From Woeseiaceae bacterium (lineage in GTDB: Bacteria > Pseudomonadota > Gammaproteobacteria > Steroidobacterales > Woeseiaceae): a stretch of DNA of 35,446 bases. Positions 1 to 35,446 of this stretch are shown one piece after another; within the stretch, counting starts at the first letter, position 1; each line of letters starts with the position of its first letter. The stretch is from positions 1-35,446 of the forward strand of contig JBFISV010000001.1 of the NCBI GenBank assembly GCA_041608415.1, written 5' to 3'. Under the pieces are notes generated by a model that was not told the DNA's origin, did no database searches, and was given only the letters and a program-made list of their open reading frames with translations. The position numbers and the translations under genes are program-made.

Positions 1-1
1 C

Positions 2-520
2 ATCTGGGTCCACGGCGTCGCGGGCGGCGACCGCCGCCCGCCGCTTGACACGGACGGGTGTCTTGCGTTGCCCAATGCCACGCTGCGCGCGCTCGCGGAC
101 GAGTTTCTGCCGCTCGTAACACCCGTGATCGTGACGCGGCAGCTGAAGTGGGCCGACTCCGCCAAGCGCGCTGCGCTGCAGAATGAATTGCGCGCTGCAG
201 TTGCGCGCTGGGCTGCCGCGCTCGCGGCGGGCGACGTGCACGCGTATCTCTCGACGTACGCCGACGACTTCACCTACCGCGGCCTCACGATGCGGGAATG
301 GGCCTCACTGCGACTGCAGACGCTCGGCAATCGTGGCGAGAGCGAAGTCGCGATCGATGACCTGTTGCTGCTCGCGGATCCCGAAGAACAGGAACTCTAC
401 CTGAGCCGCTTCACGCACAGGGTGGCGCACGGAGACGAGCAAAGCATTACGACGAAGCGGCTCTACTGGCAGCGCGACACGGCAGGAGAGCTCAAGATCA
501 TTGCAGAGGACAACGGCTAG
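2..520 (+). CDS. L,D-transpeptidase (YkuD-type) family protein, 3' part; 5' end outside window
   Basis: The frame of ORF 68..520 stays open to the window edge. Upstream codons read IWVHGVAGGDRRPPLDTDGCLALPN, resembling the YkuD His...Gly-Cys catalytic motif. The C-terminal ~140 aa look like an NTF2/SnoaL-like appendage. Confidence 0.6.
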   Translation: MWVHGVAGGDRRPPLDTDGCLALPNATLRALADEFLPLVTPVIVTRQLKWADSAKRAALQNELRAAVARWAAALAAGDVHAYLSTYADDFTYRGLTMREWASLRLQTLGNRGESEVAIDDLLLLADPEEQELYLSRFTHRVAHGDEQSITTKRLYWQRDTAGELKIIAEDNG

Positions 521-1428
521 CGCGTGCTCTCGCGTGCGACGAGTTCGTCGATGACCTCGATCAACTGCGGGTAACCGCCGGCCTCGGAGCCGCCCGTGCG
601 GTATTTGCCGTTGACGACGATCGCGGGGACGGCCGCGATGCTGTAACGGCGAGCGAGGTCCGCGGCGACGCGCAGCTTCTGAGCGACCTCGAATGAATTC
701 CACGCCTTGTCGAATTGCTCGTCGCTGACTCCGAACCTGGCGAACAGGCGCCTGATCGACTGCTCGGTCAGCAGGCGGTTATTGCGCTCGTGATACTCGT
801 CGAATACGGCTTTGTGGAATCCCTCGCCGTCCTTGATGACGCCGTTGCGAACGAGCACTTCCTCGGCATAGAAGAGTTTGGCGTGGGTTTCGAGAACGTC
901 ATTCCACATCGCCGGCACCCGCACGAAGCGAACGTTCGACGGCTTGTTGGCGGCCCAGCGATTGATGGTCGGCTCGAGGTCGTAACAGTGCGGGCAGCCG
1001 TACCAGAAGAACTCCGCGACCTCGATCTTGTCGGCGCCGCCGATCGTCGGCTGGCTCGGTACGAGGCGCTGGTAATGCTGGCCCTCCCTGTACTTGTAGC
1101 TGACCTTGGGCGCCTTCGGTTCCACGCGCGCCAGCCGCAAGGCCTCTTCGCCCGAGTCGCTGGCTTCCGAGGCCGATTCCTCGACGATTTCGAGCGGCGT
1201 ATCGGGGTCGTCTTCGGCGTCCTGCTGCGGCGCGTCCGCCTCGACGGGGTCCATGGCCTGCCCTTCCGCGACCGGCGGTGATTCCTCCTCGACGGGCGCA
1301 GGCTGGTCCGTGCCGCAGGCTGCGAGGCAAAGGGCAAACGCCAGCACCGCGGCGCGCGCAGCGCCGATCACACCGGCCGCCGCAATCGGCCCGGTTCCCG
1401 AATCGCACATCGTCAAGGTACGCACCAT
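517..1428 (-). CDS. dsbA: thiol:disulfide interchange protein DsbA, predicted lipoprotein with acidic linker
   Basis: Active site FFWYGCPHCYDLEP (CPHC) and DsbA-like C-terminus VPAIVVNGKY. The ATG at 1426-1428 overlaps the cytochrome c4 stop (TAATG). The N-terminus carries lipobox LCLAAC, followed by a ~70-aa Asp/Glu-rich linker. An alternative start is at 1410. The Arg-rich upstream part of ORF 517..2034 is rejected. Confidence 0.85.
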   Translation of the reverse strand: MVRTLTMCDSGTGPIAAAGVIGAARAAVLAFALCLAACGTDQPAPVEEESPPVAEGQAMDPVEADAPQQDAEDDPDTPLEIVEESASEASDSGEEALRLARVEPKAPKVSYKYREGQHYQRLVPSQPTIGGADKIEVAEFFWYGCPHCYDLEPTINRWAANKPSNVRFVRVPAMWNDVLETHAKLFYAEEVLVRNGVIKDGEGFHKAVFDEYHERNNRLLTEQSIRRLFARFGVSDEQFDKAWNSFEVAQKLRVAADLARRYSIAAVPAIVVNGKYRTGGSEAGGYPQLIEVIDELVARESTR

Positions 1429-2057
1429 TACTTCAGTCCCTGCATGTAGGACGCGAGTGCCGCGATGTCCGCCTGGTTCAGTCGCTCGGCGATGCCGCGC
1501 ATAACCTGCGTGACGCCGTCGGATTTTCGCGCACCGGAGGCATAGTCGTTGAGGGTTTTCGCGGCGTAGGCGCTGTGCTGGCCGTTCAGCGCCGGGTAGC
1601 CGGCGGCAGGGTTGCCGCGACCGGTCGGGCCGTGACAGGCGATGCACGCCGGCACGCCTTTTTCGGCGTTGCCGCCACGGTACAGCGCCTCGGCGCGACT
1701 GACGAGGTCCGGATCGGCGACGGCCTGCGCGGCCATCGGCAGGGACTCGTAATACACGGCAAGGTTGCGCATGTCCTCGTCGGACAGCAGCATCGCCTGG
1801 CTCGACATGAGCGCGTTCTGGCGCGCACCTTTCTTGAAGGCCTCCAGCTGCGTCACGATGTACCTGGCCCCCTGCCCGGCAATGTTCGGCCACAGCGGCG
1901 TAACGCTGATACCGGCCGCGCCGTGACAGGCCGAGCACGTTACGGCCCTGGCCTTGCCGACCTCGGCGTCGCCGGTTACGAGGCTCTCGGCCCTGGCCTG
2001 GCTCACGGCCAGCGCGGATGCGGCGAGGGCGCAAATAAGGACGAACTGGATTCTCAT
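1428..2057 (-). CDS. cc4: dihaem cytochrome c4
   Basis: Signal peptide MRIQFVLICALAASALAVSQA. Two haem-binding motifs (CSACH and CIACH), each with a distal Met region. Classic cc4-dsbA adjacency next to engB/polA. Confidence 0.9.
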   Translation of the reverse strand: MRIQFVLICALAASALAVSQARAESLVTGDAEVGKARAVTCSACHGAAGISVTPLWPNIAGQGARYIVTQLEAFKKGARQNALMSSQAMLLSDEDMRNLAVYYESLPMAAQAVADPDLVSRAEALYRGGNAEKGVPACIACHGPTGRGNPAAGYPALNGQHSAYAAKTLNDYASGARKSDGVTQVMRGIAERLNQADIAALASYMQGLK

Positions 2058-2192
2058 AGGCTAAAACCGTTACTTCCTGGCGATGACCGGTGTCATCACA
2101 GTCGGGGTATATGTGGGTCGCGCCGCTGGATTAATGGCGCCAAGTGTCGTCAAATCGCCAAAATTATACACAGAATCCGGCGCGCATACCCC

Positions 2193-2810
2193 ATGTCCGA
2201 ATACCCCGAGGCCCGCTTTTTGAAGAGCGCGAACGCGCCTGCCCAATTCGTCGCCGACGAAGGCTGCGAGGTTGCGGTCGCCGGCCGTTCGAATGCCGGC
2301 AAGTCGAGCGCCATCAACGTGATCGTCAACCGGCGCCAGTTTGCGCGCACGTCGAAAACCCCCGGACGCACCCAGCTCGTGAACTTTTTCGAGCTCGCGC
2401 CGGGCCGGCGACTCGTCGATCTGCCGGGCTACGGATTCGCGCGCGTCTCGGCAACGGTGCGGCGCCACTGGGGCCGGCTGCTCACTGATTATTTCGAGCG
2501 CCGCAAAAGCCTCGGGGGACTGTTGCTGGTTGTCGACAGCCGCCGTGGGCTGACCGAATTCGACCTGACCATGATCGAGTTCGCCGAAGCGGTGAGATTG
2601 CCCGTACACGTGCTGTTGACGAAAGCGGACAAGCTGAAGCGAGCGCAGCAGGCCGGCGCCCTGCAGGACGTCGCGGAAGCGCTCGAGGGCCGCGCCAGCG
2701 TGCAGCTTTTTTCGGCGACGAAACGCACGGGCGAGCGCGAAGCCCGCGGGGTCCTCGAGCGCTTCCTTGCCGGATCCGGTCCTCGAGACGGGGACGGGCG
2801 CCATACTTAA
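2193..2810 (+). CDS. engB: ribosome biogenesis GTP-binding protein EngB/YihA
   Basis: G1 motif GRSNAGKSS, G3 motif DLPGYG, G4 motif TKADK. Start MSEYPEARFL at 2193. The long N-terminal extension of ORF 1278..2810 is rejected. Confidence 0.9.
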   Translation: MSEYPEARFLKSANAPAQFVADEGCEVAVAGRSNAGKSSAINVIVNRRQFARTSKTPGRTQLVNFFELAPGRRLVDLPGYGFARVSATVRRHWGRLLTDYFERRKSLGGLLLVVDSRRGLTEFDLTMIEFAEAVRLPVHVLLTKADKLKRAQQAGALQDVAEALEGRASVQLFSATKRTGEREARGVLERFLAGSGPRDGDGRHT

Positions 2811-2846
2811 AAAAAACCCCGGAACGATGCGGGTACAAGTCCGGGG
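2809..2846 (-). terminator. rho-independent terminator (minus strand)
   Basis: Minus strand reads CCCCGGA-(16 nt loop)-TCCGGGG followed by an 8-U tract (plus-strand A run 2809-2816). On the plus strand the hairpin is followed by cgattg, so it is not a convincing engB terminator. Confidence 0.6.
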
Positions 2847-2922
2847 CGATTGAAGCAATGCGGCTTGGGGCGGCCGCGTTGCGCCTGCCCGGGGAGGCAG
2901 GCAGGCGAGTGCCAAGGCACTC
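2809..2922 (-). ncRNA. candidate ~115-nt small RNA in the polA/engB spacer (positional analogue of Spot 42/ErsA)
   Basis: It begins ~100 nt downstream of the polA stop (3021). It is bounded by a sigma-E-like promoter (2929-2956) and the terminator (2809-2846). Predicted 5' hairpin GAGTGCC..GGCACTC (2907-2922), second hairpin GCCTGCC-N10-GGCAGGC, then a single-stranded stretch before the terminator. No plausible ORF. Confidence 0.45.
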
Positions 2923-2928
2923 GAGAGT

Positions 2929-2956
2929 TAAGATTCCCGTCCAAGCCGTTAGTTCC
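2929..2956 (-). promoter_or_regulatory. candidate extracytoplasmic-stress sigma (RpoE/AlgU-type) promoter
   Basis: Minus strand reads GGAACTA-N16-TCTTA. The remembered consensus is GGAACTT-N16/17-TCnnA. It is preceded by an AT-rich stretch with repeated AAGATT. Confidence 0.4.
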
Positions 2957-3020
2957 CGGCAATCCGTAAATCTTTGAATTAGATAATCTTTTTGCGCGGC
3001 CAGGGCGACCCGCGACGGGC

Positions 3021-5720
3021 TCAATGGGCTTCGTCCCAGTTGCGGCCGAACGCGGCATCGACGGCCAGAGGCACGTCGAGATCGGCGGCGGTGGTCATGA
3101 GTTCGACGACCGCGTCGCGGGCTTGCTCCATGTCGTCCGCCTTGACCTCGAGCACGAGTTCGTCGTGCACCTGCATGATCATGCGTGCGTCGACGTTCGA
3201 GGATCGCAGCCAGTCGTGCACCGAAATCATCGCCCGCTTGATGATGTCCGCTGCCGTGCCCTGCATCGGCGCATTGATGGCGCTACGCTCGGCGTACTGG
3301 CGCCGCGCCGCGTTCGACGCCTTGATTTCCGGCAGGTACAGACGGCGCCCGAACACGGTTTCGACGTATCCCTGCTCACGCGCGAGCTCGCGCGTACTGT
3401 CCATGAACGATTTCACGCCCGGGTAGCGGTCGAAATACAGGTCGACGTATTGTTGCGCTTCGCCGCGGGTGAGGTCGAGTTGTTTCGCGAGCCCGAACGC
3501 GGACATGCCGTACATCAGGCCGAAGTTGATGGCCTTCGCTGCGCGCCGCTCCTCGGCACTGACGTCGTCGAGCGCGACGCCGAATACTTCGGCTGCCGTG
3601 GCGCGATGTACGTCTTTTCCCTCGGCAAAGGCCTGACGGAGACCGGCGTCCGCCGACAGGTGCGCCATGATTCGAAGTTCGATTTGCGAATAATCGGCCG
3701 CAAGCAGCTGGTAGCCGTCGGGCGCGACGAATGCCTGCCGGATGCGCCGCCCCTCTTCGGTCCGGATCGGAATGTTTTGCAGGTTAGGGTCGGTCGACGA
3801 GAGCCGGCCCGTGGCGGCGACCGCCTGATGATAGGAGGTGTGGACGCGCCCCGTACGCTCGTCGATCTGCAGCGGCAGCTTGTCGGTGTAGGTGCTCTTC
3901 AGTTTGCTGACGCTGCGGTAGTCGATGATCACGCGCGGCAGATCGAATTCCTGTGCGAGTTCGGCAAGCACGTCCTCGGCGGTGGATGGCTGGCCTTTCG
4001 GCGTCTTGCGAATGACCGGCAGTTCGAGTTCCTCGAACAGGATTTGCGTGAGCTGCTTGGGCGAGCCGAGATTAAAAGGTCCGCCGGCCAGCGCGTGGGC
4101 TTCGAGTTCCAGCGCGGCCATTTTCTTCGCCAGTGCCGTGCTTTGTCGCGCCAGCATGGTGCGGTCGATGAGCACGCCGGTCTCCTCCATCGCGAGCAGT
4201 ACCGGAACGAGCGGCTGTTCGATGTCTTCGTAGACGGATTGCAGTGCGGCGACTTCGCCGAGCGACTGCCACAGGGTTTCGTGCAGCCTGAGCGTGATGT
4301 CGGCGTCCTCGGCGGCATAGGGCGCCGCGACCTCGAGGTCGACCTCGTTGAAACGCAGCTGTTTGGCGCCTTTGCCCGCGACGTCCTCGTACTTGACGGT
4401 GTCGACGCCGAGGTAGTGCCGCGCTGCCGAGTCCATGTCGTGGCGCGTCGCGACGCTGTTCAGCACATAGGATTCGAGCATCGAATCGTACGCCATGCCG
4501 GACAGCGCAATGTCGTAACGGGCGAACACGTGTGCGTCGTACTTCAGGTGATGGCCGAGCTTCTTGCGCCCAGGATCCTCGAGGTAGGGCCTGAGCTTTG
4601 CCAGCACCGCGTCGCGCGGCAGCTGCTCGGGTGCGCCCGGGTAGTCGTGTGCGAGCGGAATATAGGCGGCGCTGCCGGGCTCGACGGCCAGGGAGATGCC
4701 CACGATCTCGGCCTGCATGTAATCGAGACTCGTCGTCTCGGTGTCGATCGCGACGAGGTCCGCCGCATTGATCGCCTCGAACCAGCGCCCGAATGCCTCC
4801 CAGTCCAGCACCGTTTCATAGTCGCCCCGCGCCCCGCCCGGTGCGCTCGCGGCCGCCGCGCCGTTCGCCTGCGCATCGAGCTGTTTTGCGAGCGTCTTCA
4901 GGTCGTATTCGGCGTAAAGATCTCTGAGCGCCGCAATGTCGGGTTCGGTCGCGTGCAGGTCCTCGAGCGAGACCGGCAGATCGACGTCGGTGCGGATCCT
5001 CGCCAGCTCGCGAGACAGCTCGAGCTTCTCGATGTTGTTGCGAAGGTTCTCGCCGACCTTGCCCTTGATCTCGCTCGCGCCGGCAACGATTTCGTCGGCG
5101 CTCGCATAAAGATTGAGCCATTTTGCGGCAGTCTTGGGGCCGACGCCGGGCACACCCGGGATGTTGTCCGACGTGTCGCCGACGAGCGCGAGGTAATCGA
5201 CGAACTGCTCCGGCCAGACGTCGAACTTTTTCCTGACGCCGTCCCTGTCGAGCACCGTGTCGTCCATCGTGTTGACGAGCGTGACCGCGTCGTTCACGAG
5301 CTGCGCGAGATCCTTGTCACCGGTCGAAACGAGAACCTTCTTGCCGGCTTGCGTCGCGGTGTGGCACAGGGTGCCGATGACATCGTCGGCCTCGACGCCG
5401 TCGATCTGCAACAGCGGCAGGCCCATTGCCCGCACCGCGTCGCGGATCGGTTCGACCTGCGAGCGCAGCTCGTCGGGCATCGGCGGCCGTGTCGCCTTGT
5501 AGTCGGGATAGATGTCGTCGCGGAAGGTCTTGCCCGGCGCGTCGAACACGACCGCGACCGGCGCGCCGCTCTGTTCGCGCACGAGCTTGTTGATCATGTT
5601 GAGTACGCCGTGCAGTGCGCCGGTCGGTGCGCCTTTCGAATTGCTCAGGGACGGCAGGGCGTGAAACGCCCGGTAGAGGTACGACGATCCGTCAACGAGA
5701 ACGAGGTCCGGCCCGGCCAT
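3021..5720 (-). CDS. polA: DNA polymerase I
   Basis: 899 aa. 5'-nuclease N-terminus LVDGSSYLYRAFHA; 3'-5' exonuclease motif AIDTETTSLD; polymerase motif A LLAADYSQIELRIMAH; motif B RRAAKAINFGLMYG; motif C QVHDELV. Confidence 0.97.
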   Translation of the reverse strand: MAGPDLVLVDGSSYLYRAFHALPSLSNSKGAPTGALHGVLNMINKLVREQSGAPVAVVFDAPGKTFRDDIYPDYKATRPPMPDELRSQVEPIRDAVRAMGLPLLQIDGVEADDVIGTLCHTATQAGKKVLVSTGDKDLAQLVNDAVTLVNTMDDTVLDRDGVRKKFDVWPEQFVDYLALVGDTSDNIPGVPGVGPKTAAKWLNLYASADEIVAGASEIKGKVGENLRNNIEKLELSRELARIRTDVDLPVSLEDLHATEPDIAALRDLYAEYDLKTLAKQLDAQANGAAAASAPGGARGDYETVLDWEAFGRWFEAINAADLVAIDTETTSLDYMQAEIVGISLAVEPGSAAYIPLAHDYPGAPEQLPRDAVLAKLRPYLEDPGRKKLGHHLKYDAHVFARYDIALSGMAYDSMLESYVLNSVATRHDMDSAARHYLGVDTVKYEDVAGKGAKQLRFNEVDLEVAAPYAAEDADITLRLHETLWQSLGEVAALQSVYEDIEQPLVPVLLAMEETGVLIDRTMLARQSTALAKKMAALELEAHALAGGPFNLGSPKQLTQILFEELELPVIRKTPKGQPSTAEDVLAELAQEFDLPRVIIDYRSVSKLKSTYTDKLPLQIDERTGRVHTSYHQAVAATGRLSSTDPNLQNIPIRTEEGRRIRQAFVAPDGYQLLAADYSQIELRIMAHLSADAGLRQAFAEGKDVHRATAAEVFGVALDDVSAEERRAAKAINFGLMYGMSAFGLAKQLDLTRGEAQQYVDLYFDRYPGVKSFMDSTRELAREQGYVETVFGRRLYLPEIKASNAARRQYAERSAINAPMQGTAADIIKRAMISVHDWLRSSNVDARMIMQVHDELVLEVKADDMEQARDAVVELMTTAADLDVPLAVDAAFGRNWDEAH

Positions 5721-5757
5721 GGCAGGGCTTCAGAGCGATGCCGGCTGAACGGGCAAG

Positions 5758-5922
5758 TCAGTCGTCATCGTCGGCCTCGTCCTGCGATCTGCCGTCATCG
5801 GGCCCCGATGCCGGCTGCGCCTCGCCGGGCTCGCCCGGCAGGTACAGTGGCCCGGTCTGGCCGCAGCCGCACAGCAGCGCAACGAATATCGCGGCGAACG
5901 CAAAACTGATTCGGATCGTCAT
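5758..5922 (-). CDS. lptM: LPS-assembly lipoprotein LptM (YifL family)
   Basis: MTIRISFAFAAIFVALLCGCGQTGPLYLPG: a lipobox followed by the conserved GPLYLP signature, then an acidic tail. The start at 5922 is preferred over 5949. Confidence 0.7.
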   Translation of the reverse strand: MTIRISFAFAAIFVALLCGCGQTGPLYLPGEPGEAQPASGPDDGRSQDEADDDD

Positions 5923-5976
5923 TCCGGTTTCCAGGCGGCTGGCGTTCAAGGCGCACGATTATATCGGCCGCGAGCT

Positions 5977-7161
5977 TCAATCGGCGTACTTTTTGGCAAC
6001 CTGGCGGTACGCGTCGCGAAACGACAGGTTTTCTTCCCGTACGAGGCGGTAGGCTTCTGCGGTCGCGTACACGCCGTCGTCGATCTTTATGTTCTCGGGC
6101 AAAAAGCGCACACCGGTCAGGACGAAGGTCATGATGTCCACGCTGTCGACGGCGAGGTCGATGCCGCGAAACAGCGGCGGCTTCAGGCGCTGCAGATCGC
6201 GCTGGTAGCCCGAGGGCAGTTTCGCGGTAATCATGAGCGTCTCGTCGAGGCAGGCCTGCGCCGTTGCCGAAGAGGCGCGCAACAGCTCGAGCACGTCGGG
6301 GTTGCGCTTCTGCGGCATGATCGAGGAGCCCGTTGTGACCTCCGGCGCAAGCGACACATAGGCGAACTCCTGCGTATAAAAGAGCAGCAGGTCCGACGCC
6401 ATGCGGCCGAGGTCCTGCAACAACAAGGTGATCTCGAACAGCACGCCGCTCTCGGCCTTGCCGCGTGACAGCTGCACGGCCGTGACCGGAGATTGCGTAG
6501 TGCCGAAGCCGAGCGTTGCCGTAAGCAGTTCGCGATCGAGGGGCAGGCCCGGCGTCCCGTAACCCGCCGCCGAACCGAGTGGATTCTTGTCGACGCGCCG
6601 GCGGGCCGCGCCGAGGCCGGCGCCGGCATCGGCGAACGCCGCGTCGTAACCGCCGCACCAGAGCGCGACCGACGACGGCATCGCCTGTTGCATATGCGTG
6701 TAGCCCGGTAATGGCAGCTCGCCCTGGCGCTCGGCGAGCGCGCCGATCGCTGCGCGCAGTTCGTCTACACGTGCGCGGAGCACGTCGATGGCATCGCGGA
6801 GGTAGAGGCGCAGCGCGGTCAGTACCTGGTCGTTGCGCGAGCGGCCCAGGTGCAGCCGGCCGCCGGCTGCGCCGATCGCCTCCGTCAGGCGCGTCTCGAG
6901 CGCCGTGTGTACGTCCTCGTCGTCGAGACCGATGCGCCACTCCCCCGCGGCGAACGAGTCGGCCAGCTCGGCAAGGCCGCAGCAGATGGCGTCGCAGTCA
7001 GCCTCGGATATCAGGCCCGCGGATGCGAGCATGCGGGCATGTGCGGTGGACCCGCGGACGTCGTAAGCGACCAGCCGCGCATCGAGGCGGTGGTCCTCGC
7101 CGGCCGTGTAGCGGAGGATGCGCTCGTCGAGCGGCAGCCCCTTGTCCCACAGGCGGCTCAT
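5977..7161 (-). CDS. argH: argininosuccinate lyase (short, Bacteroidetes/Xanthomonas-like type)
   Basis: MSRLWDKGLPLDERILRYTAGEDHRLD..., GRSRNDQV, and fumarate-lyase signature GSSIMPQKRNPD. The ATG at 7159-7161 overlaps the argB stop (ATGA). Confidence 0.92.
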   Translation of the reverse strand: MSRLWDKGLPLDERILRYTAGEDHRLDARLVAYDVRGSTAHARMLASAGLISEADCDAICCGLAELADSFAAGEWRIGLDDEDVHTALETRLTEAIGAAGGRLHLGRSRNDQVLTALRLYLRDAIDVLRARVDELRAAIGALAERQGELPLPGYTHMQQAMPSSVALWCGGYDAAFADAGAGLGAARRRVDKNPLGSAAGYGTPGLPLDRELLTATLGFGTTQSPVTAVQLSRGKAESGVLFEITLLLQDLGRMASDLLLFYTQEFAYVSLAPEVTTGSSIMPQKRNPDVLELLRASSATAQACLDETLMITAKLPSGYQRDLQRLKPPLFRGIDLAVDSVDIMTFVLTGVRFLPENIKIDDGVYATAEAYRLVREENLSFRDAYRQVAKKYAD

Positions 7162-8093
7162 GTCGACCCGCCGCCCTGTTGTTCCGCGGGCGTCAGCGCG
7201 TTGATGTCGTTGACGACCAGCGTGCCCGTGCCCTCGTTCGTGAAGACCTCGAGCAGCAGGCTGTCGGGCATCCGGTAGGAGATGACATGCACGCGCCGAA
7301 CCCCGTTTGCGAGCGCCGCGTCGATTGCCGCTGCTTTGGGTAACATGCCGTCGGCGAGCTTGCCGTCGTCGCGCAATTTGTCGAGTCTCGCGCGGTCGAT
7401 GTAGCTGATGAGCGAGGAGGGGTCGTCGACGTCTTCGAGTATGCCGGCCGCGCCGGTCGAAAGAATCAGTTTTTCGGCATCGAGTTCGGCGGCGATCGCC
7501 GCGGCCACGGTGTCGGCGTTGATGTTGAGCAGGGTTCCGGACTCGTCGCACGACAGCGGGCTGACGACGGGCATGAGCCCGTTGTCGAGCTGTTTTCTGA
7601 TCACATCGGCGTCGACCGCGTCGATGTCGCCGACGAAGCCGTAATCGACGGGGGCCTCGCCCGCACGCACGACGGGAGGGCGACGGTGCGCGCGAATCAG
7701 CCCGGCGTCGACGCCGCTGATGCCGACGGCCGGTATCTGCAGGTCGCGGCACGCGGCGAGGACTCGTGTATTGATCTGCCCGTTCAACACCATCATCGCG
7801 ACATCGAGCGATGCGCCGTCGGTGACGCGGCGGCCGTCGATGAAGGTCGAATCGAGGCCGAGCGCCGCTGCGAGCCGGGTCGACTGGGGACCGCCGCCAT
7901 GCACGAGCACGATGCGGATGCCGACCTGGTGCAGGATACCGACCTGCTCCATGAGTGCCGATGTATCGGCGGCATCCGCAAAAATCTCGCCGCCGGCCTT
8001 GAGGACGAAAACCTTGCCTTTGAAAAGCCTGATGTAGGGGGCGGCGTGCTTCAGCGCCGAAACGACGATCGCCCGGTTCCCTTTGCCGTTCAT
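7158..8093 (-). CDS. argB: acetylglutamate kinase (kinase domain only, no fused GNAT/NAGS domain)
   Basis: Amino-acid kinase motifs FVLKAGGE, VLVHGGGPQ, NINADT. 311 aa. The ATG at 8091-8093 overlaps the argF' stop (ATGA). Confidence 0.9.
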   Translation of the reverse strand: MNGKGNRAIVVSALKHAAPYIRLFKGKVFVLKAGGEIFADAADTSALMEQVGILHQVGIRIVLVHGGGPQSTRLAAALGLDSTFIDGRRVTDGASLDVAMMVLNGQINTRVLAACRDLQIPAVGISGVDAGLIRAHRRPPVVRAGEAPVDYGFVGDIDAVDADVIRKQLDNGLMPVVSPLSCDESGTLLNINADTVAAAIAAELDAEKLILSTGAAGILEDVDDPSSLISYIDRARLDKLRDDGKLADGMLPKAAAIDAALANGVRRVHVISYRMPDSLLLEVFTNEGTGTLVVNDINALTPAEQQGGGST

Positions 8094-9097
8094 GGCGCAG
8101 CCTTGAGCATCTGGTGCAGCACGGCCATTTGCGCGAGCATCCGATTCCTCGCCTCGTGAATGACGATGCTGCGCGGTCCGTCGAGTATGGCATCGCTGAC
8201 GACGACACCGCGTCGGACCGGCAGGCAGTGCATGAAGCGGCAGTCCGGCATCGCCTTCGCGAACCAAGATTCGTCGACGCACCAGTCGAGCAGGGGATTG
8301 CGGAGTTTCTCGTCGGCCAGGCGGTCGCCGTAATGCCGCGTCGAGGACCAGGACTTTGCGTAAATGACGTGCGCGCCCTCCATCGCCGCGCCGCGGTCCT
8401 CGGTTTCGACGATGGATCCGCCGGCATCGGCGGCGGCGCGGCGCGCCTTCGTCATGACCGGCTCCGGCAGCTCGAAGCCCGGCGGTCGCAGCAGCGTGAC
8501 GTCCATGCCGCGCCTCGCGGCCGTGTACAGCGTGGACGCGGGTACGGCCAGCGGCAGCGCCCGCGGGTGGTACGCCCAGCTCAGCACGAACTTGCCGCCG
8601 TTCGCGGGTATGCCGTAGTCGTCGAGGGTTTTCCAGTCGGCGAGGTTCTGGCAGGGATGGCCCATGGCCGACTCCATGTTGATGTACGGCGTATCGATCA
8701 ATGCCGTGAGTGCGTTGAATTCGGTCTCGGCCAGGTCGTGATCGAGATTCTTGCGTTCGGCGAACGCGCGAATCCCGATGGCATCGCCGTACGAGGCGAT
8801 GACGGGCACCGCTTCGCGAATATGCTCGGCTGCAGCGCCATCCATGACGATGCCCGGGCGGGACTCAATGCCGTGAATCGACATTTCGGGCGAGATCACG
8901 AACGAGCCGCCGCCGAGTCGTGTCATGGCCGCCTGGAACGACGCGAGCGTCCTGAGCGACGGGCTGAGGAACAGGAGCGCTAGCACCTTGCCGTTGAGCG
9001 CCTCGGGTTCCGGTCGGGCGTCGAGCCGGTTCGCGAGTTCGAGGAGAGAGCGAATCTCCTCGGTCGAATGGTCGGCAAGGTCGTTAAACGCTTTCAT
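8090..9097 (-). CDS. argF': N-acyl-L-ornithine carbamoyltransferase (ArgF' clade: N-acetyl- or N-succinyl-ornithine transcarbamylase)
   Basis: Aligns by eye along its length with the remembered Xanthomonas AOTCase. Shared motifs: SPSLRT, HPCQ (not the OTCase HPTQ), WAYHP, DVTLL, YAKSW, HCLPVRRG. The start MKAF at 9097 has a GAGG Shine-Dalgarno. The alternative start at 9124 is less likely. Confidence 0.8.
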   Translation of the reverse strand: MKAFNDLADHSTEEIRSLLELANRLDARPEPEALNGKVLALLFLSPSLRTLASFQAAMTRLGGGSFVISPEMSIHGIESRPGIVMDGAAAEHIREAVPVIASYGDAIGIRAFAERKNLDHDLAETEFNALTALIDTPYINMESAMGHPCQNLADWKTLDDYGIPANGGKFVLSWAYHPRALPLAVPASTLYTAARRGMDVTLLRPPGFELPEPVMTKARRAAADAGGSIVETEDRGAAMEGAHVIYAKSWSSTRHYGDRLADEKLRNPLLDWCVDESWFAKAMPDCRFMHCLPVRRGVVVSDAILDGPRSIVIHEARNRMLAQMAVLHQMLKAAP

Positions 9098-10301
9098 GTA
9101 TTTCTGCCTCGTGTAGTCGTGCATGCTGCGGCGGAATCGACGCGAGTGCGTCGGCGAGTCGAGTGACGTGTCGCTCGTCGATGACGAGCGGCGCCAGGAT
9201 GCGGAGCACGCGCGGATCGCCGCTGGTGCCGGTCAGGATGTCGCGCTCGAGCAGCGCGTCGCGAACTTCGCGCGCGGGCCGGTCGCATACGAGTCCGAGT
9301 AACAGCCCCCTGCCGCGGATAGCCCGGACCGGACCGACCACGCAGCATTCGCGAATCTGCGCTTCCCGTGCACGCACGTTGTCGAGCAGCCCCTCGTGTT
9401 CGATTGCCGCGATGACGGCGACGATCGCCGCGCAGGCGAGCGGTCCCCCGCCGAACGTGGTACCGAGGTCGCCCGGGCCGAAGCGCGCGGCGACGTCGTC
9501 GCTTGCGAGCACGGCGCCGCAAGGCATGCCGCCGCCGAGCCCCTTTGCGCTGGTCAGCAAGTCCGGCGCCACGTCGAGGGTCTCGACCGCGAAATACCGC
9601 CCGCAGCGACCCATACCGGACTGGACTTCATCGGCGATCAGGAGAGCGCCGTGTTGCTCCGTCGCGCGCCGCAGAGTCGCTGCGAATTCGGGGGCGAGAT
9701 CGTAGGCGCCGGCGACCCCCTGTACGGGCTCGAAGATCACGGCCGCCACGTCGTCGCCGATCATTTCCCTCGCCGCGTCACAGTCGTCGCGCGGAATGAA
9801 GTCGACGTCGAAGGGTTTCTCCGGGAATCCGTACCAGCGGTCCGAATTCCACGTGGCCGCAGCCGCGGCGGCCGTGCGGCCGTGGAAGCCGTGCTCGATC
9901 GCGAGAATCCTGCGGCGCCCCGTTGCGACCGTCGCCATGCGCAACGCGTTTTCGTTCGCCTCCGCGCCGGAATTGACGAAGAATACGCGGCGCAGGCCGG
10001 CCGGTGCCACGCAGGCCAGAGCGCGGGCAGCCTGCGCGCGGATGTCCGTTGCGACGGCGTTGCTTTGAAACAGCAGTTCACCTGCCTGTTCGCGAATGGC
10101 CTGCGTCAGCCGCGCATGTCCGTACCCCAGCGCTGCAACCGCGTGGCCGCCGTACAGGTCGAGAATCCGCCGGCCGTCGGCGGTGACGATCTCGGCGCCC
10201 GCCGCCGAGGCAATGACGAGCGAGCGTTCTCCGTACACGGGAATCGTAAACTCGTTTTCCACGCACCGTGCATCGAAGCGGTTTTCGGGAGTCGCGACCA
10301 T
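9084..10301 (-). CDS. argD: acetyl/succinyl-ornithine aminotransferase (class III PLP aminotransferase)
   Basis: SGAEANENALRMA, DEVQSGMGRCG, and TSAKGLGGGMP (PLP lysine). The ATG at 10299-10301 overlaps the argC stop (TGATG). The 370-aa Arg-rich N-terminal extension in ORF 9084..11411 is rejected. Confidence 0.88.
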   Translation of the reverse strand: MVATPENRFDARCVENEFTIPVYGERSLVIASAAGAEIVTADGRRILDLYGGHAVAALGYGHARLTQAIREQAGELLFQSNAVATDIRAQAARALACVAPAGLRRVFFVNSGAEANENALRMATVATGRRRILAIEHGFHGRTAAAAAATWNSDRWYGFPEKPFDVDFIPRDDCDAAREMIGDDVAAVIFEPVQGVAGAYDLAPEFAATLRRATEQHGALLIADEVQSGMGRCGRYFAVETLDVAPDLLTSAKGLGGGMPCGAVLASDDVAARFGPGDLGTTFGGGPLACAAIVAVIAAIEHEGLLDNVRAREAQIRECCVVGPVRAIRGRGLLLGLVCDRPAREVRDALLERDILTGTSGDPRVLRILAPLVIDERHVTRLADALASIPPQHARLHEAEIHESV

Positions 10302-11377
10302 CAGGTCCACGCCGGCGCCGGGGCCGTGAGACCCGCGGTTTCCGGCAGACCCCACAAGCGGTTCATCCATTGCACCGCTCCGCCAGCCGCGCCCTTGACG
10401 AGATTGTCGATGGTGCTCGTGACGACCAGCGCATCGCCTCCGAGCGCGACGCCGATTCGACAACGATTGCTGGCGACGACGCTTTTGAGGCGTGGCATGC
10501 CGTCCGCGATGTCGACGAACGGCGCATCGCCGTAGGCATTCGAATACGCCGCCCTGAGGGCCGCGATCGAAGTTCCACGAGCGGCCCGGGCCTGCAGGGT
10601 GACATGGATGCCGCGCGCGAACGGCCCCGAATGCGGCACGAAATGGACCCGTGCGTCGACTCCCGACGCGCGCGCTGCAAGCGCCTCGATCTCGGGCGCA
10701 TGGCGGTGTTCGAGCGGCTTGTAGGCGTACACGTTGCTGTGGCGCTCGGGGTGGTGAGTACCGGCCTGCGCCTGCCGCCCCGACCCCGTACTGCCCGTAA
10801 TGCCGCTGACGAAGAGTTCGCCGTCGCTCAAGCCTGCGCGCAGCAACGGCACTGCCGCGAGCAGCACGGCGGTCGCGAAGCAGCCCGGATGCCCGATGTG
10901 CGCGTGGCGCGCGTCTTTGTCGGCATGTTCCGGCAGGCCGCAGAAAAACTGCTCGAGAAGCTCCGGCGCGCCGTGTGCGCAGCCGTAGATCGCCTCGTAC
11001 GCAGACCGATCCGCAAAACGAAAGTCGGCCGAAACGTCGACGACGTGCACGTCGACCTCGCGCCCGGCGGCGGCCGCGAGCGCGCCCTTGACGAGGACCG
11101 CCGACGCGCCGTGCGGCGCGGCGGAAAACAGCGCGAGTCGGCTGCCGCGATCCAGCGACTCGATCCAGTGCCCTTCGCCGCTTTCGTGCGCGACGAACGG
11201 CAGGTCGGGGTATGCGCATTCGAGATGAGGAAATGTCGCTGCAATCGGGTGGCCCGCCCGGCTGTCCGACACCGCGGCGGCCAGCCGCAGCTCGGGGTGC
11301 GATGCAATCAGTCGCAACAGTTCGCCGCCGACGTAACCGGTGGCGCCGAGGACGGCCGCGGGGATCGATGCGCTCAC
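10301..11377 (-). CDS. argC: N-acetyl-gamma-glutamyl-phosphate reductase
   Basis: VSASIPAAVLGATGYVGGELLRL (NAD(P)-binding GxTGYxG); active-site region GHPGCFATA; C-terminal DNLVKGAAGGAVQ. The GTG start at 11375-11377 overlaps the stop of the upstream gene (GTGA). Confidence 0.9.
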   Translation of the reverse strand: MSASIPAAVLGATGYVGGELLRLIASHPELRLAAAVSDSRAGHPIAATFPHLECAYPDLPFVAHESGEGHWIESLDRGSRLALFSAAPHGASAVLVKGALAAAAGREVDVHVVDVSADFRFADRSAYEAIYGCAHGAPELLEQFFCGLPEHADKDARHAHIGHPGCFATAVLLAAVPLLRAGLSDGELFVSGITGSTGSGRQAQAGTHHPERHSNVYAYKPLEHRHAPEIEALAARASGVDARVHFVPHSGPFARGIHVTLQARAARGTSIAALRAAYSNAYGDAPFVDIADGMPRLKSVVASNRCRIGVALGGDALVVTSTIDNLVKGAAGGAVQWMNRLWGLPETAGLTAPAPAWT

Positions 11378-12429
11378 GCCGCGCGTTCCTCGAGCGAGCT
11401 GGCGATCGCATCGCCCAACGCGACGCCGTTCGTCAACGCATTCAGGGCGGGCAGGCCGAGACGCTCGGAAATCTGCTCGATGCCGACGGCATTGTCCGTC
11501 GCCGGGCCCGTCACGATCACGGGTTCGATGCCGAACTCGTCGCGCAGGATCTTGGCGCCGCCCCACGCGGAAACCGGGTCGTTCGCGCACAGGACGACCG
11601 CGGTCAGCGCTGCGCGTATGGCGGCGTCGGCCAGGATTGCTTCGACGCCGTAAGAACCGAGCAGGCCGTCCCCGAGTTCGAGAACGATGACGTCGGGCCC
11701 GTTCCGCGCGAGGCCGCTCAGCAACGCGCGCGTCAGGGCCGGCCCGTTCTCGGCCGTCGTCGTGACGACGCCGAGATCGGAGAAGATCATCGTTTGCTGC
11801 GCGCCCGCATCCTCCATCGCGAGAATGTCGCGCCGCAATGACACGCCGGTGGCCTTGCAGGCCGCGACGCGCAGGCCGAGGTGCCGCAATCGCCCGACGA
11901 TCGCACAGGCCGCCGCGGTCTTGCCGGAATCCATGCAGGTGCCGGCGAGCGCGACGACCGGCACGCCGCGCGTGTCGAGCTCGGCCTCGGGGTCCAGCGC
12001 ACTCTCGCCGACCCGCGCCGGCACACCGATGCGTTCACCCAGGTACGGGAAATCCAGCACCGTGCCGAGAACCTCGCAGTTGAACGGCGGACCGACGTCC
12101 GGATTCGCGGAGTCGCAAATGCCGAGCACGCCGCCGATGTTCAGCAGCTGAATCGTGTCACCGACGCGTAGCGTGAGCGGCAGATGACCGGAGTACCCGC
12201 GCAGGGCGTTGCGGTGACCGAGTGCGCCGACGACGATGTCGCCCTGGTTGACGCTGGCCATGCGTCCCGAGGTCAGTTCGAGCAGGTTGTAACGCGTCTT
12301 GTTGTTGAGGATGCGCACCGCGACGAGCACACCCTCTTCACACGGTATGTCGGCGGACAGGCGTATTTCTCCGCTGACGTTCGCGTGTTGTGCAACGGAG
12401 GCGATCTTGTCGACGAGGACCGGCTTCAT
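11374..12429 (-). CDS. uncharacterised protein with BioD/DUF1611-like P-loop, embedded in the arginine operon
   Basis: 351 aa starting MKPVLVDKIASV. Variant Walker A VVALAGTCMDSGKTAAA (G-x5-GKT, as in the dethiobiotin-synthase-like GTDTxVGKT). Walker-B-like VIVLELGDGL. The N-terminal ~165 aa is unassigned. Its start overlaps the argG stop (ATGA at 12426-12429) and its stop overlaps the argC start. Confidence 0.7.
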   Translation of the reverse strand: MKPVLVDKIASVAQHANVSGEIRLSADIPCEEGVLVAVRILNNKTRYNLLELTSGRMASVNQGDIVVGALGHRNALRGYSGHLPLTLRVGDTIQLLNIGGVLGICDSANPDVGPPFNCEVLGTVLDFPYLGERIGVPARVGESALDPEAELDTRGVPVVALAGTCMDSGKTAAACAIVGRLRHLGLRVAACKATGVSLRRDILAMEDAGAQQTMIFSDLGVVTTTAENGPALTRALLSGLARNGPDVIVLELGDGLLGSYGVEAILADAAIRAALTAVVLCANDPVSAWGGAKILRDEFGIEPVIVTGPATDNAVGIEQISERLGLPALNALTNGVALGDAIASSLEERAA

Positions 12430-13667
12430 GCCGTGCCCCGGCCGGCCCGCGTCTGCAGCGAGCCGGGCAGCGACAGGATACGCGCGTAACCCTCGGCATC
12501 GGCCGGCGTCCATTCACCCGCCGCTTCGCCGTACACGCCGCTCGTCGCGGCGAGCAGCGAGTATGGCGACGTCACGCCGTCGACGAACAGACTGCCCGGC
12601 CTGAGCGTAAACGCAACGCTTCCCGAGACGCGCCTCTGGGACGACACGAGCATCGCCTCGATGTCGGCGCACACGAGGTCGAGCTGTTTGCCTTCGTGCA
12701 CGAGGTCGCCGTAGATCGCGGCGACGCCGTCTTTGACCCGGGCCTGTTGCGCGCTCAGGACCAGTTTCTCCAGTTCGCGGTGGGCGGCGATCAGGGTGAT
12801 CGCGGCCGGCGCCTCGAACGCCACGCGGCCTTTCGTCCCCAGCACCGTATCGCCGAGATGGATACCGCGGCCGATCGCGTAGCGTCCGGCAAGCGCTTCG
12901 AGCGCCTCGATGAGTTCGACCGGCGACATGGGCACGTCGTCGAGGGCGACCGGGATGCCGCGCTCAAACTCGAGCGTATGCCGGGATTCGGGCGCCGGAT
13001 CGTCGAACGCGTTCGCAGAAAGCACCCAGGCATCTTCGGGCAGCGAGCTCTCCGACGTCAGCGTTTCGCGACCGCCGATCGTAATTCCCCAGAGCCCGCG
13101 GTTCGTCGAGTATTCGGACCCCTGCGCCGGTAACGGCAGGCCGCGCTCCTGCAGATACTCGAGCTGCGCCTCGCGCATCCAGCGGTGGTCGCGAACCGGT
13201 GCGAGAACCTCGAGACCCGGGCTCAGCGTCCGGAGCGCGACCTCGAAGCGGACCTGGTCGTTGCCCGCCGCGGTGCAGCCGTGCGCCACCGTCGTGGCGC
13301 GCCGATCGGCGGCGACCTGCGCGAGGCGCTCTGCCTGCAGCCCGCGCTCGGCGCCTACGCACAGCGGATAGGCCTGGCCACGCAGCACGTTGCCGGCGAT
13401 GAGGTAACGGATCACGGCATCGAAAAAATCCTGCTTGCCGTCGATCAGGATGTGCTCGATCGCACCGAGTGCCAGCGCGCGTTCCTCGAGCGCGAGCGCG
13501 GCGGCCGCGTCCAGTCCGCCCGTGTCGACCGTCGCCGTTACGACGTCGCGGCCATAGGTTTCCGTGAGCCACGGCACGCAGAAGGACGTATCGAGGCCGC
13601 CCGAAAAGGCGAGAATGATCGGCGAGTCGTTCGCCGTTGTATCGGTTACGGGCAGGTCGCTGCTCAC
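12426..13667 (-). CDS. argG: argininosuccinate synthase
   Basis: ATP-PPase motif ILAFSGGLDTS; HGCTAAGNDQVRFE; STNRGLWG. The GTG at 13667 is preceded by GGAG at a 6-nt spacing. An alternative GTG lies at 13679. Confidence 0.9.
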   Translation of the reverse strand: MSSDLPVTDTTANDSPIILAFSGGLDTSFCVPWLTETYGRDVVTATVDTGGLDAAAALALEERALALGAIEHILIDGKQDFFDAVIRYLIAGNVLRGQAYPLCVGAERGLQAERLAQVAADRRATTVAHGCTAAGNDQVRFEVALRTLSPGLEVLAPVRDHRWMREAQLEYLQERGLPLPAQGSEYSTNRGLWGITIGGRETLTSESSLPEDAWVLSANAFDDPAPESRHTLEFERGIPVALDDVPMSPVELIEALEALAGRYAIGRGIHLGDTVLGTKGRVAFEAPAAITLIAAHRELEKLVLSAQQARVKDGVAAIYGDLVHEGKQLDLVCADIEAMLVSSQRRVSGSVAFTLRPGSLFVDGVTSPYSLLAATSGVYGEAAGEWTPADAEGYARILSLPGSLQTRAGRGTA

Positions 13668-13700
13668 GCAAGGCTCCACGCGGTCGTGTTGTAGGGGGTG

Positions 13701-14156
13701 TTATCGAGAGGCCAGCGCGCGCTCGATTTTCGACATCAGGAACTTCTGACCGCTGGCCGAGGGCGTCGCGACGAATACCGTGTCGTCGCCGCCGATGTTG
13801 CCGACGATCTCGGGCCAGCCGCTGCGATCGAGCGCCAGCGCGACGCGCTGTGCCGCGCCGATCGCGGTCCTGATGACGAGCAGGTTCGAGCCCGCGGGTT
13901 TGGCATTTCTGAGGAGCGCGGCCACCTTCGCGAGTTCCGCGTCGCCGTCGTGGCCGCTGCGCGGCAGTTCATAGCCCGCCGAGGTCTTGATTGCACCGAG
14001 ATCTCTCAGGTCGCGGCTGACGCTGGATTGCGTCACCGAGAGGCCCTGTGAGGTCAGCGCGTCGACGAGCGCCTGCTGGGTCTCGACGGGACCGCGATTC
14101 AGGAGCGCACGAATCACTTTATGGCGGTTGAATTGTTCCGTATGGTTGTTGGGCAT
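13701..14156 (-). CDS. argR: arginine repressor ArgR
   Basis: 151 aa. Winged-helix N-terminus (QQALVDALTSQGLSVTQSSVSRDLRDLG) and C-terminal oligomerisation/arginine-binding domain with the GGDDTVFV motif. First gene of the arg operon. Confidence 0.9.
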   Translation of the reverse strand: MPNNHTEQFNRHKVIRALLNRGPVETQQALVDALTSQGLSVTQSSVSRDLRDLGAIKTSAGYELPRSGHDGDAELAKVAALLRNAKPAGSNLLVIRTAIGAAQRVALALDRSGWPEIVGNIGGDDTVFVATPSASGQKFLMSKIERALASR

Positions 14157-14183
14157 CTTCAGAATTGCCTGGTTCGTATAATT

Positions 14184-14211
14184 ATGCGCATAAAAATATC
14201 AGAATGCGCAT
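14184..14211. promoter_or_regulatory. candidate operator: two ATGCGCAT palindromes 20 bp apart in an AT-rich leader upstream of argR
   Basis: ATGCGCAT at 14184-14191 and 14204-14211, embedded in TTATGCGCATAAAAATATCAGAATGCGCATG, 28-55 bp upstream of the argR ATG (14156). This is the only AT-rich stretch in the area. Confidence 0.4.
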
Positions 14212-14332
14212 GCCGGGTCAAGCGCCGTGACGCTTGAATCTCACAGCCAATCCTCACGGACGATTCTCGCAACCCGCCGCCTTCTCGCGATCGGCTACAC
14301 TGCGGCGCTTCGAGGCACGCGGGAACCACTTC

Positions 14333-15028
14333 ATGCAAAACGTCGATTGCGTCGAGGTCGAGACCGGGGCCCGACCGCGCGGCAGTATCATCTGGCTGCA
14401 CGGTCTCGGCGCCGACGGCCACGACTTCGAACCAGTGGTCAGCGAATTGCGCCTGCCGGACGAGTTGCCGCTGCGCTTCGTATTCCCGCACGCGCCAACG
14501 CGCCCGGTCACGATCAACGGCGGCATGCGCATGCGCGCGTGGTACGACATCCGGAGTCTCGGCAACGACGGACGCGCTGACGAGGACGGGATTCGCGCGA
14601 GCGGCGCGATACTCGAGGGGCTCATCGAACGTGAGATCGCGCGCGGTATCGGCGCCGCGCACATCGTCTGCGCCGGCTTCTCCCAGGGCGGCGCGATCGT
14701 GCTCCAGAATGCGCTGACCACCCGTCACGAATTGCTCGGCCTCGTGGCCCTGTCGACGTATCTGCCGCTGGGCGAAAAAGTCTCTGCCGACGATAATTCC
14801 GAACGAGCCACGGGCAGGATGCCGAGGCTTTTCATGGCACACGGCACCGCGGACCCGATGGTTCCCCTCGACGGCGGCAAGCGAGCGGCGGCAGTGCTCA
14901 AACGCCTGGGCTTCGAGGTCGAGTGGCACGAATACCCGATGGCGCACGGCGTGTGCCCGCAGGAAATCGCGGACATACGCGGCTGGCTGCTGTCCGTCTA
15001 CGGGATCAGCGCGCAAGCTCGAACCTGA
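14333..15028 (+). CDS. alpha/beta-hydrolase carboxylesterase/phospholipase (esterase II family)
   Basis: IIWLHGLGADGHDF; nucleophile elbow GFSQGGA; C-terminal HGTADPMVP and YPMAHG (catalytic Asp/His regions). Start MQNVDCVEV at 14333. Confidence 0.8.
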   Translation: MQNVDCVEVETGARPRGSIIWLHGLGADGHDFEPVVSELRLPDELPLRFVFPHAPTRPVTINGGMRMRAWYDIRSLGNDGRADEDGIRASGAILEGLIEREIARGIGAAHIVCAGFSQGGAIVLQNALTTRHELLGLVALSTYLPLGEKVSADDNSERATGRMPRLFMAHGTADPMVPLDGGKRAAAVLKRLGFEVEWHEYPMAHGVCPQEIADIRGWLLSVYGISAQART

Positions 15029-15767
15029 AGTCGGACTGTCCCTCGGACCGGCCGTCGGCCGAGAAACGCCGCTCGGTCATCCGCGTTACCCCGTCGCGAC
15101 GGCCGATGACCACGGTCGAACTGCGTGTCCCGTAATCCGGCAACAGCACGAACGGCGCCGTCAGCGCATGGGCCGTTTCGAACGGCAGTTCACCGGCCTC
15201 GACTTCGTTCGTTCGTGCCCTGACCTGGTCGGCGAGCATCCTGAGCAATGTCGTCTCGTTGATCGAGCCGCGCGCGATGAGCGCCTCGAGCCGCGCCTTC
15301 GATCGTTCCACTTTCGGCCAGGGCGCGTCGAGTGTTGCGTTCGCCACGCCGTAAATGCCGGCCGCGAGTTCCCGGCAGCCGCCGCCGCGATTCGAACGAT
15401 ACGCGAGCGCGTCGACGTCGCCGACGAGCAGGTTGAAGCCGCCGTAGCGCGCACCGTCGATGGCCGCCGCGAATTCTAGCGGCGCCTCTTCGGACTTCAG
15501 GAAATCGCTGACCAAATGACCGCGCGAGCGCAGCTTGCCTGCCGGGCGCTCGGCGTCGCGAAAATTCGTCACGGCCGCGAAACGGCCGTTGCGATGCAGC
15601 GCGAGCCAGGTGCCGCCCGCCTGCAGGTCACGCCCGCCGAGTACGTCCGGACAGTCGGACCACCAGTGCGCCGCGCGCGTCGGTCGTGCGTGAAACTCGT
15701 CGCGATTGGCGGCGATTACGAGCGGAAATTCCCGATCCGCCCGAAATGCGAGGACGAGCAGGCAGAT
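15006..15767 (-). CDS. NRDE (TANGO2-like) family protein with apparent non-canonical ATC start
   Basis: The frame is open from the TGA at 15771-15773. It reads D-I-CLLVLAFRADREFPLVIAANRDEFHARPT...GGRDLQAGGTWLAL...NFRD, matching the family N-terminus MC(L/I)...AANRDE. There is no ATG, GTG or TTG in frame upstream of 15572. Confidence 0.65.
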   Translation of the reverse strand: MCLLVLAFRADREFPLVIAANRDEFHARPTRAAHWWSDCPDVLGGRDLQAGGTWLALHRNGRFAAVTNFRDAERPAGKLRSRGHLVSDFLKSEEAPLEFAAAIDGARYGGFNLLVGDVDALAYRSNRGGGCRELAAGIYGVANATLDAPWPKVERSKARLEALIARGSINETTLLRMLADQVRARTNEVEAGELPFETAHALTAPFVLLPDYGTRSSTVVIGRRDGVTRMTERRFSADGRSEGQSDFRFELAR

Positions 15768-15770
15768 GTC

Positions 15771-16676
15771 TCAGCGCTCCGCGCCGGAGAGCGCGTCGTC
15801 GATCCAGTGATCGACGAGCCGGCGCGCGATCGAGACGCGAAACGGAAGCTTCGGAAATCCCGAGCGCAATTCCTTGCGCGTAAACCAGCGCGCATCCTCG
15901 AGTTCGCCATCGTTGAGCGTGATCGCACTCGAAACGGCCTCGGCGACGAAGCCCAGCATCAGCGACGACGGAAACGGCCACGGCTGCGAACTGTGGTAGG
16001 TCACACGGCCCACGCGGACGTTGGTTTCCTCGAACACTTCGCGACGCACCGCGTCCTCCACACTCTCGCCGGGCTCGACGAAGCCCGCAATGGTCGAATA
16101 GCGGCCCTCGGGCCAGCCGCTCTGGCGTCCGAGCAGGCATTGCTTGCCGTTTGCGACGAGCACGATGATCGCCGGATCGACGCGCGGAAACAGCACGCGG
16201 CCGCAATCCGGATCGACGCACTGCCGGGAATTGCCGCCCGCCTTGGGCCGCGCCGACGAGCCGCAGATGCCGCAGTAAAGCTGCGAGCGGTGCCAGACGA
16301 CGAGCGCGCGGGCGTGGGCGACGAGATTGGCCTCGTCGGGCGGCAGCACGGTGCCCAGAAAACGGAGGTCATGGTATGCACCGAGTTCGGGAAACGGCGC
16401 GTTCGCTTCACTCGATATCGCGAACGCGAATGCGGGCCGGTCGCGGAACAGCCCGAGAAAAATCAGCTCGTCGGGATCCATCACGTAATTCGCGGCCTGG
16501 CGGTAATCGAGCATGACGGCCTTGAGCGGGTCGCCGCCGACGAGACACTGGTCCTTCCAGATCGGAACGAAGCGGCTGTCGGCGCTCGCGGCCGCCTCCT
16601 TGATCCAGTCCGGATCCTTGCGGCGCTCGCCGTTGCGATCGACGAACGCGCCCGCGAAGACGTTGTGATTTTCCAT
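15771..16676 (-). CDS. nudC: NAD(H) pyrophosphatase NudC
   Basis: Zinc ribbon CGICG...CVDPDCG; Nudix box GFVEPGESVEDAVRREVFEETNV; NudC signature SQPWPFPSSLM. Confidence 0.88.
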   Translation of the reverse strand: MENHNVFAGAFVDRNGERRKDPDWIKEAAASADSRFVPIWKDQCLVGGDPLKAVMLDYRQAANYVMDPDELIFLGLFRDRPAFAFAISSEANAPFPELGAYHDLRFLGTVLPPDEANLVAHARALVVWHRSQLYCGICGSSARPKAGGNSRQCVDPDCGRVLFPRVDPAIIVLVANGKQCLLGRQSGWPEGRYSTIAGFVEPGESVEDAVRREVFEETNVRVGRVTYHSSQPWPFPSSLMLGFVAEAVSSAITLNDGELEDARWFTRKELRSGFPKLPFRVSIARRLVDHWIDDALSGAER

Positions 16677-16720
16677 GTGCGCTCCTCAACCGGCGTGAGT
16701 GTAGCGCACTGCGGGTCAGA

Positions 16721-17314
16721 TCAGCGTTGCGCGAAACTCCGCACCCCGGGTCGGCGTCTCAAATGGGCCTCGATTTCGCACGACGGGCAGGTCTTGAGAT
16801 CGACGGCGTAGGCGTCCTGCACGTAGCGCGAACGGCAACCGCGGCACACTGCAACGACGAGTTCGTCGTTCCAGCAGAGTGCGAGCAGCAGGTTCCATGC
16901 CCATTCGAAGCTGAATACCGGCTTGTCGTGCAAGAGCAGGTAGTTCTCGAACGCGCGGCAGACGCGATGCCCGAATTCGACATCGGGGCGTGGCCAGTAC
17001 GCGTGCACACGGTTATCGGCGTCGATGCCCATGAGCAGGCCGGCACAGTACAGCGACAGCAGCGTCGTCGACTGCAGCTGGTGCTCCGAGTTGCGTACGA
17101 AGCGGCCGATCTGCCGCGGAGACTTGCCGCGCCGCCGGCGCACGTCGCTGCGTCCTACGTGCTTGAAGTAGCGTGCGTAGAGCTTGCGGATGCGATCGTC
17201 GGAGAGCCCGGTGCAGTCACGGATCGTCCGCGTCCGTGCCTCGTGGCCAATCATCCTGAGCGCGAGCTCGAATTGTGCGCGTTCGCCCGCATAGCGGTCG
17301 TCGGTAAGGCGCAT
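16721..17314 (-). CDS. FlhC-like zinc-ribbon transcriptional regulator (non-flagellar context)
   Basis: 197 aa. The N-terminus FELALRMIGHEARTRTIRDCTGLSDDRIRKLYARY parallels E. coli FlhC [35 protein letters not shown]. It has CxxC-N15-CxxC (VCRGC...CPSC) at the position of the FlhC zinc site. Confidence 0.7.
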   Translation of the reverse strand: MRLTDDRYAGERAQFELALRMIGHEARTRTIRDCTGLSDDRIRKLYARYFKHVGRSDVRRRRGKSPRQIGRFVRNSEHQLQSTTLLSLYCAGLLMGIDADNRVHAYWPRPDVEFGHRVCRAFENYLLLHDKPVFSFEWAWNLLLALCWNDELVVAVCRGCRSRYVQDAYAVDLKTCPSCEIEAHLRRRPGVRSFAQR

Positions 17315-17445
17315 TTTTTTCTTCTCTTGCTAGAAATCGCCCATATATAGGCTAACATTTGCGTTTATTATCCATAATTGGGATGCAAAGACAATATATA
17401 GTTACTACTGAATCGACCCAGATTCGGGACATCCGGAGACGACGC
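17315..17445. promoter_or_regulatory. AT-rich divergent control region between the FlhC-like and FlhD-like genes
   Basis: A 131-bp spacer strikingly AT-rich relative to its flanks. Direct repeat ATATATAG at 17343-17350 and 17394-17401. GGAGA Shine-Dalgarno before the ATG at 17446. Confidence 0.5.
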
Positions 17446-18201
17446 ATGAATTATCAGCCGCCCGATTCGGCCGACCTGGCCAACGTCTACTCGCTCAACC
17501 TCGCTTTTCTGGACATGATCAGGCATTCCGAAAGCGCCAGCGCCCTGCTCGGGCCTCTGCCTCCCGACGCCGCGGGCCGTCTCGAGCAACTCGATTCGAT
17601 CGCAATCGAACGGCTCGCGCGCTGCCCGTTCCTGGTGTTCTCGCTCGGCGAGCACGATGGCCCCCGCTGGCGGCGGCTGTTCGCCAGCCCGCGAACGGCG
17701 GACCTGATCGCTGCGCTGGAAAGGCCCGATCCGGGGGCGGCTCGCATCGCCGCGGCGGCGCTTGCGTTCCTGTGGCAGCTCGCAAAGCGGCGCCCCTACT
17801 CCGCGAGGGTGCTCTGCGGCGCGCCGCTTCAATGGTGCGGGCATCTCGCGGCCCTGACGCTCGTCGAGCTGTTCGACCTCGCGCTCAATGAGGACGCCCT
17901 GCTCGAGTTCCGCTTCGCGGACAATGCGCCGTTCTGGCGCAAACTGATCAACGCGGGGACGAGCGACGAGGCTTCGATACGCGTCGCCGCGCGTGTCACC
18001 GCGCTGCAAACGATGCTCACGGCCGTAGGGTCCGAAGATCGATTCGAGCGCCTGCCGGCGGCGGCTTGCGCCATGCGGCCGCCCGCAGAACGCGTTGCGG
18101 ACCACGGCCATGTGTCGCAAGGCGAAGCGCGTGGTTACAATACGCCGCCTGATGCTCGCGCTCTCGATAAGAAATCTCACCAAAACCTACGCGAACGGTA
18201 A
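17446..18201 (+). CDS. protein with two tandem FlhD-like repeats (pseudo-dimeric FlhD-like)
   Basis: 251 aa. Repeat 1 (aa ~11-68): VYSLNLAFLDM...LDSIAIERLARCPFLVFSLGE. Repeat 2 (aa ~101-160): ALAFLWQLAK...HLAALTLVELFDLALNEDALLEFRFAD. Compare E. coli FlhD IYDINLSYLLLAQ...[26 protein letters not shown]. The 3' end overlaps the yadG start by 50 nt. Confidence 0.6.
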   Translation: MNYQPPDSADLANVYSLNLAFLDMIRHSESASALLGPLPPDAAGRLEQLDSIAIERLARCPFLVFSLGEHDGPRWRRLFASPRTADLIAALERPDPGAARIAAAALAFLWQLAKRRPYSARVLCGAPLQWCGHLAALTLVELFDLALNEDALLEFRFADNAPFWRKLINAGTSDEASIRVAARVTALQTMLTAVGSEDRFERLPAAACAMRPPAERVADHGHVSQGEARGYNTPPDARALDKKSHQNLRER

Positions 18202-19087
18202 GCAGGCACTGAAAGGCATCGACCTCGATGTGGAGGCGGGCGATTTCTATGCATTGTTGGGGCCGAATGGCGCGGGCAAAACGACGGCCATCGGCATCAT
18301 CACCTCGCTCGTGAACAAAACCTCGGGCGACGTCGAAATATTCGGCCACAACATCGAGCGCGAGATCGAAGCGGCGAAAGCCGCAATCGGGCTGGTGCCG
18401 CAGGAGATCAATCTCAACCTTTTCGACAGCGTGCAAAACATCGTGATGAACCAGGCCGGCTACTATGGCCTCGGTCGCAGACTCGCCCGGGAGCGAGCCG
18501 AGCATTACCTGCGCGAACTCAGGCTCTGGGATCGGCGCGACGACAGCGCCCGTATGCTATCGGGCGGCATGAAACGGCGCCTCATGATCGCACGCGCCCT
18601 CGTCCACGAGCCCAGACTCCTCATGCTCGACGAGCCGACGGCGGGCGTCGACATCGAGATCCGCCGCTCGATGTGGGATTTCCTGACCGAGATCAATGCG
18701 GCCGGCACGACGATCATCCTGACGACACATTACCTCGAGGAGGCGGAGTCGCTGTGCCGCCATGTGGCGATCATCGACGACGGCAGGATTATCGAAGACG
18801 CACCGATGAGCACGGTGCTGCGCAAGCTGCAGCGCGAAGTCTTCGTGCTGAGCCTCGCCGACGAGCTGCCGCGCGCGCCGGCGCTCGACGGCTTCGAGGC
18901 GCGCCTGCGCGCGGACGGCGAACTCGAAGTCGCGATCGGGCCCGGCCGCACGCTCAATGACCTGTTCGCGCGGCTGGGCGAGCAGCAAATCCAGGTGCTG
19001 AGCCTGCGCAACAAGGCCAACCGGCTGGAGGAATTGTTCCTGCGGCTCGTCGACAACCGGCAGAACGGGGACGGGTCGAAGGCATGA
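18152..19087 (+). CDS. yadG: ABC-2 type transporter ATP-binding protein YadG
   Basis: Near-collinear with remembered E. coli YadG. Walker A GPNGAGKTT, signature LSGGMKRRL, Walker B LLMLDEPTAGVD, C-terminal SLRNKANRLEELF. Confidence 0.9.
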   Translation: MLALSIRNLTKTYANGKQALKGIDLDVEAGDFYALLGPNGAGKTTAIGIITSLVNKTSGDVEIFGHNIEREIEAAKAAIGLVPQEINLNLFDSVQNIVMNQAGYYGLGRRLARERAEHYLRELRLWDRRDDSARMLSGGMKRRLMIARALVHEPRLLMLDEPTAGVDIEIRRSMWDFLTEINAAGTTIILTTHYLEEAESLCRHVAIIDDGRIIEDAPMSTVLRKLQREVFVLSLADELPRAPALDGFEARLRADGELEVAIGPGRTLNDLFARLGEQQIQVLSLRNKANRLEELFLRLVDNRQNGDGSKA

Positions 19088-19857
19088 ACATCGCCCTCAA
19101 TGCGATTGCCGTAAAAACGGTGGTGCAGAAGGAAATCATTCGCGTACTGCGCATCTGGGTGCAGACGATCGTGCCGCCCGCGATCACGATGACGCTGTAT
19201 TTCGTGATTTTCGGCAACCTGATCGGCAGCCGCATCGGCCCGATGGACGGCTTCGATTACATGGCGTATATCGCGCCGGGCCTGATCATGATGTCCGTCA
19301 TCACGAGTTCCTATGGCAACGTCGTCTCGTCGTTCTTCGGCGCGAAATTCGGCCGCCACGTAGAGGAAATGCTCGTCGCGCCAATGTCCAATGCGGCCAT
19401 CGTGATCGGCCACGTCGCGGGCGGAGTCCTGCGCGGCCTGTTTGTGGGCGCGCTCGTGACGGCGGTTGCGCTGTTCTTCACCAAACTCGAGGTCGAACAT
19501 CCGTTCATCACGCTCTCGGTCGTGTTGTTGTCGTCGATCGTGTTTTCGCTGGCCGGATTCGTCAATGCCGTGTTCGCGAAAAAATTCGACGACATTTCGA
19601 TCGTGCCGACCTTCGTCCTGACGCCGCTGACGTATCTCGGTGGCGTGTTTTATTCGATCTCGTTGCTGCCGGAGTTCTGGCAGAACGTGTCGCGCGCGAA
19701 CCCGATCCTGTACATGGTCAACGCGTTTCGCTACGGCATCCTCGGAACCTCCGACATCAGCATTCTGCACGCCTACGCGATCCTGTTCGTGTTCGTCGTG
19801 GCATTGTTCTCACTTTGCCTGCTGCTCATGAATCGCGGCGTCGGCATCAGGGAGTAG
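19084..19857 (+). CDS. yadH: ABC-2 type transporter permease YadH
   Basis: RIWVQTIVPPAITMTLYFVIFGNLIGSRIG and TPLTYLGGVFYS match remembered E. coli YadH closely. The ATG overlaps the yadG stop (ATGA). Confidence 0.9.
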   Translation: MNIALNAIAVKTVVQKEIIRVLRIWVQTIVPPAITMTLYFVIFGNLIGSRIGPMDGFDYMAYIAPGLIMMSVITSSYGNVVSSFFGAKFGRHVEEMLVAPMSNAAIVIGHVAGGVLRGLFVGALVTAVALFFTKLEVEHPFITLSVVLLSSIVFSLAGFVNAVFAKKFDDISIVPTFVLTPLTYLGGVFYSISLLPEFWQNVSRANPILYMVNAFRYGILGTSDISILHAYAILFVFVVALFSLCLLLMNRGVGIRE

Positions 19858-19859
19858 CC

Positions 19860-20543
19860 ATGTGCGGTCGTTTCGCATTCTATTCCCCGGCCGAGGCAAC
19901 GGCGGCGTTGTTCGGCGTGCGCGGCGCGATGCCGGTCGAGCCGCGCTACAACATCGCGCCGACGCAATTCATTGCCGCGATTCGTACGGCCGACGACGAT
20001 GACCGCGAGCTCGCAATGCTGCGCTGGGGCCTCGTGCCGTTCTGGGCCAAGGATCCGTCCATCGGCAATCGCATGATCAACGCTCGCGCCGAGACCGTCG
20101 CCGAGAAGCCCGCCTTTCGGGCGGCATACCGGCACCGGCGCTGCATCGTGCTGGCCGACGGTTTTTACGAATGGCGCCGCGAGGGCGATGCCAAGACGCC
20201 GTACTTCATCACGCTCGCGACGGGTGGCGCATTCGCGCTCGCGGGCCTGTGGGAGAAGTGGCACGACAAGGACGCGGATGCAGAACTGCAGTCGGCGACG
20301 CTGATTACGACGGCGGCCAACGAGTTCATGGCGGCGGTGCACCATCGCATGCCCATGGTCCTCGAGCCGGACAGGGCGGCGGACTGGCTCGGCGGCGACA
20401 ACGACATGATCGAGACGGCGTCCGACGACTGTCCCGCGCTCACGGCGTGGCCCGTAAGCCGCCGCGTCAACAATGCGCGCAACGAAGGCGAGGAGCTGAT
20501 TTCACCGGCCGGAGAGGAGCTCCGGGCCGACGGTCCGGGCTAG
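19860..20543 (+). CDS. yedK: SOS-response-associated peptidase (SRAP/YedK), abasic-site DNA-protein crosslinking
   Basis: N-terminal MCGRF (Cys2 nucleophile), YNIAPTQ, LRWGLVPFWAK, NARAET, ADGFYEW, HHRMP. GGAG Shine-Dalgarno upstream. Confidence 0.9.
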   Translation: MCGRFAFYSPAEATAALFGVRGAMPVEPRYNIAPTQFIAAIRTADDDDRELAMLRWGLVPFWAKDPSIGNRMINARAETVAEKPAFRAAYRHRRCIVLADGFYEWRREGDAKTPYFITLATGGAFALAGLWEKWHDKDADAELQSATLITTAANEFMAAVHHRMPMVLEPDRAADWLGGDNDMIETASDDCPALTAWPVSRRVNNARNEGEELISPAGEELRADGPG

Positions 20544-22372
20544 TCGGCCGTGCCGGGTTGCCGCCATGGCTGGGTCGCGACCACGAGCGTCCGGGGTCCT
20601 CCGTGCACGCCGAACGCCGTGCCGAGCTCGGTGATCGACAGGCGACGAATATTGCCGAGCCTGGAGCCCAGCGACTCTGCGAGCCGGGATGCGTCACCGG
20701 GGCAAACGGCATGCCCGATCGCGACGTTCAGCGGCGCCGTAGCGTCGACCCGGCGGCCAATGTAGCGCGCAAATTTCTCGATGCGCCGCCCGCGGCCGAG
20801 CAGGAACCCGGCCGTGCCGATACGGCCGTCGCCCGTCGCGCGGATGATCGGCGTCAGCCGCAGCAGATCGGCGATCGTTTTGACATAAGCCGGGATTCGA
20901 CCGCCCCTGACCGCGAACCGGAGGTCGCTGACGATAGCGAAGGCGTTCGTCGCGGGTATGGCTGCTGCGAGGGCCGTGAGCGTTTCGTCCACGTCGAGGC
21001 CCGCGCGCGCGCATTCCGCGGCATAGGCGGCCAGGAGTCCCTGGCCGAGCGACGCGCTGCGCGAGTCGACGACATGGATCCGCCCCGGTGCATCGACGCG
21101 CGCGGCCGCCGCCTTTGCGGCCTGCACGGTGCCGCTCACCGTCGAGGTCACGTTGACGGAAATGACGTCGGGAAAGTGGCTCGCGAGAAACTGGAACTGG
21201 CGTCGAAAATCGCCGGGTGCGGGCTGCGAGGTCGTCGGGTGTACGGGGTTCGTGGCCAGCTCGCCGAAGAATTCCTCAGTGGAGATGCTGACCTTGTCCA
21301 GGTAGCCGCGATCGCCGAACTGTATGCGCATCGGAACCATGTGAATATCCAGCCGTTCCATGTCTTCGTCGGGGATATCGGCTGCCGAGTCGGTGATGAC
21401 GGCAAAGCGGCGCGTCGCATCGTGGCTGCTGACGTGCTGGCGGTGCATGTCGTCCGCCTTCTCGGCACCGACATCGCCGTAGCTGCGTCCGACATCGAAT
21501 ACCTGTTCGGGATCGTCGGTATGTATGTGAATCTTGGCCTTGCGCTTGGTGCCCGCGAGCACGAGAGAGTCGCCGAGCCGGCTCAGGGATTCGCGCAACT
21601 TGCGCCGATCGATGTCGCTGCCGGTAACGATGCATTCGGTGCAGTAGCGGAACGCGGATTCCTCGCCCGCCGCCGAGGTCTCGAACGACAGTTGTTCCTG
21701 AAGCCCCCTGGCGACGTCCGGTTGCGGCGCAACTCGCCCGTCCACGATGAACTCGGCCATCCCCGAGATCATCGCGACAAAGCCCTTCGCGCCCGCGTCG
21801 ACGACGCCGGCTTTCCTGAGCACCTCGAGCTGCTGCGGCGTTTCGGCGAGTGCCGCTTCGATCCGCTGCAATGCCTCCGTCATGACGGGTCTGAAGTCCT
21901 GCTGCGCGTGGTCGATCGCCTGGCGCCGCACGCTGTCGGCGAAGGCGGCAATGACTGAAAGAATCGTGCCTTCGCGAGGCTCCGAGAGCGCGTCATGGGC
22001 GTATTCGCTGCCGAGCGTCACGGCATTGCTGAAGGTGTAGGGCGTGAAGCGGCTCATCTCGCCGGCCGAGTCGCTGAGGCCCTGGAAAAACTGCGCCAAT
22101 ATTGCTCCCGAATTGCCGCGTGATGCGTCGAGCAGCGCATCCGCAACGGCGGCGAGCAGCGTGCCGAGGTGCGGATCGGTGTCGCGCTCGAGAACGGCCA
22201 GCACGGCCGCCAGCGACAGGCTCAGGTTCGTCCCGGTGTCGCCGTCGGCGACCGGGAAGACATTGATGCGGTTCAGGAGATCCTGCTGTTCGATGACCCT
22301 GTGGATTCCGGAGACCAGCGCCTGGGCGAGCTCCCTGCCCGCAATGTGGGTGGACGATCGCGCGCCGCTCAA
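20540..22372 (-). CDS. DhaL/Dak2 domain fused to DegV (FakB-like) fatty-acid-binding domain
   Basis: 610 aa. The N-terminal ~200 aa carry the Dak2 motif VADGDTGTNL and GNSG. The C-terminal ~290 aa carry DegV hallmarks FAVITDSAADIP, TSQPAPGDF, VTSTVSGTVQAA. Confidence 0.8.
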   Translation of the reverse strand: MSGARSSTHIAGRELAQALVSGIHRVIEQQDLLNRINVFPVADGDTGTNLSLSLAAVLAVLERDTDPHLGTLLAAVADALLDASRGNSGAILAQFFQGLSDSAGEMSRFTPYTFSNAVTLGSEYAHDALSEPREGTILSVIAAFADSVRRQAIDHAQQDFRPVMTEALQRIEAALAETPQQLEVLRKAGVVDAGAKGFVAMISGMAEFIVDGRVAPQPDVARGLQEQLSFETSAAGEESAFRYCTECIVTGSDIDRRKLRESLSRLGDSLVLAGTKRKAKIHIHTDDPEQVFDVGRSYGDVGAEKADDMHRQHVSSHDATRRFAVITDSAADIPDEDMERLDIHMVPMRIQFGDRGYLDKVSISTEEFFGELATNPVHPTTSQPAPGDFRRQFQFLASHFPDVISVNVTSTVSGTVQAAKAAAARVDAPGRIHVVDSRSASLGQGLLAAYAAECARAGLDVDETLTALAAAIPATNAFAIVSDLRFAVRGGRIPAYVKTIADLLRLTPIIRATGDGRIGTAGFLLGRGRRIEKFARYIGRRVDATAPLNVAIGHAVCPGDASRLAESLGSRLGNIRRLSITELGTAFGVHGGPRTLVVATQPWRQPGTAD

Positions 22373-22487
22373 TGACGTTGCCTGCCGGGGCCACGGGCCC
22401 GCCTGTCGAGTTCACGCGACAATGGCGGGTCCTTTACCGAGCGGCGCGCTGCGCTCAACGCACGGCTGTCCGGGTGCAACGAGCGGG

Positions 22488-23159
22488 TCAATCACGCAGC
22501 AACACGAAGGCCGTGCCGTCGTCGTCGAGGACGACGCCGTCGCGCGTGATCTCGCGAACGACCGGCCCTTCGGCGAGCCGGTCGCGCTCGCGATACTTGT
22601 TCATGTTGATGAAAACGAAGCGGTCGGACGGGGCGTCGCTGAAAACGTGAATGTCGACATGAAGGTCGGGCAGTTGCAATGTGCCGTTCGCGCGCAACTC
22701 GGCGAGGCTCGGGAGCAGGGCGAAATTACGGTCCGGGGCGGGGTTTGCGGCGCTCGATCCGTCGTCGCGCGGCCGCGGTCCGGTCGAACCCGGGACGGGG
22801 CCGGATCCCGTCCGCGCGACGCTCCCCGGGAGGGTCTCCGCAACGGTCCCGGCAGCGGGGCCCGCGGGCCGCTGGAGCCGTGCCTGTTCGACCCGGGCCC
22901 TGAAGCCGGCCGTGTCCGTCTCGGCGGTGGCGCCCTGCCGTTCCGCGGCGGTCTGTGTTGGCAGCGTCGCGGGTCCGGACTTCTTGAAAAGCGCAAGGCC
23001 GACGACTGCGATGTTGACCGCGAGCAGGCCGCCGAGCACCCACAACCAGCGCGGCGCACGGCCGGCATCGGGCGCTCTGGGCACGGTCGCAAACTCGGCC
23101 GGCGTTTTCCGCTGGCGCTCGTTTTCCGATTTCTTCAGTGCATCGAGGATGAACGACAT
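22488..23159 (-). CDS. gspB: general secretion pathway protein B (GspB/ExeB-like)
   Basis: Characteristic N-terminus MSFILDALKKSE, a single TM segment (WLWVLGGLLAVNIAVVGLALF), a Pro/Ala-rich spacer, and a conserved C-terminal domain (LHVDIHVFS...FVFINMNKY). Lies immediately downstream of exeA. Confidence 0.65.
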   Translation of the reverse strand: MSFILDALKKSENERQRKTPAEFATVPRAPDAGRAPRWLWVLGGLLAVNIAVVGLALFKKSGPATLPTQTAAERQGATAETDTAGFRARVEQARLQRPAGPAAGTVAETLPGSVARTGSGPVPGSTGPRPRDDGSSAANPAPDRNFALLPSLAELRANGTLQLPDLHVDIHVFSDAPSDRFVFINMNKYRERDRLAEGPVVREITRDGVVLDDDGTAFVLLRD

Positions 23160-23162
23160 CGA

Positions 23163-24824
23163 TCAGTCCCGCGCCAGCAGCGGCGCCGTCAGTCGCGGGC
23201 CGACCTCGGGCAGAAGCAGGGAGCTGATGATGATCTGCGTCTGCCGGCCCGCGAGCCCGTCCACCTGCAAGCGATGATCGCGCTGAAATGCCCGGACCGA
23301 CTCGGTGAGTCCCGCGTCGTAGGTATCCGAATCGAGCGGTTCCGCGCGATAGCGCTCGTCGATCGCTGCCAGGCTTCGCCGCAACCAGACGACGTCGGGA
23401 TCCTCGAGTCCCGGGCGCAGTGCAGCCGAGGCGCCGTTCGCGGGTTTCCAGAGCAGCAGGTACTGGCCGAACCAGAGGTCCTGAACGTCTTGTGCCGCGT
23501 GTGAGACGCCTAAAGGACCGATCTCGAGATCCGCGTAGTCGCCGTGGATCGCGCTCAGAACGACGCTATGTGCGCGACCGCGGCTGTCCGTCAGGGTCAG
23601 CACGGCGGGCCGGTCCAGTTGTCGCAGACTGTTCCAGGAGCCGCGCTGCACGAGGCATTCGTAGCCGGCCGCGGTCGCGGCCGAACAATCGGCGAATTCG
23701 AGGCCCCACAACCCGAACAGGACCGCCAGCGCGGACCCTGCATCGGTGAGGTCGCCTGCGAGCTCGAGCTGCTCGTCGAGCGTCGCCTGCGCTTCGCCGG
23801 TATCGCTCGCCGCCGTGGCCGTCTCCGCGGGACGTGCAGCCGCCACCAAAGGCTCGGCGGCGACCGCCACCGCGGGCGCTGCGGCGACGGGCCCGGCAAC
23901 GGCCGTCGAATCCTGCCGTTCGGCGAACACGATCCAGGTGCCGAGACCGACCGCGACGATGCCGGCCGCAATCATCGCCGGCGCCATCCAGCGCAGCCAC
24001 AGCGGCGTATCGGGTGCGCCGAGTATTTCGGCTGCGGCGCGTCGCACGAAACGCCGCGTCACGTCGCGCGACTCGCAGCTGTAGGCGCCGAGCAGCGCCC
24101 GATCGCAAATGACGTTGATGACACGCGGTACGCCCAGCGAGAGCCTGAAGACCTCGCGTTTGGCGCCGCTGTCGAACAGTTCGCCAAGCGCGCCCGCGAC
24201 GCGCAGGCGATGATCGATGTACAGCGCCGTTTCCTCGCGCGACAGCGGTTTCAGGTGATAACGGCCCGTGATGCGCTGTGCGAGCTGCCGCAAATCGTTG
24301 CGGGCCAGGAGGTCGCGCAGCTCGGGCTGGCCGATGAGGATGATCTGCAGGAGCTTCTGTTTGGACGTCTCGAGATTCGTCAGCAGGCGCACCTGCTCGA
24401 GCACGTCGCGCGCGAGATTCTGTGCTTCGTCGACGAGCAATATCGTGCGCCGCCCGTCGGCATGGGCCAGCAACAGGTAGTGATTCAGTGCATCGATCAG
24501 CGCCTTGCTGCTGTCGCCGTCGATTTCGTCGACGATGCCGAGTTCCTCGCAAATGGTTTGCAGGAATTCCAGCGCCGACAGTTGCGGGTTCAGTATCACG
24601 GCGACATCGGCGTTTTCGGGCAAGCGATTTTGCAGCAGCGTGCGCACGAGCGTCGTTTTGCCCGTGCCGACCTCGCCCGTGAGCTGCATGAAACCGTCGG
24701 CTTCGGTGACGCCATAGACGAGATGAGCGAGCGCCTCGCTGTGGCGCTCGCTCATAAACAGGTAACGCGGGTCGGGCGTTATCGAGAATGGCTTTTCATT
24801 GAGGCCGAAAAAGCTCGTGTACAT
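23163..24824 (-). CDS. gspA: ExeA/GspA AAA ATPase with C-terminal peptidoglycan-binding domain
   Basis: MYTSFFGLNEKPFSITPDPRYLF; Walker A GEVGTGKTT; Walker B ILLVDEAQ; a TM segment; PG-binding repeat LTESVRAFQRDHRLQVDGLAGRQT. The start at 24824 is preferred over 24848. Confidence 0.85.
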   Translation of the reverse strand: MYTSFFGLNEKPFSITPDPRYLFMSERHSEALAHLVYGVTEADGFMQLTGEVGTGKTTLVRTLLQNRLPENADVAVILNPQLSALEFLQTICEELGIVDEIDGDSSKALIDALNHYLLLAHADGRRTILLVDEAQNLARDVLEQVRLLTNLETSKQKLLQIILIGQPELRDLLARNDLRQLAQRITGRYHLKPLSREETALYIDHRLRVAGALGELFDSGAKREVFRLSLGVPRVINVICDRALLGAYSCESRDVTRRFVRRAAAEILGAPDTPLWLRWMAPAMIAAGIVAVGLGTWIVFAERQDSTAVAGPVAAAPAVAVAAEPLVAAARPAETATAASDTGEAQATLDEQLELAGDLTDAGSALAVLFGLWGLEFADCSAATAAGYECLVQRGSWNSLRQLDRPAVLTLTDSRGRAHSVVLSAIHGDYADLEIGPLGVSHAAQDVQDLWFGQYLLLWKPANGASAALRPGLEDPDVVWLRRSLAAIDERYRAEPLDSDTYDAGLTESVRAFQRDHRLQVDGLAGRQTQIIISSLLLPEVGPRLTAPLLARD

Positions 24825-24971
24825 GTCTGGGTTGCCGCTTGAACGCATGCGGCCGGAGCGGCGCGCAGCCGGGTCTTCGCCCGGCAGCAGATTCTAACCC
24901 ATTTTCACTCGCGGCCCATTCGAGCGACGCCCGTTCAGTCGCAGCCGACGCGCCCGCGGCAGGGTGCCGCC

Positions 24972-26138
24972 TCAGCGATCATGCGGATGCAGGGTGCTCG
25001 CGCGCCCGACGGCCGCATCGCCGAAGCGCTCGCGTATCTCGTCCACGGTGGAGTCGACGGGGCCGGCCACGCTCTGCGCGGCGAACAGGTCCGCCTGGTC
25101 CGCGGCGGCGAGCCGGCTGCCGCCAACGCCCAGCAGCCGTATCCGTGCGCCGGGATTGTCCGCGAGCCAGGTGAGGAGCAGGCGGCGCGCGACGGCGTAG
25201 ACCTGGTCCGTGCCGTTCGCAGGGGGCTTCAGCAGCGTTTGTCGCGTGCAGGTGCTGAAATCGGATCGCCGGATCTTGATTTGCACGGTCCCGGCCTCGA
25301 GTTTCGCCCTGCGCAGGCGAGTGCAGGTGCGTTCGCAAAGGCTGAGCAGCTCGCGCTCCATGTCGCGCTGTTCGTAAAGGTCCTGGTCGAAGGTTTCCTC
25401 GGCGCTGATCGATTTTTCCTCGCGCGAGGCGACGACCGGGCGATCGTCGATACCGCAGGCCCGGTCGCGGGTTTTCGAACTGTAGCGGCCGAATACCGGT
25501 TCGATCGCGGACAGCCGCGCGCGGCGCAGGTCGCGCACCGTGTAAATGCCGATCGCCCGCAGTTTCGCGAGCGTTTCCGGCCCGATCCCGGGGATGACGT
25601 CCACCGGCAGCGGGTCCAGTTTTTGCCTGCAGTTGTCCGGCGTCAGCACGACGAGGCCGTCCGGCTTGTCCATGTCCGATGCGATCTTGGCCGTGAGTTT
25701 GTTGTAGGCGACACCGACGGAAGCCGTCAGTTCAGTCGCCTCGTTGACGCGTTTCTTGACGGCGGCGGCGATGTCCCGTGCATCGCCGAAGAGTTTCAGG
25801 CTTGCCGTCACGTCGAGGAACGCTTCGTCGAGGGACAATCCCTCGACCAGCGGCGTGAATTCGCGAAACACGTCGAATATCTCGCGCGACACCGACCTGT
25901 AATGCGACATGCGCGGCGGCACGCAGACGAGTGAGCGGCAACGCCGCCGCGCCTCGGCCATCGGCATTGCCGAGCGAATGCCGAACTTACGCGATTCATA
26001 ACTGGCCGCCGCAACGACGCCGCGATTCTCACCGCCCCCGACCACGAGCGGTTTGCCGCGGAGGTCCGGATCGTCGCGCTGCTCGATCGACGCGTAAAAC
26101 GCATCCATGTCGACGTGCAGTATCGAGCGCGTAGTCAC
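24972..26138 (-). CDS. dinB: DNA polymerase IV (Y-family)
   Basis: ILHVDMDAFYASIEQ, SLDEAFLDVT, SVGVAYNKLTAKIASDMDKPDG, GIGPETLAKL. The GTG start lies 5 nt after the ispA stop. Confidence 0.92.
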   Translation of the reverse strand: MTTRSILHVDMDAFYASIEQRDDPDLRGKPLVVGGGENRGVVAAASYESRKFGIRSAMPMAEARRRCRSLVCVPPRMSHYRSVSREIFDVFREFTPLVEGLSLDEAFLDVTASLKLFGDARDIAAAVKKRVNEATELTASVGVAYNKLTAKIASDMDKPDGLVVLTPDNCRQKLDPLPVDVIPGIGPETLAKLRAIGIYTVRDLRRARLSAIEPVFGRYSSKTRDRACGIDDRPVVASREEKSISAEETFDQDLYEQRDMERELLSLCERTCTRLRRAKLEAGTVQIKIRRSDFSTCTRQTLLKPPANGTDQVYAVARRLLLTWLADNPGARIRLLGVGGSRLAAADQADLFAAQSVAGPVDSTVDEIRERFGDAAVGRASTLHPHDR

Positions 26139-26143
26139 GGCGA

Positions 26144-27064
26144 TCAGTGGCTGCGCTCGACGATGTAGCGCGCAACGCAGCGCAGCGGCTCGGCCGCCGG
26201 CCCGACGACGCCGAGTTCCGCTTCTGCGCCGGCCACGAGTTCCTCACATCGCGCGATCGACGCGCGCTCGCCGAAAAGCAAGGGGTAGGTCGCCTTGCGC
26301 AGGCCGAGATCCGAGCCTCGCGGCTTGCCGATAATCGCGGTCTCGCCCTGGATGTCCAGCAGGTCGTCGCGAATCTGGAAGGCGACGCCGACCTTGCGCG
26401 AGAAGGCATCGAGCGCGCGCGAATGACTCGCCGGCAGATCGGGATCGAGCAGGCAGGCCGACATCACCGCTGCATGGATCAACGCGCCGGTCTTGAGCGC
26501 GTACATGTGCTCGACCTCGGCGGCGCTCAGCGAGCGGCCTTCCGCAGACAGGTCGATGGACTGGCCGCCGGTCATGCCGATCGAGCCGCAGGCGTCTGCA
26601 ATCAGCCGCACCAGCTTCGTGCGGATGTCAGCGGCCACGGGCTCGCAGTCGGCGAGCACCGAAAACGCAAGCGGCTGCAGTGCGTCGGCGGCGAGAATCG
26701 CCGTCGCCTCGTCGAAGGCGACGTGCACGGTCGGTTTGCCGCGCCGCAGGTCGTCGTCGTCCATCGCGGGCAGGTCGTCGTGCACCAGCGAGAACGCGTG
26801 TATGAGTTCGATCGATGCGGCCGGCGCATCGAGCAGGTCTTCGGCAATGCCGACGCATTCGCCGGCCGCGTAGACGAGCATGGGCCGAACGCGCTTGCCA
26901 CCGTTGAAGACCGCGTAACGCATCGCCTCGTGCAGGCGCTCGGGCTGCTCCTCCGCGCTCGGCAGCGATGCATCGAGTTTTCGGGTGACTCGCTCGAGGT
27001 AATGGTCCAGGCGGTCGCGAAACTGCGCGTACAAAGCGTTCCCCGGGGCTTCGACAAGGGCCAT
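26144..27064 (-). CDS. ispA: (2E,6E)-farnesyl diphosphate synthase
   Basis: First Asp-rich motif LVHDDLPAMDDDDLRRGKPT; second motif FQIRDDLLD; GKRVRP near the N-terminus. Confidence 0.9.
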   Translation of the reverse strand: MALVEAPGNALYAQFRDRLDHYLERVTRKLDASLPSAEEQPERLHEAMRYAVFNGGKRVRPMLVYAAGECVGIAEDLLDAPAASIELIHAFSLVHDDLPAMDDDDLRRGKPTVHVAFDEATAILAADALQPLAFSVLADCEPVAADIRTKLVRLIADACGSIGMTGGQSIDLSAEGRSLSAAEVEHMYALKTGALIHAAVMSACLLDPDLPASHSRALDAFSRKVGVAFQIRDDLLDIQGETAIIGKPRGSDLGLRKATYPLLFGERASIARCEELVAGAEAELGVVGPAAEPLRCVARYIVERSH

Positions 27065-27150
27065 AAGCCTACACGATTTGCCGCGCGGCGCACGGGCGCG
27101 GACGACGACAGGCTGGCTCCGGGGCGCGCGGCGCCGCGCACGGTCTGGGC

Positions 27151-27156
27151 TATAAT
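27151..27156 (+). promoter_or_regulatory. possible -10 element (TATAAT) for the mevalonate operon
   Basis: A perfect TATAAT 33 nt upstream of the mvaD ATG, in an otherwise very GC-rich divergent spacer. No convincing -35 at 17-bp spacing. Confidence 0.3.
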
Positions 27157-27188
27157 TCGCGTCCTTTCGAATACACGGTCAGTAGTGG

Positions 27189-28151
27189 ATGCAGGCGATT
27201 GCCAGGGCGCAGCCGAACATTGCCCTCATCAAGTATTGGGGCAAGCGCGACCGTGCGCTGAATTTGCCGGCCGTCGGTTCGATATCGATCACGCTCGCCG
27301 ACCTCTATACCGACATGGACGTGAAATTCGATGCCGCACTCGCAGCGGACCGGCTCACGCTGAACGGCGACGAAGAGGCCGCGATGCTGCCGCGCGTCAG
27401 CCGCTGTCTCGACACCGTGGCGGGATCGGGGCGAGCCGCCGCGCGCGTCGAGAGCCACTCTAATTTTCCGGTTGCAGCCGGACTCGCATCGTCGGCATCG
27501 GCATTCGCGGCGCTGGTTGTCGCTGCATCGGGCGCGGCCGGGGGGCAACGGCCGACGGACGAACTGGCGCGCCTCGCGGGCCGCGCGTCGGGATCCGCGG
27601 CGCGCTCGCTGTACGGCGGCTTCGTGGAGCTCGGCTTGAACGGCGACGGCATCGAGGTGGCGACCCTGCTCGCAGCCGAAGCGTGGCCGCTGGCCGTCGT
27701 CGTCGCCGTGACCGACACGGGTGCGAAGCCTGTCGGCTCCGGCGATGCCATGGAAATCAGCCGCAGGACGTCGCCCTTCTACGGCCGCTGGATCGACGAT
27801 CAGCCGCGTGACCTCGCGACGGCGCGTGCGGCCATTCTCGCCCGCGACTTAGAGGCGCTCGGCGTCGTTGCCGAGCACAACTGCCTCAAGATGCACTCCG
27901 TCATGTGGTCGTCGCGGCCACCCATCGTGTACTGGAACGCCGCGACGCTTGCGTGCATGCACGCCGTTCGCGAACTGCGATCCAGCGGTGTCGGCGCATT
28001 CTTCACGATCGACGCCGGGCCACAGGTCAAGGCCGTGTGCCCGGGCGCCGACGCGCCTCGCGTGCGCGCGGCGTTCGAATCGATCCCGGGAGTCGCTGCA
28101 GTGTTGACGAGCGGCCTCGGCGGTGGCGCGCGCCTGACGGCGCGGCGATGA
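27189..28151 (+). CDS. mvaD: diphosphomevalonate decarboxylase
   Basis: PNIALIKYWGKRD; GHMP motif AAGLASSASAFAAL; GSGSAARS-like RASGSAARSLYGGF; FTIDAGPQV. Confidence 0.9.
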   Translation: MQAIARAQPNIALIKYWGKRDRALNLPAVGSISITLADLYTDMDVKFDAALAADRLTLNGDEEAAMLPRVSRCLDTVAGSGRAAARVESHSNFPVAAGLASSASAFAALVVAASGAAGGQRPTDELARLAGRASGSAARSLYGGFVELGLNGDGIEVATLLAAEAWPLAVVVAVTDTGAKPVGSGDAMEISRRTSPFYGRWIDDQPRDLATARAAILARDLEALGVVAEHNCLKMHSVMWSSRPPIVYWNAATLACMHAVRELRSSGVGAFFTIDAGPQVKAVCPGADAPRVRAAFESIPGVAAVLTSGLGGGARLTARR

Positions 28152-29074
28152 AACGGCTGCGAAGCAGCGCGCCGGGCAAGGTCGTGTTGTCGGGCGAATA
28201 CGCCGTTCTCGACGGCGCTCCCGCCGTCTCGATGGCCGTGAACCGGCGCGCCGTCGTGACTCTCGATGCGGCCGCCACGGCGGCGATTTCCTCGCTCGGG
28301 CTCCGCGGGAAGACGGATACGCGCCTGTTCGACGCCGTGCAAACGGCATGGTCGCTTGCACCCTGGGAGGGCGCCGCGGTTCTCGATACGCGGGCGTTCG
28401 CGGATCCGGCGTCCGGCAGGAAATTCGGCATCGGCTCGAGCGCGGCCCTGGCCGCGGCGCTCGCGGCGGCATTCGCGCCGAGCGGCACTGCGGAGGAAGA
28501 ACTGTTCGCCGTCGCGCGGCGGGCGCATCGCGAGTTTCAACGGGACACGGGCAGCGGTGTCGATGTCGCGACCAGCGTCTTCGGCGGCCTCATCGAGTAC
28601 ATCATCGACGAGAGCCCGCGCCGTCTGACCTGGCCCCGGGATCTGTGCTTCGCGCTGCTGTGGAGCGGCGAGCCCGCGAACACCGCGCAGAAGCTCGCGC
28701 GCCTGGAGGCGGCCCCGAAGGCAGCCAGCCGCAGCGCGCTCGGCGCGGCCGCGGCGCGCGTCGCGGCGGCCTGGGCCGGCGGCGATGCGGCAAGGCTCCT
28801 CGGCGAGTATCGTGACTATTTGCACGCTCTGCGGTCGTTCGATGTTGACCATGGTCTCGGCATATTCGATGCTGGTCACGATGCTCTTCTGCGCGCAACA
28901 CAAACATCCGATCTCGTCTACAAACCCTGCGGCGCCGGCGGCGGCGACATCGGCATCGTTTTCGGCCTCGAAGAAGGGGCTGTCAGGGCATTCTGCGCCA
29001 CGGCCGCGTGCCTCGGCTTTCGCCCGCTCGACATGACGATGGAGACCGCGGGCGTGCGGGTTACCGGCGTATGA
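28148..29074 (+). CDS. phosphomevalonate kinase (GHMP family)
   Basis: SAPGKVVLSGEYAVLDG, GIGSSAALAAAL, KPCGAGGGD. The ATG overlaps the mvaD stop (ATGA at 28148-28151). The function is assigned by position as the third GHMP kinase of the cluster. Confidence 0.75.
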   Translation: MKRLRSSAPGKVVLSGEYAVLDGAPAVSMAVNRRAVVTLDAAATAAISSLGLRGKTDTRLFDAVQTAWSLAPWEGAAVLDTRAFADPASGRKFGIGSSAALAAALAAAFAPSGTAEEELFAVARRAHREFQRDTGSGVDVATSVFGGLIEYIIDESPRRLTWPRDLCFALLWSGEPANTAQKLARLEAAPKAASRSALGAAAARVAAAWAGGDAARLLGEYRDYLHALRSFDVDHGLGIFDAGHDALLRATQTSDLVYKPCGAGGGDIGIVFGLEEGAVRAFCATAACLGFRPLDMTMETAGVRVTGV

Positions 29075-31290
29075 GCGACTCGCGACTCGCCGGATTCTAC
29101 CGGCTCACGAGCGACGCGCGCGTCGATGAACTCGAGCGACGCGGCTGGCTGTCGCGCGAGGACGCCCGCATGCTCAGGGACGGAGGGCACCTGCTGTCGG
29201 TGGGCGCGGCCGACAAGATGATCGAGAACGTCATCGCGAATTTCGGCCTGCCGCTGGCCGTCGCCCCGAATTTTCTCGTCAATGACTGCGACCGCCTGGT
29301 GCCGCTGGTCGTCGAGGAGCCCTCGATCGTCGCCGCGCTCAGCGCATCGGCACTGCTCGCGCGCGCTTCCGGCGGCTTCGAGGCGCGTTGCGACGAATCC
29401 CTCGCAATCGGGCAGGTCCACCTGGCGGGGCTCGGCGACCCGGACGCCGCGATCGAGGCGATCGCGTCCGCCAAGACGTCGCTGCTTGAAACGGCGAACG
29501 CGGTTCACCCGCGGCTCGCACGCCGCGGCGGCGGCGTGCGCGACATCGAGGCGCGCTCGCTCGACCTCGAAGACGGCGGCCGTGCGCTGGCAATACACCT
29601 GCTCGTCGATACCTGCGACGCGATGGGCGCGAATCTGGTCAACACGATCTGCGAGGCGCTTGCGCCGGAGCTTGCGCGGCTGTGCGAAGCCCGCGTCGTG
29701 ATGTGCATCCTCTCGAACCTCACCGACCGCTCGCTGGTTTCGGCGCGGGTTCGCTACCGGTGTGCCGATCTCGGCGTCGACGACAGGGCTGCGAGACGGG
29801 CACGGGACGCGATCGTGCTGGCGAACGAGATCGCCTCGGTCGATCCGTACCGGGCGGCGACGCACAACAAGGGCATCATGAATGGTATCGACGCGCTCGC
29901 GATCGCGACGGGCAACGACTGGCGTGCCCTGGAGGCCGGTGCGCACGCGTATGCGGCGGCCGACGGACGCTATAAGCCGCTCACGCGCTGGTCGGTGAAC
30001 GGCTCGGGCGATCTCTGCGGAAAAATCGAATTACCGCTCAAGGTCGGCATTGTCGGCGGCACGCTCGAGGCCAATCCCGCAGCGGCCATCGGACTCGCGA
30101 TCAGCGGCGCACGGTCGGCGCGTGAACTCGCCGAGCTCATGGCGGCAACCGGGCTCGCGCAGAATTTCGCCGCATTGCGCGCACTCGTGACGACCGGCAT
30201 ACAGCAGGGGCATATGCGCCTGCATGCACGCAGTGTCGTCGCCGCGAGCGGAGCCCCGGCCGGGCTGTTCGACGAAGTGGTCGCAGAACTCGTTGCGAGC
30301 GGCGAGGTCAAGGAATGGAAAGCGCGGGAAATACTCGCAGAGATCCAGGCTGCGGCAGAGCCCGCAGAGGGTGCATCCGCCGCCGGCAAGGTCATCCTGC
30401 TGGGTGAGCACGCGGCGGTTTACGGCAGGCACGCGCTTGCGCTGCCGATCGAGCGCGCGGTCATTGCGAGCGCAGCGCAAAGCCCCGTATCGACGGTCAC
30501 GATTGCCGCCTGGGGCGTGCACGATGAGATTCGACGCGGCACCGACATCGGCGACGCCATCTTGCTGATTGCCGGGGAACTCGGCATCGCCGACAGGCAT
30601 TTCGCGCTGCAGGTGACGCCATGCCTGCCGCGCGCAATGGGCCTCGGTTCTTCGGCTGCGTTCGCGGTCGCAATCACCCGCGCGCTCGGTCGCGCGTTCG
30701 GCGTTGCGGCGGGGGACGAACGCGTCAACGCAATCGCGTTCGAATGCGAAAAGCTCGCGCACGGCACACCTTCCGGCGTCGACAATACGGTTGCAACCTA
30801 TGCGGCACCGATGCTGTTCCGGGCCGGCGAATCGCTGGCCGGGAAGGTGCTCGAACTCACGGAGCCGCCTCCGCTCGTCGTTGCGTGCAGTACGAGCCCG
30901 GGCTCGACGTTCGAACAGGTGGCCGGCGTTCGCGCCCGCCGCGAGGCCGAGACCGTTCGCTACGAGGCGCTGTTCGACCGCATCGACGAGCTGACGCTCG
31001 CGGCCGCCGACGCATTGGTAGCGGCAGACTACGCGGGGCTCGGCCGGCTGCTGAATATCGGCCACGGACTGTTGAACGCGCTCGAGGTGTCCACGCCCGA
31101 ACTCGAGCGCATGGTCGCCATTGCGCGCAGCGCCGGCGCACTCGGCGCGAAACTGACGGGCGCGGGCGGCGGCGGATCGATCGTTGCGCTGTGCCCCGGT
31201 CGGGTCGGCGCCGTTCGCGAGGCTCTGCACGCGGCCGGTTTCCGCACAATTGCGCTTGCGAGCCCCCGGGAACCCGATGATGACGAATGA
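29071..31290 (+). CDS. bifunctional class II HMG-CoA reductase / mevalonate kinase fusion
   Basis: 739 aa, single uninterrupted frame. The N-terminal ~430 aa carry class II HMGR motifs EEPSIVAA, DAMGANLVN, ATHNKGIMNGIDA, VGIVGGT, GHMRLHARS. A short linker AAAEPAEGAS follows. The MVK motifs are GKVILLGEHAAVYG, GLGSSAAFAVA, KLTGAGGGGS. No in-frame ATG/GTG/TTG near the junction (~30350-30400). The ATG overlaps the PMK stop (ATGA). Confidence 0.85.
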   Translation: MSDSRLAGFYRLTSDARVDELERRGWLSREDARMLRDGGHLLSVGAADKMIENVIANFGLPLAVAPNFLVNDCDRLVPLVVEEPSIVAALSASALLARASGGFEARCDESLAIGQVHLAGLGDPDAAIEAIASAKTSLLETANAVHPRLARRGGGVRDIEARSLDLEDGGRALAIHLLVDTCDAMGANLVNTICEALAPELARLCEARVVMCILSNLTDRSLVSARVRYRCADLGVDDRAARRARDAIVLANEIASVDPYRAATHNKGIMNGIDALAIATGNDWRALEAGAHAYAAADGRYKPLTRWSVNGSGDLCGKIELPLKVGIVGGTLEANPAAAIGLAISGARSARELAELMAATGLAQNFAALRALVTTGIQQGHMRLHARSVVAASGAPAGLFDEVVAELVASGEVKEWKAREILAEIQAAAEPAEGASAAGKVILLGEHAAVYGRHALALPIERAVIASAAQSPVSTVTIAAWGVHDEIRRGTDIGDAILLIAGELGIADRHFALQVTPCLPRAMGLGSSAAFAVAITRALGRAFGVAAGDERVNAIAFECEKLAHGTPSGVDNTVATYAAPMLFRAGESLAGKVLELTEPPPLVVACSTSPGSTFEQVAGVRARREAETVRYEALFDRIDELTLAAADALVAADYAGLGRLLNIGHGLLNALEVSTPELERMVAIARSAGALGAKLTGAGGGGSIVALCPGRVGAVREALHAAGFRTIALASPREPDDDE

Positions 31291-31858
31291 CGCGCACCGC
31301 ATCGTCTCGTCGGAGGCCGAGGAGCTGATCCTCGTCGACGAACACGACAATGAAACCGGCTACCTTTCGAAGGCGGCCTGTCACGACGGCGCCGGCCGGT
31401 TGCACCGCGCGTTTTCGGTGTTCCTGTTCGACGATCGCGGCGCCGTGCTGCTGCAGCAGCGCGCGGCAACGAAGCGCCTCTGGCCGGGGTACTGGTCGAA
31501 CAGCTGTTGCAGTCATCCACGCCGCGGGGAATCGATGCGGATTGCCACGGCGCGACGTCTGCAGGACGAACTGAACGTCGTGGCGGAACTCGAGTTCGTC
31601 TACAAGTTCACTTACCGGGCGGGCTTCGGCGAGGCCGGTTCCGAGAATGAGCTTTGTTATGTCTACCTGGGGCGGGTCTGCGGCGATGTCCGGCCCAACG
31701 AACACGAGATCGCACAGGTTCGATTTCTCCCCGTGGACGACCTCGATGCGGAACTCGAAACCGGCCCTGGCCGCTTCACGCCATGGCTGCGGATGGAGTG
31801 GCGCGCGCTCAACGAGCAGCACGCCGAACTACTGTCCCGTTATGCGATGAAGCGGTAG
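31277..31858 (+). CDS. idi: isopentenyl-diphosphate delta-isomerase, type 1
   Basis: HRAFSVFLF and WSNSCCSHP (catalytic Cys region; cf. E. coli WTNSVCGHP), ENELCYVY, FTPW. The start MMTND overlaps the 3' end of the fusion gene by 14 nt. Confidence 0.88.
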   Translation: MMTNDAHRIVSSEAEELILVDEHDNETGYLSKAACHDGAGRLHRAFSVFLFDDRGAVLLQQRAATKRLWPGYWSNSCCSHPRRGESMRIATARRLQDELNVVAELEFVYKFTYRAGFGEAGSENELCYVYLGRVCGDVRPNEHEIAQVRFLPVDDLDAELETGPGRFTPWLRMEWRALNEQHAELLSRYAMKR

Positions 31859-33324
31859 TACTCGATACCGACGTCGCTGAAATAGCGCTCGTCGCTGCCG
31901 CCGACACGGTCGATCAGGAACTCGTTTTTCGGCAGGTAGTCGAGTCCGGACACGGAGCGACCGTCGTGCAGCGCGACGTACTGTTCGTAATCGAGATCGA
32001 CGGCCAGTTGCATCGCGCTGCCGAAACCGATCCGGGCGGTCGCCTCGCGCCAGCCGTCGGCGATGAAAAACGGGATTACCTCGGCCGCGTCGCCGCTGCC
32101 GTAGCCGAGCGTGAGTACTTCTTCGCCGGCGGCGAGCGAACCCTCGTCGAGCCCCTGTTCGAAGCCCGCGGCCAGCCACGCCGGCAATGCCGCCGTATAA
32201 AGGTTGCCGAGGTCGAGCATCGTGTCGCTGCCGATCGCGAGCTTGTCCAGGATTTCGCGCCGGTAGCGTCGCGAGGCGCGAAACGCACGTAACGCCGCCA
32301 TCGTGAGCGGGTAGGCCTCGTAGTTGAGCTGCTCGGGATTGGCAAGCGCCGCCACTGCGGGGCGGCCGAGCATTTCGGCGGTTACGGCATGAGGGTCGAC
32401 GCCCGCGTCATAACAGTACGACGCGAGTTCCGCGCGGTCTTCGGCGTCGCCGCTCGACAGGGCAAACAGGTAGGAGACAGCCAGCCCGGTTTCGGGCATG
32501 CGGCGGTACGGCCGATGCATGAAAACGGTCTCGAGCGAGCGCAGGTAATCGATGGCGTTCAGTTTGCGCTTCTCGTACATGTCGTTGAGGGCGTGCAACG
32601 TCTCGTCGATGTAACAGGTCGTGGAGTACTTGCCGTTGAAGACCGGGAAGTCCTGCACCTGGTGCGTCTCCGAGCGGTCCTGGCCGCAGAAGCGTGACAT
32701 GGGCTTGCGAAAATCCATGATGCGATAGTCGGATGCGGATCCGGAGCCGACCAGGTCGACGATCGCGAGTGCGGGATCTTCCTCGAGCAGCATCGCTACC
32801 GCGCCCGCGCCCTGGGTCGGCTCACCGCTCGAGCCCCGTGCATACTCCGCGATGTCGGCGCAAACGACGATCGCCTGGTTGCCGGCCCCGTCGAGAGCCA
32901 GATGCCGGATCGCGCCCTTCATGCCGTAAACGCCGCCGAGGCAGGCGTGCTTGAACTCGGGAACCTCGCAGCTGCGCGCGATAGGCGGCTTGCCCCGCGC
33001 CTCGAGCGCGTGGTCGACCATTCCCTTGACGATAATCGCGCCGGCCGAGTTATCGGTACTCGATTCGGTGCCCAGGCCCAGGAATTTAACGCGCGTCGGG
33101 TCGATGTCGTACTGGTCGATGAGTCGCATGACGGCCGTCGCGGCCATGGTATAGACGCTCTGGTCCGGGCCGCGGACGCGGAAACTGCGCCCGACGACTT
33201 CGCGGATCTTGGGCCACTGGTTATTCGTCCAGTCGCACCAGTCCTCGAGCCATACGCGGTACGGTGGAATGTAAGCGGCGAGGCCGCTGATGCCGATAGG
33301 TTTCATTTGCACGCGTCGCTTCAT
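31840..33324 (-). CDS. mvaS: hydroxymethylglutaryl-CoA synthase (long form)
   Basis: Catalytic Cys region EFKHACLGGVYG, NGKYS, GYGSG. 488-494 aa (start at 33324 or MKPIGISG at 33306). Its 3' end overlaps the idi 3' end by 19 nt (convergent). Confidence 0.8.
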   Translation of the reverse strand: MKRRVQMKPIGISGLAAYIPPYRVWLEDWCDWTNNQWPKIREVVGRSFRVRGPDQSVYTMAATAVMRLIDQYDIDPTRVKFLGLGTESSTDNSAGAIIVKGMVDHALEARGKPPIARSCEVPEFKHACLGGVYGMKGAIRHLALDGAGNQAIVVCADIAEYARGSSGEPTQGAGAVAMLLEEDPALAIVDLVGSGSASDYRIMDFRKPMSRFCGQDRSETHQVQDFPVFNGKYSTTCYIDETLHALNDMYEKRKLNAIDYLRSLETVFMHRPYRRMPETGLAVSYLFALSSGDAEDRAELASYCYDAGVDPHAVTAEMLGRPAVAALANPEQLNYEAYPLTMAALRAFRASRRYRREILDKLAIGSDTMLDLGNLYTAALPAWLAAGFEQGLDEGSLAAGEEVLTLGYGSGDAAEVIPFFIADGWREATARIGFGSAMQLAVDLDYEQYVALHDGRSVSGLDYLPKNEFLIDRVGGSDERYFSDVGIEYYRFIA

Positions 33325-33421
33325 GGACAGGTCACGATTAGCCCGGCGATTTTAGTGGTCCCGGGCAGGCTGCTCAACTAATTATTGCGACCCGCGGGCA
33401 GCGCCCGCCGGCCCGGAGGTG

Positions 33422-33907
33422 TCATTCGACCGTGATCGTGATGGGCTCGGACGTCACCGGGGGGTCGTGCGGCACGTGCCGGTGGTCCCCCAGCAAAAGT
33501 TGCAACGTGTGCGTACCCGGCGCGAGCGTCAGCTCGGTCCGGGTGCTCGCGTCACCGAAATGCCGGTAGCGCTCATCGGCCGGAATCGGCAATCCCGGGT
33601 CGGGCAGAGGCGCGTCGATGATCAGGTGGTGGTGCCCCGACGATGGCCGGTCGTCCCCCGCTTTGGCGAGCGCGATGCCGGAAACGCCGAATTCGACGAC
33701 GAACGGGCTTCGCACCGTAGCGCCGTCCGCCGGGCTTTCGAAAAACACGCGCGCGCCCGCGGGGGCCGGGCTGCGCGCAATCCCCGTTGCCCTCGGCTGC
33801 GCCGCATCGCCGGGGCCGCCGGCCGGCTCGTCGGCAGGGTCCGAACCGCAGGCCGCGAGCGCCAGGAACGTCGACAGGAGTGCCGTTGCAAAAAATCGTC
33901 TGGACAT
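33422..33907 (-). CDS. DUF4399-like lipoprotein
   Basis: Signal peptide plus lipobox LALAAC. Conserved SSGHHHLIID motif as remembered for DUF4399. Confidence 0.55.
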   Translation of the reverse strand: MSRRFFATALLSTFLALAACGSDPADEPAGGPGDAAQPRATGIARSPAPAGARVFFESPADGATVRSPFVVEFGVSGIALAKAGDDRPSSGHHHLIIDAPLPDPGLPIPADERYRHFGDASTRTELTLAPGTHTLQLLLGDHRHVPHDPPVTSEPITITVE

Positions 33908-33979
33908 GGTTGCTCCCTGAGCGGCCCGGGCGCGTTCCTGCCTCGCCGCACATGCTCGTCGCCGTCTCGGCGGCGTACG

Positions 33980-35095
33980 TCAAACGGAGAATACCGCAAT
34001 AAGCACGGCGCCGAACATCACGAGCGTAAAACCGCCGGCGTACGTCGTCGACAGCGCGAAAAACTTGAGCAAGGCCGTGAGCCAATGCTGCCCGTATACC
34101 TGGCGCATCGACTTGAACAAATAGACGGGGATGTAAAACGACATTGCGACCACGGGCAATACGCCGACCGCCTCCGGCATGCCCGTGAGCCGGTTCAGTC
34201 GCGCCCACAGGATCTGCAGCGTGAGCAACAGGAAAAGGAAGGCGTGGAAATGTACGAAAAACAGCAGGTGCTCGACGTAGTAGCGGCGCGACAGCGGATA
34301 CAGGAGCTTCAAGACGAACGCCATGAGCGGCAGCAGGACGATGAGCGCGGCAGGTACGTTGTCGAGCACGGCCGAGAAGACGCCGCCGGCCCCGACCTCC
34401 CTGACACGCTCGCAGACCTGCTCGAGGCGTTGCGCCGAGAATCGACGCTTTAAGAACTCCGGCGCAAACTCGAGCGAGCCCTCCCCGAAGCCGCAGTCCG
34501 TCCCGTCGTCGTCCATCGTGACCTTGAGGCCGTAGCTGCGCTTTTCGTCGGCGCCGGTCTCGCCGGTCTCGCCTGTTGCGCCCGTCGCGACGCTAGCCGG
34601 CGGTTCGTCCGCGAGCACCCCCGCGCGCTGCAGCGCACGCTCGTCGACGACGCCTTCGCGCACGAGTTCGTCGAGAATTTCGCGGGTTTGCGCCTTTATT
34701 TGCGCGCGCCGTTCTTCGGCGAGCGCGGGATCGGCGGGCTCGACCGGCTCGTTCGGCTCGTAAAGGATGGCAAACTGGGTCCGGGGGTCGAAGAATGCGA
34801 CGACGAAAAAAATCAGGCTCAACACCAGGTACATGCGAAACGGCGGCATGTAGCGCGCCCGGCGGCCCTGCAGGTATTCGCGCGTCAGCCGGCCGGGCCG
34901 CACGAGCAGGGGCACGAGCGTTCGCCAGAGACGCGAGTCGAGTTCGAACAAATCGCCGAACGCGTCGCGGAGCAGTTCGAAAAGGCTGATGAGACGGCTC
35001 GACGCGCGCTGGCCGCACTGCCCGCAGTACTGTCCTGCGAGGGGTGCTCCGCAATTCAGGCAGGCGGGCGGCGCATCCCCTGGTATCCGGGTCAT
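33980..35095 (-). CDS. DUF3667-like zinc-ribbon membrane protein
   Basis: N-terminal CLNCGAPLAGQYCGQCGQ zinc ribbon, then LVRPGRLTREYLQGRRARYMPPFRMYL and several TM helices. Confidence 0.55.
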   Translation of the reverse strand: MTRIPGDAPPACLNCGAPLAGQYCGQCGQRASSRLISLFELLRDAFGDLFELDSRLWRTLVPLLVRPGRLTREYLQGRRARYMPPFRMYLVLSLIFFVVAFFDPRTQFAILYEPNEPVEPADPALAEERRAQIKAQTREILDELVREGVVDERALQRAGVLADEPPASVATGATGETGETGADEKRSYGLKVTMDDDGTDCGFGEGSLEFAPEFLKRRFSAQRLEQVCERVREVGAGGVFSAVLDNVPAALIVLLPLMAFVLKLLYPLSRRYYVEHLLFFVHFHAFLFLLLTLQILWARLNRLTGMPEAVGVLPVVAMSFYIPVYLFKSMRQVYGQHWLTALLKFFALSTTYAGGFTLVMFGAVLIAVFSV

Positions 35096-35106
35096 GGGGC
35101 CCTGCG

Positions 35107-35446
35107 TCAGTCGGCCGTCGTCTTTCGTGCCGTCGCCTTCTTGCGAACCTGTTTCGCAGCCGAGGATCGGCTGCGCGGCGCGGCTTTGCGCTTGGCCGCC
35201 TTTTTCGCGGACCCCGACTCCGGCCGGTCGGCGCTCTTCCTGCCGAGCTCGGATGGCGCAAAGTCATCGACGGCGAGCAACGCCGTCACCTTGTCGTGGA
35301 ACTCGCGCAACGCACGCGCCTCCGTCGCATTGACAATTTCCGCACGTTCGGCCTGGTCGATTTGCTGGCCCAGGTAACTGCTGTCGATGAGCCCTTCTTT
35401 CTGCGCCTGCCGCAGACGCTTCTCGAGCGGCGCATTCTGTTCGGCG
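35107..35446 (-). CDS. fadE: acyl-CoA dehydrogenase FadE, C-terminal end (5' part outside window) with basic tail
   Basis: The frame is open to the window edge: ...LEKRLRQAQKEGLIDS...AERAEIVNATEARALREFHDKVTALLAVDDFAPSEL. This parallels the remembered E. coli FadE terminus ...INVDDFDPEEL. A ~45-aa Lys/Ala/Arg-rich tail follows. Confidence 0.65.
   Translation of the reverse strand, partial: AEQNAPLEKRLRQAQKEGLIDSSYLGQQIDQAERAEIVNATEARALREFHDKVTALLAVDDFAPSELGRKSADRPESGSAKKAAKRKAAPRSRSSAAKQVRKKATARKTTAD

Follow-up and report, generated by a model that had tools for sequence, protein, structure and literature searches.

Gene X, a 351-residue ORF located between argG and argC on the minus strand of a Woeseiaceae arginine operon (positions 11374..12429 of the window, the whole 35,446-nt stretch of DNA analyzed here), probably encodes the missing first enzyme of the pathway, a predicted N-acyl-L-glutamate synthase replacing ArgA/ArgJ, and its product is most likely N-succinyl-L-glutamate. 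The initial annotation had proposed such a non-orthologous replacement of the first step, and this is the best-supported reading. It agrees with the GapMind 2026 preprint (Appendix 2; bioRxiv 10.1101/2024.10.14.618325), which predicts that a syntenic, 66%-identical ortholog from Steroidobacter denitrificans (ACG33_RS14135 type) is an N-succinylglutamate synthase. The first-step role is thus already published for an ortholog, as a prediction and not as an experiment. According to the same source (bioRxiv 10.1101/2024.10.14.618325), S. denitrificans grows in minimal medium without a recognizable ArgA, ArgA and ArgE are both missing, and the homologs of the ortholog are virtually always found in arg operons and never alongside ArgA-like proteins. 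The absence of ArgA from X-bearing genomes is as reported there for S. denitrificans, our own scan covering the 35-kb window.

Translation from the ATG confirms the ORF and its coupling at both ends, as initially described: the stop codon of argG and the start codon of X share an ATGA (12426-12429), and the X stop shares a GTGA with the GTG start of argC (11374-11377). The GC content by codon position (0.72/0.49/0.84) resembles that of the adjacent genes, a search of a 5.8-billion-protein set returns more than 7000 homologs, with 1489 clusters (50% identity) matched at E<=1e-3, and the AlphaFold2 model is of high confidence (pLDDT 95.1, pTM 0.92). Its codon-position GC, its number of homologs, and the confidence of its model show X to be a genuine gene of wide conservation instead of a chance ORF.

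Pfam and NCBIfam analysis of the window reports the gene order argR-argG-X-argC-argD-argF'-argB-argH, all on the minus strand. The cluster is headed by the arginine repressor argR (13701..14156; Pfam Arg_repressor and Arg_repressor_C, TIGR01529 at 105.5 bits, below its cut-off of 130.45), followed by argG, encoding argininosuccinate synthase (12426..13667; TIGR00032, 293.7 bits, above cut-off). Downstream of X are argC (10301..11377; TIGR01850, 305 bits), the N-acylornithine aminotransferase gene argD (9084..10301; Aminotran_3 and the acetyl/succinylornithine transaminase models, all below their cut-offs), and the N-acylornithine carbamoyltransferase gene argF' (8090..9124; NF003384, 328.7 bits for a cut-off of 288), the real start of which may be the ATG at 9097. 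The two last genes are argB, encoding an N-acylglutamate kinase of 311 residues (7158..8093; TIGR00761, 207.5 bits, above cut-off), and argH, encoding a short argininosuccinate lyase of 394 residues devoid of ASL_C2 (5977..7161; TIGR00838, 295 bits, model positions 21-387 of 455), a length conserved in 58 loci. From argG to argH, all junctions overlap, by 1 to 41 nt. ArgB comprises the AA_kinase domain alone, Pfam and NCBIfam reporting no GNAT or other fused acetyltransferase domain, and no ArgA/GNAT, ArgJ, or M20 (ArgE) gene is found among the ORFs scanned in the window. Both the operon content initially listed (ArgG, ArgC, ArgD, ArgF', an ArgB without GNAT fusion, and ArgH) and the lack of ArgA/ArgJ and ArgE noted with it are therefore borne out. 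A pathway using a LysW/ArgX-type carrier was considered and rejected: ArgB scores above the cut-off of TIGR00761 and below those of the LysW-kinase models, and the gap-free operon leaves no space for a small carrier ORF.

The S. denitrificans protein (ACG33_14140, P0343; 66% identity over 347 aligned residues, 477 bits, E 1e-174) is encoded in a locus with the same gene order as the window, the same argG/argC slot, a short ArgH, and an ArgF' with a non-Glu residue at the position discussed below; it belongs to the Steroidobacteraceae instead of the Woeseiaceae, two families of one order, with no functional distinction. A survey of gene neighborhoods, suggested in the initial annotation, places X inside argF'-type operons throughout the Steroidobacterales and in reshuffled arg clusters of distant relatives. 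Essentially all of the 80 Steroidobacterales species loci returned by the genome scan keep the order from argR to argH. These loci all come from one order because the profile was built from an 11-sequence alignment, the 34-sequence one being too diverse; the wider diversity was drawn from a metagenome scan and look-ups. There, relatives sharing 28-49% identity with X are found in other phyla, in arg clusters of different arrangement: argG-X-argF'-argH-M20(-carAB) in about 30 low-GC loci (X 28-37% identical), argR-(argG)-X-argC-argD-argF-argB in five others (L139, L140, L147, L149, L155), X-argC-argD-argB-M20-argR-argG-argH in L156, and X-argC-argD-argB alone, that is N-acyl steps 1 to 4, in L157. 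An M20 deacylase of the ArgE/DapE family directly follows argH in at least 16 loci of the low-GC clade and is also present within the X operon in L139 and L156, while the Steroidobacterales loci are free of M20 genes up to 10 kb from X. Neither a GNAT nor an ArgJ gene occurs in the window or in the X clusters inspected. A natural fusion of X with an ArgB-type AA_kinase (P0209, four contigs) ties X to the step adjoining ArgB, but this evidence is weighted lightly since the fusion forms a single 90%-identity cluster, with no other fusion among the 120 best matches. An apparent X-ArgC fusion (P0185) may be a gene-calling read-through.

As initially stated, X matches none of the canonical arginine enzymes, and the suggested profile-HMM search reaches no Pfam or NCBIfam cut-off. 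The sole matches are to MobB (PF03205, 19.5 bits for a cut-off of 26.6; TIGR00176, 22.9 bits for 76.2); they concern the P-loop alone, and a MobB identity was discarded. The names given to X homologs in the sources include 'hypothetical', 'MobB', and 'DUF1611 domain-containing'. The suggested structure prediction and similarity search yield a confident two-domain model. A beta-rich N-terminal domain covers residues 1-130 (12040..12429, from DSSP of the models) and carries S11, E51, R73, and P84, which are invariant in the X family. The initial annotation had given this domain about 165 residues; a real fold is indeed present, with a smaller extent, and is followed by a linker to residue ~157. 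The domain model (pLDDT 91) has no structural match in the PDB, DUF1611 entries included (best E 1.2, TM <= 0.23), and we infer that it binds the substrate.

The C-terminal domain (residues 157-351; 11377..11961) is identified as SIMIBI/BioD-like by Foldseek, hhalign, and profile matches. The two motifs initially recognized are both present: the Walker A AGTCMDSGKT (residues 162-171; 11917..11946), with invariant G169, K170, and T171 aligned to BioD G14-K15-T16, and the Walker-B-like VIVLELGDGL (residues 247-256; 11662..11691), in which the invariant E251 aligns to BioD Glu115. Lys192, an invariant residue closing strand 2 (11854..11856), aligns to the BioD catalytic Lys37. X exhibits the BioD-like SIMIBI pattern, G-x5-GK[ST], a Lys after strand 2, and hhhhE-G-x-G, with K170/T171, K192, and E251 invariant across 34 diverse members of the X family. 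In BioD, K15/T16, K37, and E115 are the phosphate, Mg2+, and carbamate-activating residues. These pairings come from an hhalign comparison of the X family profile with E. coli BioD (E 5.7e-5, 66% probability, ~100 residues aligned). Foldseek analysis returns BioD as top match (E 3e-6 to 1.6e-5), followed by FtsY/Ffh and HypB, with further hits to MeaB/ArgK-like and MipZ proteins; all PDB matches cover the P-loop half of X alone (TMq 0.35-0.40). The proposed kinship with SIMIBI proteins of the BioD/CobQ/DUF1611 type holds for this half. As a single query, X returns no hit in a PDB sequence search, and the family profile matches FtsY, BioD, and MobB by their P-loop alone (BioD E 0.0015-0.05). 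Judging from the model, the C-terminal domain has a generic SIMIBI P-loop fold. X was not retained as a BioD proper: AAA_26 matches six of the 34 family members (best E 0.014), the AAA_26 and BioD model cut-offs are not reached, and only the P-loop is matched. Compared with BioD (PDB 1DAE, 1DTS, 1A82), its best C-terminal structural match with invariant equivalents of the Walker A, K37, and E115 residues, X differs in that ~100-215 residues align with 14-23% identity, BioD lacks the N-terminal beta domain, and the substrates are not the same.

Membership of the DUF1611 family, which the initial annotation brought up through the form of the Walker A and through DgcN, does not stand. PF07755 scores 13.0 bits on X for a cut-off of 25, over ~40 residues about the P-loop, and is sub-threshold in 20 of the 34 family members (best E 5e-4); Pfam reports no DUF1611_N (PF17396) match, and the N-terminal domain differs, having no PDB relative. 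A few distant family members bear a precomputed PF07755 match. The DUF1611 structure 2OBN ranks 30 and 47 in the Foldseek results (E 5e-5 to 9e-5, TMq 0.37), after BioD and SRP GTPases, and 7XRJ is absent from the top 50. For the S. denitrificans ortholog, an e-value of 1.4e-7 to 7XRJ is stated in the preprint (bioRxiv 10.1101/2024.10.14.618325), which cites DgcN (PDB 7XRJ) as a D-glutamate acetyltransferase, in agreement with the initial annotation. In our models, the structural link between X and DgcN is not specific, as BioD and SRP GTPases outrank DUF1611 and the P-loop half aligns alone. X and DgcN share the broad BioD-like/SIMIBI P-loop type with its GTxxxxGK[TS] loop, and glutamate is N-acylated by DgcN, as cited in the preprint, and would be by X. 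However, DgcN uses D-Glu and acetyl whereas X would use L-Glu and presumably succinyl in an anabolic context, and X falls below the Pfam cut-off, lacks DUF1611_N, and has an N-terminal domain devoid of PDB relatives.

The nature of the acyl group is suggested by ArgF'. Residue 99 of the window ArgF' (nt 8828-8830), at the position of X. campestris Glu92, is an Ala, and the best PDB sequence match of this protein is the E92A mutant 3L02. The equivalent residue is an Ala in all 64 of 64 Steroidobacterales loci, while other X-linked ArgF' proteins have Ile (30), Ala (7), Pro (2), Lys (2), or Met (1), and never Glu. Since X-linked ArgF' proteins are devoid of the acetyl-specific Glu92, the pathway here is probably succinyl-based and not acetyl-based, and the window ArgF' is predicted to be succinylornithine-specific. 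This probable assignment follows a single-residue rule (Shi et al. 2007, as relayed by the GapMind preprint), and Ile, most frequent at this position in the distant clade, lies outside the rule, not being among the residues tested there according to that account. The neighboring ArgF' is currently named N-acetylornithine carbamoyltransferase despite its succinyl-type residue.

In the proposed mechanism, X would make N-succinyl-L-glutamate, which would be passed to ArgB, ArgC, ArgD, and the succinyl-type ArgF' of the same coupled operon. The BioD-like P-loop domain may hold the nucleotide part of the acyl donor or of a cosubstrate, while the N-terminal beta domain may, through S11, E51, and R73, orient L-glutamate for attack by its alpha-amino group on the activated succinyl carbonyl. 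N-succinylcitrulline would then be desuccinylated by an enzyme encoded outside the operon, presumably of the M20/DapE type. By analogy with the P-loop-fold DgcN, succinyl-CoA is slightly favored as donor, ATP plus succinate being almost equally likely; a first-step enzyme using succinyl-CoA is a serious candidate that falls somewhat short of being probable. The same step could also be performed, as a more tentative variant of the first-step role, by an ATP- or GTP-dependent succinate (acyl)-L-glutamate ligase acting via an acyl phosphate, without acyl-CoA and with recycling of the acid released by the deacylase. Acyl-phosphate chemistry is that of BioD, CobB/CobQ, CTP synthase, and related BioD-like P-loop enzymes. 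Dethiobiotin synthetases are the nearest structural neighbors of X, the invariant residues K170/T171, K192, and E251 fall on their BioD counterparts, the CANDPV motif of X (D284 invariant) resembles VANDV in BioD, and the recurrent pairing of X with an M20 deacylase provides an enzyme that frees the acid. However, DgcN, the sole characterized P-loop-fold enzyme N-acylating glutamate, is described as an acetyltransferase in the preprint that cites it, conservation of Walker residues extends to P-loop proteins merely binding nucleotide-like ligands, and the BioD alignment is limited in length and probability. Were the ligase to exist, which is doubtful though conceivable, X and the M20 deacylase would form a CoA-independent protect/deprotect cycle with a new class of ATP-dependent ligase, combining the BioD-like P-loop domain with a beta-domain fold not seen before, in Steroidobacterales, Acidobacteriota, Myxococcota, and other phyla.

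Two roles away from the first step are both improbable. X might act at the deacylation end, as an N-acylcitrulline deacylase replacing ArgE, the alternative raised in the initial annotation, or as an ArgJ-like transacylase filling both gaps in Steroidobacterales (N-succinylcitrulline + glutamate -> citrulline + N-succinylglutamate); even taken jointly, these variants are very unlikely. ArgA and ArgE are both reported missing in S. denitrificans and neither is in the window, and X of the distant clade is flanked by late genes, argG on one side and argF'/argH on the other, but the same clade has its M20 deacylase after argH in the loci counted above, as L139 and L156 have theirs, and with such a deacylase in the operon X is not the deacylase there. 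ArgE replacement was accordingly ruled out as the main reading. Moreover, L157 associates X with argC, argD, and argB alone, and the fold, a P-loop NTPase plus a beta domain, shows no metallohydrolase or Ntn-hydrolase (ArgJ) features and no invariant Cys or His. With scarcely better chances, X could be an accessory NTPase, either a metallochaperone or assembly factor of M20 or a nucleotide-dependent regulator or scaffold of arginine enzymes. Such roles are common among SIMIBI proteins (HypB, UreG, MeaB, MinD), and the Foldseek hits to HypB, MeaB/ArgK-like, and MipZ proteins as well as two-gene units of X and an M20 peptidase outside arg clusters (L128, L130) are in line with them. However, the family alignment contains no invariant Cys/His metal-binding motif and no NKxD GTP-specificity motif, which led us to reject a metallochaperone, and the Steroidobacterales loci have no M20 gene near X. 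A scaffold would leave the missing ArgA step and the reported anticorrelation with ArgA unexplained, and the N-terminal domain, being large, strongly conserved, and endowed with invariant polar residues, resembles a ligand-binding site.

If X is the first-step enzyme, glutamate N-acylation would have a fourth solution, based on the fold of P-loop NTPases and bearing no structural relation to ArgA, the short GNAT enzymes, and ArgJ. The classical N-acylglutamate synthases, namely ArgA, short GNAT NAGS, the bifunctional ArgJ, and the GNAT N-succinylglutamate synthase of Bacteroidetes, share with X the proposed step, but X has neither a GNAT nor an Ntn-hydrolase (ArgJ) fold nor sequence similarity to them; Pfam and NCBIfam report no GNAT, ArgJ (Ntn-hydrolase), or M20 domain in X. 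In Bacteroidetes-type arg operons, a GNAT gene occupies the slot adjoining argR/argG/argC, as X does here, and the X-ArgB-like kinase fusion echoes the kinase-plus-acyltransferase architecture of ArgA (AA_kinase + GNAT). A first-step role would also close a gap in the arginine pathway of at least 589 species-level genomes in our scan, including Woeseiaceae, which are described as abundant inhabitants of marine sediments; such organisms would otherwise be taken for arginine auxotrophs in metabolic models. The various names carried by X homologs ('hypothetical', 'MobB', 'DUF1611 domain-containing') and the N-acetylornithine carbamoyltransferase annotation would be corrected as well. Lastly, beside the M20-paired units, X homologs outside arg clusters are found in L158 and in L082-L084, the latter adjoining a RimK-like ATP-grasp gene; both groups count against the first-step reading.

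The open reading frame between argG and argC, here called X, lies on the minus strand and spans 351 codons, from an ATG at 12429 to a stop at 11374-11376. As the initial annotation had reported, it is translationally coupled at both ends, the argG stop overlapping the X start (ATGA, 12426-12429) and the X TGA overlapping the GTG start of argC (GTGA, 11374-11377). Further overlaps follow, of 1 nt between argC and argD, of 14 or 41 nt between argD and argF' according to the argF' ATG chosen, and of the ATGA type at argF'/argB and argB/argH. Pfam and NCBIfam assign the neighbours as argR, argG, argC, argD, an ArgF'-type carbamoyltransferase (NF003384, 328.7 bits for a cut-off of 288), argB and argH, then polA. 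ArgB (311 residues) is devoid of any acetyltransferase domain in both databases, and the scanned ORFs of the 35-kb window comprise no ArgA/GNAT, ArgJ or M20 protein, which bears out the described lack of ArgA, ArgJ and ArgE. X itself does not reach any Pfam or NCBIfam curated cut-off; its sub-threshold matches are with MobB and cover only the P-loop (19.5 vs 26.6 bits, and 22.9 vs 76.2 bits), in agreement with its stated dissimilarity to the canonical arginine enzymes. The Walker A motif AGTCMDSGKT and the VIVLELGDGL segment were located at residues 162-171 and 247-256. With a GC content by codon position of 0.72/0.49/0.84, like that of neighbouring genes, more than 7000 homologs, matches with 1489 representative clusters (E<=1e-3) and a fold modelled at pLDDT 95, X is a real gene.

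The closest matches of X are from Woeseiaceae MAGs (78-92% identity). X shares 66% identity over 347 residues (E 1e-174) with a protein of Steroidobacter denitrificans, whose locus has the same order as the window, argR-argG-X-argC-argD-argF'-argB-argH...polA; because of this identity and common gene order, X is its ortholog in a sister family. S. denitrificans grows in minimal medium without recognisable ArgA and ArgE, and its arg cluster holds this protein, the hypothetical ACG33_RS14135 (UniProt A0A127FCT3); homologs of the latter lie "virtually always" in arg operons, were never found together with ArgA in one genome, and adjoin ArgF' proteins with succinyl-type residues at position 92 (GapMind 2026, Price et al., bioRxiv 10.1101/2024.10.14.618325, section 11 and Appendix 2). 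The same preprint reports a weak Foldseek match with the D-glutamate acetyltransferase 7XRJ (e = 1.4e-7, rmsd 5.6 A). Its section on this protein is headed "predicted"; its abstract mentions ten enzymes confirmed by complementation, and the protein is absent from the highlights named there. The first-step prediction is thus already public, with the same reasoning, in the preprint and the GapMind tool, and X is a further member of an already predicted family; the gene and the main idea of the initial annotation are sound. New relative to the preprint are the ortholog from Woeseiaceae, the variety of rearranged arg contexts, including a cluster of early genes only, a single X-ArgB fusion, an N-terminal domain without solved structural relative, the non-specificity of the DgcN link and the match of BioD-type catalytic residues.

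The AlphaFold2 model of X (34-sequence alignment) exhibits two domains (pLDDT 95.1, pTM 0.92), the C-terminal half (residues ~157-351) being a SIMIBI-type P-loop domain. Foldseek analysis against the PDB reports dethiobiotin synthetases first (E 3e-6), then FtsY/Ffh, HypB and MeaB-like proteins; the DUF1611 structure 2OBN ranks 30th (E 5e-5), and DgcN (7XRJ) is not among the top 50. The query-normalised TM scores are just 0.35-0.40 because the C-terminal half alone aligns. Searched against PDB sequences, the X profile returns only the P-loops of FtsY, BioD and MobB. Sub-threshold Pfam hits in 34 family members are with MobB (21), DUF1611_C (20), CbiA (18) and AAA_26 (6), none of the 34 reaching a gathering score. 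Using hhalign, the family profile aligns with E. coli BioD (E 5.7e-5, 66% probability), whose sequence was checked against PDB 1A82, and the invariant K170/T171, K192 and E251 match BioD K15/T16, K37 and E115, the residues with which BioD binds phosphate and Mg2+ and activates the carbamate. The N-terminal domain, previously left unassigned, is β-rich (residues 1-130), contains invariant S11, E51, R73 and P84, is modelled at pLDDT 91 when taken separately, and is without structural counterpart in the PDB (best E 1.2, TM <=0.23). The initial placing of X in a BioD/DUF1611-like SIMIBI branch therefore stands for the BioD-like P-loop and fails for DUF1611: X shares only the superfamily-level P-loop with DgcN/DUF1611, and membership of that family was rejected. 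Judging from the models, DgcN offers no more specific a structural argument than BioD does. Of note, the S. denitrificans ortholog (P0343) is labelled "hypothetical protein ACG33_14140" and, in UniRef, "DUF1611 domain-containing", and Woeseiales are significant "dgcN" carriers according to a survey of the Mariana Trench (PMC12363236); some of the genes counted as dgcN in metagenomes may therefore belong to the arginine-operon X family and not encode genuine D-glutamate acetyltransferases.

When GTDB was scanned with a single genome for each species, at least 589 species proved to carry an X relative. The best 80 of these all belong to Woeseiaceae or Steroidobacteraceae-like bacteria, and essentially all of their loci, given a long enough contig, display argR-argG-X-argC-argD-argF'-argB-argH, an order that could by itself reflect phylogenetic inertia. 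More remote relatives, 28-49% identical, come from metagenomes and from named MAGs of Acidobacteriota, Myxococcota and Planctomycetota; they too adjoin arg genes, but in other arrangements. The order argG-X-argF'-argH occurs in ~30 low-GC loci, where the gene of an ArgE/DapE-family M20 deacylase usually comes next, and sometimes also argS or carAB; argR-(argG)-X-argC-argD-argF-argB is found in L139, L140, L147, L149 and L155 (a Blastocatellia MAG), X-argC-argD-argB-M20-argR-argG-argH in L156, and argH-X in L089. In L157, X stands with argC, argD and argB alone, exactly N-acyl steps 1 to 4. Linkage that survives so much shuffling argues that X is functionally tied to the arginine pathway. P0209 (626 residues; L085 8001-9881, also L086 and L087, four contigs in all) is a natural fusion of X, lacking about its first 40 residues, with an ArgB-like amino-acid-kinase domain; it is a solitary gene that diverges from an adjoining arginase-family gene, and is no more than suggestive since the 120 best matches hold no second such fusion cluster. 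P0185 (687 residues) contains a full X domain and then an ArgC-like C-terminal part, and represents a fusion of another kind or else read-through between adjoining genes. As exceptions to the arg linkage, a Planctomycetota homolog (L158) has no arg neighbour, and the 39%-identical P0164 (L083 267-2378, short contigs) lies divergently beside a RimK/LysX-like ATP-grasp ligase gene. Outside arg clusters, several X homologs form two-gene units with an M20 peptidase (L128 143-2245, L130 1686-4196 and L133) that by best match is not ArgE-like, resembling glutamate-carboxypeptidase-like PRK06133 or PRK06446; these units may make and break an N-acyl-glutamate in another role.

The window ArgF' aligns best with 3L02, the X. 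campestris E92A mutant structure, and carries Ala99 in place of Glu92 of the wild-type acetylornithine enzyme. Ala occupies this position in 64/64 X-adjoining Steroidobacterales ArgF', and distant loci have Ile (30), Ala (7), Pro (2), Lys (2) or Met (1), never Glu. According to Shi et al. 2007, as quoted in bioRxiv 10.1101/2024.10.14.618325, the enzyme acts on succinylornithine instead once Glu92 is replaced by A, P, S or V, a set of tested residues that does not include Ile. By this rule, the pathway is probably succinyl-based, the NF003384 name notwithstanding. NF003384, above its cut-off, would name argF' (8090-9124) an N-acetylornithine carbamoyltransferase, and automatic annotation across the clade thus probably gives the wrong substrate. 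The arg operon of the window contains no desuccinylase gene; for Steroidobacterales, a DapE-type enzyme encoded at another locus is a plausible candidate.

Taken with the linkage to N-acyl steps, the P-loop with intact nucleotide/Mg2+ motifs and the co-occurrence with deacylases, the succinyl-type ArgF' makes X a likely first-step enzyme of the arginine pathway, which would produce N-succinyl-L-glutamate at a glutamate site supplied by the N-terminal domain. For its chemistry, we tentatively favour a CoA-dependent reaction, the P-loop domain binding the 3'-phospho-ADP part of succinyl-CoA for a DgcN-like acyl transfer. An ATP-dependent ligase, in which the P-loop would bind ATP and a BioD/CobQ-like succinyl phosphate would be attacked by the glutamate amine, is slightly less likely and is kept open by the match of BioD catalytic residues to invariant K170/T171, K192 and E251. 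The initial annotation had also proposed that X may replace ArgE; since some X operons already hold an M20 deacylase, a deacylase, or a transacylase, is very improbable. An accessory NTPase appears hardly more plausible, and the remainder falls to some other function.

Other genes of the window deserve mention. ArgH of the window (5977-7161), of L001-L080 and of L154 has only ~394-401 residues, matching TIGR00838 positions 21-387 of 455 and lacking the C-terminal ASL_C2. This short ArgH ends at a stop codon in 58/58 Steroidobacterales loci checked, and that of S. denitrificans is likewise short (401 residues, Lyase_1 only); X-adjoining ArgH proteins of other phyla comprise 456-497 residues with ASL_C2 (L101, L155, L156). 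Across the lineage, an essential lyase is truncated at its C terminus. Mevalonate-pathway-like genes, in gammaproteobacterial DNA, extend over 26144-33324, encoding a polyprenyl synthetase (26144-27064), a diphosphomevalonate decarboxylase-like protein (27189-28151), a NUDIX protein (31184-31858) and an HMG-CoA synthase-like protein (31840-33324); two ORFs between them (28918-29946 and 30031-31350) return no Pfam match. Lastly, a 610-residue protein (20540-22372) combines Dak2, a FakA middle domain and a full DegV domain, and looks like a fusion of two fatty-acid-kinase components, one FakA-like and the other FakB/DegV-like.

Follow-up and report, generated by a model that had tools for sequence, protein, structure and literature searches.

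A divergent gene pair on a chromosomal contig of a Woeseiaceae bacterium probably encodes both subunits of a chromosomal transcription activator, a remote member of the heteromeric sigma-70 class represented by FlhDC, AcaCD and SetCD, in the form of a DD' + C complex. One subunit is FlhC-like. The other, the D-like protein, is a single chain carrying two FlhD-like domains. Woeseiaceae are among the most abundant and ecologically dominant bacteria of marine sediments and are hard to culture. The pair lies within the 35,446 nucleotides analysed here (contig JBFISV010000001.1), which we refer to as the window.

The FlhC-like regulator gene (16721..17314, minus strand) encodes 197 amino acids, and the D-like gene (17446..18201, plus strand) encodes 251. 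The plus-strand reading frame extends from a TTG codon over positions 17359-18201; the start of the D-like protein is the ATG at 17446, which is used by all homologues and is preceded by GGAG 8-11 nt upstream. The two genes are separated by an AT-rich spacer of 131 bp (17315..17445), whose length is constant, at approximately 126-133 bp in most loci. A nudC-like NUDIX gene (15771..16676, minus strand) follows 44 nt downstream of the FlhC-like gene, is found in 78 of 80 loci and probably shares one transcript with it. Downstream of the D-like gene lie the genes for a yadG-like ABC-2 exporter ATPase (18152-19087, plus strand; 76/80 loci) and then for a yadH-like ABC-2 permease (19084-19857, plus strand; 73/80 loci).

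The arrangement of the pair is conserved throughout the family. We found the divergent C/D pair in 81 of 84 loci, all from Woeseiaceae-type gammaproteobacterial assemblies, the remaining three having no upstream DNA. Head-to-head order across the spacer of about 130 bp is kept in every one of the 81 loci that have upstream DNA, which bears out the initial description of the genes as divergent rather than operonic. The same description had called the FlhC-like gene an orphan; this holds for its database annotation, but biologically the C gene always comes with a D partner. Even the remotest D-like representative checked (E=1.8e-27) still adjoins a C gene. The synteny around the pair is shared by 80 species-level genomes, and as one wider synteny is common to all loci, vertical descent in a single family could be enough to explain the co-occurrence of C and D. 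In distance-matrix comparisons, the C-D partial correlation is 0.377, second of 15 gene pairs, behind the ABC ATPase-permease pair (0.479) and slightly above the unrelated NudC-ABC ATPase pair (0.348).

The FlhC-like protein is recognized by family models at low scores. Pfam FlhC (PF05280) matches it with E=5.6e-5 and 23.4 bits, under the gathering cutoff of 27, and the NCBIfam FlhC equivalog model (NF009365) with 2.9e-5 and 23.9 bits against a cutoff of 216. Most of its close homologues have a precomputed PF05280 match, and some bear the NCBI name "FlhC family transcriptional regulator". A profile built from 17 family sequences matches Cupriavidus necator FlhC (8j56_C) with E=1.5e-5 and Escherichia coli FlhC (2avu_E) with 0.021, in both cases over the N-terminal helix and the cysteine region. 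The near-invariant N-terminal helical segment, residues 11-47 (QFELALRMIGHEARTRTIRDCTGLSDDRIRKLY; 17174..17284, minus strand), aligns to the N-terminal helices of FlhC, where it pairs with residues 27-63 of 8j56_C and 7-45 of 2avu_E. The putative zinc site C157xxC160-N15-C176xxC179 (16778..16846, minus strand) aligns to the FlhC cysteine cluster in the same two structures. Its four cysteines are invariant in 17/17 homologues, and metal binding is predicted. The reading of the minus-strand gene as FlhC-like, with a CxxC-N15-CxxC site, is thus borne out; by these comparisons, the protein is a remote FlhC homologue and not an equivalog. The gene is strongly conserved, with 67-82% identity among Woeseiaceae loci.

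The D-like protein had been described as two consecutive segments that each resemble FlhD, and profiles of each half support this. Searched against 177,635 PDB sequences, the family profile of half 1 (residues 10-87) places FlhD structures on top (8j56_A, 5.1e-5; 5hxg, 1.6e-3; 1g8e, 7.8e-3). For the profile of half 2, the best PDB match is again FlhD 8j56_A, with E=0.0076 and 0.074. We place FlhD-like domain 1 at residues 8-90 (17467..17715, plus strand) and FlhD-like domain 2 at residues 96-193 (17731..18024, plus strand). Aligned by hhalign, domain 1 matches enterobacterial FlhD with P=4e-5 (z about 11 relative to shuffled controls). For half 2, the similarity to enterobacterial FlhD by itself is borderline (P=0.06, equalled by 1/60 shuffles); this FlhD profile is itself weak, the search with E. 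coli FlhD having returned solely enterobacterial sequences of at least 80% identity. The self-alignment called for by the first-pass annotation places the two halves in register, with P=2e-4 and a score of 24.4 (z about 8). Column shuffles score 10.2±1.8 with a maximum of 14.8, so that 0/60 reach the observed value, and the reversed alignment scores 10.2. Searches with the Pfam FlhD and FlhC profiles, expected in the same annotation to give two FlhD matches in one chain, yield the FlhC match described above but only one weak FlhD match (PF05247, half 2 alone, E=0.07, 13.8 bits against 27) for the single window sequence, both lying below threshold. Across 112 D-like family members, FlhD is the sole recurrent Pfam family (15/112 at E<=0.01, best 1.3e-4), and none of the members tested reaches the Pfam FlhD threshold. 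Both domains have conserved cores, and the chains of the family comprise 210-250 amino acids with two domains each. The short identities with FlhD that had first drawn attention, LAALTL and FRFAD, are both present in domain 2 of the window protein; LAALTL is not kept across the family, so its exact identity with the FlhD hexapeptide is partly luck.

Structure prediction gives a similar picture. An AF2 model of the full D-like chain (pLDDT 87.3, pTM 0.79) repeats one pattern twice, consisting of a long helix, three short helices, a beta bridge and a helix, and the whole-chain pTM of this model suggests a defined inter-domain arrangement. In a Foldseek search of the PDB, the best match of the full model is FlhD 2avu_B (TM 0.70 on the target, rmsd 2.8 Å), and the only structural matches of low rmsd are FlhD chains. 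A separate model of half 2 finds FlhD in each of its 10 best matches among 350,542 chains, with TM 0.49-0.60. Owing to the small size of the domain, the Foldseek E-values are weak (0.5-4). A Foldseek search of viral structures (BFVD) gave no meaningful match, all rmsd values exceeding 13 Å.

Past domain 2, the D-like protein contains an RLPAAAC motif (residues 202-208; 18049..18069, plus strand), of which AAAC is near-invariant in the family, followed by a lineage-specific C-terminal tail (residues 216-251; 18091..18198, plus strand; pLDDT 56-70). The tail overlaps the promoter and start of the ABC gene and is absent from all but about 14 of the 112 family representatives, its occupancy being 0.31; in other loci its DNA is read in other frames or lies 3' of the stop codon. 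We considered and rejected the tail peptide RGYNTPPD as a protein domain, since what is conserved is the TACAAT box before the ABC gene at the DNA level, with a frame that differs by species. This box belongs to the invariant sequence GGTTACAATACGC (18133..18145, plus strand) and forms a -10-like element whose end lies 10 nt ahead of the yadG-like gene's ATG (18152), consistent with a separate, near-leaderless promoter for that gene. The D-like gene is the fastest-evolving at the locus, its mean p-distance of 0.58 being 2.4 times that of the C gene (0.24).

The closest parallel to this architecture is found in AcaCD, the master activator of IncA/IncC conjugative plasmids, whose relatives include SgaCD of SGI1 and SetCD of the SXT/R391 ICEs. 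AcaD, the D subunit, comprises about 200 amino acids (22.8 kDa); AcaC and AcaD co-purify, and activation requires both (PMC4207636). AcaCD is likewise a two-protein, non-flagellar activator of the FlhDC family, with a C subunit of about 180-200 amino acids bearing a C-terminal cysteine cluster and a D subunit of about 200 amino acids made of two FlhD-like repeats (for the D subunit, the comparison is with AcaD). AcaD is an unambiguous tandem FlhD duplication, its N-half aligning to its C-half with P=1e-9 and 28% identity, and it is colinear with the D-like family over both repeats (P=2.6e-4, 152 columns). AcaC in turn aligns to the C-like profile with P=7.7e-4 over 132 columns. The proposal in the first-pass annotation that the pair forms an undescribed variant of the FlhDC activator is not supported in that form by these comparisons: judged by the alignments, the fused-D design already exists in the experimentally studied AcaCD, and the Woeseiaceae pair is a variant of a known regulator type. 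In our literature search we found no description of tandem FlhD or of this C/D pair in Woeseia, and the literature found on AcaCD does not point out the tandem-FlhD make-up of AcaD.

The two systems also differ in several respects. The acaD and acaC reading frames overlap and are co-transcribed on a conjugative plasmid, where they activate tra genes, whereas the Woeseiaceae genes are divergent, core-chromosomal and family-wide, and lie among housekeeping genes. Regulators of the AcaCD/SetCD type reside on a conjugative plasmid, an ICE or a mobilisable island and control tra, xis or int, unlike the pair described here. Identity between AcaCD and the Woeseiaceae pair is at noise level, and the relation is visible to profiles only. 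The AcaD repeats are much more alike than the halves of the D-like protein, and AcaD-C is best matched by half 1, so that the halves do not look orthologous; on these alignments, the two fusions may be independent.

Compared to FlhD4C2 (PDB 2AVU, 8J56, 1G8E), the flagellar master of Enterobacterales and Betaproteobacteria, both subunit folds are homologous to those of the pair. The Woeseiaceae C-like protein has in common with FlhC the four-cysteine zinc site and alignable N-terminal helices, and each D-like domain finds its best matches, in structure as in sequence, among FlhD chains. FlhD, however, is a single domain of about 116 amino acids that forms a homodimer, whereas the D-like protein fuses two domains in one chain. 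The genes flhD and flhC form one operon with D first, in contrast to the divergent Woeseiaceae genes, which have no flagellar genes nearby, and neither window protein attains the Pfam gathering score (23.4 and 13.8 bits against 27). A third system, BisDC of ICEclc from Pseudomonas, is likewise an activator of heteromeric type with no flagellar role; it owes its name to the analogy with FlhDC, and the similarity of its C subunit to FlhC is weak. BisD joins a ParB-like CTP clamp to an activator domain, without detectable FlhD similarity, and BisC has no zinc site (bioRxiv 10.1101/2024.09.16.613209). The Woeseiaceae pair, by contrast, has clear FlhD-like domains and an invariant four-cysteine site, and none of the 112 D-like family members has a ParB-type Pfam match.

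The genomic context of the pair is that of a core-chromosomal locus outside any ICE or plasmid. The window consists of housekeeping genes such as polA, arg genes, dinB and genes of the mevalonate pathway, and within its 35 kb we found no conjugation genes, integrase, relaxase, T4SS or ICE. The absence of flagellar, conjugation and integrase genes near the pair, remarked on at the outset, is therefore upheld across the window, as is a position outside known ICEs, the flanks being housekeeping and free of mobile-element genes. PADLOC gave no match at the locus. A tblastn search with the C-like protein revealed no near match in a collection of 72,556 plasmids and gave only two marginal matches (E 0.5-1), which we rejected as instances of the same architecture, as they represent a distinct 391-aa FlhC-family protein of Cupriavidus megaplasmids located beside conjugation genes.

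This context bears on the alternative that the pair is the flagellar class-I master of Woeseiaceae, a very divergent FlhDC that switches on class-II operons elsewhere in the chromosome. We regard this as unlikely, albeit the best-placed of the competing explanations. Canonical flhDC is usually found beside motAB/che, and the masters of non-enteric Gammaproteobacteria are generally of the FleQ/sigma-54 type; both points count against it, as do the lack of flagellar or chemotaxis genes within 35 kb and the sequence of the pair, which is as distant from canonical FlhDC as from AcaCD. The homology of both proteins to FlhC and FlhD speaks for a flagellar role, nothing in the window contradicts distant targets, and most sediment Woeseiaceae MAGs contain complete flagellar gene sets (PMC12175321). 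Planktonic Woeseiaceae MAGs are reported to be without flagella (PMC12175321). The supplementary tables of the Woeseiaceae comparative-genomics paper hold no flhC, flhD or fleQ entries.

The spacer between the two genes carries conserved promoter-like elements. Its most conserved block, CCAATTATGGATAATA (17366..17381, minus strand), includes a GATAAT -10-like hexamer directed at the FlhC-like gene; the block occurs once in the window and is confined to the spacer in related loci. A TATATA-centred palindrome (GCCCATATAT/ATATATAGGC; 17339..17352) forms a conserved block on the side of the FlhC-like gene, and a second TATATA-centred palindrome (ACAATATAT/ATATATAGT; 17391..17402) lies 51 bp from the first, where it overlaps a -10-like box that would serve the D-like gene as well as the -35-like box for transcription in the other direction. 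The spacer motifs recur neither elsewhere in the window nor within ±4 kb at 80 loci, so that no local targets can be assigned. An Rfam search of the locus gave only ilvB-OMG, within the C-like coding sequence, which we take as a chance match (23.8 bits against a gathering score of 95.9).

For the heteromeric activator that we favour, we propose the following arrangement. The two FlhD-like domains would pack together as the intramolecular counterpart of the FlhD homodimer, and each D-D' chain would bind one FlhC-like subunit, so that the particle, (DD')2C2, would resemble FlhD4C2. Indirect evidence for a C-D complex comes from the strict co-occurrence of the two genes and from their partial correlation of 0.377, and AcaCD offers a precedent for a fused D subunit that works together with a C subunit. 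As is the case for FlhDC, SetCD and AcaCD, the complex would recruit RNA polymerase from a site that coincides with the -35 region of its targets or lies immediately upstream. Its own spacer is a probable site of action, with the two palindromes there flanking the face-to-face -35/-10-like elements. Such action would set the C:D ratio and, via the C transcript, the expression of nudC-TANGO2, while the remaining regulon would lie outside the window.

The divergent genes count against this reading, as FlhDC, AcaCD and SetCD are co-transcribed, the usual way to hold stoichiometry. They are compatible with a different role, in which the D-like protein modulates the FlhC-like protein, opposes its activation or has no part in its action, with the FlhC-like protein binding DNA by itself; we consider this improbable. 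FlhC alone can bind DNA, and with promoter-like elements that face each other and overlap, expression of the two genes is more likely to be anti-correlated than equimolar. The 2.4 times faster evolution of the D-like gene points in the same direction. Set against these are the conserved cores of both D domains, the strict pairing with the C gene and the behaviour of all characterised relatives, FlhDC, AcaCD and SetCD, which need both subunits for activation (PMC4207636). That the FlhD likeness is a chance feature of an all-helical protein, and the D-like gene an unrelated conserved hypothetical beside an FlhC-family regulator, is very improbable: no single statistic is overwhelming (Pfam E=0.07; Foldseek 0.5-4; half 2 against enterobacterial FlhD P=0.06), but independent methods all lead to FlhD and to no other family, FlhD being the top PDB sequence match for each half, the sole recurrent Pfam family and the entire structural top 10 for half 2, shuffle and reversal controls never attain the scores for half 1-FlhD, half 1-half 2 or D-like-AcaD, and the gene adjoins an FlhC homologue.

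Thousands of database entries for this FlhC-family protein give the impression of orphans, since its partner has no source name where looked up and all tested members fall below the Pfam FlhD threshold; with a recognized D partner, these entries become a testable two-component activator. A fused D common to the D-like protein and AcaD, a driver of multidrug-resistance plasmid transfer, makes (DD')2C2 instead of D4C2 a structural hypothesis for AcaCD-type activators too. A chromosomal relative outside mobile elements also bears on the origin of the master switches of plasmids and ICEs. Pending identification of the regulon, the practical value stays moderate. More speculatively, and with less than even odds, the single-chain D-D' pseudo-dimer activator of Woeseiaceae may run neither a flagellar nor a conjugative regulon, its fusion having arisen independently of that in AcaD. 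If so, the linked nudC-TANGO2 genes (NAD/NAD-cap turnover) and the ABC-2 exporter genes would be possible targets, and the pair would constitute a third functional class of the FlhDC-type regulator family. Independent fusions would further point to a path, taken more than once, that leads from hexameric D4C2 to tetrameric (DD')2C2.

The FlhC-like gene (16721-17314, minus strand) encodes 197 amino acids, and the D-like gene (ATG at 17446 to 18201, plus strand) encodes 251 amino acids beginning MNYQPPD, confirming the divergent arrangement described in the first-pass annotation. The two are separated by a spacer of 131 bp (17315-17445), AT-rich compared with the 65% GC of the window. The plus-strand ORF was listed with a TTG start at 17359; its homologues all start at the ATG at 17446, with a GGAG 8-11 nt upstream. 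Codon-position GC (0.72/0.51/0.77) and conservation in hundreds of homologues establish the D-like ORF as a real gene. Canonical FlhD is a single, dimer-forming chain of ~116 amino acids, co-transcribed with flhC. In contrast, the Woeseiaceae locus fuses two domains into one chain and sets the genes divergently.

As a single sequence, the FlhC-like protein matches Pfam FlhC (E=5.6e-5; 23.4 bits, short of the 27-bit cutoff) and NCBIfam FlhC (E=2.9e-5). A word-indexed search at E<=1e-3 returned 2,666 clusters of homologues; the best 120 share 72-82% identity, mostly carry a precomputed PF05280 match and, where the source is named, stem from Woeseiaceae or 'Gammaproteobacteria' MAGs. A 17-sequence profile aligns to solved FlhC from Cupriavidus necator (8j56_C, E=1.5e-5) and E. 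coli (2avu_E, 0.021) across the N-terminal helices and the Cys region, and C157xxC160-N15-C176xxC179 is invariant, in line with the helical N-terminus and CxxC-N15-CxxC site originally proposed. An Rfam ilvB-OMG RNA match (16823-16936, plus strand; 23.8 bits against a gathering value of 95.9, E=2.9e-4) lies antisense to the FlhC-like coding region and is probably due to chance.

The whole window consists of housekeeping genes. Besides the pair it carries polA, argH/F/D/C/G/R, a carboxylesterase, TANGO2, nudC, a yadGH-like ABC-2 exporter, SRAP, a DegV/Dak2 protein, T2SS-B/GspA-like genes, dinB, ispA and a gene cluster for the mevalonate pathway. Across the 35 kb there is no gene for an integrase, relaxase or T4SS and none for flagella, as first noted for the immediate surroundings, and the window thus reveals no hidden ICE. 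A flagellar role for the pair, for which the flagellar genes possessed by sediment Woeseiaceae (PMC12175321) speak, is unlikely. The mevalonate cluster (27189-33324), here in a gammaproteobacterium, comprises diphosphomevalonate decarboxylase, GHMP kinases, a NUDIX-type IDI-like gene, HMG-CoA synthase and a 760-aa ORF (29008-31290) combining HMG-CoA reductase with a GHMP-kinase domain. A 379-aa ORF (11374-12513, minus strand) between argG and the downstream arg genes has good coding statistics and no Pfam match; at its place, two related loci (L001 and L003) carry a syntenic 351-aa gene, also with no Pfam matches.

Scanning one genome per GTDB species located the C gene in 251 genomes, the best 80 of which are all Woeseiaceae or unclassified gammaproteobacterial/'Chromatiales' MAGs. 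Of 84 fetched loci, 81 have the D-like gene upstream of C in divergent orientation; the other three offer less than 210 bp of upstream DNA. Neighbours are similarly retained among 80 loci (NudC 78, ABC ATPase 76, permease 73, TANGO2 71, SRAP 67), and a D-like protein among the most remote listed (E=1.8e-27) has the same gene arrangement. Because of this pairing, the equally conserved neighbours and the remote member of identical layout, the pair belongs to the vertically inherited core of the Woeseiales lineage; shared occurrence with these neighbours is not in itself proof of a functional link. Within the locus, the C gene evolves slowly (mean p-distance 0.24) and the D gene faster than any other (0.58). 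Their distance-matrix partial correlation of 0.377 ranks second of 15 pairs, behind the ABC ATPase and permease, which interact physically (0.479); lying little above NudC-ABC ATPase (0.348), it is no more than suggestive. That the D-like protein works as a modulator or anti-activator, rather than as an activator subunit, seems improbable.

Evidence for two consecutive FlhD-like segments, claimed by eye at first, comes from family profiles. A six-sequence D-like profile searched against 177,635 PDB sequences has FlhD chains as its best two matches, one per half: 8j56_A at positions 99-190 (E=0.0076) and 5hxg_B at positions 8-89 (E=0.46). An exhaustive HMM search yielded 741 representatives at E<=1e-3, from which 112 sequences were aligned. 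Half 1 of this alignment matches FlhD at E=5.1e-5, 1.6e-3 and 7.8e-3, and a half-2-only profile again retrieves 8j56_A first (E=0.074), with almost the entire domain aligned. The two FlhD matches expected in one chain thus emerge from profiles, whereas the single sequence gives a sole Pfam FlhD match, in half 2 (E=0.07). Scanned singly, 15 of the 112 members match Pfam FlhD at E<=0.01, and no other family recurs. Self-alignment of the halves with hhalign, also anticipated, places residues 20-85 onto 107-174 (P=2e-4) and pairs W75 with W164, the conserved Trp that follows the beta element; the score of 24.4 exceeds all 60 column shuffles (10.2±1.8, maximum 14.8) and the reversed alignment (10.2). 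Against enterobacterial FlhD, half 1 scores 28.7 (shuffles 9.95±1.6), and half 2 is marginal with the same narrow set (P=0.06; 1/60 shuffles reach its score). We assign half 1 as FlhD-like with high confidence and half 2 with good confidence. The resemblance of repeat 2 to FlhD stands, although its exact LAALTL identity was partly luck, since that segment varies in the family. A chance resemblance of the D-like protein to FlhD is very improbable.

The AlphaFold2 model of the D-like protein (deep alignment; pLDDT 87.3, pTM 0.79) shows one helix/bridge pattern occurring twice: H8-27, H31-35, H40-48, H51-58, bridge 65-66 and H72-80, then H96-115, H117-124, H128-136, H139-148, bridge 154-155, H161-170 and H176-193. 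Its best Foldseek match in the PDB is FlhD 2avu_B (target TM 0.70, rmsd 2.8 A, probability 0.97), with only FlhD chains among the low-rmsd matches; for half 2 modelled alone (pLDDT 85.8), the best ten of 350,542 chains are all FlhD. Beyond domain 2 lies a near-invariant RLPAAAC motif (18049-18069, plus strand; residues 202-208) with a conserved cysteine and no counterpart in the FlhD or AcaD alignments. In most family members the chain stops at about residue 215-220; the low-pLDDT C-terminal tail (18091-18198, plus strand; residues 216-251) is present in ~14/112. We rejected this 'RGYNTPPD...' tail as a conserved protein domain: in related loci (L012-L072) its DNA falls in other reading frames or beyond the stop codon, and its seeming conservation reflects read-through of conserved promoter DNA around a TACAAT box upstream of the ABC ATPase.

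This -10-like box, in GGTTACAATACGC (18133-18145), lies 10 nt before the ABC ATPase ATG (18152), and GGTTACAATACGC is invariant and present in 70/80 related loci. Its distance from the start codon suggests a dedicated promoter for the yadG-like ABC ATPase and a near-leaderless transcript whose start falls within the 3' end of the D-like ORF. Spacer length changes little across loci (mostly 126-133 bp), and conserved blocks lie within it, namely CCAWTTATGGATAATA (17366-17381), whose GATAAT -10-like box is oriented towards the C gene, and a pair of TATATA-centred palindromes at a distance of 51 bp (17339-17352 and 17391-17402). By eye, the putative -35/-10-like elements of the two genes appear face to face and overlapping, flanked by the palindromes, a geometry that would make the two divergent promoters compete. 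These motifs recur neither in the window nor within +/-4 kb in 80 loci, a range in which they nominate no further local target; they are putatively either promoter cores or autoregulatory operators.

The closest parallel in architecture is AcaCD, whose subunits AcaD (22.8 kDa) and AcaC (22.2 kDa) co-purify, are both needed, and show merely 'weak' Pfam similarity to FlhD and FlhC, respectively (Carraro et al., PMC4207636). Our acaD-acaC set comprised the IncC plasmid pAR060302 (acaD at L087:33425-34033; NC_012692.1 163424-164032) and two divergent relatives (L088:1501-2106; L089:1501-2103). Pfam FlhD covers only the second repeat of AcaD (residues 106-179), and in hhalign its two halves match each other at P=1e-9 (28% identity, 71 columns; score 54.7, shuffles 10.9±2.4). 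Sequence comparison thus shows that the IncA/C master activator has a D subunit, AcaD, consisting of an FlhD-like domain duplicated in tandem. The AcaCD, SetCD and SGI1 papers examined do not mention this, and searching full texts turned up no such description. Both repeats of AcaD align colinearly with the Woeseiaceae D-like family (P=2.6e-4 when match columns follow the first sequence; P=2.6e-3 with -M 50, score 27.0, shuffles 13.0±2.4, maximum 18.5), and 132 columns of the C-like profile align with AcaC (P=7.7e-4). For the AcaD C-half, D-like half 1 is a better match than half 2, and the two repeats resemble each other far more closely in AcaD than the halves do in the D-like protein, so that the two fusions may have arisen separately. 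Since a characterised activator subunit is built likewise, the fused D is not unique to this locus and does not support calling the pair an undescribed variant. BisDC differs in kind, BisD being a ParB-like clamp hybrid and BisC lacking the zinc site. A Cupriavidus taiwanensis conjugative megaplasmid (NZ_LT984809.1, L085:4305-5480) carries another, longer FlhC-family architecture, a 391-aa 'FlhC family transcriptional regulator' preceded by a 402-aa hypothetical protein and adjoined by type IV pilus and conjugation genes.

Following established knowledge of FlhD4C2 (2AVU) and the class-II-type activation of AcaCD/SetCD, we infer that the D-D' chain may act as an FlhD dimer within one molecule. 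Joined by two C subunits, a pair of these chains would form a (DD')2C2 activator that would bind at or near the -35 region, recruit sigma-70 RNA polymerase and probably autoregulate at its own spacer. The FlhDC-type reading is partly borne out: both proteins are homologous to their FlhDC counterparts, the D chain has two domains, divergent pairing is strict and the context is core-chromosomal; its novelty is reduced by the fused D already present in AcaD. As a whole, the pair is a variant of the FlhDC/AcaCD kind, not a categorically new regulator, and is set apart by its divergent genes, its family-wide core-chromosomal location and its cryptic, unannotated double-FlhD partner.
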